64,000 nucleotides of DNA from Candidatus Multivoradales bacterium (GTDB lineage: Bacteria > Acidobacteriota > Thermoanaerobaculia > Multivoradales > JAHEKO01): the NCBI GenBank assembly GCA_965248055.1, contig CBDFIJ010000004.1, positions 2,823,908 to 2,887,907 on the forward strand, written 5' to 3'. Below, in pieces: positions 1-64,000 of this stretch. The notes beneath the pieces were generated by a model. That model did no database searches. It had not been told where the DNA came from and was given only the letters and a program-made list of their open reading frames with translations. The position numbers were made by a program, and so were the translations under genes. Positions within the stretch are counted from its first letter, which is position 1; each line of letters begins with the position of its first letter.

Positions 1-1105
1 CGTATGGGTCATGGTATCCAAGCTCTGCACCAACTCTGAGTAGCTGATCCATGATCGGGAACGCCGGGCTTTCCCGGGGATCGTCGACGTTGGGTTTGTA
101 GGCGATCCCCAGCACTAGGACTTTGGCGTCATCAATCGAGGTGCCTCGGTCCGAGAGTGCGCTGACTAACCGCTCGACCACGTGGTCGGCCATTTGGGTG
201 TTGATTTCACCGGCCAGTTTGATGAAGTCGGCACTGGCTCCAGCGCGCTCTGCAGCCCAAGATAGATAGAACGGGTCAATCGGGATGCAATGACCACCCC
301 AGCCAGGGCCTGGGTCAAAACGCATGAAGCCGAAGGGCTTGGTCTCGGCGGCATCGAGCACTTCCCATATGTCGACGCCGAGCTTTTCATAGACCAGTTT
401 GAGCTCGTTGACCAGCGCGATGTTGATTGCCCGAAAAATGTTTTCGGTCAGTTTGGTGGCTTCTGCGGCCCGTGGGCTGGATACTTCGATCACCGAAGGA
501 ACGATGGCCCGATAGAGAGCTGCTGCAACCTCAGTGGCGTCAGTACCCAGTCCTCCAACAACTTTGGGGATGCTGGAAGTGGAAAAATCTGGATTCCCTG
601 GGTCTTCGCGCTCTGGTGAGTAAGCAACCCAGAAATCAACCCCGGCTCGAAGACCTGAATTCTCCAAGAGCGGCTTAACAACCTCTTCAGTGGTGCCCGG
701 GTAGGTAGTGGACTCCAGGACAACCAGTTGTCCCTGACGCAAGTTCTGGGAAATGGTGGTGGCGGTCGCTTCGACGAAGCGAAGGTCAGGATCGCCTGAC
801 GCCGCCAGGGGGGTGGGGACGGTAATCAAGATTGCGTCGGCTTGCTGCAGAAGAGTGGGATCAGTGGTCGCGGTCAGATGGTGGTTCTCGGTTGCACGCT
901 GAATTCTTTGGGACGGGATGTGGCCGATGAAACTGGCGCCACTGAGTAGGTTGTCGACTTTGTTTTGATCAATGTCAAATCCGATGACCGAGAACTCTCG
1001 TTCGGCGAAGGTCAACGCGAGTGGTAGGCCGACGTAGCCCAATCCGACAATGCCGACAACGGCATCGCGCGCAGCGACTTTGGAAAGAAAATCCTGTGAA
1101 TGCAA
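1..1105 (-). CDS. Nucleotide-sugar 6-dehydrogenase (UDP-glucose/GDP-mannose dehydrogenase family, UDP-GlcNAc/UDP-ManNAc type); C-terminus lies beyond the window edge
   Basis: Absent from the ORF track because there is no stop in the window. My minus-strand translation from TTG at 1105 gives LHSQDFLSKVAARDAVVGIVGLGYVGLPLALTFAE (GxGxxG Rossmann), VAYSPEREDPGN, GPGWGGHCIPIDPFYL (catalytic Cys motif) and GIAYKPNVDDPRESPA. Confidence 0.85.
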   Translation of the reverse strand, partial: MHSQDFLSKVAARDAVVGIVGLGYVGLPLALTFAEREFSVIGFDIDQNKVDNLLSGASFIGHIPSQRIQRATENHHLTATTDPTLLQQADAILITVPTPLAASGDPDLRFVEATATTISQNLRQGQLVVLESTTYPGTTEEVVKPLLENSGLRAGVDFWVAYSPEREDPGNPDFSTSSIPKVVGGLGTDATEVAAALYRAIVPSVIEVSSPRAAEATKLTENIFRAINIALVNELKLVYEKLGVDIWEVLDAAETKPFGFMRFDPGPGWGGHCIPIDPFYLSWAAERAGASADFIKLAGEINTQMADHVVERLVSALSDRGTSIDDAKVLVLGIAYKPNVDDPRESPAFPIMDQLLRVGAELGYHDPY

Positions 1106-1154
1106 CGGCTACCCGGATAGTTCCAGTTTCGCGGAAGCCGGAAATGCTGTCGAA

Positions 1155-2081
1155 CTAGGGCTCAGACGGCGAGATAATTGGGTCTTCCACCACTTCGCCG
1201 GCGACCACTGCGGCCGCAGCTCCGGCCACCGGTACCCATCCTGGCAGCATAGCGACGACGCAGGCGCGGCAAGATTCATCGCCCCGCTTGATCCCTTCTT
1301 GGTCCAGGCGAGTCACGATCCCTGTGCACTCCCACTGAAATGGCGGCTTACCATATTGCCAAGTCGAGGATTCCGCTACCGTCATATTGGCCTGCTCGCC
1401 AAGTTGCTGGGGTGTGGACTCGATGTGACACTGGTCTTGGTCTGGCTCGACAATCGCGACAAACATGTCCGAACGTACGCTTCTGAGACCGTTGGGTGAG
1501 TAGGCGGCAACAAAGTACTCTGCCGGGTTGTTCTCAAGCTCCTCAAGCCACTCTTGGAGATCTTCGTTGGATAGTGCGGTCATCCAGGTTCTGGGCTCTG
1601 CCGAGCCGACCGAGGCTTTCTCGCGGATCTCGTCATCGTCGAAACTATTGTTGGGGTCGCGATCGATGGACGCCTCCTTGGCCTTCCACCAATCAGCCCA
1701 GTCGGTGTCGTTGTACTCGTCGTGCTCATCGTCGTCGTAGTACTCGTGGTCGTTATCGAGATCGAATCGCTCAGGCTCACGATCTTCGGGGTCCGGAAGG
1801 ACGCCCCAGTAGTTATCCTGTGAATCGGTCTGCATGATGGTGTAGTAGAAATCTTCGACGATGTGATGCATCCGTCGATAGTAGAGGCGCACCTCGGAAT
1901 TCGCGGGTAGTTCCCCTACCGTGGCAGAAACCACTGCGTGATTGCTTTCATCGTGAAACGGTTCAAGCGGAACGCAGGCAGTAGGAGTCACCGTAATAGT
2001 TTGCGCCGCCATCGGCGCAACCAAGATTGCCCCAAACAGGGCGACTCCTACAACTGAGTGTCGCGCTGATTTTCTATTCAT
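1155..2081 (-). CDS. Hypothetical secreted protein with a very acidic central region
   Basis: 308 aa ORF. Signal-peptide-like N-terminus MNRKSARHSVVGVALFGAILVAPMAAQ and a D/E/Y-rich stretch (DLDNDHEYYDDDEHDEYNDTDWADWW). No family recognised. Confidence 0.55.
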   Translation of the reverse strand: MNRKSARHSVVGVALFGAILVAPMAAQTITVTPTACVPLEPFHDESNHAVVSATVGELPANSEVRLYYRRMHHIVEDFYYTIMQTDSQDNYWGVLPDPEDREPERFDLDNDHEYYDDDEHDEYNDTDWADWWKAKEASIDRDPNNSFDDDEIREKASVGSAEPRTWMTALSNEDLQEWLEELENNPAEYFVAAYSPNGLRSVRSDMFVAIVEPDQDQCHIESTPQQLGEQANMTVAESSTWQYGKPPFQWECTGIVTRLDQEGIKRGDESCRACVVAMLPGWVPVAGAAAAVVAGEVVEDPIISPSEP

Positions 2082-2247
2082 AATCTAGCCCCTCAAGATA
2101 CAACAACATAAAAACACAACCCTACAGCTAACCTCGCTTTTCGTAGGCCCACGGGGAAATTAACCTAACTGCGCTGTTTCGTCAACTTCTGTAACGCAGA
2201 ACAGCGGGACACCACGAGCACTAACGACCTCCACTCAGGCCCGAAAG

Positions 2248-3120
2248 CTACCTGCTTGCTGCGATAGTCGCGACATTGGGGTCGGCTTGGATACCTGCTG
2301 GCAAGGAATCAAAATAATCAGATGCTTCATCCGGATCGGCCTGGGCGATGCAGCGCAACGTTTTCCAGGCCTCAAGCGCACGAGGTGACTGAGTGCAGAG
2401 ACGCCAAGAGCGCGCTACTTCTCGGCACCGCTGTCCACCGACAAGAACCGAGACCGCTGAACAATAGGTATTGGCATCGAGGCCCTCGAGTGCCAAAAGC
2501 CGAACCGCCGGGACCGCCGCATCTTGACTCCGACCGGCGGCGGTTTCAAGCAGCATCAAGTTCCGCAACGCAGCGTGGTCCTGTCCGTCCTTTGAAATCG
2601 ACTGGCGCAGTAGTGCCCGGCGGTCTCGGTAAGAAGTCGGAGTAGGTGGCACCGGAACTCTATTGTTCGATGGGGGAGCTTCGATCTTCAGGAGGTGTCT
2701 CAGCCGCGCCGGTTCCATCCATCGGAAAGCAGCCTCTTCAAAAATTCGGCGGGTTCCTGGATTGCCCTGGTAGGTGCTGTAGACGCCGAATCTGCGTTCA
2801 AGTTCGACTAGGCGCGCAAAGACCTTGCTGAACTGTTCACCATTCTGCTTGCGGTCGCAGGTAATCGCGAGTTCGAGTTGACATTCGGTGAGTCGCTGTG
2901 GGCGGTCCAAGAGTCCAAAGCAAGCGATTTCTAGATCGCGGTAAGACGATTCAAAGTCGCCACTGTTTCGAGCTGCAACTCCAAGGTTCAATAAATTTTC
3001 ATAGAAATCTGGTTGGGCTGCAAGAGGTACTGACGAAAAATCAGACCCTGCGAGCATCGCCACAGCAGCGATCAAAACGGTTGACCGTGGCTGGAATGTC
3101 TTGCGGCGCGTTGTTTTCAT
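2248..3120 (-). CDS. Hypothetical secreted protein
   Basis: The likely start is MKTTRRKTF at 3120, which gives an ATGA overlap with the stop of the upstream phosphatase gene at 3117. Signal-like LIAAVAMLAGS...PLAAQ. No family recognised. Confidence 0.5.
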   Translation of the reverse strand: MKTTRRKTFQPRSTVLIAAVAMLAGSDFSSVPLAAQPDFYENLLNLGVAARNSGDFESSYRDLEIACFGLLDRPQRLTECQLELAITCDRKQNGEQFSKVFARLVELERRFGVYSTYQGNPGTRRIFEEAAFRWMEPARLRHLLKIEAPPSNNRVPVPPTPTSYRDRRALLRQSISKDGQDHAALRNLMLLETAAGRSQDAAVPAVRLLALEGLDANTYCSAVSVLVGGQRCREVARSWRLCTQSPRALEAWKTLRCIAQADPDEASDYFDSLPAGIQADPNVATIAASR

Positions 3121-3833
3121 GCTCGCCGCGCCTCCTCGACGATCCTCTGGGCGTTGGAGCGGGTCAACGAAGTGGCGATTTCTCTGCCCCATGTCCGCTC
3201 AATGACCTCTCGTGCGGCCTCAAGGCCTGGGGGACGCCAGGTCGGAGAGTGCGCGTCGCTAGCCACGTAGTGGACAGTCCCCCGATCAATCAGACTGTGG
3301 GCAAATTTCTGCGCCGGGGATCCGAATTCACCGGTTACCGACATTGCTGTGACTTGAAACTGAATCCCTTGCCCTGACCAACCATCGATCAATTCCGGGG
3401 TTTCGACCAGGAACGGAATGAACTCGGGGTGGGCAATGATCGGTGACAGTCCGGCGACCATCAATTCGTGGATTATTTCGCCCGCGTTGTGCGCAGTGTG
3501 GTTGGCCCCGAACTCGAGCAGGGTATATCGTGTTCCACCGAGTCCAGTCGCTGTGCTTCCTTGGGCGAGCAAGTCATCAACCGACTGATCGGTGACGTGT
3601 ACCTCGCCGCCGGATAGAACTTCCAGGTTTCCTGAGTAGGAGGCATTTAACGCGGCAGCGCGCTGCTCGATTTCTCGCCGGGTGAGGGTCGGCCAAGCGC
3701 TAAATTGGTGCGGGGTCGCAAATACGTGGGTGCAACCACTTTCCTCGGCGAGTCGACACATCGAAAGCGAGTCGTCGTTGCTTTGGGCGCCGTCATCAAC
3801 GTTGGCAAGAAGGTGCATATGAATGTCAATCAT
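3117..3833 (-). CDS. PHP-domain protein-tyrosine phosphatase (CpsB/YwqE type) of capsule/EPS loci
   Basis: Start chosen at MIDIHMHLLANVDDGAQS (ATG at 3833), 20 nt after the kinase stop. Metal-binding HxH at the N-terminus, THVFATPH and YVASDAHS motifs are typical of CpsB-type PHP phosphatases. The longer track ORF (to 4100) overlaps the kinase gene and is rejected. Confidence 0.8.
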   Translation of the reverse strand: MIDIHMHLLANVDDGAQSNDDSLSMCRLAEESGCTHVFATPHQFSAWPTLTRREIEQRAAALNASYSGNLEVLSGGEVHVTDQSVDDLLAQGSTATGLGGTRYTLLEFGANHTAHNAGEIIHELMVAGLSPIIAHPEFIPFLVETPELIDGWSGQGIQFQVTAMSVTGEFGSPAQKFAHSLIDRGTVHYVASDAHSPTWRPPGLEAAREVIERTWGREIATSLTRSNAQRIVEEARRA

Positions 3834-3852
3834 GCTGAAGCGAAACAAGAGA

Positions 3853-5619
3853 TCAGGCGGCAGTGTCCCGCACCGCAGAATCGGAGGACCGGTAAGAAGC
3901 CTTGTGGTAGTTGTACCGGTAGCTGCGATAGCGAGAACCGGATCCGTCGGGGTTGAAACGATTGAGAACCAAACCCAAGACTTTGGTACCGGCAACCTGC
4001 AGCCGCGCTCGCGCTGCGCGAGCGTGGTCACGTCGGAGAACCCCCGAAGCGACGGTAAGCACCAATCCGTCGACGTGCAGAGCGACCAACATTGGGTCAC
4101 TCACGGCTAAGACCGGGGGTGCGTCAATGATCACGAAGTCGTAGTACTTGCGCGCCTCGTCAACCAATTGCCCCATTTGTACAGAGGACAAGAGTTCACT
4201 GGGATTGGGGGGAATCGGCCCAGAGGGAAGTACGCTCAAGTTGGCAACTTGGGTCAACTGAACTGCTTGCCCGAGGTCTGCGCCTCCGGTCAGCACGTTG
4301 ACGCTGCCGATCCGGTTACTAATCTCAAAGATCTTGTGTTGGCGTGGGCGCCTTAGGTCTGCGTCAATGATCAAGACCTTTCTTCCTAGTTGCGCCATAA
4401 CCACGGCCAGATTGACGGCAGTCGAACTCTTACCTTCGCCAGCGTCTGCCGAAGTGATGGCCACTGCCTCCAAAACATCGGCGGAAGACATCAACAAAGC
4501 TGCCCGTAGGGAACGATAGGCCTCAGCGAGCACTGAGTGTGGCTTGAGCAACGGAATCAGTTCGATGTTTGGTTCCGCATCTCCGTCTTCCGGTCTCTGT
4601 GGACCGGTTGGCGACGGGGAATCACTGCCGTAGGCTGCATAGTTGTATTGGTAGTTGTAGCGATAGCCATATCTCCCTCGCCGGTAGCCATAGCGGCGGG
4701 TCTTGGCACTGGCGTCGGGAATGATGCCCAAAGTAGGAAGAGCAAAGGTCCGCTCGGCCTGCTCAGGAGTCTTGATTGTGTTGTCCATGTAGTGGAAGCC
4801 AAGCACCAGCAAGATGCCGAAAATAGAGCCGAACAAAAGCCCAGATGTGACGTCTTTTCTCCAATTGGGTTGAAAAGGACTGCTTGGCGCGATCGCTCGT
4901 TCAATCACGTGGACGTTGGTGTCGTTGGTTTCGCTTAAGTCGGAAGAGGCAGAACTACTGGCTTGCTGTTGTTGCAGCTTCGTCAATCGTTCTTCTAATC
5001 CTTGAATCTCTCTGCGAAGCGATCCGGCAAGAGAGGACTCACCCGAGTTTTCGGTGGCTGCTTCGCGAGTCTGTTCAATTTCCGTAAGCAAATTTTCTTC
5101 GCGTGAAACCGCAGCTTGGTAGTCGGAACGGGCTTGTTGTCGGGCCGCTGAAGCGATGCGCGCAACCCCGCGCGAATAGCCGGCCCGAGCTTCGGCCAGA
5201 GAGGTCTCAGCGTCATCAAGGGCTGGATAGCCTGGGCGATAGCGTTCGCGAAGCGCGGCGATCTCTTGCTCTTTTTTTCTAATGTCGCGCTCTAGAGCAG
5301 ACAGCTCAGCTGAGTTGGAACTACGAGCGATGGTTTCAGAGGACTGGCTTCTGAGCTGTTGGTATGTGGCTTCGAGGCTAACACGATCCGTGCTGGCCTG
5401 GGTGCGATCAGATTCCAAATCCTTGAGGCGTTCATTGGCGAGGTCGCCGGAGGCGTCGAGCGTCAAGTTCTGCGACTCCCGGGTCAGTGCACCGAGGTCC
5501 TGGCGCTTGCTGGCGACTTGATCTTGAGCGTTCGAATCTGTCCGGTCAAGAAATCGGTCGCAGCTCCGGCTTGCGTGCGGCGTTGGTCGACCCCCAATTG
5601 AATGTACTGCTGTGCCCAC
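3853..5619 (-). CDS. Polysaccharide co-polymerase/tyrosine autokinase (Wzc/GumC-like), C-terminal fragment: coiled coil, TM2 and BY-kinase domain
   Basis: Walker A AGEGKSSTAVNLAVVMAQLGRKVLIIDADLRRP, Walker B-like FVIIDAPP, and a Tyr-rich tail RYRSYRYNYHKASYRSS. The first roughly 30 codons of the track ORF are out-of-frame read-through; genuine Wzc sequence begins near DQVASKRQDL (about 5523). Confidence 0.8.
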   Translation of the reverse strand: MGTAVHSIGGRPTPHASRSCDRFLDRTDSNAQDQVASKRQDLGALTRESQNLTLDASGDLANERLKDLESDRTQASTDRVSLEATYQQLRSQSSETIARSSNSAELSALERDIRKKEQEIAALRERYRPGYPALDDAETSLAEARAGYSRGVARIASAARQQARSDYQAAVSREENLLTEIEQTREAATENSGESSLAGSLRREIQGLEERLTKLQQQQASSSASSDLSETNDTNVHVIERAIAPSSPFQPNWRKDVTSGLLFGSIFGILLVLGFHYMDNTIKTPEQAERTFALPTLGIIPDASAKTRRYGYRRGRYGYRYNYQYNYAAYGSDSPSPTGPQRPEDGDAEPNIELIPLLKPHSVLAEAYRSLRAALLMSSADVLEAVAITSADAGEGKSSTAVNLAVVMAQLGRKVLIIDADLRRPRQHKIFEISNRIGSVNVLTGGADLGQAVQLTQVANLSVLPSGPIPPNPSELLSSVQMGQLVDEARKYYDFVIIDAPPVLAVSDPMLVALHVDGLVLTVASGVLRRDHARAARARLQVAGTKVLGLVLNRFNPDGSGSRYRSYRYNYHKASYRSSDSAVRDTAA

Positions 5620-6164
5620 TCGTTGACGATCTTGGCCGCCAGTGCTGGGTCGGCATGGACAAAGCGTATGTTGACTAGCTCGGTGCCTTTCTCGGGCGCC
5701 ACCTTGACTTTGAGTCCGCGCGCCATTCGAGCGATCGCCGCTTCATCTTGTTCAGGGGTTGAAGCCAGGGTGTTGTCTTCGACCGCAGTTGGCTTTCCGC
5801 CGAATTGCGGCTCTTCCCACAAGCGCAGAGAGCGCACGACTTGTTCGGCGATACGGCTGCTCTGAATGAGTTTGTATTGGGTTGGGTAGTACTCGAAGTT
5901 CCACATGCCCTCAAACCAAGCCATCTGCGGGTTGGTAAGACTCGCCAAAGTCTTACGTTGGATATGAACCTTGGTCGAAGCTTGATAAAGGCGCGGAGTG
6001 ATCAGGTAATGCACGATGCCAAAACCGACTCCGATCAGAGCAATCGCAAGAACCCAAAGCCATCTGCGTCGAACAGCACCTACCGCTTCGACCAATAGCT
6101 CAGATTCAAACAGCCCGGAAGACTCTCCAGCACCGTGTTCGGTTGCCAGTAGGTCTTGACTCAA
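5484..6164 (-). CDS. Wzz/chain-length-determinant N-terminal fragment of the same Wzc-like protein (TM1 plus start of the periplasmic domain)
   Basis: TM WLWVLAIALIGVGFGIVHYLI followed by PRLYQASTKVHIQ...YYPTQYKLIQSSRIAEQVV (Wzz-domain pattern). It overlaps the 3853..5619 ORF in a different frame, and starts with a 4-nt overlap on the wza-like stop. Confidence 0.75.
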   Translation of the reverse strand: MSQDLLATEHGAGESSGLFESELLVEAVGAVRRRWLWVLAIALIGVGFGIVHYLITPRLYQASTKVHIQRKTLASLTNPQMAWFEGMWNFEYYPTQYKLIQSSRIAEQVVRSLRLWEEPQFGGKPTAVEDNTLASTPEQDEAAIARMARGLKVKVAPEKGTELVNIRFVHADPALAAKIVNEWAQQYIQLGVDQRRTQAGAATDFLTGQIRTLKIKSPASARTSVH

Positions 6165-6982
6165 AAGAAGGACTCCTTGATCTCCACCACATCACCGTTG
6201 AGTAGTTGGAAACCGGGATTCGCTCGGTAGTTGACTTTCAAAGTCTCGGTCTTGCCGTCTTTGCCGGTGCGACGAACCACCGCTTTGGAGGAAGCCCGCT
6301 CTGACGGTCCACCTGCATAAGCGATTGCCGCGCCCAAAGTAATGGGAGTTTGCTCGGCCCAATCTTGCCTGCCCACGTTTTCAACGCTTCCTTGGAAATA
6401 GATGTAGATCGGCGCGACCTTGGAAACCGTGATTACGTCGTTACTAAATACCGGAATGTCATACCTGCTGGCGCCCGCTTGCAGTTGGTCGACGGGGATT
6501 TGCAGAGTGCTGGTCAGTCCATTCTCTGCTCGGCGCACCACGGTCAAAGTGCTCCCCGCCTCATTGGTAAAGCCGCCGGCTTCAATGATCGCGTTGAGTA
6601 AACTCAAAGGGCCTGGGATCGGGAGTTTTCCAGGATTACTCACCGCGCCCAGGACCGAGATCGGTTTGGAATTGAACTCGTCAATCCTCACCCGAACGAT
6701 CGGGCGAAGAAGGAATTCCTTCAAAGTCGCGGTGATGCGGTCAGAAAGTTGAGTTTCGCTCAGCCCGGCAACTTCCACGTCGCCATAAAAGCCCAAGTCG
6801 ATCATGCCCCCGGTGGTGACCCGATATTCGCCTTTGATCTCGTCTTCACCCTGAACCTCAATGGTCACAACATCCATCGGGCCCAATCGATACTCCTGGT
6901 AAGAATTTCCACTTTGCCCGTGGGCCAATACCGGGATACAGCACCAAACGAGTGCAACCGCAATGAACTTTATGAAACGCAT
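6161..6982 (-). CDS. Polysaccharide export protein (Wza/GumB family: Poly_export plus SLBB domains)
   Basis: Signal peptide MRFIKFIAVALVWCCIPVLAHG, YRLGPMDVVTIEV, GMIDLGFYGDVEVAGLSETQL and ISVLGAVSNPGKLPI are typical of the Poly_export family. Confidence 0.85.
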   Translation of the reverse strand: MRFIKFIAVALVWCCIPVLAHGQSGNSYQEYRLGPMDVVTIEVQGEDEIKGEYRVTTGGMIDLGFYGDVEVAGLSETQLSDRITATLKEFLLRPIVRVRIDEFNSKPISVLGAVSNPGKLPIPGPLSLLNAIIEAGGFTNEAGSTLTVVRRAENGLTSTLQIPVDQLQAGASRYDIPVFSNDVITVSKVAPIYIYFQGSVENVGRQDWAEQTPITLGAAIAYAGGPSERASSKAVVRRTGKDGKTETLKVNYRANPGFQLLNGDVVEIKESFF

Positions 6983-7075
6983 ACTGATTTTGTGATTGAC
7001 TCCACATCAACTCAGGGAGCATGGGTTCTCTACAGCGAATTATATGCCGAGAAGGTCGGCTCGGCCACAGATTTC

Positions 7076-8404
7076 CTAAATGCCTGAGGCGCGAATCGAA
7101 GGCGGGCTGGCTTTGGCGCCAAAAGGAGTGAAGGTTACGCCCAAACGGAACCGGTCAACATTGCGGTCAAATTCAACTCCTGCCCCTTGATCTACTTCGC
7201 TGTGCGAGTACCCTGCTCCGAAGGTCGAGCGATCTCCGAGAGGGAGTTGATAGTCGATTCCATAGGCGGTTCGATCGTCGTTGCGCGGAGTCAAACCTTG
7301 GTAGCGGTCGGTCCCGGTCTCGTAGTAACCACTTAGGGTGGATCGGCTGCTGGATAGCTGTAGACGGGTGCCGGTCGATTGCGCAATGAAATGGCTATGG
7401 ATATTGGACAACGCGTAAACCAGGCCGCGTCGTGAGTAGACCGCGAGATTCCATTTCTGGCTGCGCGAGGTCATGCCGACTTCGACTCTTCCGGTGTTGT
7501 CCGAAATCGGAGCGATTGCGACTGCCCCCTGGTCGGGTTGGATATCCAGGCCAACCCAGTCTAAGGACAACCACGAGCGCGATCCCTGCAGAGTTGAACT
7601 GACGAACAGGGAGGTGCTGGAGTTGGATCGATCTCGTCCGAGTTGTGAGAACTGTGCTTCGCTGTCTTGAATGCCAGCGGTGAAGGAGACGCGGTCGGTG
7701 TTGATCCGTAGCCCGAATCGAGAAACGGTCTCTTCGCGATCTAAATCTTGAAATCGTGACTGGACCTCAACGGAGCGATCTACCGACTCGAACTGGGTCA
7801 CGCTGGTTCCGGCGACCAGATCGATGTGCCGGTACAGGTTGACGGAGAAATCGACTTTGGCCGCTTCTTCTCGCTGCACCAACTCCTGTTCCAACTCGCG
7901 AGTGACCACGCCGAGATGTTCTCTGATCCCCAGGGAAACTTCGGTCTGCAGACGGTTGTACAAACCGAAGAGCGAGGCTCCGTAGACTTCGTTGAGGCCA
8001 CTGCGTTGGTCCTGACCGCTCCACCAGTTGTACTCGGGCCGAGCGTGCAGGGTGAGAAATGCTTTGCTTCCGACCGGCAGATATCCCTGGAAGCCAGCAC
8101 TGGCAACCGCAAGAAAATCTTTGTCTTCCCCGGAGTCGGTCAGCTGTCCGACGGTGTTGGAGACATAGCCAAGTCGATCAATGCCGATCCAAGGATCAAC
8201 CCGCAGGCGCCCAAACTTCCAACGCGAATTGTCGATCGCGCTGTCTAATAATTCCCTCGGGTTGTCCCTGATCCCCTGGACCGATCCGGGTGCTGAGTAG
8301 GGGCTCGACTGAGCAAACGATATGCTCGCCAACTGAGAGCCAACGGTTAACCAAGCTATTAGCAATCCCCACTGACTAAAACGGACCAAGTTCGCGCTCT
8401 GCAA
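7076..8404 (-). CDS. Putative outer-membrane beta-barrel protein of the EPS locus
   Basis: 442 aa with signal-like LLIAWLTVGSQLASISFAQS. Alternating hydrophobic/polar beta-strand pattern with many Y/R/G/S/T. Position next to the wza-like gene. Family not identified. Confidence 0.5.
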   Translation of the reverse strand: MQSANLVRFSQWGLLIAWLTVGSQLASISFAQSSPYSAPGSVQGIRDNPRELLDSAIDNSRWKFGRLRVDPWIGIDRLGYVSNTVGQLTDSGEDKDFLAVASAGFQGYLPVGSKAFLTLHARPEYNWWSGQDQRSGLNEVYGASLFGLYNRLQTEVSLGIREHLGVVTRELEQELVQREEAAKVDFSVNLYRHIDLVAGTSVTQFESVDRSVEVQSRFQDLDREETVSRFGLRINTDRVSFTAGIQDSEAQFSQLGRDRSNSSTSLFVSSTLQGSRSWLSLDWVGLDIQPDQGAVAIAPISDNTGRVEVGMTSRSQKWNLAVYSRRGLVYALSNIHSHFIAQSTGTRLQLSSSRSTLSGYYETGTDRYQGLTPRNDDRTAYGIDYQLPLGDRSTFGAGYSHSEVDQGAGVEFDRNVDRFRLGVTFTPFGAKASPPSIRASGI

Positions 8405-8487
8405 TTTCTTAGATTCCCCCGGATATCCATGTGTCGTCTCAGCCGAAAGTCCCCGAAGTTAGGACCGACTAGCCAAGAGGCTCACCG

Positions 8488-9912
8488 ATGATACCGGAGC
8501 GGACAGAACAAATTTGGTTGGTTACGCTTTGTGCTATCAGCGCGCTGTGCGCAGTGCCTTTTGGCGCGGTCACCGCGAACTGGTCGTTCGGTCTGCGTTT
8601 GCTCCTGGCACTTCTAGTGTTGGCAGCGCTCGCTCTAGGGATTGTCACGGGCATATCGCGAGCCACCAAGATCGTTCTGGGGTCCCTCTTGGGCATGGTA
8701 TTCCTAGCGGGTCTTCAGCTACTGCCCTGGCCAGCCGCGCTGGTCGAAGTCGTCTCACCCGGCCACTTGCGGTTGCCGACTCGGGCTGCCGAGCTAATGG
8801 ATCAAGCGAGGGCCGAAGTTTCCCTGACGGTTTCTCGGGATCTCACTTGGTCCTCGATGGGAGCGTGGCTCGGGGCGGGATGTGCACTTTTTCTCGGCGT
8901 TGTTGTCGGTCGGCTCAAGAGCCGACATTGGCTCTACATCGCCGCAGCCACAGGCGCGGTCTTCCAGGTGGTCTACGGGGTAAGCCGCTGGTGGAGTCAG
9001 AGCAGTGAAATTCTGGGACGCGAAGTGGTAGGTGACCTGAGCCGCGTCAGAGGGACATTCGTCAATCCCGACCATTTTTCTCTCTACCTGGAAATTACCC
9101 TGGCCTTGATACCGGCGGTTGCTTGGTGGTTGTGGCAAGAAAGCAGCGATCGGTTCGGGACCATGCGCGCAGCGATGACAATGTTGCCGCTGGCTGCACT
9201 TTGGATGCTATTGCTCGGCGCGGTGGCGCTGAGTGGCTCTCGCGCCGGTTTGGCCGCGATTGCGGTTGGCTTCCTAGTGCAGGGTTTGGCATTGATTGTT
9301 TGGGGCAAAGACCGACTGAGCGGTGGGGTTTTGTTGGGCGGTGGTTCGGCGGCAGTGTTGGCACTGTTGATCTTGACCGGAGGATTGGGCTTCGCCCGTT
9401 TGGTCGGCACTTCGTCATATCAGGTGACCTCCAACCTGCGTTGGGCGGTGCTGCGTTCAAGTCTAGAGTTGTGGCGCGAATTTCCAGTCTTCGGTTCGGG
9501 GCTAGGTACTTTTGTCTCTGCCTACCCCCCATTTCAGCCGGTCGCTGCAGAGGGTGCGGTATGGCGACACGCTCACAACGGTTGGGTGGAGATGCTTGCC
9601 ACCACCGGAGTAGTGGGCATTGTGCTGGTGCTGTTGGGCCTAGTTGCGCTGGTCTGGGGTCTGAGAGGTGGCTTGCTGGATGGAGTTCGAACTCGGCACC
9701 GCGCCGCCGCCCTCGCAGCAATGGGAGTCTTAGCCACCGCTGCGCTACACGAAACCGTGGAGTTCGGTTTGACGATGCCAGCGAACGCGACTCTTGCGGC
9801 GCTGCTGATCGGCGTTGGCCTTGGAGTTCCTACCCGTGTCCGGGCAACAGATCATTCGATTCAGGAAGCGGGACGCAGTCGCGCCGAACCGGGGGTTACT
9901 TCCGACGGTTGA
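8488..9912 (+). CDS. O-antigen ligase / Wzy-type polymerase family membrane protein
   Basis: Polytopic membrane protein. Wzy_C-like core: SGSRAGLAAIAVGF..., LELWREFPVFGSGLGTF, WRHAHNGWVEMLATTGVVG. Confidence 0.8.
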   Translation: MIPERTEQIWLVTLCAISALCAVPFGAVTANWSFGLRLLLALLVLAALALGIVTGISRATKIVLGSLLGMVFLAGLQLLPWPAALVEVVSPGHLRLPTRAAELMDQARAEVSLTVSRDLTWSSMGAWLGAGCALFLGVVVGRLKSRHWLYIAAATGAVFQVVYGVSRWWSQSSEILGREVVGDLSRVRGTFVNPDHFSLYLEITLALIPAVAWWLWQESSDRFGTMRAAMTMLPLAALWMLLLGAVALSGSRAGLAAIAVGFLVQGLALIVWGKDRLSGGVLLGGGSAAVLALLILTGGLGFARLVGTSSYQVTSNLRWAVLRSSLELWREFPVFGSGLGTFVSAYPPFQPVAAEGAVWRHAHNGWVEMLATTGVVGIVLVLLGLVALVWGLRGGLLDGVRTRHRAAALAAMGVLATAALHETVEFGLTMPANATLAALLIGVGLGVPTRVRATDHSIQEAGRSRAEPGVTSDG

Positions 9913-11414
9913 TCGGTCTCGAATTCAACAACGTGGTTGCCTGGGCCCAGCTCGAGATCGAGAGTTATATGCCCGCGCACGATCGGGAAGGCGACCCAGT
10001 CCCCATCCAGCCACAGTGTGCCAATTCCGCCTCGAGGCGAGGAATTGATGTCGACCTCAAGAACACTGGCTTCGGTGGTGACCACCGACAAGTAGGCCCG
10101 CAATGGGCTCCTGATCCAGTCCGCCGGATTCCAATCTTGCGGTGGTGGAGAACTCGGGATCCCTGCTTTCTTTCTGGCGATGGCAAAGGCGGCTGTTTGG
10201 CGCCACTTGCCATCTACTTTTGCAGTGTAGCGGGCACGGGTCTGCGCATCGCTAGTCGATTGCGTAAGGCTCAGCCAGTGCAGTCCCCAATCCTCAGAGG
10301 ACAGGGCGGCTTCATCGGGTTGATGGTTGATTAGCGCCAATGCGGTGCCCCTGTCGGGGTGTCCATAAGAAACAACTCCGGCGAGCCGAGTCATCACATC
10401 CGTTGGCACCGGGCAGACCGTGAGTACACATTGACGATTGGCCCAGGCCAACCAGGGTTTGAGAGCGTGCAGTAGGTTCTTGTGTACCGGTCCCGGCGGC
10501 AGAGCCCGGAGTATTGCGACCACCTGTGGCAAATTGGTGTTGTCTGGAGTGATCGCTAGCGACCGAGCAAACTCATCGATTGCTTTGAAGTATTCCTGAC
10601 CATTGAGCAATAGCGTTGCCCGGGCAAGATGTTGTTCACTCGCCTGCAAAGATAGCTGGCGCATCGTGGTTTTGGTCTTCACCGCGTTTGACCATTGGCC
10701 CGCTCTAGCCAACGTCTGGTAAACCGGCTGCCATGCTGCTGGCAAATCGGGCAATACGGAAACTAGGTCATCGTAACTATGCTGCAGTCTCGTCCAGCGG
10801 GGCAGAATCGCATTGCGAATGGTGGCGGAGTTCATTGCTTGGCGTAGGGTGACGGTGGCCCGTTCTCTCTCTTCGGACGACAGGTCTCCCCACACCTCCA
10901 ACAGAGCGAGCGCCAGATAGCCCTCGACTTCGCCTCGGCCGGGAGCCAAGGTCTGGGCCTCGGTCAGTGGGCCTAGCCAGCGCTCTCGTTCCAATCGTTG
11001 AATTCCTTGCTTGGATCGCAGTCCGGAGAGAAATTCACTGGCGCCGACTCCCATTGCCGCGACCCACGACCCTGGTTCGCTTTGCCAGGCTTGGCGGGAA
11101 AGAGTGTTGAGTTCCTCGACCGCCAGTTTGCTCTTGTCTCGGAGCGCGATCCGTTCTTCGGTTGATAGATCTCGGGTGGCGGGCAATACCAGTTGCGACG
11201 CCAGAAGAGTGCGAATCGCTCGCGCTTTGGCGGTTGGAACATCGTTGGCTTTGCGCACCGAAATGCGTCCGACTCCGAGCTCCTCGGCAAATTCAACGCG
11301 GTCAAAAAGTTCCTTGAGTTGGTGTTGCTGGCGAGTCCAGCGGTAGTGTGCGCTGGCTGAAACTAGTAGCGTTGCGCCCGCAAGGAAGATTGGAAGTAGC
11401 CTTGCGTTCTTCAC
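9861..11414 (-). CDS. Hypothetical membrane-anchored/secreted protein
   Basis: 517 aa with N-terminal anchor MKNARLLPIFLAGATLLVSASA (GTG start). It is the only long ORF covering 9.9-11.4 kb and is helical-repeat-like. No family recognised. Confidence 0.55.
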   Translation of the reverse strand: MKNARLLPIFLAGATLLVSASAHYRWTRQQHQLKELFDRVEFAEELGVGRISVRKANDVPTAKARAIRTLLASQLVLPATRDLSTEERIALRDKSKLAVEELNTLSRQAWQSEPGSWVAAMGVGASEFLSGLRSKQGIQRLERERWLGPLTEAQTLAPGRGEVEGYLALALLEVWGDLSSEERERATVTLRQAMNSATIRNAILPRWTRLQHSYDDLVSVLPDLPAAWQPVYQTLARAGQWSNAVKTKTTMRQLSLQASEQHLARATLLLNGQEYFKAIDEFARSLAITPDNTNLPQVVAILRALPPGPVHKNLLHALKPWLAWANRQCVLTVCPVPTDVMTRLAGVVSYGHPDRGTALALINHQPDEAALSSEDWGLHWLSLTQSTSDAQTRARYTAKVDGKWRQTAAFAIARKKAGIPSSPPPQDWNPADWIRSPLRAYLSVVTTEASVLEVDINSSPRGGIGTLWLDGDWVAFPIVRGHITLDLELGPGNHVVEFETDQPSEVTPGSARLRPAS

Positions 11415-11415
11415 G

Positions 11416-11895
11416 ATGACGAGATCGTATCAGCGCCGCTTTGGCCGGCTGTTTTATTTGTGGCTGCTAGGTTCCGCGATACTGATGTGGTCGCCGTCCG
11501 AACCCGGTGGTGCGGGCGGATCGGCGGGTTTCGGGGTGGCGATCGAATCTGCCGCCAATCTCTTCCATGGACTGTGGTTTCTACTCGGAGCGATGATCCT
11601 AGTTCGAGCGAAACGACGATGGCGATGGGCCGCGGTGTGGGGAGTTTTGGTCGTCGCCGGGTTCGTTTTTGAACTGGGTCAAGTCTGGGTTCCGGGTCGA
11701 TCTGCGGGCATTATCGATGCATCCTGGAACCTAGTCGGGGCGGCGTTGGGCATGGTGCGTTGGGGGCCCGAGCGCGCGGACGCTCAGGCCCCCGAGTCGC
11801 AAGATTGCCGAAGCGCTGATCAGGGGCTTAAGAGCCAAGAGAGCCAAGATCAGGAGAATCCAGATCGAGAGAACCCATGCCGGGAGAACCGGTGA
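11416..11895 (+). CDS. VanZ-like membrane protein (tentative)
   Basis: Four hydrophobic segments and FELGQVWVPGRSAGIIDASWNLVGAALG, which resembles the VanZ-family C-terminal motif. Low-complexity tail SQESQDQENPDRENP. Confidence 0.45.
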   Translation: MTRSYQRRFGRLFYLWLLGSAILMWSPSEPGGAGGSAGFGVAIESAANLFHGLWFLLGAMILVRAKRRWRWAAVWGVLVVAGFVFELGQVWVPGRSAGIIDASWNLVGAALGMVRWGPERADAQAPESQDCRSADQGLKSQESQDQENPDRENPCRENR

Positions 11896-13064
11896 AGGGC
11901 AACTTTGATCCCCCTGTGTGGAATTGGCCTGAGGAGCGCCGTTGGGTGCTGGCCGCCGCTTATGGGGATCGGCTGCCAGACAAGCCCGAATGCCGGAGCG
12001 AGCTACTGTCGCAAGCGGCCTCCTCGATGGGCCTTGCCGCACGGATCGCTGCTCGCTGGTCGCGAGATCTGGATAGACGATTGGACTCTTCGTCGGCGCT
12101 GGAATTTCGCCGCGCTCGTACCAAGGTCGAGGGGACCAACTTACGATTGGACGCTGGGCTAGAGCTGGTAGAACAAGAGCTTGCTGCGCTCGGGGCCGCA
12201 GCAGTTCTGCTCAAGGGGATGGCTTTGCGCCGTCTCGGGTGGTCGCCCGCTGGCGGCAGGCCGATGGTCGATATCGATCTGTTGCTCGATCCGTCTGTGG
12301 CGCGTCAGCTTCAGGTCCGGTTGCAAGCGATTGGCTTCGCCAGCGCGGTCGAAGATCTTCCCGGAAAACACTTGCCGACTTTGACCCATGAGGAGTTCGG
12401 CGTGATCGAACTTCACAGGGCGATTCCGGGCTTGGGGTCGCTGAACAGCCCGGTCGATTTTCAGTCGGTCCGAGATAGCCTGATCGAGAAGAACGCGAGT
12501 CGCGTCTACTTTCCAGAGCCTTTTCTGCTGGCCGCTCATGCTATTGCTCACGGCTGGCTCCTTGAGGGACACCTGGCAGGGTCGAGGGTCTTCACCATGT
12601 TGGGAGATCTGATGGATATCTCAGCCGCACAGCCTTTGGATCAATGGTGGAGCGATGCGATGCACTGGCTGCCGACCATGCCTGGGGTTGATCAGCAGGC
12701 GTTGCAGCAGATTTGCGCCGATTGGCGCGCGACCACGGACCTTTCTCTTAGCTCGAAGGATCGCTGGAACCCGGCAACCTGGGCCGCGGCGCAGCGCCGC
12801 ATTGTTGACCACGCGCTAGCTTTGGAAGTCGACAAACACTATCGATGGAGTCTGCGCAGCCACGGCGTCTGGCGTCAAGGATCAGCCCGGGCGACAAGCA
12901 AAATCCTGCATCTGCTGTGGCCCAGTGCAGAAGTGCTGATCGATCGTTGGGGAATACCGCCAAGAGTGCTGGGTGGCTCGGTGTGGAGACTCCGCTGGTT
13001 CGGACATCTTGCGGTATCTGGAAGCCGGTTCTTGTATGGTTGGTCGCGCACTAAGGTCGGCTAA
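11877..13064 (+). CDS. Uncharacterised nucleotidyltransferase family protein (NTP_transf_5-like)
   Basis: LLKGMALRRLGWSPAGGRPMVDIDLLLDPS (DxD nucleotidyltransferase motif in the context typical of PF14907) followed by IELHRAIPG. Confidence 0.65.
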   Translation: MPGEPVKGNFDPPVWNWPEERRWVLAAAYGDRLPDKPECRSELLSQAASSMGLAARIAARWSRDLDRRLDSSSALEFRRARTKVEGTNLRLDAGLELVEQELAALGAAAVLLKGMALRRLGWSPAGGRPMVDIDLLLDPSVARQLQVRLQAIGFASAVEDLPGKHLPTLTHEEFGVIELHRAIPGLGSLNSPVDFQSVRDSLIEKNASRVYFPEPFLLAAHAIAHGWLLEGHLAGSRVFTMLGDLMDISAAQPLDQWWSDAMHWLPTMPGVDQQALQQICADWRATTDLSLSSKDRWNPATWAAAQRRIVDHALALEVDKHYRWSLRSHGVWRQGSARATSKILHLLWPSAEVLIDRWGIPPRVLGGSVWRLRWFGHLAVSGSRFLYGWSRTKVG

Positions 13065-13104
13065 GGGCTAACTTAGGCCGGAATTACGAGAATTTGAGGA
13101 CCCC

Positions 13105-14052
13105 GTGAAAGTCACTGAACATCTGCAGCGCGCAACCGAGCCGATGATTTCATTCGAGATCATTCCTCCGCTGCGCGGTGGAACTGCGACCGCATTGTTG
13201 GGGTTGATTGACGATCTGGCGAAGTTCGATCCGCCCTTCATCGATATCACCAGCCACGCTGCGCAGGTGAGCTATGAGGAAACCGCCGAGGGATTCCAGC
13301 GGCGGGTGAAGCGCAAGCGTCCGGGAACGCTGGGGATCTGCTCGTTGATTCAGCATAAGTATGGGATCGACGCGGTTCCCCATGTCCTGTGCCAGGGATT
13401 CACCCGCGAAGAGACCGAAGATTTCTTGATCGAGTTGAAGTACCTGGGCATTGACAACGTCTTGGCGGTTCGCGGTGATGACAGCGGGTTCGAAAAACCT
13501 CTGCGCTACGGGCGCAGTGCCAACCGCTACGCTTCGGATCTGGCGGCGCAAGTGCAGGCGATGAATCAGGGGAAATACTTGGAAGAACGGCTGTTGGATG
13601 CCGAGCCCTCCAATTTTTGTGTCGGCATTGGTGGTTATCCAGAGAAGCATTTCGAAGCGCCGAACCTGGAGGCGGATCTACGCCATACCAAGACCAAAAT
13701 CGAGGCCGGCGGTGAGTACATCGTCACCCAGATGTTCTTCGACAATCAACATTATTTTTCCTATGTTGAGTCTTGCCGCAGGGTTAGCATCGAGGTGCCG
13801 ATTCTGCCTGGCATCAAGATCCTCAACTCCAAACGCCAGGTGACCTCAATTCCCCGCAATTTCTACTGCGAGTTGCCCGACGCGCTGGTCGCCGAAGCCG
13901 AGGCCAACCCCAAGCGAGTACTGGACGTGGGCATCGAGTGGGCCGCCCAACAAGCGCAGGGCCTGATCGACGGTGGTGCTCCAGCGATTCACTTCTACGT
14001 GATGGAAAGCGCGGAAGCAGTCGGTCGGGTGGTGGCCAAGCTCAAACTCTAG
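13105..14052 (+). CDS. metF: 5,10-methylenetetrahydrofolate reductase
   Basis: ISFEIIPPLRGG, LAVRGDD, YPEKH and GGEYIVTQMFFDNQHYFSYV are hallmark MTHFR motifs. GTG start. Confidence 0.9.
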   Translation: MKVTEHLQRATEPMISFEIIPPLRGGTATALLGLIDDLAKFDPPFIDITSHAAQVSYEETAEGFQRRVKRKRPGTLGICSLIQHKYGIDAVPHVLCQGFTREETEDFLIELKYLGIDNVLAVRGDDSGFEKPLRYGRSANRYASDLAAQVQAMNQGKYLEERLLDAEPSNFCVGIGGYPEKHFEAPNLEADLRHTKTKIEAGGEYIVTQMFFDNQHYFSYVESCRRVSIEVPILPGIKILNSKRQVTSIPRNFYCELPDALVAEAEANPKRVLDVGIEWAAQQAQGLIDGGAPAIHFYVMESAEAVGRVVAKLKL

Positions 14053-14053
14053 T

Positions 14054-14101
14054 CCGCCGAACCAACCCATCTCCAGCGTCATCTCCCGGCTCGGCGTTTT
14101 T
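14054..14101 (+). terminator. Possible weak intrinsic terminator after metF
   Basis: CCGCCGA (14054-14060) can pair with TCGGCG (14091-14096), followed by TTTTT. The loop is long (about 30 nt), so this is weak. Confidence 0.3.
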
Positions 14102-14332
14102 GACACGCTCGCATACATCAGCTGACCTAGATCAAACACCTGTGAGACAGCGCCGTTAGTCGCCGAGGCTGTGGGGGATGTGGGAATCTCGTGAGAGATT
14201 TCCAAGGGCTGTGGGAAGGCAAGCGTAGCTGGCTTTGCACCAGCCCATCATCATCCACAGCCTTGACAAGTAAAAAGGGGGCCAAGATCCTTCGGGTCTA
14301 TCGAATAACCCAAAACGAAGGGAGGCCCCCAG

Positions 14333-14563
14333 ATGCAAATCGTCGCACTCGATCCAAGTTTCTACAAGTACTACCGTGAAGACATCGTTGTCTTAGGCTC
14401 TCAGGCTCGTGATCGGCTGCGCTTGGTTGCGAGCTTCGAGCAACTACGCGACAAGGGGATCTCGGGTGAAGAAGCAGCTCAGATCTTGGGCAAGAGTCGA
14501 GCTACCCTTTACCGCTGGCGCAAACGCCTTGAACGTGGCCCCCGACATCTAGGAGCTTGCTGA
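14333..14563 (+). pseudogene. IS481-like transposase, N-terminal HTH fragment, truncated by the IS5-like insertion
   Basis: GISGEEAAQILGKSRATLYRWRKRLERGPRHL, then read-through into the IS5-like inverted repeat (GAC-stop). Confidence 0.8.
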
Positions 14564-15868
14564 AAAACCCCACCACCGGACCATAACGATTCTATAATTG
14601 GGAATAGGAGGTTTTGATGCGTGGATCGGATCAAGGTCAGGGATCAATGTTCAGCTACGTTGACCTGGAACGGCGAATTCCTCGGTCTCATCCGTTGCGG
14701 CGGATCCGAAGTTTGATGGACGAAGCTCTTGGAGAGCTATCGGAGCGTTTTGAGACGATCTACGCTTCGAGTGGTCGCCCTTCGATTCCCCCCGAGCGTC
14801 TGCTCCGCGCATTGCTGCTTCAAGTGCTCTTCAGCGTGCGTAGTGAACGCCAGCTGATGGAGCAACTTGAGTACAACCTTCTATTTCGCTGGTTTGTCGG
14901 TCTTGGTATCGACGAGCGGGTGTGGGACGCGACGACGTTTTGCAAGAACCGAGAGCGCTTGCTCGAAGGTTCGATCGCGGAAGAACTGTTTGCAGCGGTG
15001 CTGTCTCAAGCCGAGGACCGTGATCTGCTGTCACCGGATCACTTCAGCGTTGATGGCACACTGATCGAGGCTTGGGCTTCGCACAAGAGCTTTCGGCCAA
15101 AGGACGAAGAGGTTAAACCTCTGGACGGTGGAGCGGACTTCCGAGGCCAGAAGCGGTTGAACCAAACGCACGCTTCGACGACCGACCCCGAGTCTCGGCT
15201 GTCGCGAAAAGGCCGTGGTAAGGAAGCAAAACTAAGCTACCGGGGCAACATTCTGGTCGAGAACCGGCACGGGATGATTGTCAACACCGAGGTCAACATC
15301 GTCACCGGCAACGGTGAGACAACAGCGGCTCTGGCCATGCTGGAGCAGCGGGCTAGCAATCATCGCGTCACGGTGGGTGCTGACAAGGGCTATGACAACC
15401 GAGCGTTTGTAGAGAATGCGAGGAAGCTGAATGCGACACCTCACGTAGCGCAAAGCACCAAGAATCGCCGCAGCCGGATTGACCGACGCACCACTCGCCA
15501 CGCAGGTTACGAGATCAGCTTGGCGAGACGACCGAGAGTCGAGGCACCCTTCGGCTGGCTCAAACAGTACGGACTGCAACGCAGACCGATGTTTCGAGGC
15601 GTAGCCCGCATCGGTTGGTCTTTCACTTTTGCGGCAACAGCGTTTAACTTGCTCCGAATAGCCAATCTGAGCGCGCCAACATGACGAATTTCTATCCCAA
15701 GTGCTCCTCAAATCGCTCGAATCACCCGTTAGGGCGAATCGAAGAGCTGACCCAAGGGGTCACCAACACCCTCAACTCGCCAGCCACCTTGATTCGTCTC
15801 CACATTCAAAGTACTTCGACCGTTATGACCACTGAAATTAGCTCCGTTGCCCTTTTTTCAGCAGGCTG
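14553..15868 (+). mobile_element. IS5-family insertion sequence (1316 bp) with a 4-bp CTAG target duplication
   Basis: IRL GAGCTTGCTGAAAAA (14553-) matches the reverse complement of IRR, CAGCCTGCTGAAAAAA (-15868). Direct CTAG at 14549-14552 and 15869-15872. Contains a single DDE transposase gene. Confidence 0.85.
14617..15684 (+). CDS. IS5-family DDE transposase (InsH-like N-terminal domain plus DDE_Tnp_1)
   Basis: AGGAGG lies 8 nt before the ATG. GSMFSYVDLERRIPRSHPLRRIR, SIPPERLLRALLLQVLFSVRSERQLMEQLEYNLLFRWFVGL, FSVDGTLIEA and GADKGYD are typical of IS5-group transposases. Confidence 0.9.
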   Translation: MRGSDQGQGSMFSYVDLERRIPRSHPLRRIRSLMDEALGELSERFETIYASSGRPSIPPERLLRALLLQVLFSVRSERQLMEQLEYNLLFRWFVGLGIDERVWDATTFCKNRERLLEGSIAEELFAAVLSQAEDRDLLSPDHFSVDGTLIEAWASHKSFRPKDEEVKPLDGGADFRGQKRLNQTHASTTDPESRLSRKGRGKEAKLSYRGNILVENRHGMIVNTEVNIVTGNGETTAALAMLEQRASNHRVTVGADKGYDNRAFVENARKLNATPHVAQSTKNRRSRIDRRTTRHAGYEISLARRPRVEAPFGWLKQYGLQRRPMFRGVARIGWSFTFAATAFNLLRIANLSAPT

Positions 15869-15872
15869 CTAG

Positions 15873-16690
15873 AACCGATATCAAGCCGACCCAAGCGGGT
15901 GCGTAAGGCTGACTGGTCACCTGAATTGGTACAGAGAGTCGAAAGTCTCCGTCGAGACTTTCCTGCCTGGGGCAAGGAAACCCTAGCGCCGCTGATCCAG
16001 GGCGAGGGCTTTGAGGTATCAGAAGCCACTGTCGGGCGTATCTTGCGCAAATTGATGGATCGAGGGGTAATCCACCGGGTACGCTACCGGCGCCAGAAGT
16101 ACAAAAACTCCCGGCGTATGCGCCGGCTCCACGCTCAGCGACTGCCGAAATGGTGTCCCCGACCAACGCGCCCTGGCGAGCGACTGCAGATCGACACGCT
16201 GCATCTGGTCCCTGCTCCAGGCAAGTGGCTCAAACACTTTTCAGCCTCCTGTCCGGTCAGCCGGTGGACAGTGGGAGAGATCTATCAACGTGCCACTTCT
16301 CGCTGTGCAGCACGCTTTCTAGACAAAGTCATTGCCGAGTGTCCGTTTGACATCACCTCGATCCAAGTGGACGGTGGTAGTGAATTTATGGATGAATTTG
16401 AGAAAGCCTGCCGAGATAGAGGCATCACCCTCTATGTGCTGCCGCCAAAGAGTCCGAAGCTCAACGGCACCGTCGAACGAATGCAGGAAACCTGGAGAGG
16501 AGAGTTTTATGAAATGTATGAGCTACCCGATACTGTCTCGGCTTTGAGACCTTACATCCAGAGATTCCAGGACCTCTACAACACCTACAGGCCGCACAAG
16601 AGCTTGAAAAGAAAACCCCCGGCAAGGTACCTTAGAAAGCTCGACCCAGGGGTCGTGCTCCCGCCGACTGTCTCAAAGGTACTGATCTAG
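15873..16690 (+). pseudogene. IS481-like transposase, C-terminal integrase-core (rve) fragment
   Basis: GERLQIDTLHL, IQVDGGSEFMDEF and YNTYRPHKSL form the DDE/rve core. Deleting 14553-15872 joins it in frame to 14333-14552 (...RGPRHL-E-PISSRPKRVRKADWSPEL...). Confidence 0.8.
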
Positions 16691-16699
16691 GACATCAGC

Positions 16700-16728
16700 T
16701 TGACAGCGGGCGCCGTGAGTCATTAGGT
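16700..16728 (+). promoter_or_regulatory. Candidate sigma70-type promoter for the metH leader
   Basis: TTGACA at 16700-16705, then an 18-nt spacer, then TAGGTT at 16724-16729. The predicted start falls at the 5' edge of the riboswitch. The -10 is weak. Confidence 0.35.
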
Positions 16729-16734
16729 TTAGCC

Positions 16735-16855
16735 TGCATCAAGAGCGTTCGGGTGACCGAACGCGGCAACCTGGGAAGGACACCCAAGGTGCCAACCCGC
16801 CAACCCGCGGTGGGGATGTGGTCGGCCACGGTAAGCCGGTAACGAAGGTCCCAAA
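16735..16855 (+). promoter_or_regulatory. SAM-binding riboswitch of the SAM-I clan (S-box core; simplified P2, so SAM-I/IV-like)
   Basis: Core strings in order: AUCAAGAG (16738-), short hairpin CGUUCGG-GUGA-CCGAACG, GGCAACC, hairpin CCUGGG-aaggaca-CCCAAGG, then UGCCAACCC, and GAUG closing P1. It sits directly upstream of metH. Not confirmed by a covariance model. Confidence 0.6.
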
Positions 16856-16860
16856 TCTTA

Positions 16861-16890
16861 CCCGTGCCGATTCTTGTGGCACGGTTTTTT
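16861..16890 (+). terminator. Intrinsic terminator (expression platform of the metH leader)
   Basis: CCGTGCC (16862-16868) pairs perfectly with GGCACGG (16878-16884), followed by TTTTTT (16885-16890). Upstream GGCCACGG (16824-16831) could act as a competing anti-terminator strand. Confidence 0.65.
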
Positions 16891-16933
16891 GTATTTGGAG
16901 ATGCCTAGTTGACGTTTGAGGTGTGAGGAATCA

Positions 16934-19900
16934 ATGAGCAGTATTGAAATCGATACCGAATCGCTAGTTGCGGAGTCCATAGTTCCAGAAACGCTAGCCC
17001 CACCGAGCGATCTGAAACAGCGCCAAGCCTCTTTGGCGGATGCGCTCCAAGAGCGGATCTTGGTGTTGGACGGTGCCACCGGGACAGCACTGCAAGACGC
17101 TGATCTTCAGCCCACTGACTTCGGGCGAGCCGAGTGGGAGGGTTGTAACGAGGCACTGTGTGAGACCAGGCCAGACGTCATTCTCGGGGTACACCGCATC
17201 TATCTGAACGCGGGTGCGGACATTGTTGAGACCAATTCTTTTGGCAGCACGCCCTTGGTGCTGGCGGAATTCGATGTGGCGGAGAAGGCATTTGATTGGA
17301 GTCGACTGTCCGCGCAGCTCGCACGCCAAGCAGTGGCCGAGGTTGCCGCACAACGGACTGCCTTTGTCTGCGGTTCAATGGGACCAACAACCAAGGCGCT
17401 GTCGGTCACCGGGGGCGTTAGCTATGACCAACTGGTTCAGCACTTCTGCGTTCAAGCGTGCGGGTTGATGGCTGGTGGTTGTGATTATATTCTGATCGAA
17501 ACCTGCCAGGACACGCTCAACATCAAGGCGGCGGTGGAAGGAGTTCGTGGCGCCGTCGCCAAATGCGGCTGGAGCATCCCAATTGCCGTCTCGGTGACCA
17601 TCGAAACTAGCGGCACCATGCTCGCCGGACAAGATGCCGAAGCTCTGGCAGTCTCGCTGGCACACCTTGATCTGCTCTATTTAGGGCTCAACTGCGCCAC
17701 AGGTCCGGACTTGATGGCGGACTCGCTGCGCACTCTCTCAGAGCTGGCGCGGGTGCCGGTTGCCTGTGTCCCCAATGCTGGGCTACCAGACGAGAATGGC
17801 ATCTACCAACAGCGACCGGCGGACTTTGTCGAGGCGTTTTCCAGATTTCTCGACCAGGGGTGGGTTAATTTGGTTGGCGGTTGCTGTGGCACCGAAGCGG
17901 AGCACGTGCGAGCGCTCGCAGACCTAGTGCGAGGCCGCACGCCGAGGCCACTGGCGGTTCATTCACGTCGCTTGGTGTCTGGAATCGAGGCGGCGGAACT
18001 CGACGCCGACAGTCGCCCTCTGCTGGTAGGGGAACGGACCAACATTTTGGGCAGCAGGAAGTTTCGAGGTCTGATCGCATCCGGAGACTTTGAGACCGCC
18101 GCCGAGGTCGGGCGTTCTCAAGTTCGAGGTGGCGCCCAGGTGGTTGATGTATGCCTGCAAGATCCGGAGCGCGATGAAGCCGCAGAAATGAAGCAATTCT
18201 TGACAGTGCTGACCAAGAAGGTGCGAGCACCGTTGATGATCGACACCACCGATCCAGAGGTGATGGCGGTGGCTCTCCGCCTATGCCAGGGAAAGGCGGT
18301 ACTCAATTCGGTCAATCTAGAAGACGGCGAAGAACGTTTTCTCCGGGTCGTGGCTCTGGCTCTCAAGAATGGAGCTGCGATGATCGTCGGCCTGATCGAC
18401 GAGCAAGGGATGGCGGTCTCGGTGGAACGTAAGATCGAGGTCGCTCAGCGATCGGTAGATGTCATGCGTCGTGAAGGAGTTCGAGATGAAGACGTCTGGT
18501 GGGACGCCTTGGTCTTTCCTTGCGGCACCGGAGACCCTGAGTACGTTGGTTCAGCGGCCGCGACGCTGGCCGGTGTCGAGCGACTGAAAAGCGAATTTCC
18601 TCTCTCGTCAACCGTACTCGGCGTTTCCAATATCAGCTTTGGGTTGCCGCTGCCAGGGCGCGAGGTATTGAATTCCGTGTTCTTGCATCGCGCGACGCTG
18701 GCCGGTTTGGACGCCGCGATCGTCAACACTGAGAGACTCGCCCGATTTGCCGAGATCGCCTCTGAGGACCGGAATCTGTGCGACCAACTGCTGAATCTGC
18801 AGGCGGGTGAAACCGAGAAGGCCGATACCGCGGTCCAGGAATTCACCGCCCATTTTCGCACTCGCAAAGTGGTGGCGACCAAACCGCGTAGTGAAATGCC
18901 ACTGGCAGAGCGGCTGGCCAATGCGGTGATCGAGGGGAGTCGCGAGTTCCTGGTCGAAGATCTGGAGGTGGCCTTGTCTGAAGAGCAGTGGCCAACCCCG
19001 CTAGCAGTGATCAACGGCCCGTTGATGACCGGAATGGATGAGGTCGGGCGGCGATTCAACGCCAATGAGCTGATCGTTGCCGAGGTGCTGCAGAGCGCCG
19101 AAGTGATGAAGGGCGCGGTCGACTACTTGGAACCCTTCATGGACAAGGACGAAACCGCCTCGCGCGGCCGCGTGCTATTGGCGACCGTCAAGGGCGACGT
19201 TCATGACATCGGCAAGAATCTGGTCGATATTGTGCTTTCAAACAACGGCTTCGAGGTGGTCAATCTTGGCATCAAGGTGCCGAGCGAGACTTTGATTCAA
19301 GCCGCGCGGGAACACCAACCCGATCTCATCGGTCTTTCAGGCCTGTTGGTCAAGAGCGCTCACCAAATGGTAGCTACCGCGTCGGACTTGCGTGCGGCTG
19401 GAGTCGAGGCACCACTGTTGGTGGGAGGGGCTGCATTGTCGCGCCGTTTTACCCATCAACGAATCGCGACCGAGTACGCTGGTCTGTGCACCTACGCCAA
19501 AGACGCAATGCACGGATTGGAGTTGGTGCGCCGCATTCTGGACCCAGCTCTGCGTTCGGAGTTGGATGGCGAAGTGGCTGAAGCCCAAGCCACCGATCGA
19601 GCACAAGGGGTGGGGTCAACGCGCATCAGCAACGCCCGTCGCGCTGCCAAGCCGAAGATTGACAACGATTTTGCTGCACCAGTGCCACCCGATTTGCGGT
19701 TGCACCGAGAGAACTTCGCGGTCGAAGACATCTGGCCTTGGGTTAATCCACAAATGCTGTATGGCAAGCATCTTGGCCTGCGCGGTTCGGTGGCCAAACT
19801 CGCCCAACAGCAGGATGGAAAGCACCAGTTGTTGCAAGCTGCGGTGCAACAAGCGCAAGCGGACTGGAAGGAGCATCAATTCGAGGTGCGCGGCGTGTGG

Positions 19901-20458
19901 CGCTTCGTGGCGGCAAGACGCGACCAGGATCAAATACTGTTGAGTTTGCCGGAGTATCACTCGCTGGTGGGTTGGAGTTTTTCGCGCCGGGCCGAGTCCG
20001 ATCAGCTCTCGTTGGTCGACTACATTCTTCCCGAGGATCATTTGGCGCTGTTCGCGGTAACCGTCGATCGGCGAGTGGCAGAGCGCTCCCGAGTTCTAAA
20101 AGACGCCGGGGAGTATTTGGCGAGCCACACCTTGGCGGCGTTGGCGTTAGAGACTGCCGAGGCGGCAGCCGAATTCTTGCATCGCAATCTGCGCCAAGCG
20201 TGGGGCTTTGGAGATCCTGAGTCAACGACTGTGGCTGATGTGATCAAGGGCCGGTATCGCGGCCGTCGATACAGCTTCGGCTATCCAGCGTGCCCGGATC
20301 TTGAGGGGCAGCGGTTGCTGCTCGAAGTGCTAGATGCGCCGTCGATTGACCTTCAGCTGACCGATGGCGACATGATGGACCCGGAAGCGTCGGTTTCGGC
20401 TTTGGTATTCCATCACCCGGAAGCCAAGTACTTCGGTGTCGCCGAAGGCCTAGATTAA
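16934..20458 (+). CDS. metH: Cobalamin-dependent methionine synthase
   Basis: Hcy-binding, pterin-binding, B12-binding (GDVHDIGKN, SGLL) and AdoMet-activation domains are all recognisable. ATG at 16934 is preceded by GAGGAA; the track ORF starts at TTG 16916. Confidence 0.95.
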   Translation: MSSIEIDTESLVAESIVPETLAPPSDLKQRQASLADALQERILVLDGATGTALQDADLQPTDFGRAEWEGCNEALCETRPDVILGVHRIYLNAGADIVETNSFGSTPLVLAEFDVAEKAFDWSRLSAQLARQAVAEVAAQRTAFVCGSMGPTTKALSVTGGVSYDQLVQHFCVQACGLMAGGCDYILIETCQDTLNIKAAVEGVRGAVAKCGWSIPIAVSVTIETSGTMLAGQDAEALAVSLAHLDLLYLGLNCATGPDLMADSLRTLSELARVPVACVPNAGLPDENGIYQQRPADFVEAFSRFLDQGWVNLVGGCCGTEAEHVRALADLVRGRTPRPLAVHSRRLVSGIEAAELDADSRPLLVGERTNILGSRKFRGLIASGDFETAAEVGRSQVRGGAQVVDVCLQDPERDEAAEMKQFLTVLTKKVRAPLMIDTTDPEVMAVALRLCQGKAVLNSVNLEDGEERFLRVVALALKNGAAMIVGLIDEQGMAVSVERKIEVAQRSVDVMRREGVRDEDVWWDALVFPCGTGDPEYVGSAAATLAGVERLKSEFPLSSTVLGVSNISFGLPLPGREVLNSVFLHRATLAGLDAAIVNTERLARFAEIASEDRNLCDQLLNLQAGETEKADTAVQEFTAHFRTRKVVATKPRSEMPLAERLANAVIEGSREFLVEDLEVALSEEQWPTPLAVINGPLMTGMDEVGRRFNANELIVAEVLQSAEVMKGAVDYLEPFMDKDETASRGRVLLATVKGDVHDIGKNLVDIVLSNNGFEVVNLGIKVPSETLIQAAREHQPDLIGLSGLLVKSAHQMVATASDLRAAGVEAPLLVGGAALSRRFTHQRIATEYAGLCTYAKDAMHGLELVRRILDPALRSELDGEVAEAQATDRAQGVGSTRISNARRAAKPKIDNDFAAPVPPDLRLHRENFAVEDIWPWVNPQMLYGKHLGLRGSVAKLAQQQDGKHQLLQAAVQQAQADWKEHQFEVRGVWRFVAARRDQDQILLSLPEYHSLVGWSFSRRAESDQLSLVDYILPEDHLALFAVTVDRRVAERSRVLKDAGEYLASHTLAALALETAEAAAEFLHRNLRQAWGFGDPESTTVADVIKGRYRGRRYSFGYPACPDLEGQRLLLEVLDAPSIDLQLTDGDMMDPEASVSALVFHHPEAKYFGVAEGLD

Positions 20459-20904
20459 CCACCGCTGCCGAGTGCTCGCCAGCGGCGCTTCAAGGCGGCG
20501 ATGGCGAAACCCAGATAGCGCAGAATCGCCTGGCTTCGGTGCGCAAGGGGAACGTTCGCTGCTTCCTTTCGATTGGTTCCCGAGACCACTTTGCCGAGCA
20601 CCTGTTTCACGGCTACTGGGTGATCGATGCTGGGGCTGGCATCTCCAGCAGTGACCACAGAAAGCTGTCCACGAAAGGGACGCCAGCCCAGGAGTCGGTG
20701 AACCAGAAGGCCGTTTTCTCCTTCGACCACGATCACATCACCCGGTAGATAGATCTTTTTTCGTTGTACCTTTAGTAAGTCTCCTTCGACGATCCACGGC
20801 GCCATACATTGGTTGCGTGCGGTGGCGTCAAAGGTGGAGAATCGCGCCTCGGTCAATTTGCTGGAAAGTGTTCGCCGAGAATTCATGGGTACATAGAAGG
20901 TCAC
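20455..20904 (-). CDS. Small S24/S26 (signal-peptidase/LexA-like) fold protein, tentative; Cys at the expected nucleophile position
   Basis: NQCMAPWIVEGDLLKV...LPGDVIVVEGENGLLVHRLLG follows the G-S-M-x-P...GD(I/V)(I/V)...HR(V/L) pattern of S26B/S24 peptidases, but with C in place of S. Its stop overlaps the metH stop (TTAA). Confidence 0.4.
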   Translation of the reverse strand: MTFYVPMNSRRTLSSKLTEARFSTFDATARNQCMAPWIVEGDLLKVQRKKIYLPGDVIVVEGENGLLVHRLLGWRPFRGQLSVVTAGDASPSIDHPVAVKQVLGKVVSGTNRKEAANVPLAHRSQAILRYLGFAIAALKRRWRALGSGG

Positions 20905-21044
20905 TGATCTGACGGTGGGCTACATCGCGGCCTGGACCTGTCAGTCTACGGCGTGGTCAAGCAAAAGCCTACGCAAAGACCCTGAATCGCAGCAATCCTG
21001 ACTCGCAACAGTTTTGAATTTATGGTGTTCAATCGGGTTGTTTT

Positions 21045-21064
21045 CCTACCGATCGTTCGGTAGG
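21045..21064. promoter_or_regulatory. Perfect 8-bp inverted repeat, candidate TetR operator
   Basis: CCTACCGA-tcgt-TCGGTAGG, 12 nt upstream of the tetR-family ATG (21076). Confidence 0.45.
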
Positions 21065-21075
21065 ATTTGCGGCCC

Positions 21076-21696
21076 ATGACCTCGAAGGCCAACAGTCCCA
21101 AGCCAAACACTTTGGAGACCTTGCGCAGCACCGCTTCGATGCTTTTTTCGCAGCGTGGTTATGCGGGCACTTCGATGTCTCGAATCGCAGAATCGGTGGG
21201 GGTGCGCAAGGCGAGTCTGTACAACTACTACGACTCCAAAGAAGCGCTTTTGGAGGACTTAGTCGAGCGGGGGATGGAAGCGTGGAGTGAGGCTTGCCAC
21301 GGCTGCTTGGAAGGTGCGGAAAACCCGCCGGAGCAATTGCGCACCTATTTCTACGCCATCTTCGCTTTTGTCGACGCTCATCCGGAGACCGCGGCGTTGA
21401 TCCGAGTGGCCTCGATGCAGATCGGCGGTGCCTTGGGCGAGCATTTTCGTCGGCCGGTGCTGGAGGAAAAGGAACAGATGGTCAACGATGTTGCCAGGTT
21501 GTGCCAAGTGGCGATGAAACGGGGCCAGATGGCGCCGGCCAATCCGCGCGAACTGGCTCTCTTTTGGACCGCCACAGTGGACGGTATTTTGATCGACAAA
21601 CTCTTTGCAACTGCGTGGGCGCGGGAATATCAAGAGGGGCTTGAAAAACTGTGGCAACGATTGTGGGTGGCGGTGGGAGGCGTAGATGCGTCATAG
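21076..21696 (+). CDS. TetR/AcrR-family transcriptional regulator
   Basis: HTH region TLRSTASMLFSQRGYAGTSMSRIAESVGVRKASLYNYYDSKEALL. It precedes the efflux genes. The track ORF starts at TTG 21067. Confidence 0.9.
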   Translation: MTSKANSPKPNTLETLRSTASMLFSQRGYAGTSMSRIAESVGVRKASLYNYYDSKEALLEDLVERGMEAWSEACHGCLEGAENPPEQLRTYFYAIFAFVDAHPETAALIRVASMQIGGALGEHFRRPVLEEKEQMVNDVARLCQVAMKRGQMAPANPRELALFWTATVDGILIDKLFATAWAREYQEGLEKLWQRLWVAVGGVDAS

Positions 21697-23059
21697 ATGG
21701 ATGGTCCTAGGAATCGCTGGTTGGGTTCTTGTCGGCGGGTTGCAATTGACCGCCAGGATGCAGGCTCAGGAAGGTCCGTGGGATCTGGGCGATGTCGTCG
21801 GTAGAGCTTGGGAGTCCAATCCGGCCTATCTGGCGGTGCAAGAGCAATTGGTCGAAGTGCAGGCGGGAATCGACCAAGCGTGGTCATCTGCCTATCCACA
21901 GATCACGCTCAAATCGAACTGGAATCAGTCTCGCAACCCGGCTCTTCTCAACAGTCCTGATTTTGAAAATTTTGTAACCCAGTTCCCCGGTGCCTTCACG
22001 CCGCGGGTTCAGGAGCTGTTCACGATCGGCTTCGATATCGAACAGACGGTCTATTCGTGGGGCAAAGTGGGCGCTGGGATCAAGGCAGCCGAGCAGGCCC
22101 TGGCAGCCACTCACTCTGGGGTAGAGGTGGCCAAACTGGACGTTGCACGGATTGCTGCACACAACTACTTCGAGGTCCTCGCTGCTAGCGCTCGGCGAGA
22201 GACCGTTGCCCAACAGCAAGCGGTACGCGAAGAGGCGCTCGCGGTAGTTGAGGCGCGCTTTGAGGTCGAAGAGGCCACCGAGCTGGAGCGTTTGCGCGCT
22301 CGGGCTTCATTGGCTCAGGTTGCGCCCAACGTTGCCGCAGTAGACGGGCAAGTGCGGGCGGCCCGAGCCAACCTGCGAGCAGTGCTGGGTTGGACCTCGG
22401 ATCTTCCTGAACTAATCCAAACCGAAAGTGAGCTGCCGCAGATTGGCAGCGACGGGATTCTGATTGGTCGGGCGATTACTCATCGACCCGAGATCCGACT
22501 GATCGACGCTGACCTGGAGTTTGTGAGATTACGTTCGGTGATCAGCCGTGCCGGTCGCAAGCCGCAAATCGACCTGACCGGCAATATTGGCAGGCAGGTA
22601 GCAGACCCCGACAATTTCTCGGACGACCTCTACGACGATTGGCGGGTTGGCATCGGTCTCGATTGGAGCCTGTTCGACGGTGGGATGCGCGAGAGTGAGG
22701 CTGCACGATTTGACAGCCAGCGTCGTCGTCGTCGATTGGATCGTTTGGCAGCGGTGTTGGGTATTCAAGCGGAGGTCGAGAGTTCGGCGGCAGTCTATCG
22801 GGCCAGCTTGGCGGGACTGGAAGCTGCTCAGGTGGCGGCGCAGGCTGCGGGAGAGGCAGCACGGGTAGGCCAGGAGGCGTACGCAGAGGGCGTGGCGTTG
22901 CAGGCCGATTTGCTGGACGCGCAACAGGTGCAAGCCGTCGCAGACTTAGTCGAAGTCGAGGCTCGGTTTACCGCCTGGAAGGCTTGGGCTGATGTTTGTA
23001 GGGCGGTGGGAACCGACGCTACCGACAGGGACTGGGTCTCCGATTGGGTGTCTGAATGA
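21686..23059 (+). CDS. TolC-family outer-membrane efflux protein
   Basis: Signal peptide and two OEP repeats (AWESNPAYLAVQEQL..., ALAVVEARFEVEEATELERLRA..., EAYAEGVALQADLLDAQ). Overlaps the neighbouring genes. Confidence 0.85.
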   Translation: MRHRWMVLGIAGWVLVGGLQLTARMQAQEGPWDLGDVVGRAWESNPAYLAVQEQLVEVQAGIDQAWSSAYPQITLKSNWNQSRNPALLNSPDFENFVTQFPGAFTPRVQELFTIGFDIEQTVYSWGKVGAGIKAAEQALAATHSGVEVAKLDVARIAAHNYFEVLAASARRETVAQQQAVREEALAVVEARFEVEEATELERLRARASLAQVAPNVAAVDGQVRAARANLRAVLGWTSDLPELIQTESELPQIGSDGILIGRAITHRPEIRLIDADLEFVRLRSVISRAGRKPQIDLTGNIGRQVADPDNFSDDLYDDWRVGIGLDWSLFDGGMRESEAARFDSQRRRRRLDRLAAVLGIQAEVESSAAVYRASLAGLEAAQVAAQAAGEAARVGQEAYAEGVALQADLLDAQQVQAVADLVEVEARFTAWKAWADVCRAVGTDATDRDWVSDWVSE

Positions 23060-24138
23060 GTGAGCAGGGGTTGAAGTTAGACCGGAAGAGAAGGAGCCGT
23101 AGTATGAAGCGCCACACTTGGCTGGGTGTCATGACGATATTGCTCGTTGCCTGCGGGGGCCGAGAAGAGAGCGCCCCTGCCGAGGAAACGGTGACCGAAG
23201 TTGGGGTGATCGAGATTGCACCCCAGGAAATTGTTGATTGGGCGGTTCTTCCGGCAGATCTGATCGCCGATCGCAAAGCGACGCTGGCGGCCGAAGTGCC
23301 GGGTCGGGTCGAGCAGATGCGGGTTGAGGTGGGAGACCAACTGACCCGCGGAATGACCATCGCCTCGGTGGATCGTCGGGTCTTTGCGCAACAAGTCGCT
23401 GAGGCCGAGGCTTACCAAAGGCAGGCTGCCGAGGATGCTCAACGAGCGGAGAAATTATTTGAGAAACGTTCGATTACCCGGCAGCGTTTGACGGCAGCGC
23501 AGACCGGTCTCAACGTTGCCGATGCGCGCTTGGCGTCCGCTCGCTTGACTTTGGACAAATCGACCCTTCGCGCCCCCTGGAGCGGCCGGGTTTCCGGGCG
23601 CTGGGCGGAAGCGGGGGACTACCTGCAGCCCGGCCAACCGGTGGTCGAGTTGGTGTCGGATAGGAAACTCAAAGTGCGGGCACCGGTGGCGGCACCTGAC
23701 GCACCATTGATCAAGCTTGGAATGCCGGTGGAGGTAACCGTCGAAGGGTTTGGTACAGAAATTTTCCGCGGCGAGATCGTCCGGGTTGGTGCAACCCTAG
23801 ACATCGCTTCTCGGACTCTGCAGTTGGAGGCCGAAATCGACAATAGCGAAGGTCGACTCAAGGCTGGCATGTACGGTCAATTGCGATTTCCGCGTCGAAA
23901 ATTCGAACAAGCGGTGGCGGTTCCCCTTGGTTCTTTGATCGACACCGAGACCGGCAAACTGCTCTATCTGGTGGATTCCGATGGGGTGGTCCGACGGGTC
24001 GATCCGGAGCTGGGTTCGATCATCGGTGACCAAGTGATTCTGCTCAACGGCGTGGTGGCTGGCGATCGGGTGGTGGTGGAAGGCCAATATCGTATTAGTG
24101 ATGGGATGAACGTAGAACTGCGAGTGATCGAGCGTTAG
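23056..24138 (+). CDS. RND efflux periplasmic adaptor (MFP/HlyD family) lipoprotein
   Basis: Lipobox LLVACGG, a coiled-coil hairpin, LRAPWSGRVSG and beta-barrel motifs. 4-nt overlap with the tolC-like stop. Confidence 0.85.
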   Translation: MSEQGLKLDRKRRSRSMKRHTWLGVMTILLVACGGREESAPAEETVTEVGVIEIAPQEIVDWAVLPADLIADRKATLAAEVPGRVEQMRVEVGDQLTRGMTIASVDRRVFAQQVAEAEAYQRQAAEDAQRAEKLFEKRSITRQRLTAAQTGLNVADARLASARLTLDKSTLRAPWSGRVSGRWAEAGDYLQPGQPVVELVSDRKLKVRAPVAAPDAPLIKLGMPVEVTVEGFGTEIFRGEIVRVGATLDIASRTLQLEAEIDNSEGRLKAGMYGQLRFPRRKFEQAVAVPLGSLIDTETGKLLYLVDSDGVVRRVDPELGSIIGDQVILLNGVVAGDRVVVEGQYRISDGMNVELRVIER

Positions 24139-24145
24139 GCATTCG

Positions 24146-27100
24146 ATGCGTATCACTGATATTTGCTTACGCCATCGCCCGGCGGTTTTCTTTATCGCCG
24201 CAGCACTGCTGTTTGCTGGGCTCATTTCCTACATCTCGCTGCCCCGCGAATCGAGCCCGGAAGTTCAGATTCCGGTGATCAATGTGATCACCACCTATGC
24301 CGGAGCGGCGCCTACCGATGTCGAGAATCTAATCACCAATCCCTTGGAGCGCGAGCTTCAGGGAGTGGACGATTTGGACGAGATTCGGTCGATTTCGCGC
24401 GAGAGCGTATCGGTGGTGACGCTGGAGTTTGTTTCCGGCACCGACATCGATACCGCGATGCAAAAAGTACGAGAGCGAGTCGATCAGGCCAAGGTCGACT
24501 TCCCCAATGACGCCGAGGATCCGGTCCTAGGCGAGATCAATTTCGCCGAATTTCCGATTCTGCAGATCAATCTGGCCGGCCCGGTGGGGCCAGTGGTGTT
24601 GAAAGAGCTGGCGGAAGACCTCCAAGACGAACTGGAAGGGCTGCCAGGGATTCTTGCCGTTGACTTGATCGGTGGTTTGGATCGCGAAGTGCTGGTGGAG
24701 GTCGACCCGCGAGCCCTGCGCTCCTACGGGCTGGCTTTGAACGACGTGGTCGAAGCGGTGCGTGATGAGAACGTTTCGATTCCTGGCGGCGAATTGGATT
24801 TGGGCGACACCTCGTTTGCTGTGCGGGTCCCGGGTGAGGTCGAGGATCCAGAATCGGTGCGTGACTTCGTGGTTTCAGCGCGCGGCGGGACGCCGGTGTT
24901 TATCCGCGACTTGGCGACCGTGCGCTACGGCTTTGCCGACCGCATTTCCTACGCCAGGATCGACGGCGAAGAGTCAGTGGCTCTGACCATCCAGAAACGA
25001 CAAGGAGCCAACATCGTTGACGTTGTCGATGCCGCCAAGGTTCTGGTCGAGCAGGGCAAGGAGTCGTGGCCGGCGGGGTTAGGCGTCAGCTACTTGGGTG
25101 ATCAATCGCGCGACATTCGGCAGATGGTTTCGGATCTTGAGAACAACATCCTTTCTGGGTTGGTGCTGGTGGTTTTGGTGTTGATGGCGTTCCTCGGTTT
25201 CCGTACCGCACTGCTGGTGGGTCTGGCGATCCCGTTTTCCATGTTGCTGACCTTTTTGGTCATCGACCTCTCGGGGTTGACCCTCAACATGGTGGTCTTG
25301 TTCTCGCTGGTGTTGGCGGTCGGCATGTTGGTGGACAACGCGGTGGTGGTGATTGAGAACATCTATCGCCATCGCGAAGAAGGTTCTCCCCGGGTTCGGG
25401 CAGCATCCGAGGCGACCCGTGAAGTGGGCATCGCGATTCTGGTGTCCACTCTGACCACGGTGGCGGCGTTCGGCCCGCTGATTCGCTGGCCGGGAGTGAT
25501 GGGCGACTTCATGGTGTATCTGCCGATCACCCTGATCGTTACCTTGTTGGCGTCTCTGTTGGTCGCCTACACCCTCAATCCGACTCTGGCGGCCAACTTT
25601 CTGCGTTCGCGGGAAGAACGCAAAGCGTCGTTGCGCCGCAGTTCACTGCGATCGACGCTCGATCGTTGGGAGCACAACCTCAACGATCTCTATCGACGTG
25701 TGTTGGAGTGGGCCTTGGACCACCGGGCGCGCACTTTGATGTTGGCGCTGGGCACCTTCGTATTGGTGGCGGCAGCGTTCAGCGTGTTTGGAACCGGAGT
25801 GGAGTTTGTACCCGAGACCGACCCGCGGCAGATCTTTGTCAACTTGGAGATGCCGGCAGGAACTCGCATCGAGAAAACCGATCAGGTGGTTCGTCGATTG
25901 GAGCAAGAACTGAGCGACACCCCTGACGTTGCGGTACTGGCGGCCAACGTCGGGGCCGGCAGCGAGAGCAACCAATTTGGCTTGGCTTCCGGAGGTGACG
26001 CCAACCGCGGCAGGGTGGTCTTGGACATGCTCGAACGCAAACAGCGAGAGCAAAATTCCTTCCTGACTGTCGATCAAGTGCGCCAGCAGTTGAAGAACTT
26101 CCCCCAGGGCACGGTGACTGTGGACTACTTCACCGACGGTCCGCCGCTCGGCGAAGCAGTGGCGATCGAGGTCACCGGCGATGACTTCAATACCTTGGGA
26201 GCGATCGCCGCGCAGATTCGAGAAGCGATCACCGGAATTGACGAACTGGTCGGGCTGGAAGACGACTTCGACGCTGCTAGGCCAGAAATTGTGGTGACAG
26301 TCAATCGCACCGAAGCGCACCGCTTGGGGCTAACCACAGTGCAGATTGCCGGAATGCTGCGCACCGCCTTGTCTGGAACCGAAGCGTCCACCTATCGCAA
26401 GGAAGAAGACGAAGCGGAGATCCGCGTACGCTTGGCGCCGCAGTTTCGCAGTTCGATCGATGACCTAAAAAGTCTCACCGTGGTCACCGATCCAGCCGGT
26501 GCCTTGGTGCCGATTTCGTCCGTGGCTCGCTTGGAGCGCGGAACCTCTTTGACTGCAGTACGCCACAAAGGGCGTAAACCGATGGTCACCGTGACCGCCG
26601 AGGTCACCGAACCGAAGTTCGCCGACCCGGTACGCCAAGAAGCGATACGCCGGGTCGAGGCCTTGGATTTTCCGCCGGGTTACGAATGGGCGTTGGGCGG
26701 GCAAAGCGAGACTCAAGCTGAGTCCAGTAGCTTTCTGATGTCTGCTTTCGGAGCGGCTCTGATCCTGGTGCTGGCTTTGATGGTGGCGAAGTTTGATTCG
26801 CTGGCGCTGCCATTCATCGTTATGACCTCGGTGGGGATGTCGATGGTCGGCGTCATGGTCGGCTTGATGGTGACGCGCCTTCCTTTTGGCGTCATCATGA
26901 CTGGGTTGGGTGTGATCTCGTTGGCCGGAATCGTGGTCAACAATGCCATCGTTTTGCTCGACTACGCGGAGCAGCTGCGAGCTCAGGGATTGCCCCGGCG
27001 AGAAGTGGTGGTCAACACCGGCTTGCGTCGATTGCGCCCAGTCCTGCTCACCGCCATCACCACCATTCTGGGGCTGATTCCTCTGTCCACCGGCTATGAG

Positions 27101-27358
27101 TTTGATTTCAAACACTTCGTGTTCTCCAGCGGTGGCGAGAGCAGCCAATGGTGGCAAGGCATGGGCGTTGCGGTCATCTTTGGCCTGGCGATGGCGACTT
27201 TCTTGACTCTGATTCTGGTTCCGGTGCTCTACGACCTGTGGTTTCAGTGGCGCCAGCGGCGTCAAGGTGCTTCGGATGGGTCTGAGGATCAACCTGTGGT
27301 TGAGGTCGACAACCGAGGAGATTTTGATCCAGACCAAGCCGAGCCGGAACTGATCTAG
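24146..27358 (+). CDS. RND efflux transporter permease (AcrB/HAE family)
   Basis: 1070 aa with 12-TM topology. N-terminal RPAVFFIAAALLFAGLISYISLPRESSPEVQIPVINV, and GMLVDNAVVVIENI / GIVVNNAIVLLDY motifs. Confidence 0.95.
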   Translation: MRITDICLRHRPAVFFIAAALLFAGLISYISLPRESSPEVQIPVINVITTYAGAAPTDVENLITNPLERELQGVDDLDEIRSISRESVSVVTLEFVSGTDIDTAMQKVRERVDQAKVDFPNDAEDPVLGEINFAEFPILQINLAGPVGPVVLKELAEDLQDELEGLPGILAVDLIGGLDREVLVEVDPRALRSYGLALNDVVEAVRDENVSIPGGELDLGDTSFAVRVPGEVEDPESVRDFVVSARGGTPVFIRDLATVRYGFADRISYARIDGEESVALTIQKRQGANIVDVVDAAKVLVEQGKESWPAGLGVSYLGDQSRDIRQMVSDLENNILSGLVLVVLVLMAFLGFRTALLVGLAIPFSMLLTFLVIDLSGLTLNMVVLFSLVLAVGMLVDNAVVVIENIYRHREEGSPRVRAASEATREVGIAILVSTLTTVAAFGPLIRWPGVMGDFMVYLPITLIVTLLASLLVAYTLNPTLAANFLRSREERKASLRRSSLRSTLDRWEHNLNDLYRRVLEWALDHRARTLMLALGTFVLVAAAFSVFGTGVEFVPETDPRQIFVNLEMPAGTRIEKTDQVVRRLEQELSDTPDVAVLAANVGAGSESNQFGLASGGDANRGRVVLDMLERKQREQNSFLTVDQVRQQLKNFPQGTVTVDYFTDGPPLGEAVAIEVTGDDFNTLGAIAAQIREAITGIDELVGLEDDFDAARPEIVVTVNRTEAHRLGLTTVQIAGMLRTALSGTEASTYRKEEDEAEIRVRLAPQFRSSIDDLKSLTVVTDPAGALVPISSVARLERGTSLTAVRHKGRKPMVTVTAEVTEPKFADPVRQEAIRRVEALDFPPGYEWALGGQSETQAESSSFLMSAFGAALILVLALMVAKFDSLALPFIVMTSVGMSMVGVMVGLMVTRLPFGVIMTGLGVISLAGIVVNNAIVLLDYAEQLRAQGLPRREVVVNTGLRRLRPVLLTAITTILGLIPLSTGYEFDFKHFVFSSGGESSQWWQGMGVAVIFGLAMATFLTLILVPVLYDLWFQWRQRRQGASDGSEDQPVVEVDNRGDFDPDQAEPELI

Positions 27359-27741
27359 GAGATAGGCCCCCGCCCGCCGGGATGACGGGAAGGCAGATGT
27401 GTTTGGAACTACAGACTGACGGTGCCTTCTTTATGGTGAGGGGTTTACCCCCTCCCGCTTCTGCTGCCCACCGTCGCTCTCGGGCTGCGTCCCGGCTCCT
27501 CTCCTTCCTTGTGACGGGACGACGAATGGGGTGACGCTGAAAGCTGATCGACCCTCTTCGTAGGGAGCAGGTGAAGCTGCCGCTCCGGCGCGCCAGGTAT
27601 CCCCACACGCCCTTCTCGTATTTCGAAAATCTGGCGTTTGATTTGCACTAGCTTTTCGCGAGCAGCTACCGCCGAGCACAGTCCCATGGTTTCCAAGAAA
27701 ACAATCACCAACCGTAAGGCGAAAAGGGCACGACTCGTTCC

Positions 27742-30159
27742 ATGAGGGCGGCCGGCTTCATTGGGAAAGGACTGTTGTCTGCCTTGGGTCGTCGTTGGGT
27801 GCTCTTGTCGGCTTGTACACTGGCCCTGTCCTTAGCTCTGTTTGGAATCTGGTTAACGCTGCCATTCTGGCGCCTGAGCCGACAGTTCGCCTCGTTTACC
27901 GCCGCTCGACCCAGTCACATTTACGCCCAACCTCTGACCCTGGAAGCGGGCCAGTCAGTCGGATCTGTGGATCGGCTGGCTAGCAAGTTACTCGCGTCGG
28001 GGTTTGTTGAAGTGGAGGATCGCCCAGCTGTGGGGACTTTCCGCAGACACGGGCAGCAGTTGGATCTAGTGACGCCCGAGGTTTTGACCGAGCTTGGCTG
28101 GCAACCCCCGAAGGCGCTGGCGATATCGATCTCGGGTTCCAAGATCAGCCAGCTGCGCACCAGCAGCAAGTCCGCTCAATCGGTTGCCGTCGCCTCACCG
28201 GTGGTGGCGGTATTCGTCGGTGACGATGGGGCGGAGCGGTTGCCAGTGCGGATTGGAGATCTCCCGGATCACGTCACGCGAGCGGTATTGGCCGCCGAAG
28301 ACACCCGGTTCTATGAGCACTCGGGAATCTCTCCCAAGGGTATCGCGCGGGCGGCCGTGTCCAATGTACGCGGGGGTGGTCCGCTGCAGGGAGGATCGAC
28401 GCTCACCCAGCAACTGGTAAAAAACCTCTACCTCACTCACGAGCGCACTTGGACTCGAAAACTGCGCGAAGCGGTGCTCGCCCTAATCATTGACGCGCGC
28501 TACAGCAAGAATCAGATCCTAGAGGCCTATCTTAATGAGATTTATTGGGGCCGGAGTGGAGACGTCAACATTGCTGGTATCGGCGCTGCGGCTTCGGCCT
28601 ACTTCAACAAATCAGCCCAAGAGCTCTCGGTTTCGGAGGCGGCTCTGTTGGCCGGGATGATTTCGGCGCCAGCCAATTATCTGCCCACGGTGCATCCCGA
28701 TCGGGCGGTGGATCGACGCAATTGGGTTCTGCGCCGGATGGAGGAGTTGCAGTGGCTGTCTCCCGAATTGGCCACCCGAGCTCAGGCTGAGTCACTGCAT
28801 GTTCGGACCACGCCGTTGATCGGCAGGCGGGCGGCCTTTTTTGTCGATCGCGTGGTGCGGGAGGCGAGTGACCGGTTTGCGCTGGTTGACTTAAAGACTG
28901 CGGGCTTTGACATCCTGTCGACCCTAGATCTTGGCGCTCAGCAAGCCGCGGAATCTGCGGTCGCCAAGCTCCAGAAACCCTCTGAAGAACAGGCACCTCC
29001 CGAGGTGGCGATGGTCTCGGTCGACGCAGAAACCGGAGCGATTCGGGCTTATCTGGGAGGCACCCGCTACGGTCGTAGTCAGTTTGATCGGGTACGCCAG
29101 ATGCGGCGTCAAGCCGGGAGTGCTTTTAAGCCGGTGGTCTACACCGCAGCTCTCGCCGCCGGTCGGATTACCCCTGCCAGTTTGTTGGTGGACGAGCCGT
29201 TGACCGTTCAAATCGCCAGCCAGACGTGGAGCCCAGAAAATTCCAACGGTGAGTACCGCGGCTGGGTGACCGCGAGGCGGGCGATCGAAGACAGTTTGAA
29301 TATTCCGACCGCTCGACTGGGCCTCGACATCGGCCTCAAACAAGTGGTTGAGGTTGCGCGCAAGATGGGAATCGAGGCGCCGTTAAAGCCCTATCCATCT
29401 CTGTCCCTGGGTGCCTTTGAGGTCTCGCCACAAGAACTGGTCACCGTCTACGCGACCTTGGCCTCAGAAGGTGTGCGGCCGACGGTTCACGCGGTGGTTT
29501 CGGTGCGCGATCGGCGCGGCGAATTGGTCGAGGGAGAGCCCCTGGCATCGCGAGAGCGAGTGATCAGCCCACAAGTGGCATATTTGATGACTTCACTGCT
29601 GCGCGGAGTCATGGATCGCGGTACCGGTCGCTTCGCGCGTTCTTGGGGCCTATCGGACGGTTTGGCGGGCAAGACTGGAACCAGCAATGAGCGACGCGAC
29701 AGTTGGTTTGCCGGTTACTCTCCCGACATCGCCACTGCAGTGTGGGTGGGCTACGACGACAATGCGGCGACAAGCTTGGGCGGCGCTCGCGCGGCATTGC
29801 CGATCTGGACCGAATACATGAAAGCCACCCGTCCGGCCGGCGGCTATCCCGAATTTCGTCGCCCCGAAGGCGTCGAGTCGGCGTGGATTGACCCACTCAC
29901 TGGATTCCTGGCGGCACCGGAATGCCCGACAGCAGTCAGCGAAGATTTTCTCAAGTCGGATGTTCCTGGCATCTTTTGCCCGATGCATCGCGGTCGGTTC
30001 CGCTACGTTTTCGGTCAAATCGACCCTCGTCAGTTACCACCAGGGGTTGAAATTGTCGGTCGACAGCGTGGTGAAGAGCCGGAGCAAACCGTGCGCAAGA
30101 AGAAACGCGGTTTCCTACGCCGAGTCTTTGGTCGGCGCAACCGACGCTCCGACGGCTAG
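27742..30159 (+). CDS. Class A penicillin-binding protein (glycosyltransferase plus transpeptidase), PBP1B-like with an insert between the TM and GT domains
   Basis: GT51 motifs AAEDTRFYEHSGIS, GGSTLTQQLVKN and RKLRE. TP motifs SAFKP, SLN and KTGTS. Confidence 0.9.
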   Translation: MRAAGFIGKGLLSALGRRWVLLSACTLALSLALFGIWLTLPFWRLSRQFASFTAARPSHIYAQPLTLEAGQSVGSVDRLASKLLASGFVEVEDRPAVGTFRRHGQQLDLVTPEVLTELGWQPPKALAISISGSKISQLRTSSKSAQSVAVASPVVAVFVGDDGAERLPVRIGDLPDHVTRAVLAAEDTRFYEHSGISPKGIARAAVSNVRGGGPLQGGSTLTQQLVKNLYLTHERTWTRKLREAVLALIIDARYSKNQILEAYLNEIYWGRSGDVNIAGIGAAASAYFNKSAQELSVSEAALLAGMISAPANYLPTVHPDRAVDRRNWVLRRMEELQWLSPELATRAQAESLHVRTTPLIGRRAAFFVDRVVREASDRFALVDLKTAGFDILSTLDLGAQQAAESAVAKLQKPSEEQAPPEVAMVSVDAETGAIRAYLGGTRYGRSQFDRVRQMRRQAGSAFKPVVYTAALAAGRITPASLLVDEPLTVQIASQTWSPENSNGEYRGWVTARRAIEDSLNIPTARLGLDIGLKQVVEVARKMGIEAPLKPYPSLSLGAFEVSPQELVTVYATLASEGVRPTVHAVVSVRDRRGELVEGEPLASRERVISPQVAYLMTSLLRGVMDRGTGRFARSWGLSDGLAGKTGTSNERRDSWFAGYSPDIATAVWVGYDDNAATSLGGARAALPIWTEYMKATRPAGGYPEFRRPEGVESAWIDPLTGFLAAPECPTAVSEDFLKSDVPGIFCPMHRGRFRYVFGQIDPRQLPPGVEIVGRQRGEEPEQTVRKKKRGFLRRVFGRRNRRSDG

Positions 30160-30197
30160 CGTCCAGGTCGAAGCGCCAAGCTTGGGACAAGTCGTTG

Positions 30198-32516
30198 TCA
30201 GAATTGAAAATGAACCCGAGCTGTGATCTCGCGCGGCGGGATCAGTTCGTCACTGGTGGTGTGCAAGCCAAAGGGGTTGGTAAACCGACTGTTGACCCCA
30301 TCGCGGTCGAATAGGTTGGACGCCACCAAACTGACACTCCATCGCTGTCCCGCGGGCCCCAAGGACAAAGAAAAACTGACCGTGGTGTAGGCAGGGACTC
30401 GGTCGACCTGTGGGTGGTTGAAGACGCGATATTGGTACTCACCGCGATAGATGGCGTCGAGGCGCGGGGTCCACCAGAACCCCTGAAGGGTTTGAAAGCT
30501 ACGGCTCAAAGCGACCCGCCCACTGAGGTCGACCAGTTTGGGCGGTTGATTGCCAGCTAGGTTGGTGCGCAGTCGCTGGCGTTGCGGGATCGCCGCTACG
30601 GTGAAACGCCCGACTCCAGAGTCGAGGAAATCGACCACATCGAGAGTTACAACGTCGCTGTCGATGGATCCATCGAGCAAGGTCGCCTGGCCTTCGACCT
30701 GCAAACCGCTGGCAAACTGCCAGCGAAACTCAGACTCTAGGCCGTGGATCGAGGTCTTGGGGATGTTTCCGGTGCCCGCGGCGAAGGGAACGGGGTCTTC
30801 CTGGATGTATTGGAAGTTGCTGTAATCGCTGTAGAAGGCGGTGGTGTTGAGATGGGCCCTGTGGTTGGCAAAAGCACTGCGGATTCCCACTTCGGCGGTG
30901 ATGACCTCTTCCGGAGCGAAAATGATCGGTACATCCAACGCTCCGCCAATCAGGGCACCTGGATTGAGACCGCCATTCTTCCAACCGGTAGACAGCGAAG
31001 CATAAAGCCGATGGTCAGGACGCAGCGCGAAGTCGGCCCCAAGTTTCCAGGTGATTTGATTGTCCTCGGTCGGTTGTTGCGAGTCGAGAAACCAGAACTG
31101 GGTGGTCTGATCGGTGGCTCGATCAATCTGATAGCGACCACCGAAGGACAGCGTCAACTTGGGCCGTACCGGATAATTCAATTGGCCGTAGGCGGCGCTA
31201 TCGGTACGCGTGACTTCCCGGTCCTCGACAAACTCCAGGGGGGGTTGAAAAGGGGGCAGCGTGGTCGGCGAAGGATTGGCGATCTGTTGTTGGAAGGCGG
31301 ATACCGGGGCAGGTCCGACCAACTCGACAAAAAAATTGTCATTGCGGTGTTTCAGATAGTAGAGGCCAGCAACCCAACTGGTGCGCTCGGAGTTGCCCAA
31401 TAGGCTCACTTCTTGGCTGAATGCTCGCGAATTGTTGTTCCAAATCGGCAACAGATCGAAGTTGGCGGCACCGAAACCGGTTAGGTCGACGGTGACCAGA
31501 TCTTCGGTGAGTCGATCTCCGTCTAACGACTGGTCTTTCTTCAGTTGCTGTAGCGCGGAAACCGATTGCACAAGCAGGCGATCACTGACCACACCATTGA
31601 CCAAGACCGAGGCGCGAGAGCTGCTCAGTCCGAAGGTGCTGGAGAAATCTTGAGTCAGTTGACGCGCAGCCGCATTGGGGTCCTGGCGGTTTTTTTGCGC
31701 TGCGCCGTGCTGGTCTGAGTTGTAGAGGGTGCCCGAGAGCCGAGCCGACCAAGAGTCGTTGGGCAACCACTGCACCGCCAGCCGTGCCGACTGGGCATGC
31801 GCATCATCCAATGGATAGCCGTCCAGATCGCCGCCTGTAATCGCCGCGAAGCCGTCGCGATCCAGAGTCTTTCCTGAGGCTCGCATCGCGGCGTGGTTCC
31901 CCAGCGGCAGATTCCAGTACCCGGAACCCTCGAAGCGAGAAAAACTGCCAAGCCCGAGGGTTACGCCACCATCAAGATTGCCGAGAGTGGGCCTTCTGGT
32001 TACCAAATTGACCGCGCCACCGATTGCACTTTGACCGAACTCGGTACCTTGCGGACCGCGGAACACCTCGACTCGCTCCAGATCGTCCAGTTCCAGACCA
32101 AATGCCAACGGATTGGCGATGTAGACCCCATCGACGTAGAGCAGCACACCGGGCTGGGTGCTGAGATTCTGTGCGGTCTCCCAGCCAACGCCACGCATCG
32201 ACACCACGCGGCCAGCGCCATCGTTCTTACTAACAGTCAGTCCGGGCACCAGCCCGTTGAAGTCGTCGAGCTTGCTGAGGTTGAGGCGGCTAAGGTCTTC
32301 TGCAGAGGCCACCGATACCGCGGCGGGAACCAGCTCCAGAGAAGAGGTCTGCTTCTGAGACCTGACCGTGATCTCCTCTTGAGCCCGCGTGGCTTTTGGC
32401 TCAGGCTGTGCTGCCAGGGGCACTGTCAAGAGGCCAATCGCCCAAAGTGCCAGTCGAAGCGATCTCTGACAAAGCGACTGCACACGAAAGGACCGGACGT
32501 AGAGATGGAGCGGCAT
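30198..32516 (-). CDS. TonB-dependent outer-membrane receptor
   Basis: Signal peptide, plug-domain motifs (ITVRS..., VSMRGVG, RVEVFRGPQGTEFGQSAIGGAVNLVT), a long barrel and a terminal ...ARVHFQF. Confidence 0.9.
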   Translation of the reverse strand: MPLHLYVRSFRVQSLCQRSLRLALWAIGLLTVPLAAQPEPKATRAQEEITVRSQKQTSSLELVPAAVSVASAEDLSRLNLSKLDDFNGLVPGLTVSKNDGAGRVVSMRGVGWETAQNLSTQPGVLLYVDGVYIANPLAFGLELDDLERVEVFRGPQGTEFGQSAIGGAVNLVTRRPTLGNLDGGVTLGLGSFSRFEGSGYWNLPLGNHAAMRASGKTLDRDGFAAITGGDLDGYPLDDAHAQSARLAVQWLPNDSWSARLSGTLYNSDQHGAAQKNRQDPNAAARQLTQDFSSTFGLSSSRASVLVNGVVSDRLLVQSVSALQQLKKDQSLDGDRLTEDLVTVDLTGFGAANFDLLPIWNNNSRAFSQEVSLLGNSERTSWVAGLYYLKHRNDNFFVELVGPAPVSAFQQQIANPSPTTLPPFQPPLEFVEDREVTRTDSAAYGQLNYPVRPKLTLSFGGRYQIDRATDQTTQFWFLDSQQPTEDNQITWKLGADFALRPDHRLYASLSTGWKNGGLNPGALIGGALDVPIIFAPEEVITAEVGIRSAFANHRAHLNTTAFYSDYSNFQYIQEDPVPFAAGTGNIPKTSIHGLESEFRWQFASGLQVEGQATLLDGSIDSDVVTLDVVDFLDSGVGRFTVAAIPQRQRLRTNLAGNQPPKLVDLSGRVALSRSFQTLQGFWWTPRLDAIYRGEYQYRVFNHPQVDRVPAYTTVSFSLSLGPAGQRWSVSLVASNLFDRDGVNSRFTNPFGLHTTSDELIPPREITARVHFQF

Positions 32517-32715
32517 GAGAGGTTTTTTTTTGGATTACTAAATGGTGACAGCCGTGATTTTTCGGCGACTCTAGTGATCCATCGCCCGCGCGTCTAGCTT
32601 GAACTACGACTAAACAGGGTCGGAAGGTTCGGAGACAGTTTTCGCGATCGGTACGAACGGACACTGGCGCACGATGCCGCTCGCAGTCGCGGTAAGCTGG
32701 GGTGTTTAGAGCGCC

Positions 32716-35646
32716 ATGCCGATCACCAAAATGCTGTCCAACATACCGCCCGACAACCGTCCCTCTCTGGTGGTCGAAGGAGCAACCACGCACAATCTCA
32801 AAGGGGTGGATTGTGCGATCCCTCATGGTGCCCTAACTGTGGTCACCGGGTTGTCTGGAGCGGGCAAGTCGTCGCTGGCTGTCGACACCGTGTATGCCGA
32901 GGCGCAGCGTCGGTTCGTTGAGTCGATGTCCACCTACGCACGCCAGTTTCTGCAGCAAATGGAACGCCCACCGGCGGATCGCATCGAGGGTGTCTTGCCG
33001 CCTATTCTCTTGACGCCCAAGGTGTCGATTCAAAACGCGCGCTCGACCGTCGGGACACTGTCGGAAATTTATGAGCCGCTGCGATTGCTGTTTGCTCACT
33101 TGGGACAGGTCGACTGCCCCAACGGGCATGGACGGCTGCGCGAGTGGGCCGCAGAGTCTTTGCTCAACGCTCTACAAGAGAGTATCGCGGGGGATCGATT
33201 CACCCTTTGTGCAGAGGTGGAGCGACCGGCGAAAGATGCCGATCGGGCACTCGAAGAATTGACCAGATTGGGGTATCGGCGTATCTGGCGCGACGACGCA
33301 GTAGTCGAGTTGCCCGCGGGGGCAGGCTGGCCAAAAAAGCTCGTACCGTTGCGCCTGGTGATTGGTCGGTTGGCCAAGACCTCGGACCGCGAACGACTCG
33401 ACGACGCGGTTGAAGAGGCGCTGAGGCTGGGACAAGGGCGGGTGCAAATATTTGGTGACAAGACGCTGATTGTGAGCACCGGGTCGTCGGCTGGCAGGAC
33501 TTGCATCGAGTGTTGCCAGCAGCAGCCGCTACCGACCCCTGATCTGTTCTCGTTCTATTCACCTTTGGGGGCGTGCCCTGAATGTGGTGGTTTCGGTCGA
33601 GTCGCGGGTATCGACCCGGACTTGGTGATTCCCGACCCCGCACTGACTCTGGAGGAAAATCCGTTTGCCCCCTGGAAAACCCCGCGTCATAGCAAGAACC
33701 TAGCCAAGTTGTTGGCGGCAGCAAAAGAGTGCGGTATCCCCACTGATGTTCCCTGGTCCATATTGACTGAGAGCCAGCACCAATGGGTGTGGAGTGGGTC
33801 GGGCCCGTTCGTCAGTTTGGACAAGTTTTTTGCCCGCTTGGAACGCAAGAAATACCGCGTCCATGCGCGAGTCTTCCTGGCTCGGTTTCGCTCCTACAAT
33901 CGGTGCTCGCAGTGCGATGGAGAGCGGCTGGCGGACCCCGGTCGGGAATATCGTGTCGCCGAGCGTCGACTTCCGGAGCTGACCTCGATTCCTTTGGTCG
34001 AACTATTGGACTGGCTTCGCGCTCAGAGTTGGGACCAGCGTGATTTCGACCGTGTCTCGAACTTGTTGCAGGATCTCGATCGTCGGCTGGCGACCATGGT
34101 CGAGGTAGGGCTCGGATACCTGCACCTCAATCGGCGGGCGCGCACGCTCTCCGGCGGGGAGATCCAAAGAGTGCAAATGGCAGCAGCACTGGGCTCCGGC
34201 CTGACTTCGACCCTGTACGTGATTGACGAGCCGACGGTGGGCCTACACGCCGCCGACAGCGCCCGGCTGCTCAAGGTTCTGGGTGACCTAACGGCGAAGG
34301 GCAACACGGTACTGGTGGTGGAGCACGACCCGGCCTTGATTCTCGGTGCCGATCACGTGATCGACTTGGGGCCTGGATCTGGTGAGCACGGAGGAGTGAT
34401 CCTTGCGGCCGGGACGGTGGATCATATTCTTGCCAACCCCGAGTCGGTGACCGGGCGGTTCTTAGCTCGCGAGGGTGGGCGTGCTTGGCGCGAACACTCT
34501 TCGCGTCATCGCCGAGAGTCCGGCTATCGGCGCAAGGGTCGACGCTCGAGCCAACCGGAGATTGTGGTGCGGGGCGCGAACGCCAACAATCTGCGTGATC
34601 TGACAGTTCGCTTTCCGGTTGGCATGATGACCGGGGTAGCAGGTGCTTCCGGATCGGGAAAGTCGACGTTGATCGCCGACACCTTGCACGGTCAAGCTGC
34701 GCGCCATTTCGGAACCGCTGCTGAGGCGGGGAGCTGCGATGGGGTCGACGGTCTGCAGTGGGTCCATGGCGTCGAACTGGTAGATCAGCGACCCGCCGGG
34801 CGTTCAAGTCGCTCCAACCCGGTGACCTATATCAAGGCCTACGACGGGATTCGACGTCTGTTTGCTGCGACGCCACGGGCTCGAGAATTGGAGATCGGGC
34901 CTGGGGCGTTTTCTTTCAACATCGATGGCGGGAGGTGTCCTTCGTGTAAGGGCACTGGGTCTACCGAAGTTGATATGCAGTTCATGGCACCGATTTCGGT
35001 GACTTGTGATCAGTGCTCCGGGCGGCGTTTTCAGCAGCGCGTTTTGGATGTTCGTTGCCGAGGTCGCAACATTATTGAGGTTCTGCAGATGACGGTCGAC
35101 GAAGCGTTGCTGCTCTTTGCCGACGCCAAAGGTGTGGCCAACCGTCTCCGTTTGTTGTCCACTGCCGGGTTGGGTTACTTACGCCTAGGGCAGGCGACAT
35201 CCACCCTGTCTGGTGGAGAAGTACAACGACTCAAACTTGCTTCGATGCTCGGCCCCAAAGATGAGCAACCCCGGCTCTTGATCTTTGACGAACCGACCAC
35301 TGGTTTACATCTAGCGGACATCGACGTCTTGGTGACCACGCTGCGACGGTTGACCGAACGGGGGCACACCGTGGTGGTGGTGGAACACAGTTTGGAGTTT
35401 CTCTTGAGCGTCGATTGGCTGGTCGACCTGGGTCCCGGTGGCGGTCCGGATGGAGGTCAATTGCTCTACCAAGGGCCGCTGGAGCCCTATCTCAAGCCGG
35501 GCCCCCGTAAGAGTCAGCGCGGAGGTCGCTGCGAATCACCGACCGCGGAGCTACTGCGTCGATTGGACGGCGCTGCGGCACCGGACAGCACTGCAGAGGA
35601 CGGAGCTGCAGAGGGCGGAGCTGTAACGGTGGGCACTGCAAAGTAG
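32716..35646 (+). CDS. uvrA: UvrA-family ABC ATPase (excinuclease subunit A or a paralog)
   Basis: Two Walker A motifs (GLSGAGKSS, GASGSGKST), two LSGGE signatures, and Zn modules (GACPECGGFG, CSQCDG, CPSCKGTG...CDQCSG). Some canonical strings are divergent (see findings). Confidence 0.8.
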   Translation: MPITKMLSNIPPDNRPSLVVEGATTHNLKGVDCAIPHGALTVVTGLSGAGKSSLAVDTVYAEAQRRFVESMSTYARQFLQQMERPPADRIEGVLPPILLTPKVSIQNARSTVGTLSEIYEPLRLLFAHLGQVDCPNGHGRLREWAAESLLNALQESIAGDRFTLCAEVERPAKDADRALEELTRLGYRRIWRDDAVVELPAGAGWPKKLVPLRLVIGRLAKTSDRERLDDAVEEALRLGQGRVQIFGDKTLIVSTGSSAGRTCIECCQQQPLPTPDLFSFYSPLGACPECGGFGRVAGIDPDLVIPDPALTLEENPFAPWKTPRHSKNLAKLLAAAKECGIPTDVPWSILTESQHQWVWSGSGPFVSLDKFFARLERKKYRVHARVFLARFRSYNRCSQCDGERLADPGREYRVAERRLPELTSIPLVELLDWLRAQSWDQRDFDRVSNLLQDLDRRLATMVEVGLGYLHLNRRARTLSGGEIQRVQMAAALGSGLTSTLYVIDEPTVGLHAADSARLLKVLGDLTAKGNTVLVVEHDPALILGADHVIDLGPGSGEHGGVILAAGTVDHILANPESVTGRFLAREGGRAWREHSSRHRRESGYRRKGRRSSQPEIVVRGANANNLRDLTVRFPVGMMTGVAGASGSGKSTLIADTLHGQAARHFGTAAEAGSCDGVDGLQWVHGVELVDQRPAGRSSRSNPVTYIKAYDGIRRLFAATPRARELEIGPGAFSFNIDGGRCPSCKGTGSTEVDMQFMAPISVTCDQCSGRRFQQRVLDVRCRGRNIIEVLQMTVDEALLLFADAKGVANRLRLLSTAGLGYLRLGQATSTLSGGEVQRLKLASMLGPKDEQPRLLIFDEPTTGLHLADIDVLVTTLRRLTERGHTVVVVEHSLEFLLSVDWLVDLGPGGGPDGGQLLYQGPLEPYLKPGPRKSQRGGRCESPTAELLRRLDGAAAPDSTAEDGAAEGGAVTVGTAK

Positions 35647-35693
35647 AGTCTGGGATCGTCAACCGGCGATAGGATGGTGCCGAGCGAACACCG

Positions 35694-36605
35694 ATGAGCT
35701 GGAAAAATCACATCAATGCGGTCGCGGGTTGGGTCCTAGGAGGGACCTTGCTATTCGCAGGGGCGCTCAAGACTCTCGATCCGGCAGCCTTCGCCACCCA
35801 GATCAGCGCCGAAGGCTTGGCCATTCTCTTGCCGGCCATGGTCATCGCAGTGATCGCTATTGGCATCGAAGTAGGGCTAGGCCTGGCTCTGATCCTGGGC
35901 CATCGGCATCGCAGCCTGTTGGTGATCACTTCGGCCCTGGTGGCATTCTTCCTCTTTCTCACCGGTCGCAGCTACTGGAAGTGGACGCGCGGGGAACTCA
36001 CCGACGACGCTGCTTGCGGGTGCTTTGGTTCGCTGGTCGAGCGCACTCCCGCGGAGGCGTTTTGGCAGGACGTGATGCTGTTGTTGCCGACCATCATTAT
36101 CTTGTGGCTGTTCCTTCGTTTTCCACCCCGCGGGCGATGGTTCGGGCTAGCTCCGGTCTTGGCTTGTCTGTCGATGGTGTTCTCAGCGCTGGCCCCAGGG
36201 TTGCCTCTGGACAACTTGGCGACCGGCCTACGTCCCGGAAAGCAATTGACCGAACTTTGTGCTGGAGGGGATGCTCCGGGCGAACGCGCTTGCGTTGATT
36301 TGGTGGTTCCAGAGCTCAACCAAGGGGACCACTGGGTGGTGATGGCCGAGTTGGACAATCCAGCACTTCTGGAAGCGATCAGTGAGCTCAACCAGCGGTT
36401 CAACGGTGGCAAGAGCATCTGGCTGATAACCCCCGATGAAGCCGAGGCAATTCAAGGCTTTACCTGGACTGCCGGCCCCTCTTTCCCAGTGCGTGAGGTG
36501 CCGCTTTCCTTGCTGCGACGTTTCTATCGCAAACTACCGAGGAGTTTTCATATCGTCGACGGCACGGTGACCGAGACTCAGTCCGGTATTTTCGTTGGAG
36601 AGTAG
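35694..36605 (+). CDS. MauE/DoxX-like membrane protein with a C-terminal soluble domain
   Basis: N-terminal four-TM region AGWVLGGTLLFAGALKTLDPAAFATQI... resembles MauE/DoxX. The C-terminal roughly 130 aa are unassigned. Confidence 0.5.
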   Translation: MSWKNHINAVAGWVLGGTLLFAGALKTLDPAAFATQISAEGLAILLPAMVIAVIAIGIEVGLGLALILGHRHRSLLVITSALVAFFLFLTGRSYWKWTRGELTDDAACGCFGSLVERTPAEAFWQDVMLLLPTIIILWLFLRFPPRGRWFGLAPVLACLSMVFSALAPGLPLDNLATGLRPGKQLTELCAGGDAPGERACVDLVVPELNQGDHWVVMAELDNPALLEAISELNQRFNGGKSIWLITPDEAEAIQGFTWTAGPSFPVREVPLSLLRRFYRKLPRSFHIVDGTVTETQSGIFVGE

Positions 36606-36681
36606 GCGAGGATCTTGCACCGGTAGTCTTGTCCAGTGTTTTTCGCTGGACGGTCAACCAAGGAAACTCAAGTACACTTTG

Positions 36682-36745
36682 CTGACCGACACTGTCGCTG
36701 GCCGGCACTGTTACTGGCCGGCACTGTTACTGGTCGGCACTGTTT
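36682..36745. repeat. Four tandem 16-bp direct repeats in the intergenic region upstream of the thioredoxin-like gene
   Basis: CTGACCGACACTGTCG / CTGGCCGGCACTGTTA / CTGGCCGGCACTGTTA / CTGGTCGGCACTGTTT, read directly. Confidence 0.9.
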
Positions 36746-36791
36746 GTGGCTGTCTTAGTGTGGACGAAAAAGATTCAGAAGGAAAAACTTG

Positions 36792-37571
36792 ATGCGTGCA
36801 CCTGCAACTCATTGGATTCTTAGCGTTACTTTATTGACTCTGTCCGCCAGCGGCTTGGCGGCTCAGACGGGATTTCGCCTTGATTCAACCTGGATTTTGG
36901 AAATTAATGGTTCCTCCTCCGAGGCCGAGATCTACCGCGCTCCGTCTCCCGCAGCGATGCTGGTGATGAGCGAACAATTGCCGGAACCGGTGATGTTGCT
37001 GCTGGGTGCTGGCTCGGTCAACGGCGTACAACTGATGAAGGTAGCGCGTCAGGCTGATGGCTCGATCAACGTTCTCGCCAATCCGTTCAGTCGCTCGTTT
37101 GGTAGCTATCAAGTCGAGGGCTCTGGCGTGACCTTTTCCGTGGACGACCGCCGGGTGGCGATCGTTCCTAAACCTCCCTTGACCGGGTTCCACGGAAACC
37201 AAGACCTAGTGGATCACGATAGCGGCTACGGCGAGCGTAAGCAGGCCTATTCTCCGGCCGCCACTCCATTGGCTCAGTTGGCTGGTCAGTCGGCTGCCAC
37301 GGTTCGCGTTTTTTTCGGCTCCTGGTGCCCCGCTTGTTCTCAGATCGTGCCGCGAATCTTGGCGGTTGAGGAGGCGCTCGGGGACTCTGCGGTCAAGTTT
37401 GAATACTACGGATTGCCTCGGGGGTTTGGCGACGATGCCGAGGCCAAGCGCTTTGGGGTTAACAGTGTGCCCACTGCCGTGGTCTTACGCGACGGCCAGC
37501 CGGTTGCAACTGTTCAAGGAACCGAGTTGAGCCAGCCTGAAGCTGCTCTGTTGCAGGCTCTCGAAGGCTAG
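36792..37571 (+). CDS. Secreted protein with a C-terminal thioredoxin-fold domain (WCPAC)
   Basis: Signal peptide HWILSVTLLTLSASGLAAQ. VRVFFGSWCPACSQIVP...VPTAVVLRDGQPV is a thioredoxin-like CxxC motif with the cis-Pro region. Confidence 0.7.
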   Translation: MRAPATHWILSVTLLTLSASGLAAQTGFRLDSTWILEINGSSSEAEIYRAPSPAAMLVMSEQLPEPVMLLLGAGSVNGVQLMKVARQADGSINVLANPFSRSFGSYQVEGSGVTFSVDDRRVAIVPKPPLTGFHGNQDLVDHDSGYGERKQAYSPAATPLAQLAGQSAATVRVFFGSWCPACSQIVPRILAVEEALGDSAVKFEYYGLPRGFGDDAEAKRFGVNSVPTAVVLRDGQPVATVQGTELSQPEAALLQALEG

Positions 37572-37611
37572 CCAAGGAGGCGCTTCCTGTCGCCGACTCC
37601 TTCAGCCGGGG

Positions 37612-39063
37612 CTACGGTCGGTGTTTTTGCGCTTGCTGGGCTGCTGACCAACCGGAGGTTCCGTTGAGCCCGACACCGGGATGAACCCCCGGACCACAGA
37701 GAAAAAGTCCCGGAATCGGAGTGGCAGTTCCCCGACAGTGAAGGTCGGGTCTGAGAAACAGCAATTGGTCGAGTGCCCACTCGCCGTGCTCCAAATGGCC
37801 GCCCGGCAGCGAGAATTGCTGCGCCAGAGCGTCTGGATTGAGCGCCGTGATAGCGGCTACCTGCTGGCTCGCTCCGTTCCACAGCGTTTCCACTCCCTCC
37901 AAAGCGATTCGTTCCAGTCGCTGGCGCGGTGTTGAGGCCGCACAGGTTGCAACATGCACCAGCGCCACCACGCCGGATTCGCCCTGGGACGGATGGTTCA
38001 CTTCGGGGAAACTGATTTCCAACGGGGGCCGCTCGACGGTCGATCCAACCTTGAATCCATCCGCAGCCTTTTCCAGATGGGCCAGAGAGTCCCAGTTGAC
38101 TTGGTAAATGGTGCCTGACGAAGCCAGTAGCGGCGGTGGTTGATGATCGAGGGCGATCATCACCACGCCAACCGCGCCGCGGCTGCGATATACCCGCAGA
38201 GAATCGTTGAAAGTGACCGCCAGGGCCGTCTGCTCGCAAAGATCGAGCAAGGTTCGTTGCGGTGCTAGTGCGCTGACCACCGCTTGTGCGGCATACGACT
38301 TTCCGGATGCTAGTTCTACGGACAATCCCGATGACTCTCGATGGATCGCCTGAATCGGTGTGCCGAATTCGATCGCTACCCCTCGGTCTTGAGCTTGTTG
38401 TTCCAGTTGGCGCATCAACTGGGGCAATCCCTGCGCGGCACGGGATCCAGCAGCCCCAGCCCGAAGTAGTGTATTGAAACCGGTTCCCGCGGCGGAAGGG
38501 CCGGTCACCGTGCTTTCCAGCGCTGGCCTCGCCAGACAAGCGGCGTCCGGTCCGTCGGCGATAAATTCGGTGATCCAATCTGCCACCGAAAGCGACCCCG
38601 CGCGCATTACTTTACGCAGTTTCTTGGCCCCCAACAGCCGAGTGGACCAGCCGGCGGTGAGCGCTGCTCGCCAGTCGTCGCGAGGGTCGAGCGGCGGGGA
38701 GGGTCGTTGGACGATGCGCTGTGCCCAGCCGGTCAGGCTGGCGATCTCGGCACTCCAGGCGGGCCCGCCGCTGGTCTGAATTGGGAGGGTCAGGTCACCT
38801 TCTGCTGTCGGTCGACGCCAGTCGGGCGCTGGTGCCAACGCGGTTGCCGGGATCTCCAAACGCCGCAGTAGGTCGCCGCGCAGGCGCCCGCGGTCGAGCA
38901 TCGGAGAAGCGCGGTAGCCAGGGGCAATTTCCACCGCCGCAGAAAGTCCACCAACAGTCTCCGACTCCTCGATCAAGGTGACCTGGGTGCCCCGCTTGGC
39001 CAACGCCAGAGCGGCGACCATGCCATCTAGCTCCGAGCCCAGCACTACAACGCTGTGACTCAT
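37612..39063 (-). CDS. FAD/NAD(P)-dependent oxidoreductase, phytoene-desaturase (CrtI) superfamily
   Basis: Start chosen at MSHSVVVLGSELDGMVAALALAKRGTQVTLIEESETVGG (dinucleotide-binding fold), which gives an ATGA overlap with the upstream stop at 39060. C-terminal GLFLCGPGVHPG. Confidence 0.75.
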   Translation of the reverse strand: MSHSVVVLGSELDGMVAALALAKRGTQVTLIEESETVGGLSAAVEIAPGYRASPMLDRGRLRGDLLRRLEIPATALAPAPDWRRPTAEGDLTLPIQTSGGPAWSAEIASLTGWAQRIVQRPSPPLDPRDDWRAALTAGWSTRLLGAKKLRKVMRAGSLSVADWITEFIADGPDAACLARPALESTVTGPSAAGTGFNTLLRAGAAGSRAAQGLPQLMRQLEQQAQDRGVAIEFGTPIQAIHRESSGLSVELASGKSYAAQAVVSALAPQRTLLDLCEQTALAVTFNDSLRVYRSRGAVGVVMIALDHQPPPLLASSGTIYQVNWDSLAHLEKAADGFKVGSTVERPPLEISFPEVNHPSQGESGVVALVHVATCAASTPRQRLERIALEGVETLWNGASQQVAAITALNPDALAQQFSLPGGHLEHGEWALDQLLFLRPDLHCRGTATPIPGLFLCGPGVHPGVGLNGTSGWSAAQQAQKHRP

Positions 39064-40697
39064 GGTCGCTTCGCCTTCAACAGACTCAAAGCGCAGAGGG
39101 CACCCGGTGCGCCCATGATGCCGCCGCCAGGGTGGGTTCCAGAACCGCACATCCACAGTTTGCGGATCGGCGATTGGTAGCGTGACCACCCGGCGACCGG
39201 CCGTTGAAACGCGAGCTGCTCCAAGGACAACTCACCGTGGAAGATGTTGCCTTCGGTGAGACCGTAGATCTGCTCCATGTCCCAGGGGCTCAGCACCTGG
39301 CGATGCAAGATCAGAGACTTAAAGTTGGGCATGTATTCGCTGAGAGTGTCGATCACCGCGTCGCCGAAGGCGTCGCGATGTTGGGGCCAAGACTCAGGCC
39401 CATCAGCCAAGTGATACGGTGCATATTGAACGAAAATCGACATCACGTGTTTGCCCGGCGGCGCCACGCCGGGATCGGTTAAAGAGGGAATGACGATGTC
39501 CATGAACGGACGTTTGGAAAAGCGACCTCGCTTGGCGTCGTCGTAGGCGTTTTCCAAATACTCTAGGCTGGGGGCGATAGTGATGTCGCCTCGCAGGTGC
39601 CGACCTTGACCAGGCAAGCAAGCGAACTCGGGAAGGCCGTTGAGTGCCAAGTTGACCTTGCCCGAACTTCCGCGCAGTTTGTAGCGTCGTAGCCCGGTGG
39701 CAAACTCCTCGGGAAGGTGTTTTTCACCCACCATGCCAAAGAATGTCCGGCGCGGCTCGGCACCCGAGATCACGTGTTTGGCACTAATATCATCTCCGTT
39801 CTCCAAGACCACGCCAGTCGCCGAACGACCGCGAATGCGAATGCGCTCGACCGGTGCGTCGACCAAGATTTCCGCGCCGTGGGCCTGTGCCGATAGCGCG
39901 ATCGCGTCCGCTACCGAACCGGTTCCGCCGCGCGGAATACCCCAGGCGCGGTAGGCGCCATCAATGTCGCCCATGTAGTGGTGTAGCAAGACGTAGGCAG
40001 TGCCGGGTGAGCGCACGCCGAGGAAAGTGCCGATGATGCCGGAGACCGACATCGGGGCGATCAGATGCTCGTCTTCAAAGTAACGTTCGAGAAAGTCGAC
40101 CGCGCTCATGGTTGAGATCCGGTAGAGCGTCTCACTTGCGTCGCCCAGACCTCGGCCCAGTTTGAGCATGCGACCCAGATCTTGCAGCGTTGGCGAGATT
40201 GGGTCGGGCACCGGCTCGTCGATCAGAGAACGAATGCGCCGACCTAGTTCGCTCATCTCTCGCCCGAACTTGGGATATGCGTCGGCGTCTGTGGGCGAAA
40301 ACTGAGCGATCGCCCGGCGCGTGCGGTGCGGGTCGGCGTCGCGCAACAGATAGCGTCCATCGGGAAACGGAGTGAAGGTCTCATCGAGTGGAAATACTCG
40401 ATAGCCGAAGCTCGGCAAATCCAGATGGCGGACGATCCACGGTCGCATTAGGCTGACCACGTAGGAGCACGCCGAGTAGGTAAAGCCGGGGTGAGTCTGC
40501 TCGCTGGTGGTGACGCCACCAATTTGCGATCGCTGTTCGACAACTAATACTTTGCGCCCCGCCTTGGCCAGAAAGCCGGCGCAGACCAGGCCGTTGTGCC
40601 CCGCGCCGACGATGATCGCGTCGTAGTGGCTGCGCGTTGGCTTGCCGGAAGCAAACTGAGGCCGCCCTGCCATCATGGTGCCGTTGAGCTTGGTCAT
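39060..40697 (-). CDS. FAD/NAD(P)-dependent oxidoreductase, phytoene-desaturase (CrtI) superfamily; paralog of the downstream gene
   Basis: YDAIIVGAGHNGLVCAGFLAKAGRKVLVVEQRSQIGG and C-terminal LWMCGSGTHPGGGIMG. 4-nt overlap with the gcvT-like stop. Confidence 0.8.
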   Translation of the reverse strand: MTKLNGTMMAGRPQFASGKPTRSHYDAIIVGAGHNGLVCAGFLAKAGRKVLVVEQRSQIGGVTTSEQTHPGFTYSACSYVVSLMRPWIVRHLDLPSFGYRVFPLDETFTPFPDGRYLLRDADPHRTRRAIAQFSPTDADAYPKFGREMSELGRRIRSLIDEPVPDPISPTLQDLGRMLKLGRGLGDASETLYRISTMSAVDFLERYFEDEHLIAPMSVSGIIGTFLGVRSPGTAYVLLHHYMGDIDGAYRAWGIPRGGTGSVADAIALSAQAHGAEILVDAPVERIRIRGRSATGVVLENGDDISAKHVISGAEPRRTFFGMVGEKHLPEEFATGLRRYKLRGSSGKVNLALNGLPEFACLPGQGRHLRGDITIAPSLEYLENAYDDAKRGRFSKRPFMDIVIPSLTDPGVAPPGKHVMSIFVQYAPYHLADGPESWPQHRDAFGDAVIDTLSEYMPNFKSLILHRQVLSPWDMEQIYGLTEGNIFHGELSLEQLAFQRPVAGWSRYQSPIRKLWMCGSGTHPGGGIMGAPGALCALSLLKAKRP

Positions 40698-41953
40698 TTA
40701 CGTTTCCAGGGTGGGTTGTAAAACGGCAGCGGGCTGACGGTCGCTGGCACTTGGCGACGATCGTAATCCACCGTGTGTTCTACCTGAAGCTCAGAGCCGA
40801 CCTCGGCGTAGGACGGCTCGACCGACGCCAGCGCCAGCGCTTTCTTGAGCACCGGAGACCAGGTATGGCTGGTCACTTGGCCCACCTGTCTACCCGAATG
40901 GGCATAGACCGGTAAGGCCTCTCGGGAGGCTGATCCCGGCAAATGCGGTGGCAGGTCGTATTCGCCGTAGAGCTTGGTGATCGCGGCGAAGTCCAATTCC
41001 AGGCCCACCAGTTGAAGACGGGGAGTTCGCCGCGCTTGGAGCAATGCTGTGCGGCCGACAAAGTCTTCGCGGTCGAGGTGAGTCATCCAATCCCACCCCA
41101 GTTCAAACGGAGTTGAACGCTGCGCGACGCGCACCTCCTCATGGGCGCCGCGGTAGTCGATTCCATGCAGCAGATAGCCGGCCTCGATGCGGCTGATGTC
41201 GAGCGCGTCGAGGCCAACCGGTTGCAGGCCATGGCGTTCGCCGACTTCCATCAGTCGATCCCACAGTGGCAGGGCGTAGTTGACGTCGACCCAGATCTCG
41301 TAGCCCAAGTCACCGCTGTAGCCCGTGCGGGTAACCCAACCGGCGATCCCTTGGGGGCTTGTCGGCGGCTCCCAGGAAAATGATTGGGCAGCGAAGTACT
41401 TGAGCTGACTCAACGGTTTGCCCAACGCTTCACTGACCACCGCCTGCGAGCGCGGACCTTGGATCGCCAGCACCGCGAGGTCGTCGCTCTGGTCACGAAC
41501 TTCCACCGCACCACCGGTCGCCAACTTGCGCAGCCAGTCGAGGGCTGGCTCGGCGGCGGTGATGCGAAATTGCTTCTTTGCCAAACGGGTGATGGTGCCG
41601 TCATCGATCACCATCCCCTGATCGTCGCACCAGCAGCAGTAGGCAACCCTCCCGACGCGCAGCTTGCTGATGTCGCGCACCACCATGCGATTGAGTACCG
41701 CCCCCGCGTCTGGTCCGGAAAGATGGTATTTATAGAGTGGTGAAACGTCGATCAACCCCGCCGATTGGCGCAAGGCGAAGTACTCACGCTCAACATTGAC
41801 ATCGTAAGCACAAGCCGCGATCCGTCCCGCCCAATCCTTGAATCGATAGGTTTCGCACAAGGGAAAAGTGCGCTCGTGGAAAGGGCTGGGGATGGGCATG
41901 AATGAAATGGGACTAGTTGGTCCGGCAACTAGCGACCTCGGCGAATTTAGCAT
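40694..41953 (-). CDS. Aminomethyltransferase-family protein (GcvT/DmdA-like, folate-binding)
   Basis: EYFALRQSAGLIDVSPLYKYHLSGPDAGAVLNRMVVRDISKLRVGRVAYCCWCDDQGMVIDDGTI and TGYSGDLGYEIW are GCV_T motifs. An alternative ATG lies at 41899. Confidence 0.8.
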   Translation of the reverse strand: MLNSPRSLVAGPTSPISFMPIPSPFHERTFPLCETYRFKDWAGRIAACAYDVNVEREYFALRQSAGLIDVSPLYKYHLSGPDAGAVLNRMVVRDISKLRVGRVAYCCWCDDQGMVIDDGTITRLAKKQFRITAAEPALDWLRKLATGGAVEVRDQSDDLAVLAIQGPRSQAVVSEALGKPLSQLKYFAAQSFSWEPPTSPQGIAGWVTRTGYSGDLGYEIWVDVNYALPLWDRLMEVGERHGLQPVGLDALDISRIEAGYLLHGIDYRGAHEEVRVAQRSTPFELGWDWMTHLDREDFVGRTALLQARRTPRLQLVGLELDFAAITKLYGEYDLPPHLPGSASREALPVYAHSGRQVGQVTSHTWSPVLKKALALASVEPSYAEVGSELQVEHTVDYDRRQVPATVSPLPFYNPPWKRK

Positions 41954-41994
41954 GCGTTTTTTGCGCCCGCCGCCCGGTGACAGTCGGCACCAAC

Positions 41995-43043
41995 GTCATC
42001 CCAGCGAAGAGCCTCTTCCTTATGTCATTCCGGCGGAGAACCTCCCCCCAGGTCATCCCAGCCAAGAAGTCTCTTCCAATGTCATCCCGGCGGGGGGAGG
42101 GAGGGGGGCCGGGATCTAGTGGCGTCAAGATACCGGCCTTGAGTCTCCGGCGCTGTTGCAGATCCCCGACCCCCAAACCCCCGCCCTACGGGAATGACGA
42201 CCGATAGGACCTTCCTCCGGTCATCCCGGCGGGGGAGCTTCCCCCCCTATGTCATCCCGGCGGGGGGAGGGAGGGGAGCCGGGATCTCGTGGCGTCAAGA
42301 TACCGGCCTTGAGTCTCTGGCGCTGTTGCAGATCCCCGACCCCCAAACCCCCGCCCTACGGGAATGACGACCGATAGGACCTTCCTCCGGTCATCCCAGC
42401 GGGGGAGCTTCCCCCCCTATGTCATCCCGGCGGGGGAAGGGAGGGGGGCCGGGATCTCGTGGCGTCAAGATACCGGCCTTGAGTCTCTGGCGCTGTTGCA
42501 GATCCCCGACCCCCAAACCCCCACCCTGCGAGGATGACGAGGAAGCGTCCGAGGGAGATGACGCTATGAAGTGCCTCAGACGGCATGACCATCGTAGGGA
42601 CTCCCCCAAAGTCATCCCGGCGGAGAACCTCCCCCCAGGTCATCCCAGCCAAGAAGTCTCTTCCAATGTCATCCCGGCGGGGGAAGGGAGGGGGGCCGGG
42701 ATCTCGTGGCGCCAAGATACCGGCCTTGAGTCTCTGGCGCTGTTGCAGATCCTCGACCCCCAAACCCCCGCCCTACGGGAATGACGACCGATAGGACCTT
42801 CCTCCGGTCATCCCGGCGGGGGAGCTTCCCCCCTATGTCATCCCGGCGGGGGAAGGGAGGGGGGCCGGGATCTCGTGGCGTCAAGATACCGGCCTTGAGT
42901 CTCTGGCGCTGTTGCAGATCCCCGACCCCCAAACCCCCACCCTGCGAGGATGACGACCGATAGGACCTTCCTCCGGTCATCCCGGCGGGGGAGCTTCCCC
43001 CCTATGTCATCCCGGCGGGGGATAGGGAGGGGGGCCGGGATCT
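41995..43043. repeat. Hierarchical tandem repeat array: three ~29-nt solo ends, then six ~170-bp units (last truncated), each holding a ~118-nt imperfect palindrome
   Basis: Units begin at 42081, 42251, 42421, 42668, 42837 and 43006, and are near-identical by eye. The GTCATCCCGGCGG motif recurs, and its reverse complement closes each palindrome. Details in findings. Confidence 0.95.
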
Positions 43044-43091
43044 GTCCGGGGCCACCCTGACTCTCGCTGATCACTGGTCCCCAACCCGCGG

Positions 43092-44420
43092 TTACCTTTT
43101 TCCGATGCCGAGTTGCTCAACCACCCAGGCGAAATCCGGCGCATGCATCGCGCCGGGCGTAGCCAGCCGAGCAATGCCCAATTCTTTGGCTACTGCTTGT
43201 ATTTCAGATGCGACCACAAGACTTGTTGTCTCACTGCCGCTGACGTTACTGCCAGGCAGGTCGGGGCCCGCTACCACGGAACCCACTAATTCAGGGCCAG
43301 CGACCGCCAGGCTCTGGATCTGACCCGCAACCGGTCGTAGCCGCTCAACTAGGCCTCCGACCCCAACTCCTCCGTGGACCCGCACGCATCGGCCTCCTGG
43401 AGACTCCTCGACCGCTTGATCTGGCGCGGCAGCGACCACCAAGCCTGTGGCTAGGGGTTGGTCGGAAACCGCTAGCCCTGCCGCTACCGCCGCGTCGCGA
43501 ATTTGCCGCAGGGCGCCGAGTGTGGCTGCGCTGGCTGAAGGAGGAAGCTGGTCCGTTACTCGAGCCAAAGCACGCCCCAGGCTATGAACGATTGGTTCCG
43601 CCGGCCCCCAGGTGAGCACGGCATGGGGACACAAGCATCCCCGCTGGTCGAATCGAGCAATGTCCAGCGCGATGGCGTCGAGAATCGCCTCATCGACTGC
43701 GGACTCCCCCAGGTAGACCAGCGACCAGCCATGCCCCTGACCGGAGACTGCGATGCCGGGCTCAGCTCCAGGCTGAAGCTGGTTGCTGAATTGCTCGTTG
43801 AATTGCTCGTTGAATTGGGCGACGGTGGCGTCCTCGCCATAAACAATTACCCGGTCGAAGTCGATTGCGTTGATGGTGTCAGAGGAGAGATCGATCTCGT
43901 CCAAGATCGCGATCGCGTTTGTCAGCGCCGGGTCCAGCCGACACAGCACTTCCACCAGAAGGCGGGCGGTATGCGGCTCCCTGCGTGAGGGCTTGAGGAT
44001 GACGGCGGAACCGTAAGCCAGGAGTGGCAGCAACGACTGGGCGGCGAGCCCGGGGACGCTGGCCGCCAGGACTACGAGGGTCACTGGCCGCGGGGATGCC
44101 GAGTTGCTGTCGCGGTCAGGACTCATCTCCGGTAGAGCACTCTCGGTCAGCGAACTCGCGGTCAGTCCAAACAGCAGGGTGGTGACGCTGTTGAGGACCG
44201 TCGCCGGATGCATCGCGACGCTGGCGGAGATCACCTCTAGGTTTTTCTCAATCGCCATTTGGTAGGCCGGGCAGGCTCGTTGCCACAACCGGCGCCACTC
44301 TTGGATCGTATGCTGGCCGGCTATCGGGCCAGCATTGCGTCGTAGTCGTTGGACGATCTGGCGCAACGATACCGACTCGTTGGAAGCAGAAGGGGCTGAC
44401 TCTCTGGCTGGAGGGGGCAC
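43092..44420 (-). CDS. LuxC-like acyl-CoA (acyl-protein) reductase, aldehyde-dehydrogenase superfamily
   Basis: VILKPSRREPHTARLLVEVL and FDQRGCLCPHAVL (catalytic Cys context), plus adjacency to a LuxE-like gene. Family assignment is by motif only. Confidence 0.6.
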   Translation of the reverse strand: MPPPARESAPSASNESVSLRQIVQRLRRNAGPIAGQHTIQEWRRLWQRACPAYQMAIEKNLEVISASVAMHPATVLNSVTTLLFGLTASSLTESALPEMSPDRDSNSASPRPVTLVVLAASVPGLAAQSLLPLLAYGSAVILKPSRREPHTARLLVEVLCRLDPALTNAIAILDEIDLSSDTINAIDFDRVIVYGEDATVAQFNEQFNEQFSNQLQPGAEPGIAVSGQGHGWSLVYLGESAVDEAILDAIALDIARFDQRGCLCPHAVLTWGPAEPIVHSLGRALARVTDQLPPSASAATLGALRQIRDAAVAAGLAVSDQPLATGLVVAAAPDQAVEESPGGRCVRVHGGVGVGGLVERLRPVAGQIQSLAVAGPELVGSVVAGPDLPGSNVSGSETTSLVVASEIQAVAKELGIARLATPGAMHAPDFAWVVEQLGIGKR

Positions 44421-44450
44421 CGGAATGCTACTGGAAAGGCAACCTGTGGC

Positions 44451-45788
44451 TCAGCCTTCGGCGTCAGACGGCTGGTCCGGTTGCAATTGCCCGCTGAGCA
44501 ATGAACAGCCGCGCAGATCGGCACCCACCGCGCGTCCGAGGAGCTGAAATCCTGGGCTGCCGTTACCGGTGGAGTCCTCTGATTGCAGAGTTGGCATTAC
44601 ACCTAAGTCTTGGGTCAAGACGTGGATCGAACTACTGAGGTTGGCCAGATCGAGCACCGTGATCAAGCCAGGCGTGCCGGGAGCGACTTCTTGTAAGGTG
44701 GCGGGGTCGAGAATGCGCACCCGTACCCAGTGTGGAGGGGCGAATAGCTCGGCACTCCGCAACTCCGGGTCGGGCAACTCGGAATCAGGCAAGACGGAAT
44801 CAGGTAAGTCGGCATGAGGATGCTGACCGCGTGCGTCTGCGGGCACTAGGTCTTCGGGAACTACGTCTGCGGGAACTAGGTCTTCGGGGACTAGGTCTTC
44901 GGGGACTATGTCTGCGGGAACTAGGTCTTCGGGGACACTGTAGAACTGACTGGTGAGCTCGGTCATGCCGTATTCACTGGTCACCGACTCCTCGCTCAGG
45001 TCCAAGTGGGTGGCAATCAGCGCCAAAATCTCGCCGCGATCGAGCGTCCGGGTCTCAGTTTTGCTGCCTCCAGTGTGTAAGACCACACTTCCTGGTGGCA
45101 GGCGAAAGCGCAGGCCAAACTTCGCCAAGCGTTCCAGAGCCTGCATCAGGGCCAAGGAAGTGGCGACGATGACCACCGGGCGGCCGCCCCGTTGCCCGGC
45201 CCCCAGCCAAGAGCGAAGCAGTCCGGCGTTCAGACCATTCTGTGACCACCCGTAGGCCGAACGTCCCGATCCGTAACTCGCCATGATGTGGTTGACCATG
45301 AACGCCAGGCTGGACTGTGGCGCCGCCTCGGGTGGCGGAACCAGAGACAAAATATCGACCCGTCCTGCTGGAACCCGGGCGCCGAAGGAGGCTTCGATAG
45401 TGGCGCGGTAGAGGTCCAAGAACGCGTGCGGGTGCTGGCTCGGACGACCGCTGGTGCCGCTGCTCAGAAATACTGTTTCCGCAGACCCGATGCCGATCTC
45501 CAGGTTCTTGTACGCCAGGGTCGGTAAAGCTGGGATTTGGCTCCAAGAGGTGACTTGTCCGGGGTCGAGATCGCGGTCAGCCCACAGCCGCTGCAACGGT
45601 TCGCTGAGGCTAGCCTGGGCTCGCCCAGCCGCTAGCGCCAGCTGGTTGAAGTCGCCCTCGGACTCTGACCGGATGAACCGGGTGATGGCGTCAATCATCT
45701 GTGGGTCGATGGCGACGGGAGATTGCACCGCCGTATTCTGCCACGCGGCGACCGGTCGGGACATCGCTCGAGGCTGGGAACCCACCAC
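44451..45788 (-). CDS. LuxE-like acyl-protein synthetase (adenylate-forming, ANL superfamily) with an internal pentapeptide-repeat insert
   Basis: VFLSSGTSGRPSQH (AMP-binding P-loop variant typical of LuxE/PaaK-like enzymes) and SEYGMTELTSQFY. Adjacent to the LuxC-like gene. Confidence 0.6.
   Translation of the reverse strand: MVGSQPRAMSRPVAAWQNTAVQSPVAIDPQMIDAITRFIRSESEGDFNQLALAAGRAQASLSEPLQRLWADRDLDPGQVTSWSQIPALPTLAYKNLEIGIGSAETVFLSSGTSGRPSQHPHAFLDLYRATIEASFGARVPAGRVDILSLVPPPEAAPQSSLAFMVNHIMASYGSGRSAYGWSQNGLNAGLLRSWLGAGQRGGRPVVIVATSLALMQALERLAKFGLRFRLPPGSVVLHTGGSKTETRTLDRGEILALIATHLDLSEESVTSEYGMTELTSQFYSVPEDLVPADIVPEDLVPEDLVPADVVPEDLVPADARGQHPHADLPDSVLPDSELPDPELRSAELFAPPHWVRVRILDPATLQEVAPGTPGLITVLDLANLSSSIHVLTQDLGVMPTLQSEDSTGNGSPGFQLLGRAVGADLRGCSLLSGQLQPDQPSDAEG
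44771..44939 (-). repeat. In-frame tandem 15-nt repeats inside the LuxE-like CDS
   Basis: Seven consecutive 15-mers at 44835-44939 (GTCTKCGGGRACTAS-type) encode VPEDL/VPADx pentapeptides. Three related 15-mers at 44771-44815 encode LPDSx. Confidence 0.9.
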
Positions 45789-45850
45789 ACCAATGCGGCT
45801 CCTCTATAATGCGCCGCAGCCGCTTGGGCTCCAGATCGTTTCTTGTCAGC

Positions 45851-45902
45851 TGGCAGCGGTGATTGGCAGTGACGTTTAGCAGTGACGATTAGCAGTGACG
45901 AT
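45851..45902. repeat. Four tandem 13-bp direct repeats in the luxE-like/ferredoxin divergent intergenic region
   Basis: TGGCAGCGGTGAT / TGGCAGTGACGTT / TAGCAGTGACGAT / TAGCAGTGACGAT, read directly. Confidence 0.9.
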
Positions 45903-45940
45903 CGATAGGACAATCTTGAACTCAACTAGGCAATCCATCT

Positions 45941-46309
45941 ATGAGCGAGTTATTTCCCCACGACAAGAAAATCGAGGTCGATAAGGCACCCCGCGCCAAG
46001 GCCCCCAAGCAGTTGGCGGTGATCGATCAAACCGGTTGCACCGGCTGCGAGGCTTGCATTGCCTTCTGCCCGGTGGATTGCATCGAAATTGTTCCTGGGG
46101 TTGAGCACCGGGACTTTATGAAACTGGTGGAGGTCGATCTGGAGCGTTGCATTGGCTGCCAGCTGTGTGCTCGTTACTGTCCATGGGAAACCATCGACAT
46201 GTGGAGCTACGAAGAAGGGGTCGAGGTCGCGCCAGCGCTCACCGTACGTTCCTTGATTTATCAGTATGCCCCCGAGACCATGCACGAAGCCGCGGAAGCT
46301 TCCAACTAG
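45941..46309 (+). CDS. 2x[4Fe-4S] ferredoxin-type protein
   Basis: CTGCEACIAFCP and CIGCQLCARYCP (two CxxCxxCxxxCP motifs). Confidence 0.85.
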   Translation: MSELFPHDKKIEVDKAPRAKAPKQLAVIDQTGCTGCEACIAFCPVDCIEIVPGVEHRDFMKLVEVDLERCIGCQLCARYCPWETIDMWSYEEGVEVAPALTVRSLIYQYAPETMHEAAEASN

Positions 46310-46318
46310 GGGAACGCG

Positions 46319-46525
46319 TTGGACGGAAAAATGTCGCCAAGTGACTCTCCCCAGCCGGCAGGAGTCGACACCGACTTCGATGCGGCATTGAGGGAAATCG
46401 TCAATCAAGTGGTGCGCGAGCGGCGCTTGACCGGCAACCAAATCTTGCGGCTCTCGGCGGAACTGCAGCGTTTGGGCATCCACCGCTTGATCGAGGAACG
46501 AAGCCAGAATCCCAAAACTCGGTAG
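46319..46525 (+). CDS. Small hypothetical protein
   Basis: 68 aa ORF tightly spaced between the ferredoxin and tauE-like genes (likely ATG at 46331). No family recognised; coding status uncertain. Confidence 0.35.
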   Translation: MDGKMSPSDSPQPAGVDTDFDAALREIVNQVVRERRLTGNQILRLSAELQRLGIHRLIEERSQNPKTR

Positions 46526-46555
46526 TCGCAGTTTGCTACCACCAGCACTTCTCAT

Positions 46556-47296
46556 TTGTTGGAACCCACCGCAATTCTCGGTCTGATCGCCGCTGGCCTC
46601 GCCGCCGGCTGGATCGGTGGAGCTCTGGGAATCGGCGGGGGAGTGCTGCTAGTTCCGGTGCTGCACTTAGGTTTTGGTTTGCCGATCGCCACTGCGGTGG
46701 GCACCAGTTTGTTGATGATTACCGCCACCGCCACTGCTGCTGGATTGGGCTATCTGCGGGGTGGCGAAGTCGACATGCCGTGGGCGGTGCGACTGGGTGC
46801 CTTGGCCTTGGTTGGGGCCATCATTGCCAGCCGACTTGCCGCAGCCTTGGATCCGCGAACCGTGGCGATCTTGTTTTCCGTGGTGCTGGTTTTGGTGGCG
46901 GTGCGCATGGCCTGGCCGGAAAGCAATCGAGAAGAGCGACCACCGCGGCCTGGATTGGCGATGGCGACTATGCCGATAGCAGGGGTGGTGGCCGGTCTCT
47001 TGGGTGTCGGAGGTGGCATCGTCCAAGTCCCGGTGCTGCGGTTGCTGCTGGGCCGCTCGATGCGTAGCTCGGTGGCCACCAGTACAGTGATGATCGGCTG
47101 GACCGCTGGCGTGGCGTCGATCGCCTACCTGCGCCGCGGTGAAATCGACCTCAGCGTTGTACCTTGGATTCTGGCTGGCGTCATGGCCGGGGCCTGGATC
47201 GCCCCAGGTAGTACTCGAAAAATTGGCGGACGCGTCCTGGAGCTGGGATTCGCCCTGGTGTTGCTGTGGACCGCCTGGAGGATGGCCGGTGGCTAG
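46556..47296 (+). CDS. TauE/SafE (DUF81) family anion/sulfite exporter-type membrane protein
   Basis: Two internal repeats with GALGIGGGVLLVPVL and GLLGVGGGIVQVPVL motifs; about 8 TM segments. Confidence 0.85.
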   Translation: MLEPTAILGLIAAGLAAGWIGGALGIGGGVLLVPVLHLGFGLPIATAVGTSLLMITATATAAGLGYLRGGEVDMPWAVRLGALALVGAIIASRLAAALDPRTVAILFSVVLVLVAVRMAWPESNREERPPRPGLAMATMPIAGVVAGLLGVGGGIVQVPVLRLLLGRSMRSSVATSTVMIGWTAGVASIAYLRRGEIDLSVVPWILAGVMAGAWIAPGSTRKIGGRVLELGFALVLLWTAWRMAGG

Positions 47297-47609
47297 TTCT
47301 CGCACAGCACCCCGAGAATCGGCGACCTTTGTCAGGGCTGCCCGAAGCCTGTTGGTTGTGGCTTGGTTTGCCCTCGCTTTGACTCAATTGCTCGGCGAAG
47401 CACCGGAAGCGGGCTGGAACTCAGTGTTGCGGTTGTTCGGGATTGCCTCGTTGTTGCTGGCACCGTGGATCGCCATTGTTCATTGGATTGCCGTGGATAC
47501 CTCAAGATCTGATCAACAGGATGCAGCCTCGCCTGAAGCACACGCAGTCGCCCATTGGCCGTGGATTCTGGCCCTAATCATGCTCGCCATAAGTTCTGTA
47601 ATTTCTTGA
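47289..47609 (+). CDS. Possible small membrane protein
   Basis: In-frame GTG at 47289 overlaps the tauE-like stop. Three hydrophobic segments (LLVVAWFALALTQLL, LFGIASLLLAPWIAIVHWIAV, WPWILALIMLAISSVI). No family recognised. Confidence 0.35.
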   Translation: MASSRTAPRESATFVRAARSLLVVAWFALALTQLLGEAPEAGWNSVLRLFGIASLLLAPWIAIVHWIAVDTSRSDQQDAASPEAHAVAHWPWILALIMLAISSVIS

Positions 47610-47691
47610 AAACCTTCTTGAGGGGTAACCCGTATTGATAAGTGGAAGTAGGACAAAACACGCGCTGCTCCTACTTCCCCTCCTCCTTTGC

Positions 47692-47725
47692 AAAACCCGG
47701 CTCGAAAGAGCCGGGTTTTCTTGTT
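47692..47725 (+). terminator. Intrinsic terminator
   Basis: AAAACCCGGCTC-gaaa-GAGCCGGGTTTT followed by CTTGTT: a perfect 12-bp stem (A/U-extended) with a GAAA loop. Confidence 0.7.
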
Positions 47726-47772
47726 GCTAGATAGACCTTGAACAAAGGTTGTTCGACACGTACCCTTCGTCC

Positions 47773-50700
47773 ATGCCGCATGGCAAGTTCGGGTTGAAGC
47801 CAACCCACGAAGCTGTCAGGAAGTACTACCGCGCTCTGGAAGAAGCTGCGCAGCTCCATATCGACCATGAACTGGGCGTTAAACATGCCTTCGAGGGTCT
47901 CCTTGAACACTGCGCCAAGAGGTTCTATGGCTGGAACTTTGCCCGCGAAAAGACGGTTCGTCTCGGGGCCAAAACTCTGCGTCCAGATGGCTTGATTCTC
48001 GATAACTATGAACTCAGTCGCGGCTGGTTTGAAGCCAAGGACACCCAGGATGAGCTGACCAAAGAGGCCCGATCGAAGTTTGCGGTTGGCTATCCCAAGC
48101 GCAACATCCTGTTTTGGCAGCCAGGGCGGGTGTTGTTGTTTCAAGATGGTGTTCAAGTTCTAGATGTTGACGCAACAGAGCCCCAACCACTGGTCGACGC
48201 GCTGCGGCTATTTTTCGAACATCAAGAACCGGACATCGACGAGTGGGAGCGAGCGGTAGAAGAATTCAAGGAGCGGATTCCTGAGTTGGCCGACTCCCTG
48301 CTCAAACTTGTCCACGACGAACGTCCCAAGAACAAAGCTTTCCAGACCGCCTTCAAGCGTTTCTACGATCTCTGCAAGGTCTCTCTTAATCCAAACCTCT
48401 CCGAAGCGGCAGTGGAAGAGATGTTGATCCAACATTTGCTGACCGAGCGGATCTTTCGCAAGGTCTTCGACAACGACGATTTCCGGCGTAAGAACGTGAT
48501 CGCGGCGGAGATCGAAACCGTGATCGATGCCCTAACCTCCAAGAGCTTCTCTCGGCATGACTTTGTTAAGAAGCTAGACCGCTTTTACGCTGCGATCGAA
48601 AACACCGCTCTGTCGATTGGCGACTACTCGCAGAAGCAGGGCTTCCTAAACACGGTCTACGAACAGTTTTTCCAGGGATTCTCGGTCAAGGTCGCTGACA
48701 CTCACGGAATTGTCTACACCCCACAACCAATCGTTGATTTCATGGTCAAGAGCGTTGACCAGCTATTGAAATCCGAGTTCGGCAAGGCGGACGGCCTGGC
48801 TTCGCCGGGAGTTCATGTACTCGACCCGTTCGTTGGCACCGGCAACTTCCTCCTCCGGGTGTTGCGGCAGATCGCCGACGGCAAGAAGACCAACTTGCCA
48901 GAGAAGTACCTCAACGAGCTACACGCCAATGAGGTGATGCTGCTGCCCTACTACATCGCTTCGATGAACATTGAGCACGAGTACCTGGAATTGGCGGGCG
49001 AGTACCGCCCCTTCCCGGGGGTTTGCTTGGTGGACACCTTTGAACTCGCCGAGGATAGGCAGATGGGGTTGTTCACCGAGGCCAATACCGAGCGGGTGGA
49101 GGCGCAGAAACAAGCGCCGATCCGGGTGGTGATTGGCAACCCTCCTTACAACGTCGGCCAGGTCAACGAGAACGACAACAACAAGAATCGCAAGTACTCG
49201 GTGATTGATGCGCGGGTCAAGGAGACCTACTCCAAGGATTCCAAGGCTTCGAGCAAGTCAAAGCTTGATGACCCCTACATAAAGGCGATCCGTTGGGCCT
49301 CCGACCGCATCGGAGACCAGGGGGTCGTCGCCTTGGTCTCCAACAATGGTTTTCTGGATGGCATCGCCACCGACGGCATACGCCAACACCTGGAAGAAGA
49401 TTTCGACCAGATTCACATCTTGGACCTGGGTGGCAACGTGCGCAAGAACCCCAAGCTCTCCGGAACCACCCACAACGTCTTCGGTATTCAAGTGGGAGTA
49501 TCAATCAACTTGCTGGTCAAGACCGGCAAGGGGCAGGGTCCAGCGACCCTGCATTACTATCGCACGGATGAGTTCTGGCGGAAGGAGGACAAGTATAGGT
49601 ATCTCGAAGAGGTGGGAGAGATCAATCATATCGATTGGAAGACTCTTGAGCCCGACGCCAAGCACACCTGGCTCACGGAGGGGATCGCGCCAGAGTTCGA
49701 CACGATGCCCGTTCTAGGAAGCAAAGGTGCGCAAGAGCGGGGATTACTTAAAGACGTTTTTTTTCAAAGGTATAGCCTTGGTGTAAGCACCAATCGAGAC
49801 GTCTGGGCCTACAACTTCGATTGGGAACGGCTCGCTGCCAACATCCGAAAGACGATTGATGCGTATAACGGTCATGTGACTCGCTGGGCGGCAATTGAAA
49901 GTGCTAAGCGAAAGCGCTCATTTATTGATCGTTTTGTAGACAATGATCCGAAGGAGATGGCTTGGAGTCGCGACTTGAAGCTGGATTTATTCCGCGAGAA
50001 GAGAGCTAAATTTAGAGAAGAAAAAATCCGACGATCTCTCTATCGACCCTTTTGCCGCCAGTTTCTGTTTCATGATTCGATTCTTAACGAAGAACCCAGG
50101 CATTTCCACGAGTTTTTTCCGACGGCTGCTCGCGAACAAGAGAATTGTTGCGTGTCCGTAGGCGGATACGGACGAAAGGACTTTGCGGTCTTGGCGGGGA
50201 ACAGCATCTTCGACCTAAATTTCTACGGTGACCCCCACCAAGTCTTTCCCTTCTACACCTACGATCCTGATGGCACCAATCGCAGCGAGAATCTCACCGA
50301 TTGGGCTCTGGCGGAGTACCGCGCCCACTACCAAGATGACTCGATCTCCAAGTGGGACATCTTCCACTACATCTATGCATTGCTGCATCACCCGGCCTAT
50401 CGCGAACGCTACAAGGTCAACTTGAAGAAATCCTTGCCGCGCATCCCCTACGCCCCGGTTTTTCATCCTTTTGCCGCAGCGGGGGAACGCCTGGCGGAAT
50501 TGCACGTCGAATACCAGTCGCAAACCGAATATCCGCTGCAGGAGATCTGGAAACCGGATACCGCGCTCGACCTGCGCGTCGAGCGCATGAAGTACAAACC
50601 GGCTGAGGGACGCATTGTCTACAACGATGTGCTGACCCTGGATGGGATTCCACCCACGGTCGAGGAGTACCGGCTCGGGAATCGTTCCGCGCTGGGGTGG

Positions 50701-50874
50701 GTGGTGGATCAATACCGGGTCAAGACCGACAAGCGTAGCGGCATCGTCAACGACCCCAACCGCGACGACGACCCGAAATCCATCCTGCGCCTCATCGGGC
50801 AGGTGATCACAATCAGCCTGGAAACCGTGGAGATCGTCAATAACCTTCCCGATTTGGGTTTGCCCAGCGATTAA
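47773..50874 (+). CDS. Single-polypeptide type IIG / type ISP-like restriction-modification enzyme (N-terminal PD-ExK-like motif, gamma-class N6-adenine methyltransferase, C-terminal specificity domain)
   Basis: LRPDGLILDNYELSRGWFEAKD (PD...EAK), VLDPFVGTGNFLL (AdoMet motif I), VVIGNPPYNVGQ (motif IV NPPY), and a C-terminal FHYIYALLHHPAYRERYKVNLKKSLPRIP...LGNRSALGWVVDQYRV that resembles the type ISP C-terminal domain. The track ORF starts at TTG 47749. Confidence 0.75.
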   Translation: MPHGKFGLKPTHEAVRKYYRALEEAAQLHIDHELGVKHAFEGLLEHCAKRFYGWNFAREKTVRLGAKTLRPDGLILDNYELSRGWFEAKDTQDELTKEARSKFAVGYPKRNILFWQPGRVLLFQDGVQVLDVDATEPQPLVDALRLFFEHQEPDIDEWERAVEEFKERIPELADSLLKLVHDERPKNKAFQTAFKRFYDLCKVSLNPNLSEAAVEEMLIQHLLTERIFRKVFDNDDFRRKNVIAAEIETVIDALTSKSFSRHDFVKKLDRFYAAIENTALSIGDYSQKQGFLNTVYEQFFQGFSVKVADTHGIVYTPQPIVDFMVKSVDQLLKSEFGKADGLASPGVHVLDPFVGTGNFLLRVLRQIADGKKTNLPEKYLNELHANEVMLLPYYIASMNIEHEYLELAGEYRPFPGVCLVDTFELAEDRQMGLFTEANTERVEAQKQAPIRVVIGNPPYNVGQVNENDNNKNRKYSVIDARVKETYSKDSKASSKSKLDDPYIKAIRWASDRIGDQGVVALVSNNGFLDGIATDGIRQHLEEDFDQIHILDLGGNVRKNPKLSGTTHNVFGIQVGVSINLLVKTGKGQGPATLHYYRTDEFWRKEDKYRYLEEVGEINHIDWKTLEPDAKHTWLTEGIAPEFDTMPVLGSKGAQERGLLKDVFFQRYSLGVSTNRDVWAYNFDWERLAANIRKTIDAYNGHVTRWAAIESAKRKRSFIDRFVDNDPKEMAWSRDLKLDLFREKRAKFREEKIRRSLYRPFCRQFLFHDSILNEEPRHFHEFFPTAAREQENCCVSVGGYGRKDFAVLAGNSIFDLNFYGDPHQVFPFYTYDPDGTNRSENLTDWALAEYRAHYQDDSISKWDIFHYIYALLHHPAYRERYKVNLKKSLPRIPYAPVFHPFAAAGERLAELHVEYQSQTEYPLQEIWKPDTALDLRVERMKYKPAEGRIVYNDVLTLDGIPPTVEEYRLGNRSALGWVVDQYRVKTDKRSGIVNDPNRDDDPKSILRLIGQVITISLETVEIVNNLPDLGLPSD

Positions 50875-50983
50875 GGACAGACTCGGGAAGAGAGCGGGCG
50901 AGCCCCGCCCATACGTTGTGGGCTTGTGCTGCCGGGTTTAGAGCGCCCTCTGCGGGCGCCTTCCCGTATTTGACGACTGTTTG

Positions 50984-52228
50984 TTACGTGCCGCTTCGAC
51001 GAGCTAGCTTGTTCGACAAGATGCTAATCAGACCGCCTAGCATGACGTATCCGAGGACGACCTCAAGGGTAATCCAAAACATTCCCGCGGTATTGGTCGG
51101 TGTGACATCTCCGAATCCAAGTGTTGTAAACGTAACAATGCTGAAGTAATACGGAACGATGTGGGTAATCTGTTGCGCGCTTAGGTATTGCGAGTTTGTG
51201 ATGTCCAACTGAGGGTCGACGCTTTCAAGGAAGGACCCAATCCAAGTGTCTCTAAGCATTGTCGGCAATGCGTAAGGAGCGTAGAGGATGCCGAAGAGAA
51301 AGGCGATTGCAAGCGACCAGGCGGCCCAGACCCCTATGTTTCGACCGTAGTCCGATGACCATCGCCATATTCCGCCCCAGATCGGGTGCGTCTTTGTGAA
51401 CTCTCGGACGAATTGTTGGTCCGAGACATAACGCTTGAAAAATGGATTCGTCACCTCGTCAATGGCATTGCTGTCCAAATAGAATTGGATCGTTTTTCTC
51501 TCGTGATCGCTAGCGTTCTTGTACTTTGGTCTCGGTGCAGGTTTTTGCAAAGGGGCGAGGACCTTTAGAAGGGACATCCCCACAGCGCGTACCAACGAAT
51601 CGTTCTCATATTGAATCTCAGCAAAATCGCCAGGGACAATGAATCTCGCCCCTCGGAGAACTACATCTCGACCGAAGAGCGCTTTTGCAAAGCTGATGCG
51701 TTGATGGAATGTGGTCTCCGTGAAGTCTGTCTTGCCGCGGAATTGTGCCTCACCAAAGTCTGTGAGTTCATGAAATATGGCCCAACCGTATGATGCCTTA
51801 GCGCGAAACTCGTTAGAGGAAAACGCGGCTACACCATGGAACTCTGTCCCCACGAAATTCGCATCCCCCTCATAGACGATATTCGTAAACGCGATCCACT
51901 GTTGGAACGACGCTTTTTGAAACGAGGTGTTTCCGAGGAACCTTGCTCGATCAAAGTAAGCTGTACGGCGAAACACAGCGCGGCTCAGGTTCACGCTTCC
52001 CCGAAACACAGTGTCTTTAAATCGTAGTGTTGGCTCGATAGTCCAATAGAGGAGTCCGTTATCCGGTGTGTCTTCCAAAGAAGTCCTGGGCAACCCAGAA
52101 CCATCAATGTGAAGGTCGCCGATAACCTCGCAGTGGGAAAAATCAACGCTTTCTTCGGAGGTGGCTACGTTGATCGCGGCGAGCACCTCTTTGGCAGTAA
52201 CTTTTCGACGTAGTTGGTCGTAGGTCAT
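50984..52228 (-). CDS. Pentapeptide-repeat domain fused to a 2-TM K+-channel-type pore
   Basis: The N-terminal ~200 aa carry pentapeptide-like repeats (FRGSVNLSRAVFRRTAYFDRARFLGNTSFQKASFQ..., TDFGEAQFRGKTDFTETTF). C-terminal TM1, pore helix, filter FTTLGFGDV and TM2. Confidence 0.75.
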   Translation of the reverse strand: MTYDQLRRKVTAKEVLAAINVATSEESVDFSHCEVIGDLHIDGSGLPRTSLEDTPDNGLLYWTIEPTLRFKDTVFRGSVNLSRAVFRRTAYFDRARFLGNTSFQKASFQQWIAFTNIVYEGDANFVGTEFHGVAAFSSNEFRAKASYGWAIFHELTDFGEAQFRGKTDFTETTFHQRISFAKALFGRDVVLRGARFIVPGDFAEIQYENDSLVRAVGMSLLKVLAPLQKPAPRPKYKNASDHERKTIQFYLDSNAIDEVTNPFFKRYVSDQQFVREFTKTHPIWGGIWRWSSDYGRNIGVWAAWSLAIAFLFGILYAPYALPTMLRDTWIGSFLESVDPQLDITNSQYLSAQQITHIVPYYFSIVTFTTLGFGDVTPTNTAGMFWITLEVVLGYVMLGGLISILSNKLARRSGT

Positions 52229-52515
52229 CCGAGAAAGGACAAAATCCGAATAGTGGAGTATCTAGATTGTAGATGAAACAGGTGCCTCTCACCATAGGCC
52301 TATGAAGAGCCACCCTGTGGAGTAGCTATGCACAACTTGGTTCAACCATCGCGTTAGCTCTGGACCGCTGACCTTCGGAAATACACAAGTACTGGTCCTC
52401 CCGACAGGAAGAACTAGGAAGTCAGTATTTTGTCACCACATTCTTTGGTGGGTGGGCATGAAGTTTTTCGCCTCTACTTGCGGGAGAGTAGGGGAGCCCT
52501 TTCGTGGCTCTTATC

Positions 52516-54087
52516 CTAAACGTCAAACGTCACGCCTTGAGCCAGCGGCAAGTCTGTTCCCCAGTTGATGGTCGAGGTCTGGCGGCGCATGTAGATCTTC
52601 CAGGAGTCGGAGCCGGCTTCGCGACCGCCGCCGGTTTCTTTCTCACCGCCGAAGGCGCCGCCAATTTCAGCTCCTGAAGTCCCGATGTTGACGTTGGCGA
52701 TGCCGCAGTCGCTGCCGGTGGTGGCGAGGAATCGTTCGGCCTCGCGCACGTTCAAGGTGAAGATCGCGGAAGACAAGCCCTGCGGCACGGCGTTGTGGCG
52801 GGCGATGACGTTGTCCAGCTCTTGATATTCAAAGATGTAGAGGATCGGGGCGAAGGTCTCATCACAGGTGATCGGCATTTCGGTGGTGGCTTCGAGCAGA
52901 GTTGGCTGGACGAAGAATCCGTCGCCAGCGATCGCCTCGCCACCGGTGAGAATACGCCCGCCTTGATCCACGGCGGTCTGTATCGCCGCCATCATGTCGT
53001 CTACTGCGCCTTGATCTAGCAGCGGACCCATCAGAATGCCGTCGTCGAGCGGGTCGCCGATGCGGATCGATCCGTAGGCGTCGACCAAGCGTTGTTTCAT
53101 TTCGGCAGCGATGGATTTATGCAGAAACAGTCTGCGGGTGGAGGTGCAGCGTTGGCCAGCGGTACCCACCGCGCCAAACAGCACCGCCATCAGGGTTAGG
53201 TCGAGGTCGGCGTTGGGAGTGACGATGATGCCGTTGTTGCCCCCGAGTTCCAGCAGTGAGCGCCCCAACCGTTTGGAGACTGCCTGACCGACCGCTCGGC
53301 CCATGGTCACCGACCCGGTCGCCGAAACCAAGGGAATGCGGTGATCTTCGGTCATCGGTACACCGACCGCGTGACGATCGCCGACCGCCAAGGTGAAGAT
53401 CGGTGGTGCGTCGTGGTCTTCGAGCACTTTGGCGGCGATGCGGCTGATCGCCAGCGCACTCAACGGGGTCTTTTCCGACGGCTTCCACAGGTTGGCGTCG
53501 CCACAGACCGCCGCTACCATCGCGTTCCAAGCCCAAACCGCCATCGGAAAGTTGAAGGCGGTGATGATGCCGACCACGCCCAGCGGATGCCATTGCTCGT
53601 ACATCCGGTGCTGCGGACGCTCGGAGTGCATGGTTTTGCCATACAACTGGCGCGACATGCCCACTGCCAAGTCGGCCATGTCGATCATCTCTTGCACTTC
53701 ACCGAGGCCCTCGGAGACCACCTTGCCGGCTTCCAGGGTGATCAGAGCGCCGAGGTCGTCTTTGTGGTCGCGCAAGGCGTCGGCCAAAGCGCGCACCACT
53801 TCGCCACGCCGCGGAGCCGGCCACTGGCGCCAGTCGAGGAAGGCTTGGTGCGCCACCTCGGCCACCTGCTGGTATTCCTCGACAGTGCAGGCCCGCACTG
53901 TGGCCAAGACCTCACCAGTGGTGGGATCGATGGAGGGGATTACCTCACCGCTGGTCTTGAGCCAAGATCCTGCCCAAGCCCCCGAGTTTTGCACTCCTGA
54001 GCTTTCTGGCTCGATGCCTAAGCGCGCCAAAATACCTTCGACGCGCTGCTGTCGGGATGAATTGGAAGAATTTTCTGATGGGGCCAT
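52516..54087 (-). CDS. Aldehyde dehydrogenase, ALDH7 (alpha-aminoadipic semialdehyde / piperideine-6-carboxylate dehydrogenase) type
   Basis: GEVQEMIDMADLAVGMSRQLYG is characteristic of ALDH7/antiquitin. ELGGNN and GQRCTSTRR carry the catalytic Glu and Cys. Adjacent to lat. Confidence 0.85.
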   Translation of the reverse strand: MAPSENSSNSSRQQRVEGILARLGIEPESSGVQNSGAWAGSWLKTSGEVIPSIDPTTGEVLATVRACTVEEYQQVAEVAHQAFLDWRQWPAPRRGEVVRALADALRDHKDDLGALITLEAGKVVSEGLGEVQEMIDMADLAVGMSRQLYGKTMHSERPQHRMYEQWHPLGVVGIITAFNFPMAVWAWNAMVAAVCGDANLWKPSEKTPLSALAISRIAAKVLEDHDAPPIFTLAVGDRHAVGVPMTEDHRIPLVSATGSVTMGRAVGQAVSKRLGRSLLELGGNNGIIVTPNADLDLTLMAVLFGAVGTAGQRCTSTRRLFLHKSIAAEMKQRLVDAYGSIRIGDPLDDGILMGPLLDQGAVDDMMAAIQTAVDQGGRILTGGEAIAGDGFFVQPTLLEATTEMPITCDETFAPILYIFEYQELDNVIARHNAVPQGLSSAIFTLNVREAERFLATTGSDCGIANVNIGTSGAEIGGAFGGEKETGGGREAGSDSWKIYMRRQTSTINWGTDLPLAQGVTFDV

Positions 54088-54232
54088 TGCTGAGTCCTCT
54101 CGATCGGAGTGCGACCGACTGTTGCTGTCTTATCGTTTCGCCGCGACCACGGTCTGCGGCTTGCTAGCCCGAAATGGCGACTCCATTTGGCTGACTTGTG
54201 GTCGCCAACCTGGGGCAGCCAAAGCTGGGCCG

Positions 54233-55570
54233 CTAACCTCGGACCGTCGCCACCGCCTGATCGACGCGTTTCAGGGCTTCCTGGGCTTCTGCCGCCGAAA
54301 GGTTGAGCGCTGGACGGAAGCGGATTGCCTGGGTTCCTGACGGCAGGGCCAAGACCCCAAGTTCGCGCATTGAGGTCAACACCGCACCCCGTGCATCGGG
54401 GCTGGGTAGATCAAAGGCGATGAACATGCCGCGACCGCGTGCGTTGCTCAACCAGCCATCGTGCTCCTCACCGATAGTCTGCAAGCCGTCGGTGATCAGG
54501 TCGCCTACCTGCTTGGCGTTTTCCAGCAGGTTGTCCTCTTCGATGATCTCTACAAATCGACGGCAGCGGACCATGTCGGCGATGTTGCCGCCCCAGGTGG
54601 AGTTGATACGACTGGAGACCTTAAACACGTTGTCTACGTCGTCGATGCGCGGCGAAACACAGATGCCGCAAACCTGGGTTTTCTTACCGAAGGCGAAAAT
54701 GTCGGGCACTACGTTGAAGTGCTCAAAACACCACCAAGATCCGGTGGTTCCAAAACCGGTTTGCACCTCATCGAAGATGAGCAGAAATTCATATTGGTCA
54801 GCCAACGCACGCAACTTGTGCAGGAACTCACCGCGGAAATGGGTGTCTCCGCCCTCTCCTTGGATCGGCTCCAAGATCAAGGCTGCAATGTCATGGCCAT
54901 GTTCGGCGACCGCCGCTTCAATGGCAGCCACCGCTTGATCTTCTTCTGCGATCACCCGGTTGAGCACGGAATCAGTGACTGGAAAGGACAGCCCTGGGGT
55001 GGGCACACGGGGCCAAGAAAACTGCGGAAAGTAGTCGGTCTTGGTTGGGTCGGTGTTGGTTAACGACATGGTGTAGCCGCTGCGCCCATGAAACGCGTGG
55101 CGAAAATGGATCACTTGGCTACCGGCTTCGGAGCGGCCCGCCGCCATGTTCTTGCGTCGCTTCCAGTCAAAGGCAGTTTTTAGTGCGTTCTCAATCGCCA
55201 GTGCTCCGCCCTCAATGAAGAACATGTGGTGTTGAAAAGATTCTGGAACGGTGCGCGAGAAGGCCTCAACAAAATCGGCCATCTGGGTGGTGTAGAGGTC
55301 GGAATTGGAAAGCTTGAATAGCGCCGCGGCGGTTAGCTCTTCAAGAAAATCAGGATCATCCATTTTGGCATGATTGAAACCGACCGCTGAAGTGGCGAAA
55401 CATCCGAACAGGTCAATGTAGGTCTTGCCTTCACGAGAGTCATAGAGGCTGGAACCTTGAGACTGATTTAGGTCGACGACCAATTCAAATCCGTCCACCA
55501 ACATGTGTCGGCGTAGTGCGCTGTGTACTTCTTGGGGAGCAATGTGTGGGCGAGCCGTGGCTACCGTCAT
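54233..55570 (-). CDS. lat: L-lysine 6-transaminase (class III PLP aminotransferase)
   Basis: Start at MTVATARPHIAPQEVH (ATG 55570, preceded by GGAGG). HMLVDGFELVVDLNQSQGSSLYDS, FDEVQTGFGTTG and FAFGKK (PLP Lys). The long track N-terminal extension overlaps batE and is rejected. Confidence 0.85.
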   Translation of the reverse strand: MTVATARPHIAPQEVHSALRRHMLVDGFELVVDLNQSQGSSLYDSREGKTYIDLFGCFATSAVGFNHAKMDDPDFLEELTAAALFKLSNSDLYTTQMADFVEAFSRTVPESFQHHMFFIEGGALAIENALKTAFDWKRRKNMAAGRSEAGSQVIHFRHAFHGRSGYTMSLTNTDPTKTDYFPQFSWPRVPTPGLSFPVTDSVLNRVIAEEDQAVAAIEAAVAEHGHDIAALILEPIQGEGGDTHFRGEFLHKLRALADQYEFLLIFDEVQTGFGTTGSWWCFEHFNVVPDIFAFGKKTQVCGICVSPRIDDVDNVFKVSSRINSTWGGNIADMVRCRRFVEIIEEDNLLENAKQVGDLITDGLQTIGEEHDGWLSNARGRGMFIAFDLPSPDARGAVLTSMRELGVLALPSGTQAIRFRPALNLSAAEAQEALKRVDQAVATVRG

Positions 55571-55772
55571 GGGGCCTCCGAAATTCTGTTTGGGTACCTT
55601 GACAGAGTGTTGAGACACGCGAGTGTGAAGACTACTGCGTCCTGGGAACACTGCATCAAGGAATCGCGATGGCGTTCGTCGCCACCTTGCGGATGGTAGC
55701 AGCGGACTAGAGCTAAGTTCAATGACAAAACCGGGGTCGCTGAATCGGGTTCGATCGCGATTGGCTGGAGAG

Positions 55773-56720
55773 TTATACGAACGGCGGTGCTGCCGCAGAA
55801 TCGGTGGTCGGCACAGTGATCTCGGAGCTCTCGGGCTGTACTGAAGGAGAGCTCGATTCGCTGAAACTGGAGGTCGGCGGCAGCATCGAGGATCGTACGC
55901 GGACCACATTTTCCGGCTGGCAACGAAAGGTTCCGGCAGACGACCAAACTTTGGCCGGGTTGGTTTGTGAAACCCAGACCTCACTGCCGCCGGGAAGATT
56001 CAAGGCGTCGGCTTGGCAGTCGGCCATCAGGACACCGGTGACCGGGGCGATGGTGCCCGCTGCAGCCTGCAGCCCAAGATGTCCGGCAGCCAGCAGTACT
56101 CCGGTGGCAACCAGCGCCCATCCTCGGGGCCGACCACCAATCCAACGCAGCAGGAGGAGCAGCGAGAGAAATCCACCCGCCACCCAGCCGGAGTGCTTCG
56201 CAACTTGAGATAACACCGCCATCGGTTGCCACGGATCGGGAGGCGCGACACCCAGGTCGGTTCTCAGCCGGACGAGATTTTCCATTGCCCAGGGGTCTTC
56301 CGAGGCCAGATCCAGAGCGCGTCGATACCAAAGGACCGCCTGCGGGTACTGTCCCAGTTCTTGTTCCACCCGCCCGAGGTTGTAGTAGAGGGTCGCGCTG
56401 GGGGATGCTTCGACTTGCCGCAGATACTCACTGCGAGCGCCCACCGCGTCTCCGGTTTCAAACAGTGCCCCGGCCGCTGCCAGTGCGTCAAGGTCTGCTC
56501 GCGCTCCGGGTTTTTGTTGCGGGAGGTCTTCAGCCGGACTGTCTTCCAACGCGGATTGGGCCTCCAACCCGGATTCTTGGGCGCCAACGGCAGAAACGAG
56601 AACTAGAGCAAGCGCGGCCCATCGCGTTGTTTGCCATTTTGAGAACGGAGCAATGCGAAACCAAGTCCGGACCTTGGATTTGGTGTCGCTCATCAAAGGA
56701 CTGATCGCGGCAGCATTCAT
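55773..56720 (-). CDS. batE: BatE-like TPR protein, last gene of the Bat operon
   Basis: Start MNAAAISPL at 56720 (ATGA overlap with the batD stop). TM, TPR-like YYNLGRVEQELGQYPQAVLWYRRALD, and a C-terminal SH3-like region. Operon position matches. Confidence 0.6.
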   Translation of the reverse strand: MNAAAISPLMSDTKSKVRTWFRIAPFSKWQTTRWAALALVLVSAVGAQESGLEAQSALEDSPAEDLPQQKPGARADLDALAAAGALFETGDAVGARSEYLRQVEASPSATLYYNLGRVEQELGQYPQAVLWYRRALDLASEDPWAMENLVRLRTDLGVAPPDPWQPMAVLSQVAKHSGWVAGGFLSLLLLLRWIGGRPRGWALVATGVLLAAGHLGLQAAAGTIAPVTGVLMADCQADALNLPGGSEVWVSQTNPAKVWSSAGTFRCQPENVVRVRSSMLPPTSSFSESSSPSVQPESSEITVPTTDSAAAPPFV

Positions 56721-58573
56721 CTTCGCGGCAGTCGCTTGACCCACTCTAAGGCCGAGTTTTTGAGTTCGGTGGCGAGTCGATCAGTCTGTGAAAGTTGTGG
56801 TGCGAAGCGCAGATAGTACAGATCCTCGGTGAGCTTTTCGAGCCGGTCGAGAGCCGCCAGCGGTAGGCCTTTGCCTTGCAGATGCTCGACCCAGGACTCG
56901 GGAGCAGCATTCTCCGGTAGCCCCCATCGCTCGACCAAGTATCGGCGCACGGCTGCTTCGATTGCCGGTGCAGTGCGGCGGGACTCCGAACTGGAGACCG
57001 CCGAGAGCGCCTGTTGCAGGACTTGGCGCGGTCGCCGGGATTTCTCGCCGGCGACAACCGGCAACGCAGTTGTTCCAGGATTGTCGAGTGCCGAAGATTC
57101 ACTTCCTCGTCGCAGATCGGAGAAGGCGGTCATGGCAACCCCGACTGCCGCCAACGCCAGCAACCACAGCCCCCAGCCACGGTCCCGCGAGCCTTCCAGT
57201 CCGGCGACCGCAGCCATCCGCACCGGATGCAGCAATGGGCTGCGATCCACCCGACGCTGGGGTTCAGCGGCCCGCACTGCGGGTACCGCCTCAAGCAAGT
57301 GGCTTTCAGTACTGGCGACGGCAAACGACTCGGTTTGGGGATCAAAGTAGGGGATGGTGATTTTGGGCAACTGGTAAGAGCCGGCGCGATCTGGCACCAC
57401 CACCCAACGCCATTTGCGGGTGAACTGAACCCCATTGGGGTTGAACTTCTGGGAACTCTCTCCCTGCGGGGGATAGATCTCGACGCCCCCCGGCGCCTCG
57501 ATCACCGGATCGGGAACCCGGCGTAGATTGCCGCGACCGCGGGCCACGACCTCAAGTTGAGCCGCCTGGCCAGCTTCGACGTTGGCCGGCTCAAGGGTCG
57601 ATTTGAGGTTAATCGGGCCGACCGAAGCGTTCGGCGGGCCGCCGGCGGGCAGAGGACGCACGCTGAGCTTGGCGGCTGGCGAAGTGCGGCGTACCGCTCG
57701 ACGGTCGCGAAAAAAGCCACTCGAGTCGAGATCCACTTCAAACGCCATGGTGGCGGGATCAATTTCCAGTTCGCCGGGACGCAACGGATAGAGGACTCGC
57801 TCCAACAGCGCCACCCGCAGCCACTGACGGCCATCGATCGTCACCGTCTCGGCGCGTTTGGGTTTGGCATCGGCGCTCGGCTCTTCGTTCCAAAAGCCCT
57901 CAAAGTCGGGCAGATCCTCGGCGTTGACCGCGGTGACGTCGTTGCGGGTGAACAGATACAAGGTGTAGTGAACCTGCTCACCAACAAAAGGATCGCCCGG
58001 GTTGGTCTCGGCCCGCAGGTGCAGTTCGGGTTCGGATTCACGCTGCGAGAACGGGTCTCTAGACCGGCGTTGGAAGAACTGTTCCATGGGGTCGGCTTGA
58101 CGCTGGCGTGGCACTGCCTCAGGGACCGCTTTTTCTTGCACTGCGACCGATAGGTCTGTGCCAACGATGGTTTGGTCGCCGACCTGCACCCGAATGTTAG
58201 TGACGCGTCCCTCGCCGACCGTGGTGGGGCGGAGCCGCCAACGCAGGGTAGTGGAATTCGAGATCGCTCCGTTGACGAACTGCATGCTCTGTTCTCGGAA
58301 TGGTCCGGCTACGATCTCCAGATTGTCGAGCTCAAAGGTTGGTTGCACTCGCAACAACCGCATCGCTGCGACCATGACGCGGATTTCCAGAATAGTTTCT
58401 TGACCCAAGCCGATCGGGTTGGGCAGCAGGCGGGTCGCGAGGGTCGGTTCTTGATCCTGTGCCTGAACCCAGGAAGGCCCGAAGACGATCAGGAGTATGG
58501 CGAGAATCCCCACTCCAGCGCGACCTCGGAGTGGCCGGTGGAGAAGTCCAAGCTGTGGTTGCATACGGGTCAT
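56717..58573 (-). CDS. batD: BatD-like (oxygen tolerance) protein
   Basis: Start MTRMQPQLG at 58573, just after the batC stop. Signal peptide, repeated Ig-like segments, a late TM (GWGLWLLALAAVGVAMTAF) and a cytoplasmic tail: BatD architecture at the expected operon position. Confidence 0.65.
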   Translation of the reverse strand: MTRMQPQLGLLHRPLRGRAGVGILAILLIVFGPSWVQAQDQEPTLATRLLPNPIGLGQETILEIRVMVAAMRLLRVQPTFELDNLEIVAGPFREQSMQFVNGAISNSTTLRWRLRPTTVGEGRVTNIRVQVGDQTIVGTDLSVAVQEKAVPEAVPRQRQADPMEQFFQRRSRDPFSQRESEPELHLRAETNPGDPFVGEQVHYTLYLFTRNDVTAVNAEDLPDFEGFWNEEPSADAKPKRAETVTIDGRQWLRVALLERVLYPLRPGELEIDPATMAFEVDLDSSGFFRDRRAVRRTSPAAKLSVRPLPAGGPPNASVGPINLKSTLEPANVEAGQAAQLEVVARGRGNLRRVPDPVIEAPGGVEIYPPQGESSQKFNPNGVQFTRKWRWVVVPDRAGSYQLPKITIPYFDPQTESFAVASTESHLLEAVPAVRAAEPQRRVDRSPLLHPVRMAAVAGLEGSRDRGWGLWLLALAAVGVAMTAFSDLRRGSESSALDNPGTTALPVVAGEKSRRPRQVLQQALSAVSSSESRRTAPAIEAAVRRYLVERWGLPENAAPESWVEHLQGKGLPLAALDRLEKLTEDLYYLRFAPQLSQTDRLATELKNSALEWVKRLPRR

Positions 58574-58577
58574 CCGA

Positions 58578-59450
58578 CTACCAGTCTCGGTTCCCTGGTG
58601 CCGCTTGCCGACGTTCGGGTTGTTCGGCAGCACGTGCTTCTTGTTCCATCGCTTCTACCGCTTCGAGTAGAGAAGCGGCTTCTTCTGCGGTCATGTCCGG
58701 TTGGGGCTGAAACTTGGGCAGTGGCGATTCCTCCTGCCCCTGTTGTGGTTGAGGTTGTATTGACTCTTCCTGTTCCCCTTCTTGAGGGTCGGGGGAGGTC
58801 TCACCCTCATCTCCTTGCTGTTGTTCCTGTTGTTGGTCCTGTTCTGCGTTCTGTTCTGAGTCCTCGGAGTCTTGATCCTGCTGTTGCTGCTCCTGTTGTT
58901 GGGCTTGCAGCGCCAGTTCTAGATTGATCTTGGCCGAGACGCGGGAAGGGTCGCGGCGCAACGATTCTTCAAACCATTGCACTGCCTGATCGTGCTGTTT
59001 GGACTCAAAATACGCGTTGCCTAGGTTGTAGGCGGCGTCGCTTGACAGGGTTGGATCGCTGGTCGCTTCAGCGACCGGTCGTAGTGCGCTCTCGGCTGCA
59101 GTCGCGTCTCCGGTCAACAAGTGGGTGGTACCTTGGTTGAATGCTGCAACCGGGTTTCCCGGAGCCAAAGCCCTGGCCTCGGTAGCGGCGGTGATCGCTT
59201 CTTCTGGGCGCTCTTGTTCCAGAGCGTCAATTGCCCGGTCGGTGCGTTCCCGTGGGTTGTACAGCCAACCCCGTTTGGTCTGCAGCGGATTCTGGACGGT
59301 TGGACTCGGTTGAGCGCCGGAGGGGGAGCTGATGAACTCCGATGGCTCATCGACCGGTGCGGTCGGATTCGCCTGCTGACCCCAACTGGCTGCGGCCAGC
59401 GTCGCTGCGATGACGACCCCTACGATCGCTAGTCGTTCGAGTAGCTTCAT
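58578..59450 (-). CDS. batC: BatC-like TPR protein with a Q/E-rich tail
   Basis: Signal/anchor, then TPR (AAYNLGNAYFESKQHDQAVQWFEESLRRDP), then a QQQEQQQQDQDSEDSEQ low-complexity region. ATGA overlap with the batB stop. Confidence 0.65.
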   Translation of the reverse strand: MKLLERLAIVGVVIAATLAAASWGQQANPTAPVDEPSEFISSPSGAQPSPTVQNPLQTKRGWLYNPRERTDRAIDALEQERPEEAITAATEARALAPGNPVAAFNQGTTHLLTGDATAAESALRPVAEATSDPTLSSDAAYNLGNAYFESKQHDQAVQWFEESLRRDPSRVSAKINLELALQAQQQEQQQQDQDSEDSEQNAEQDQQQEQQQGDEGETSPDPQEGEQEESIQPQPQQGQEESPLPKFQPQPDMTAEEAASLLEAVEAMEQEARAAEQPERRQAAPGNRDW

Positions 59451-60454
59451 GTCGCCTCCCGCACTGGCTGCAGGGGCTTGACCATCGAGGCCGCGGCAAG
59501 CGCCAAGATCGAGATCAACAGGGGAATCTGGAAACGTTCTTCTTGTTGGACGATGGTTTCTTGACCCAACGAACGCGCTTCCAAGCCGAGGATCGAATCG
59601 ACGATTGGGTCAAGCGATTCTCCAGCCCGGTCAACCGAGACAAACTGACCGCCGGTGATCTCCGACAGGGTTTCCAAGGAATCGGTTCCGAGTTTGGAGA
59701 TCACCACCTGTCCTTGACCGTCTTGTTTGTAGGTTCCCCGCCCCGCCCCGGCCACCGGAATCGGTCCACCTTGAGCGGTGCCGACTGCCAATACATGGAC
59801 CGAAATACCGACCTCCGCCAAGCGTCGCTGAGCCGCGTTGAGATGATCCCCATGATCCTCTCCGTCAGTGATCAGCAGGATCCCGCGGTGGCGCTCTTCG
59901 CCCGGTAGAAACAGATCTGCAGCCCGCTCCAGAGCCAACCCCAGATCGGTTCCAGGGCGTTCGAGTGAGCCGACGCGCACCGAGTCCGCCGCCATACGAA
60001 CCGCGTCCAAGTCTGCGGTCATCGGAGTCAGCGCGCGTACCGTTCCTTCCATCTGCAACAAAGCGACGCGGTGTCCTTCAATGCGTTCCGTGATCCGTCC
60101 CAAGAGGGTCTTGGCAACGGCGATCCGCGACGGGGTTACGTCGGCTACGTTCATCGAAGAAGAGGAGTCCAAAATCACCACCGTATCGACGCCGATTCGC
60201 TCCACGGTGTGTTCTGATTCGCCCCAGCGCGGACGAGCGATGGCGAGCACCGATGCGGCGACGGCGAGACCCAATAGAGCTAGTCGTAGCCACAGACGCC
60301 GACTGGAGGCGTCAATCCCAAGGCGCGCCCATTGAGCTTTGCCCGCCCAGGCGGATAGCGCTTTCCTGAGTCGCTGCCACCACAGCCAGCCGAGGATCAT
60401 CACCAGCGGAACCAGCAGCAGCAAAATCATGCGTTGAGGGGCGCCCCAAGTCAT
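59447..60454 (-). CDS. batB: VWA-domain membrane protein BatB-like
   Basis: N-terminal TMs and a VWA MIDAS motif (VVILDSSSSM...), LLITDGEDHG, and a C-terminal TM. Confidence 0.8.
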   Translation of the reverse strand: MTWGAPQRMILLLLVPLVMILGWLWWQRLRKALSAWAGKAQWARLGIDASSRRLWLRLALLGLAVAASVLAIARPRWGESEHTVERIGVDTVVILDSSSSMNVADVTPSRIAVAKTLLGRITERIEGHRVALLQMEGTVRALTPMTADLDAVRMAADSVRVGSLERPGTDLGLALERAADLFLPGEERHRGILLITDGEDHGDHLNAAQRRLAEVGISVHVLAVGTAQGGPIPVAGAGRGTYKQDGQGQVVISKLGTDSLETLSEITGGQFVSVDRAGESLDPIVDSILGLEARSLGQETIVQQEERFQIPLLISILALAAASMVKPLQPVREAT

Positions 60455-61443
60455 GGTTCGACGCTCCAGCCCAACAGCGCGAACAGCGAAGGCAGGCCCA
60501 TCAACACCAGCGCGCCAGCGGCGAGCGGGGGGAAGGCCTCACGGTAACGAGACATCTTGCGACTGCGCACGGGAGTGGTCTCAAGCTGATCAATCTCGGC
60601 GAACACCCTTTCCAAAGCGTGGGAGTCAGTGGCCTCAAAGTAATGACCTCCGGTGCCCTCGGCGATCTGACGCAGCAACTCTTCGTCGACCTCGACGTTA
60701 AGCATGGTATGCACCATTTCCTCGCGACCGGTGCGCGGATCGGTGCGCGGCATCGGTACCGGCACCTTACCCTCGCTGCCAACGCCGATGGTGTAAACGC
60801 GGATGCCTAGACCTTCACAGATCGCCGTCGCGGCGCCGGGATCGATAGCGCCGGCGTTGTTGCCGCCGTCTGTCACCAGGATGGCCACCTTGGATTTGGC
60901 GTCGCTGTCTTTGAGTCGATTGGCCGCGGTCGCCAGAGCGACGCCGATCGCTGTCCCGTCCGGCAGTTTGAATAGCTCCAAACTCTCGACTAGCTCTTGG
61001 ACCATTTTGCGATCGGTGGTCAGTGGTGCTTTGGTCACTGCCACTCCGGAGAACGCCACCAAGCCGATCCGATCGCTGGTGCGGTTAGCGACGAAGTCTT
61101 TGACCACTTGCTGGGCAACATGAAGCCGATTGCGCGGGCGAAAGTCCTCCGCCGCCATACTGCCTGAGACGTCAAGGACCACTTGAATGTCGATTCCTTC
61201 ACTGAGGCTTTCTTCCCACTCGGTGCCGTGCTGGGGGCGCGCTATGGCGGTGATCGCCAGCGCCAATGCCAGCATCCGGGCGATGAACGGCCAGTGGATG
61301 CGAGCCGATCCGCCGAAACTGTCGGGGATGTGGCTGTAGCGCAGCGCGGCTGGGCGCGCGCGGGTTAGGTTCCACCACCAGAGCACGGGGATTCCCAGCA
61401 GCAGTAACAGCCACAGCGGGTCTTCAAAGCGAAACAAGTTCAC
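60451..61443 (-). CDS. batA: VWA-domain membrane protein BatA-like
   Basis: MNLFRFEDPLWLLLLLGIPVLWWW (typical BatA N-terminus), VLDVSGSM, ILVTDGGNNAG, and a C-terminal TM. Confidence 0.8.
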   Translation of the reverse strand: MNLFRFEDPLWLLLLLGIPVLWWWNLTRARPAALRYSHIPDSFGGSARIHWPFIARMLALALAITAIARPQHGTEWEESLSEGIDIQVVLDVSGSMAAEDFRPRNRLHVAQQVVKDFVANRTSDRIGLVAFSGVAVTKAPLTTDRKMVQELVESLELFKLPDGTAIGVALATAANRLKDSDAKSKVAILVTDGGNNAGAIDPGAATAICEGLGIRVYTIGVGSEGKVPVPMPRTDPRTGREEMVHTMLNVEVDEELLRQIAEGTGGHYFEATDSHALERVFAEIDQLETTPVRSRKMSRYREAFPPLAAGALVLMGLPSLFALLGWSVEP

Positions 61444-62444
61444 GCCTCAGCTCCTACAGTTACGCCTTGTTCGCTAGCTTCCACAGTCGCCAGCTCGGCT
61501 GCGCTGAGTCGAGAGTCGATGCTCTCGGCGACAGATTGCGTCCGCCGCACCCGTTCCGTTAGTTCCGGCAAGCTGGTGGAAAAGCGGCCAAACTTGATCC
61601 GGTCACAACCGTCGAGTAGTTCGCGAACTTCGAGCCGAGAGTTGTCAGAGACCGGCAGATCAGAAAGGTCGCGAAGTATTTCTGCGTTGGTGTGCTCAAG
61701 CCCCCGCATTCCGGTCCGACGCCCAAGGAACTGGCGTAGAGAAACACTCAAACCGGCATGGGCGACGTCCGGTTGGCGCGGATCGAGGCCTTTGAGGGCG
61801 CGGCGCAAGTCGGTCAAAGGGTCATTGATCTGCCGCAGAGCTTCTTCGGTTAGGAAGCCGCCAGCACGATGGGCTAGCCACGCTCCGGCGATCGCCAACA
61901 CAGCCAAGGCACCTGCGAGCTGCCAAAAGGTCTTGCCGACCGGCCAGTTCCTGAGCGGAACCGGGGGTTGCAGTGAGATCTCACGATCCTCGGGCAATAC
62001 CGAAGAGACAAGCCAGCGGACCGGTTCGGCCGCCAGTAGCGATTCGCTTCCGTGGGTGGAGTCGACAATGGTGATTTGCGGTTCCGGAAGCTCGACCGCT
62101 CCAGGTCGAAAGGAACGAAGAGTAACGATCTGCCGCCAGGTGGTGCCACCACCCGCATCCTCCGAGGAAGGGGTGCCGGCGGCGACAATCTCAGCGTTAT
62201 CAAAATCTTCCGGTAGCCAACTCTGAGTCCAATCGTCGGCCGAGACTTCCTCTCCCGGCGCGAGTTGGACTTCAAACACCAACTGCACCGCGTCGCCGAC
62301 CGTGATTCCGTCTTCTGGAGTTTGCAGTAGGCGTAAGGTTGCGGCGTCTGTGCTCGCTGAGAGCACACCCAGGAGAATTCCAATCACAGGGATCGCGGTG
62401 ACTCGGACCCGGGGTCGAGGCCAAGAACTAGCGTTGCAACTCAT
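61440..62444 (-). CDS. Hypothetical membrane protein at the BatIII/DUF4381 position of the operon
   Basis: Signal peptide, an extracytoplasmic domain, a single TM (FWQLAGALAVLAIAGAWLA) and a cytoplasmic tail with CDRIKFGRF. 4-nt overlaps on both sides. Confidence 0.5.
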   Translation of the reverse strand: MSCNASSWPRPRVRVTAIPVIGILLGVLSASTDAATLRLLQTPEDGITVGDAVQLVFEVQLAPGEEVSADDWTQSWLPEDFDNAEIVAAGTPSSEDAGGGTTWRQIVTLRSFRPGAVELPEPQITIVDSTHGSESLLAAEPVRWLVSSVLPEDREISLQPPVPLRNWPVGKTFWQLAGALAVLAIAGAWLAHRAGGFLTEEALRQINDPLTDLRRALKGLDPRQPDVAHAGLSVSLRQFLGRRTGMRGLEHTNAEILRDLSDLPVSDNSRLEVRELLDGCDRIKFGRFSTSLPELTERVRRTQSVAESIDSRLSAAELATVEASEQGVTVGAEA

Positions 62445-63373
62445 CGCGCGAGTCTCTTGCGCCGGCGCTCAAAGAATTGCATCAGGGTCTGCATGTAGGG
62501 TCGATCGGTGCGCAGGGTCAGATGATCGACTCCGAGTTTGCGAAAGCGGTCGGACCAAGCTTCGCGGTCCGCTTGCCGAGCTTGCTGCACTTGCTCCGCG
62601 AATCGTCGACCGGAAACCATCGCTTGCCGACCGGTCTCAGCGTCGGCGACCAGCACCGGGAATCGGGTCACCGGGGGTTGGTGGTCTTTCGGGTCGTAGA
62701 GCTCAACCGCGATCAGGTCGTGGCGAGCTGCCGCGGCTGCCAAGGCGCTCCCGGCTTCGACACCGACGAAGTCGGAGATCAAGAACACAACGCTCTTGTG
62801 GTCGAGGGATCGCAGAACTTGGTTGAGTCCAGCTTGTAGGTCGGTGCCGCCCTCGGCGGGATGGTGCAGCAGTTCCCGGACCATTCTCAAGACATGGTTG
62901 CGCCGTCGATCGGGGGGCAGGAAAACATCGACCCCTTGGCTGACCAGAGCTGCGCCAACCCGGTCTTGATTGCGAATGGCAGCGAAGGCAAGTAGCGCGG
63001 ACACCTCGGCTGCCAGTTCCCGCTTGAGGATCGCGTGGGAGCCAAAAGACAAACTGCCAGAAACATCGACCACCAAAAACACGGTCAAGTCGCGTTCCTC
63101 AACAAACTGCTTGACGAACGGCGTGCCCATACGAGCGGTAACGTTCCAGTCAATCGATCGCACGTCATCGCCCGGGTGATAGGCGCGCACTTCGGAAAAC
63201 TCCATACCGCGGCCACGAAACGCCGAGTGATACTCCCCGGCGAGCCCTTGATCCACCAATCGATTGGTGGTGATCTCGATCCGCCGTACCTTGGCTAGCA
63301 GGTCGCTAGGGATTTTGCTGGTCGAGTTCTTAGCGGCAGAACTCTTGGTCGCGGTGTTGGTCGTCAAAGCCAA
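62441..63373 (-). CDS. DUF58-domain protein (MoxR partner)
   Basis: GEYHSAFRGRGMEFSEVRAYHPGDDVRSIDWNVTAR...FVKQFVEERDLTVFLVVDVSGS is the canonical DUF58 signature. Confidence 0.85.
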   Translation of the reverse strand: MALTTNTATKSSAAKNSTSKIPSDLLAKVRRIEITTNRLVDQGLAGEYHSAFRGRGMEFSEVRAYHPGDDVRSIDWNVTARMGTPFVKQFVEERDLTVFLVVDVSGSLSFGSHAILKRELAAEVSALLAFAAIRNQDRVGAALVSQGVDVFLPPDRRRNHVLRMVRELLHHPAEGGTDLQAGLNQVLRSLDHKSVVFLISDFVGVEAGSALAAAAARHDLIAVELYDPKDHQPPVTRFPVLVADAETGRQAMVSGRRFAEQVQQARQADREAWSDRFRKLGVDHLTLRTDRPYMQTLMQFFERRRKRLAR

Positions 63374-63408
63374 AGTCCAGGTCGAAGGGAGGCAGACCTA
63401 AAGTTGGG

Positions 63409-64000
63409 TTAGGGGATTTGCACCAGATCGAGCAGACGTTGCACCAGATTGTCGCTGGTGACTTCCTCGGCTTCCGCTTCAAAGGTTGGGATCACTCGAT
63501 GGCGCAGTACGTCGGGGGCCATCATCTTGACGTCTTCCGGGACCACGTAGCCGCGCCCCGCCAGCAGCGCTGTGGCCTTGGCTGCACGCGCGAGAAACAG
63601 GGTTGCCCGAGGGGAAGCACCAAAGGCCAGCAAGTGTTCTAGGTCGCCAGCACCATACTCTGCCGGTCGACGGGTCGCGGCGATCAGGTCGAGGATGTAG
63701 CCGCGTAGTTTCTCGTCCAAGTAGATCCGCTCCACAGCGGCTCGCAGTTTGCGGATCTCCTCGGAATTGGCGACCGGCTGCACATCAAACTCTTGATCCA
63801 CCATCATGCGGTCGAGAATCTCAGCCTCCTCGGCGCGACTGGGATAGTCGATTTTGAGCTTGAGCATGAACCGGTCAACTTGGGCTTCGGCCAGCGGATA
63901 GGTGCCTTCCTGTTCGATCGGGTTTTGCGTTGCCAGCACCATGAACGGGTCGTCCAACACGAAGGTGCTATCACCGATGGTGATCTGACTTTCTTCCATC
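63409..64000 (-). CDS. MoxR-family AAA+ ATPase, C-terminal part (N-terminus beyond the window)
   Basis: FMVLATQNPIEQEGTYPLAEAQVDRFMLKLKIDYP and GASPRATLFLARAAKA are AAA_3/MoxR motifs. The ATG at 63999 in the track is an internal Met. Confidence 0.9.
   Translation of the reverse strand, partial: MEESQITIGDSTFVLDDPFMVLATQNPIEQEGTYPLAEAQVDRFMLKLKIDYPSRAEEAEILDRMMVDQEFDVQPVANSEEIRKLRAAVERIYLDEKLRGYILDLIAATRRPAEYGAGDLEHLLAFGASPRATLFLARAAKATALLAGRGYVVPEDVKMMAPDVLRHRVIPTFEAEAEEVTSDNLVQRLLDLVQIP

Follow-up and report, generated by a model that had tools for sequence, protein, structure and literature searches.

Within the 64-kb stretch of DNA analysed (hereafter the window), two minus-strand genes flank a dense intergenic cluster of repeats. 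Upstream of the cluster, by the direction of transcription, lies the gene for a LuxC-like acyl-CoA reductase (43092-44420; Pfam PF05893, E 1.2e-21) and downstream the gene for a GcvT-like aminomethyltransferase (40694-41899; Pfam PF01571 and PF08669), identities that the first-pass annotation had proposed and that Pfam upholds. The start of the gcvT-like gene had been set at 41953, leaving a gap of 1.14 kb; because the database protein P0001 is 401 amino acids long and homologues begin MPIPSPFH, the start is most likely at 41899, which would therefore bring the luxC-gcvT gap to 1.19 kb. TRF and a repeat search placed the whole cluster at positions 41994-43044 of this gap (1,051 nt, 65.8% G+C). 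A TGnTAAAnT motif (GCATGCTAAATTC; 41942-41954, minus strand), situated in the 95-nt interval that separates the array from gcvT, is a candidate extended -10 promoter element, and the 11-mer CGCATGCTAAA recurs in the relative L001 about equally far from the ATG. As this candidate sits outside the array, the claim that the array must be transcribed through or else carry the promoter was too strong. Neither an intrinsic terminator nor a sigma-70 promoter pattern was found in or around the array by pattern scan.

TRF reported a period of 170 nt repeated 2.7 times at 42079-42540 (96% matches, score 861) and a period of 169 nt repeated 2.2 times at 42666-43043 (score 705), with ~29-nt arrays also at 41990-42092 and 42601-42680. 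Six copies of the unit were recovered by the repeat search, spaced by 170, 170, 247, 169 and 169 nt and 94-100% identical in pairwise comparison, which bears out the six near-identical units, with their starts and spacings, and the two right-end variants that had been described by eye. The proposed higher-order duplication was likewise found, a block of 223 nt (42024-42246) recurring at 42611-42833 with 97% identity; this match, together with the identity of the third and fifth units (U3 and U5) over 120 nt, is a sign of recent duplication. The units are embedded in modules of 28-31 nt that share the head GTCATYCCRGC, which occurs 15 times in the array, always on the plus strand, and once elsewhere in the window (27376-27386, minus strand), against a chance expectation of 0.24.

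Each unit had been taken for an imperfect palindrome of ~118 nt. The unit does fold as a long hairpin, but its arms match weakly (~37 of 59 aligned columns, ~63%, with 8 gap columns), an inverted-repeat search without gaps found no palindrome in the array, and a more fitting description is a pair of inverted ~40-nt REP hairpins, REP-a and REP-b, arranged head to head as a dimer around a spacer of 40 nt that is conserved in all five dimers. Read from left to right, the array opens with three half-REP modules, s1-s3 (41994-42079, plus strand; heads at 41995, 42024 and 42052), followed by dimer 1 (42080-42199), in which pattern searches located REP-a at 42080-42118 on the plus strand, the spacer at 42119-42158 and REP-b at 42159-42199 on the minus strand. 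A linker hairpin with a further plus-strand half-REP, s4 (42200-42249, head at 42220; fold -25.1 kcal/mol), leads to dimer 2 (42250-42369; REP-a 42250-42288, REP-b 42329-42369), and a second linker with s4 (42370-42419, plus strand, head at 42390) to dimer 3 (42420-42539; REP-a 42420-42458, REP-b variant 42499-42539), which is identical to dimer 5; the end of this third unit is the exact end of a complete dimer. Then comes a mosaic insert of 70 nt, read from the sequence (42541-42610), which is not repeated as a whole, contains a degenerate inverted head (GGGAGATGACG) seen by eye, and has no second copy within the window by blastn. A second copy of s2 and s3 (42610-42666, plus strand; heads at 42611 and 42639), part of the 97% block match, precedes dimer 4 (42667-42786; REP-a 42667-42705, REP-b 42746-42786), a linker with s4 (42787-42835, plus strand, head at 42807), dimer 5 (42836-42955; REP-a 42836-42874, REP-b variant 42915-42955) and a last linker with s4 (42956-43004, plus strand, head at 42976). 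The array closes on a single REP-a (43005-43044, plus strand, 17-nt loop), which had been regarded as a truncated sixth unit and is instead a complete monomer. In all, the array contains five dimers, one monomer and nine half-REPs, the last corresponding to the solo ends noticed earlier, three ahead of the units (s1-s3) and one in the linker (s4). The modules s1-s3 each combine a tag and a left arm (ATCCCAGC or ATTCCGGC) with a purine tetranucleotide and a small hairpin, and have no right arm.

The layout of REP-a is TGTC, ATCCCGGC, a G-rich loop of 16 nt, GCCGGGAT and CTC, and all six copies follow the pattern of tag, ATCCCGGC, 16-17 nt, GCCGGGAT and CTN, with a perfect 8-bp stem that starts with A-T and then T-A. 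The copies were also recovered by a generic scan for GTCAT and an 8-bp stem, for which 0.94 matches were expected in shuffles, and their local folds range from -14.7 kcal/mol (REP-a of dimer 1) to -16.4 kcal/mol. REP-b, inverted and on the minus strand, reads CGTC, ATTCCCG...CGGGGAT and CTG; its stem is weaker than that of REP-a (one G-T pair in a 7-bp stem, or three in an 8-bp stem). The tag is TGTC in all REP-a (6/6) and CGTC in all REP-b (5/5), while half-REPs carry CGTC, TGTC, GGTC or AGTC. A single unit folds with -87.4 kcal/mol on the plus strand (z -3.45) and -91.1 kcal/mol on the minus strand (z -2.55), and the dimer of unit 2 (HH_U2) with -65.1 and -63.9 kcal/mol, respectively. On the minus (sense) strand the whole array reaches -559.5 kcal/mol versus -486 +/- 10 for shuffles, and per length -0.53 kcal/nt versus -0.36 +/- 0.02 in 1-kb pieces taken elsewhere in the window.

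These features point to the CGTC-tagged REPs, which carry a CGTC or TGTC tag (CCTC being allowed) and stems of 8-9 bp starting with A-T and T-A, and among which head-to-head dimers with conserved spacers of 20-100 bp predominate (PMC3733652). Family CGTC-1 comes closest. The unpaired CGTC/TGTC tag is present on REP-a, REP-b and a solo copy elsewhere in the window; the 8-bp stem opens with A-T and T-A, although REP-b is weaker with its 7-bp stem and wobble pair; the dimers are arranged head to head with a spacer of 40 nt, within the published range; and the short unpaired tail, the position between same-strand genes and the lack of a transposase gene alongside agree as well. The earlier guess of a REP/BIME-like element was therefore right, in that tag, AT-initiated 8-bp stem and head-to-head dimers match CGTC-tagged REPs, and the array belongs to a kind already described, both as CGTC-tagged REPs and as REP clusters, which the first-pass annotation had not recognised. 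It nevertheless departs from the described families. The four CGTC families have loops of 4-5 nt and an unpaired three-base tail that is mostly CCA, with loop lengths outside this range in a few species (PMC3733652), whereas the loop of REP-a is 16-17 nt long, G-rich and quadruplex-capable (8 nt in the solo copy) and the tails are CTA, CTC and CTG. In addition, the array contains tandem half-REPs without a right arm, for which no counterpart was found in the REP literature consulted, and its host appears to be Acidobacteriota-like, while the five phyla reported to carry CGTC REPs, whose clusters are described as rare, do not include Acidobacteria (PMC3733652). REP clusters in general consist of REP dimers tandemly reiterated with flanking DNA, and clustering of CGTC repeats has been reported in Neisseria (dRS3/NIME) and Wolbachia. 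We consider it probable, with good but not full confidence, that the array is a tandemly amplified, non-coding cluster of CGTC-tagged REP-like elements, most likely selfish or neutral, that would uncouple luxEC from gcvT.

The same hairpin design was found in other organisms. In Rhizorhabdus (L028) it reads CGTC, ATCCCGGC, GGGG, GCCGGGAT and CTC, thus with a loop of 4 nt and the CTC tail of the array, and forms two head-to-head dimers within 8 kb. A loop of 4 nt is also present in Devosiaceae (L004) and at two metagenome loci (L127, L129), and one of 8 nt, G-rich, in Chloroflexaceae (L015), and the design recurs on sphingomonad and Tistrella plasmids. The ATCCCGGC/GCCGGGAT stem itself is identical in the sphingomonad, Devosiaceae and metagenome copies. 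Among the 121 matches listed in a contig scan with the 16-mer GTCATCCCGGCGGGGG, three were real REPs, all from other phyla or classes, and in the listed matches blastn similarity to the unit was confined to a seed of 16-18 nt, extending to ~21 nt at most. As the resemblance spans ~22 nt, much of it set by palindromy, the likeness to alphaproteobacterial REPs may be convergence. The 170-nt unit had no match among plasmids, tandem heads in viral contigs gave matches that are coding-sequence coincidences (two loci, L135 and L143, being left aside), and in full-text papers the head sequence was met only in primers.

Other known kinds of repeat were considered and rejected. The unit length is not divisible by three and the longest translated ORF of the array had no relative among 5.8 billion proteins, which speaks against a coding repeat, and there are no spacers as in CRISPR. 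The core consensus of integron attC sites is RYYYAAC ... GTTRRRY at the palindrome ends; an attC cluster (CALIN) was discarded, as R''/R' core sites are lacking and the ends read GTCATCC... and ...GGAATGAC on both strands. A glycine riboswitch precedes gcvT in many bacteria, and none was matched here by Rfam. Iterons were set aside with no replication genes nearby and a spacing that is not helical.

Within the window there are two REP loci, the array and one degenerate solo REP (27359-27387, minus strand) composed of CGTC, ATCCCGGC, GGGCGGGG and GCCTAT.., with a loop of 8 nt, which begins directly after the stop codon of an AcrB-like gene and is absent from the corresponding gap of both relatives compared. 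A REP family is expected to have many dispersed copies (tens to thousands); the 64-kb window shows this one degenerate copy besides the array. Neither the head motif nor the repeat was found in two relatives syntenic with the window over more than 40 kb. In L002 the luxC and gcvT genes overlap, in L123 they are separated by 84 nt, and the junction is unlike in every relative, being an overlap, an 84-nt gap, an inserted ORF of 303 amino acids or a different upstream neighbour. Because two relatives with more than 40 kb of synteny lack the repeat and luxC and gcvT overlap in one of them, we infer that the array is an insertion specific to this lineage and expanded by duplication. A single dimer or a small number of REPs would have inserted into an originally tight luxC-gcvT junction, whereupon the dimer with a 50-nt flank (linker and half-REP) would have multiplied, probably through unequal recombination or slippage between identical heads, followed by duplication of a larger block. 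The array is non-coding and most likely of selfish or neutral origin.

A resemblance to Correia-like MITEs had been suggested. Under such a reading the 118-nt palindrome would itself be mobile, its GTCATCCCGGCGGGG ends would serve as terminal inverted repeats for a DDE transposase whose gene lies at another locus, and the array would have formed through repeated insertion of the element beside itself. Like Correia elements and other MITEs, the unit is intergenic, similar in size (~120-150 nt), bounded by inverted repeats around a conserved core and of a kind that can sit inside operons; a metagenome locus (L131) carries a near-perfect palindrome of 125 nt with the same GTCATCCCGGCGGGG ends and no local REP hairpins, and the two loci in the window were each gained by this lineage specifically. 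However, no copy is flanked by a direct repeat or target-site duplication, no cognate IS was found, the two IS elements of the window ending differently (TCTAGGAGCTTGCTGAAAAA), and the weakly matching arms, with indels, contrast with the two ends, each of which has a perfect 8-bp REP stem and folds independently into a REP. Moreover, what was amplified is the dimer with its 50-nt flank at an exact spacing of 169-170 nt, which argues for duplication and not for repeated insertion. A MITE origin is thus not favoured, and we regard it as unlikely.

Analogous in architecture only are the NIME arrays of Neisseria, which are long and intergenic, with dynamic copy number, and consist of runs of dRS3 (ATTCCCN8GGGAAT), a 20-bp hairpin classed as CGTC-1, separated by repeats of 19-214 bp. 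Were the array such a recombination array, it would promote exchange or rearrangement of the adjacent genes. REP-b begins with ATTCCCG, the variability of the luxC-gcvT junction among relatives would fit, and the half-REPs could be scars of hairpin-targeted insertion. On the other hand, NIME arrays have been reported only from Neisseria, beside surface-protein genes, and comprise many RS families, whereas the present array reiterates one dimer-plus-flank unit with REPs alternating in orientation, and its hairpins have another sequence and another loop length. Next to the array there is neither a recombinase nor a prophage gene, the flanking genes are metabolic and do not encode surface antigens, gene order is kept over more than 40 kb around it, and the recombination role is itself hypothetical, so that this explanation is decidedly improbable.

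We find it very hard to see in the array a dedicated structured RNA, that is, a cis-regulatory gcvT leader or a small-RNA array whose sense-strand function is under selection. The predicted structure is very stable, 10 of the 11 G-quadruplex motifs of the window lie in the array, and REP-b pairs well only on the minus (mRNA sense) strand, by way of G-U pairs (-14.3 versus -5.9 kcal/mol on the plus strand); moreover, the two REP-b variants differ by four transitions, all of which keep the inner-hairpin pairing in a hand check of the fold. Against this, the element is missing from relatives with the same operon, no glycine riboswitch was detected ahead of gcvT, and Rfam 15, to which the first-pass annotation had pointed, yielded no family for the array at gathering thresholds, the best permissive hit (E 0.31) belonging to miRNA-precursor models and amounting to generic hairpin noise; with only two sequence variants, covariation has no statistical power. 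An assembly artefact, by which a short repeat would have been inflated or mis-joined, is scarcely credible: short reads are poorly suited to assembling tandem units that share 94-100% identity, but the array sits in a contig of 3.35 Mb, shows its variants in an ordered pattern, contains the 70-nt insert and has boundaries that fall cleanly at REP edges, and syntenic genes continue on both flanks.

As a cluster of CGTC-tagged REPs, the array may be compared with the BIMEs of E. coli and the REPIN clusters of Pseudomonas, likewise made of inverted REP pairs that form large hairpins in intercistronic gaps of operons. Those elements carry a GTAG tag and are associated with RAYT transposases, whereas the tag here is (C/T)GTC and BIME linker motifs are lacking; GTAG occurs in the array only inside REP-b, in three of five copies, with GCAG in the others. 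No Y1 transposase (RAYT) domain was present among the 38 window ORFs scanned, which reach to ~58.6 kb and leave out the ORFs at 58.5-64 kb and several small ones; transposases among these 38 are IS5-like and rve-type only. The titles of the relevant references name mRNA stabilisation, transcription attenuation and gyrase binding as effects of BIMEs and REPINs. By analogy with the REP/BIME sequences of E. coli, transcription of luxE-luxC would probably enter the array and produce a run of ~1 kb of very stable hairpins, which could shield mRNA upstream of it against 3'-5' decay and reduce read-through. In this way luxEC may be uncoupled from gcvT and two oxidoreductase genes, which would probably have a promoter of their own in the 95-nt interval below the array.

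REPs are an established type of hairpin DNA in bacteria, either junk or regulatory, and the odd 1-kb array falls into a known class, the REP cluster, with large G-rich loops, half-REPs and an Acidobacteriota-like host as its departures; it is therefore not to be chased as a new system. The G-rich loops and half-REPs are new, if modest, and the finding extends the range of CGTC-type REPs to an Acidobacteriota-like genome. The ATCCCGGC stem common to Alphaproteobacteria, a Chloroflexaceae MAG and the array raises the question of whether it reflects horizontal spread or constraint by a conserved host factor. Furthermore, a gene pair that overlapped ancestrally and is now split by 1.2 kb of hairpins offers a natural experiment on the effects of REP clusters on operon expression. 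There is also a slim chance that the half-REPs and the expanded, quadruplex-capable loops are the trace of active insertion or copying of CGTC REPs targeted to hairpin tips in this Acidobacteriota-like lineage. If so, the array would be a NIME-like array outside Neisseria, and the locus and its host genome would provide a handle on how CGTC REPs can propagate when no transposase is dedicated to them.

The 1-kb repeat array at 41994-43044 lies within a run of minus-strand genes in the order LuxE-like, LuxC-like (43092-44420), array, GcvT-like and two FAD oxidoreductases. Using Tandem Repeats Finder, we resolved it into a period of 170 nt (42079-42540, 2.7 copies, 96% matches, score 861), a period of 169 nt (42666-43043, 2.2 copies, score 705) and two arrays of ~29 nt (41990-42092 and 42601-42680). 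A gapless repeat finder recovered the six long units (U1-U6) reported in the first-pass annotation with their spacings of 170, 170, 247, 169 and 169 nt, as well as the higher-order block duplication, in which 42024-42246 recurs at 42611-42833 with 97% identity. The multiple alignment proposed there, performed with MAFFT, bore out the near-identity of the units (94-100% pairwise) and matched the two right-end variants exactly; U3 and U5 are identical across 120 nt. The head common to the modules, GTCATYCCRGC, is found 15 times in the array, each time in plus-strand orientation, and once elsewhere in the window (27376-27386, minus strand; chance expectation 0.24).

Each long unit opens with a 39-nt element, REP-a, of the design TGTC / ATCCCGGC / 16-17 G-rich nt / GCCGGGAT / CTN, which is perfect in all six copies and forms a self-contained hairpin (fold -14.7 to -16.4 kcal/mol). 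The right 41 nt, REP-b, follow the same design when read on the minus strand (CGTC / ATTCCCG / 20 G-rich nt / CGGGGAT / CTG), and an alternative inner hairpin with G-T pairs, ATTCCCGT/AGG/GCGGGGGT, is predicted for them. The predicted fold of REP-b depends on the strand (-14.3 kcal/mol for minus, only -5.9 for plus), whereas REP-a is symmetric. Checked by hand on the predicted fold, the four transitions between the two REP-b variants all seem to preserve the inner-hairpin pairing, which with two variants is suggestive and not statistical. Both hairpins flank a conserved 40-nt spacer with a small stem of its own (TCAAG..CTTGA), and therefore what had been described as a 118-nt palindrome is a dimer in which two REP-like hairpins stand head to head. 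The 170-nt unit does fold as a long hairpin (z -3.45 and -2.55 on its two strands), but an alignment of the palindrome arms over 59 columns shows only ~37 matches, with 8 columns gapped, so that a gapless search returned no inverted repeats in the array. The 50 nt between dimers comprise a linker hairpin and the half-REP s4, and this dimer-plus-flank arrangement is reiterated in tandem. In the half-REP modules (s1-s4, 28-31 nt), the tag and a left arm (ATCCCAGC, ATTCCGGC or ATCCCGGC) are followed by GAAG, GGAG, CAAG or GGGG, purine tetranucleotides of the same kind as the loop of classical copies; the right arm is missing, and the "loop" is paired with a run of pyrimidines. The sixth unit, previously taken as truncated, is a complete REP-a monomer (43005-43044) and the third ends exactly behind a complete dimer, thus these ends are natural element boundaries.

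The predicted structure of the array is extreme: its sense strand folds at -559.5 kcal/mol as compared to -486 +/- 10 in shuffles, and its fold energy per nucleotide (-0.53 kcal/nt) is more negative than that of pieces taken elsewhere in the window (-0.36 +/- 0.02). Of 11 canonical G-quadruplex motifs (G3+N1-7, four runs) across the 64-kb window, ten fall in the REP loops (42092-43039), six on the plus and four on the minus strand. Judged from sequence, the array is not coding, since the unit length is no multiple of three and its longest translated ORF has no relatives among 5.8 billion proteins.

CGTC-tagged repetitive extragenic palindromes (CGTC REPs) were defined by Di Nocera et al. 2013 (PMC3733652) as elements without a dedicated transposase, whose terminal CGTC is frequently replaced by TGTC or CCTC and among which head-to-head dimers predominate, the 20-100-bp spacer being usually conserved; outside Neisseria (dRS3) and Wolbachia they seldom form clusters, and Acidobacteria are not among the five phyla from which they are known. 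The window elements share tag, stem and dimer arrangement with CGTC REPs but differ in loop length and in the CCA tail; we therefore regard the array as resembling a CGTC REP cluster in build and in mode of action, but as a variant that none of the four described families covers. We consider it probable that the array is a CGTC-type REP cluster, with copies seen at two loci of the 64-kb window; it is real and was well described at first pass, but the kind of element is already known.

Similar hairpins were sought in other genomes. Among the 121 matches listed in a 16-mer search of reference genomes, most by chance, three are true hairpins (Devosiaceae, Rhizorhabdus argentea and a Chloroflexaceae MAG), in which a generic scanner identified the tag, an 8-bp stem starting with AT, a 4-nt purine loop (8 nt and G-rich in the Chloroflexaceae MAG) and a CCA or CTC tail, e.g. 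CGTC ATCCCGGC GGGG GCCGGGAT CTC in R. argentea. The latter locus has two head-to-head dimers within 8 kb, where variants of the stem occur (ATTCCAGC/GCTGGAAT), and its dimer matches unannotated DNA of Sphingopyxis, Sphingobium, Sphingomonas and Tistrella plasmids; the 170-nt unit of the window gave zero matches to plasmids. Scanning metagenome contigs with a gapped pattern (GTCATCCCGGCGGGG, 80-110 nt, GGRATGAC) yielded ten loci, three of which (L127, L129, L131) are palindromic elements and not coding coincidences. L131 (QMCE01001722.1, 7199-7323) is a 125-nt near-perfect palindrome without local REP hairpins; it shares the GTCATCCCGGCGGGG ends of the array, and these ends resemble half-REP s4. 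Although inverted ends are present and the L131 palindrome has identical ones, we regard a MITE as unlikely, given that target duplications are lacking, the arms are weak with ends that fold on themselves, the ends of the window's insertion sequences are unrelated and the exact unit spacing points to duplication.

Separating the MTHFR gene (13105-14052) from metH, the insertion sequences at 14334-16690 are nested, the outer one being IS3-like (rve-domain ORF 15899-16690) and the inner one IS5-like (ORF 14614-15684, inverted repeats 14548-14567 and 15854-15873). A SAM-I/IV riboswitch (16731-16856, plus strand; Rfam RF01725, 46 bits, gathering score 41.1) directly precedes the B12-dependent methionine synthase gene (16916-20458); in a related locus, L146, metH follows MTHFR after ~185 nt.

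For the gcvT-like gene, the length of the database protein (401 aa) and the MPIPSPFH beginning of its homologues make 41899 the most likely start, in place of 41953 as given at first pass; the intergenic gap of 1.14 kb is thus revised to 1.19 kb. For both the GcvT-like and the AcrB-like protein, the nearest named relatives are found in Thermoanaerobaculia and Acidobacteriota MAGs (55-62% identity), and two relatives (GcvT 71%, AcrB 80-81%) keep the gene order of the window over >40 kb. Among related loci, luxC and gcvT share a 26-nt overlap (L002), lie 84 nt apart (L123) or are separated by an opposite-strand 303-aa ORF with no Pfam hit on record (L001, 8944-9855), while in L122 gcvT has another upstream neighbour; this junction has changed repeatedly among the relatives compared. 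The array is absent from the syntenic relatives, and the head motif from all four loci. A degenerate solo CGTC-type REP (27359-27387, minus strand, 8-nt G-rich loop) starts right behind the AcrB-like stop codon and is missing from the same AcrB-PBP gap in both syntenic relatives (383 nt in the window versus 83 and 238 nt). Since array and solo REP are both absent from relatives, the repeats are lineage-specific gains at two separate places, which fits invasive repeat DNA, not a conserved regulator.

NIME arrays consist of dRS3 runs (ATTCCCN8GGGAAT) with 19-214-bp repeats between them and are stated to be absent outside Neisseria (PMC1797815). A NIME-like recombination or integration target would agree with the variable junction and with half-REPs as possible insertion scars, but neither a recombinase nor a phage lies close by and gene order around the array is preserved, making it quite improbable. 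The strand-specific G-U pairing could indicate a dedicated structured RNA, a very doubtful reading as the Rfam search suggested at first pass gave no match and relatives show no conservation. The 3.35-Mb contig and the ordered unit variants make an assembly artefact most unlikely.

For the CGTC-type REP cluster, we suggest that the tight luxC-gcvT junction was invaded by a REP dimer or a small number of REPs, and that the 170-nt unit, and later a ~430-520-nt block, multiplied through slippage or unequal recombination between identical heads. Transcription of luxE-luxC would run into the array. REP/BIME elements of E. coli act as REP-stabilisers, in transcription attenuation and in gyrase cleavage; by analogy, the hairpins may stabilise upstream mRNA and attenuate read-through, and gcvT could be driven from its own promoter below the array. 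In the 95 nt from the array to the gcvT start, CGCATGCTAAA (41942-41954, minus strand) is shared with L001 (~9947-9960) at a similar distance to the ATG, the junction being interrupted in both; it reads TGnTAAAnT, a possible extended -10. Neither a sigma-70 pair nor an intrinsic terminator pattern was found across 41700-43300. A selected function of any sort, as opposed to tolerated junk, is a tentative proposal, roughly half as probable as the class assignment.

Shorter tandem repeats occur within luxC (43787-43817, 12 nt x2.6), just upstream of luxE (45861-45902, 13 nt x3.2) and between MauE-like and thioredoxin-like genes (36682-36744, 16 nt x3.9). The luxE-like gene (minus strand) contains a 15/45-nt tandem repeat (44835-44936, 6.6 copies) encoding a PEDLV-type peptide repeat, and its protein has 445 aa compared to 358-367 aa in relatives. 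A Type ISP restriction-modification enzyme with coupler, N6 methylase and C-terminal specificity domains is encoded at 47749-50874 (plus strand), with a homologue at the corresponding edge of L001.

What is new here is the host lineage, the quadruplex-capable loops of 16-17 nt, the half-REP modules and, by comparison with relatives whose luxC and gcvT overlap, a clean before-and-after picture.
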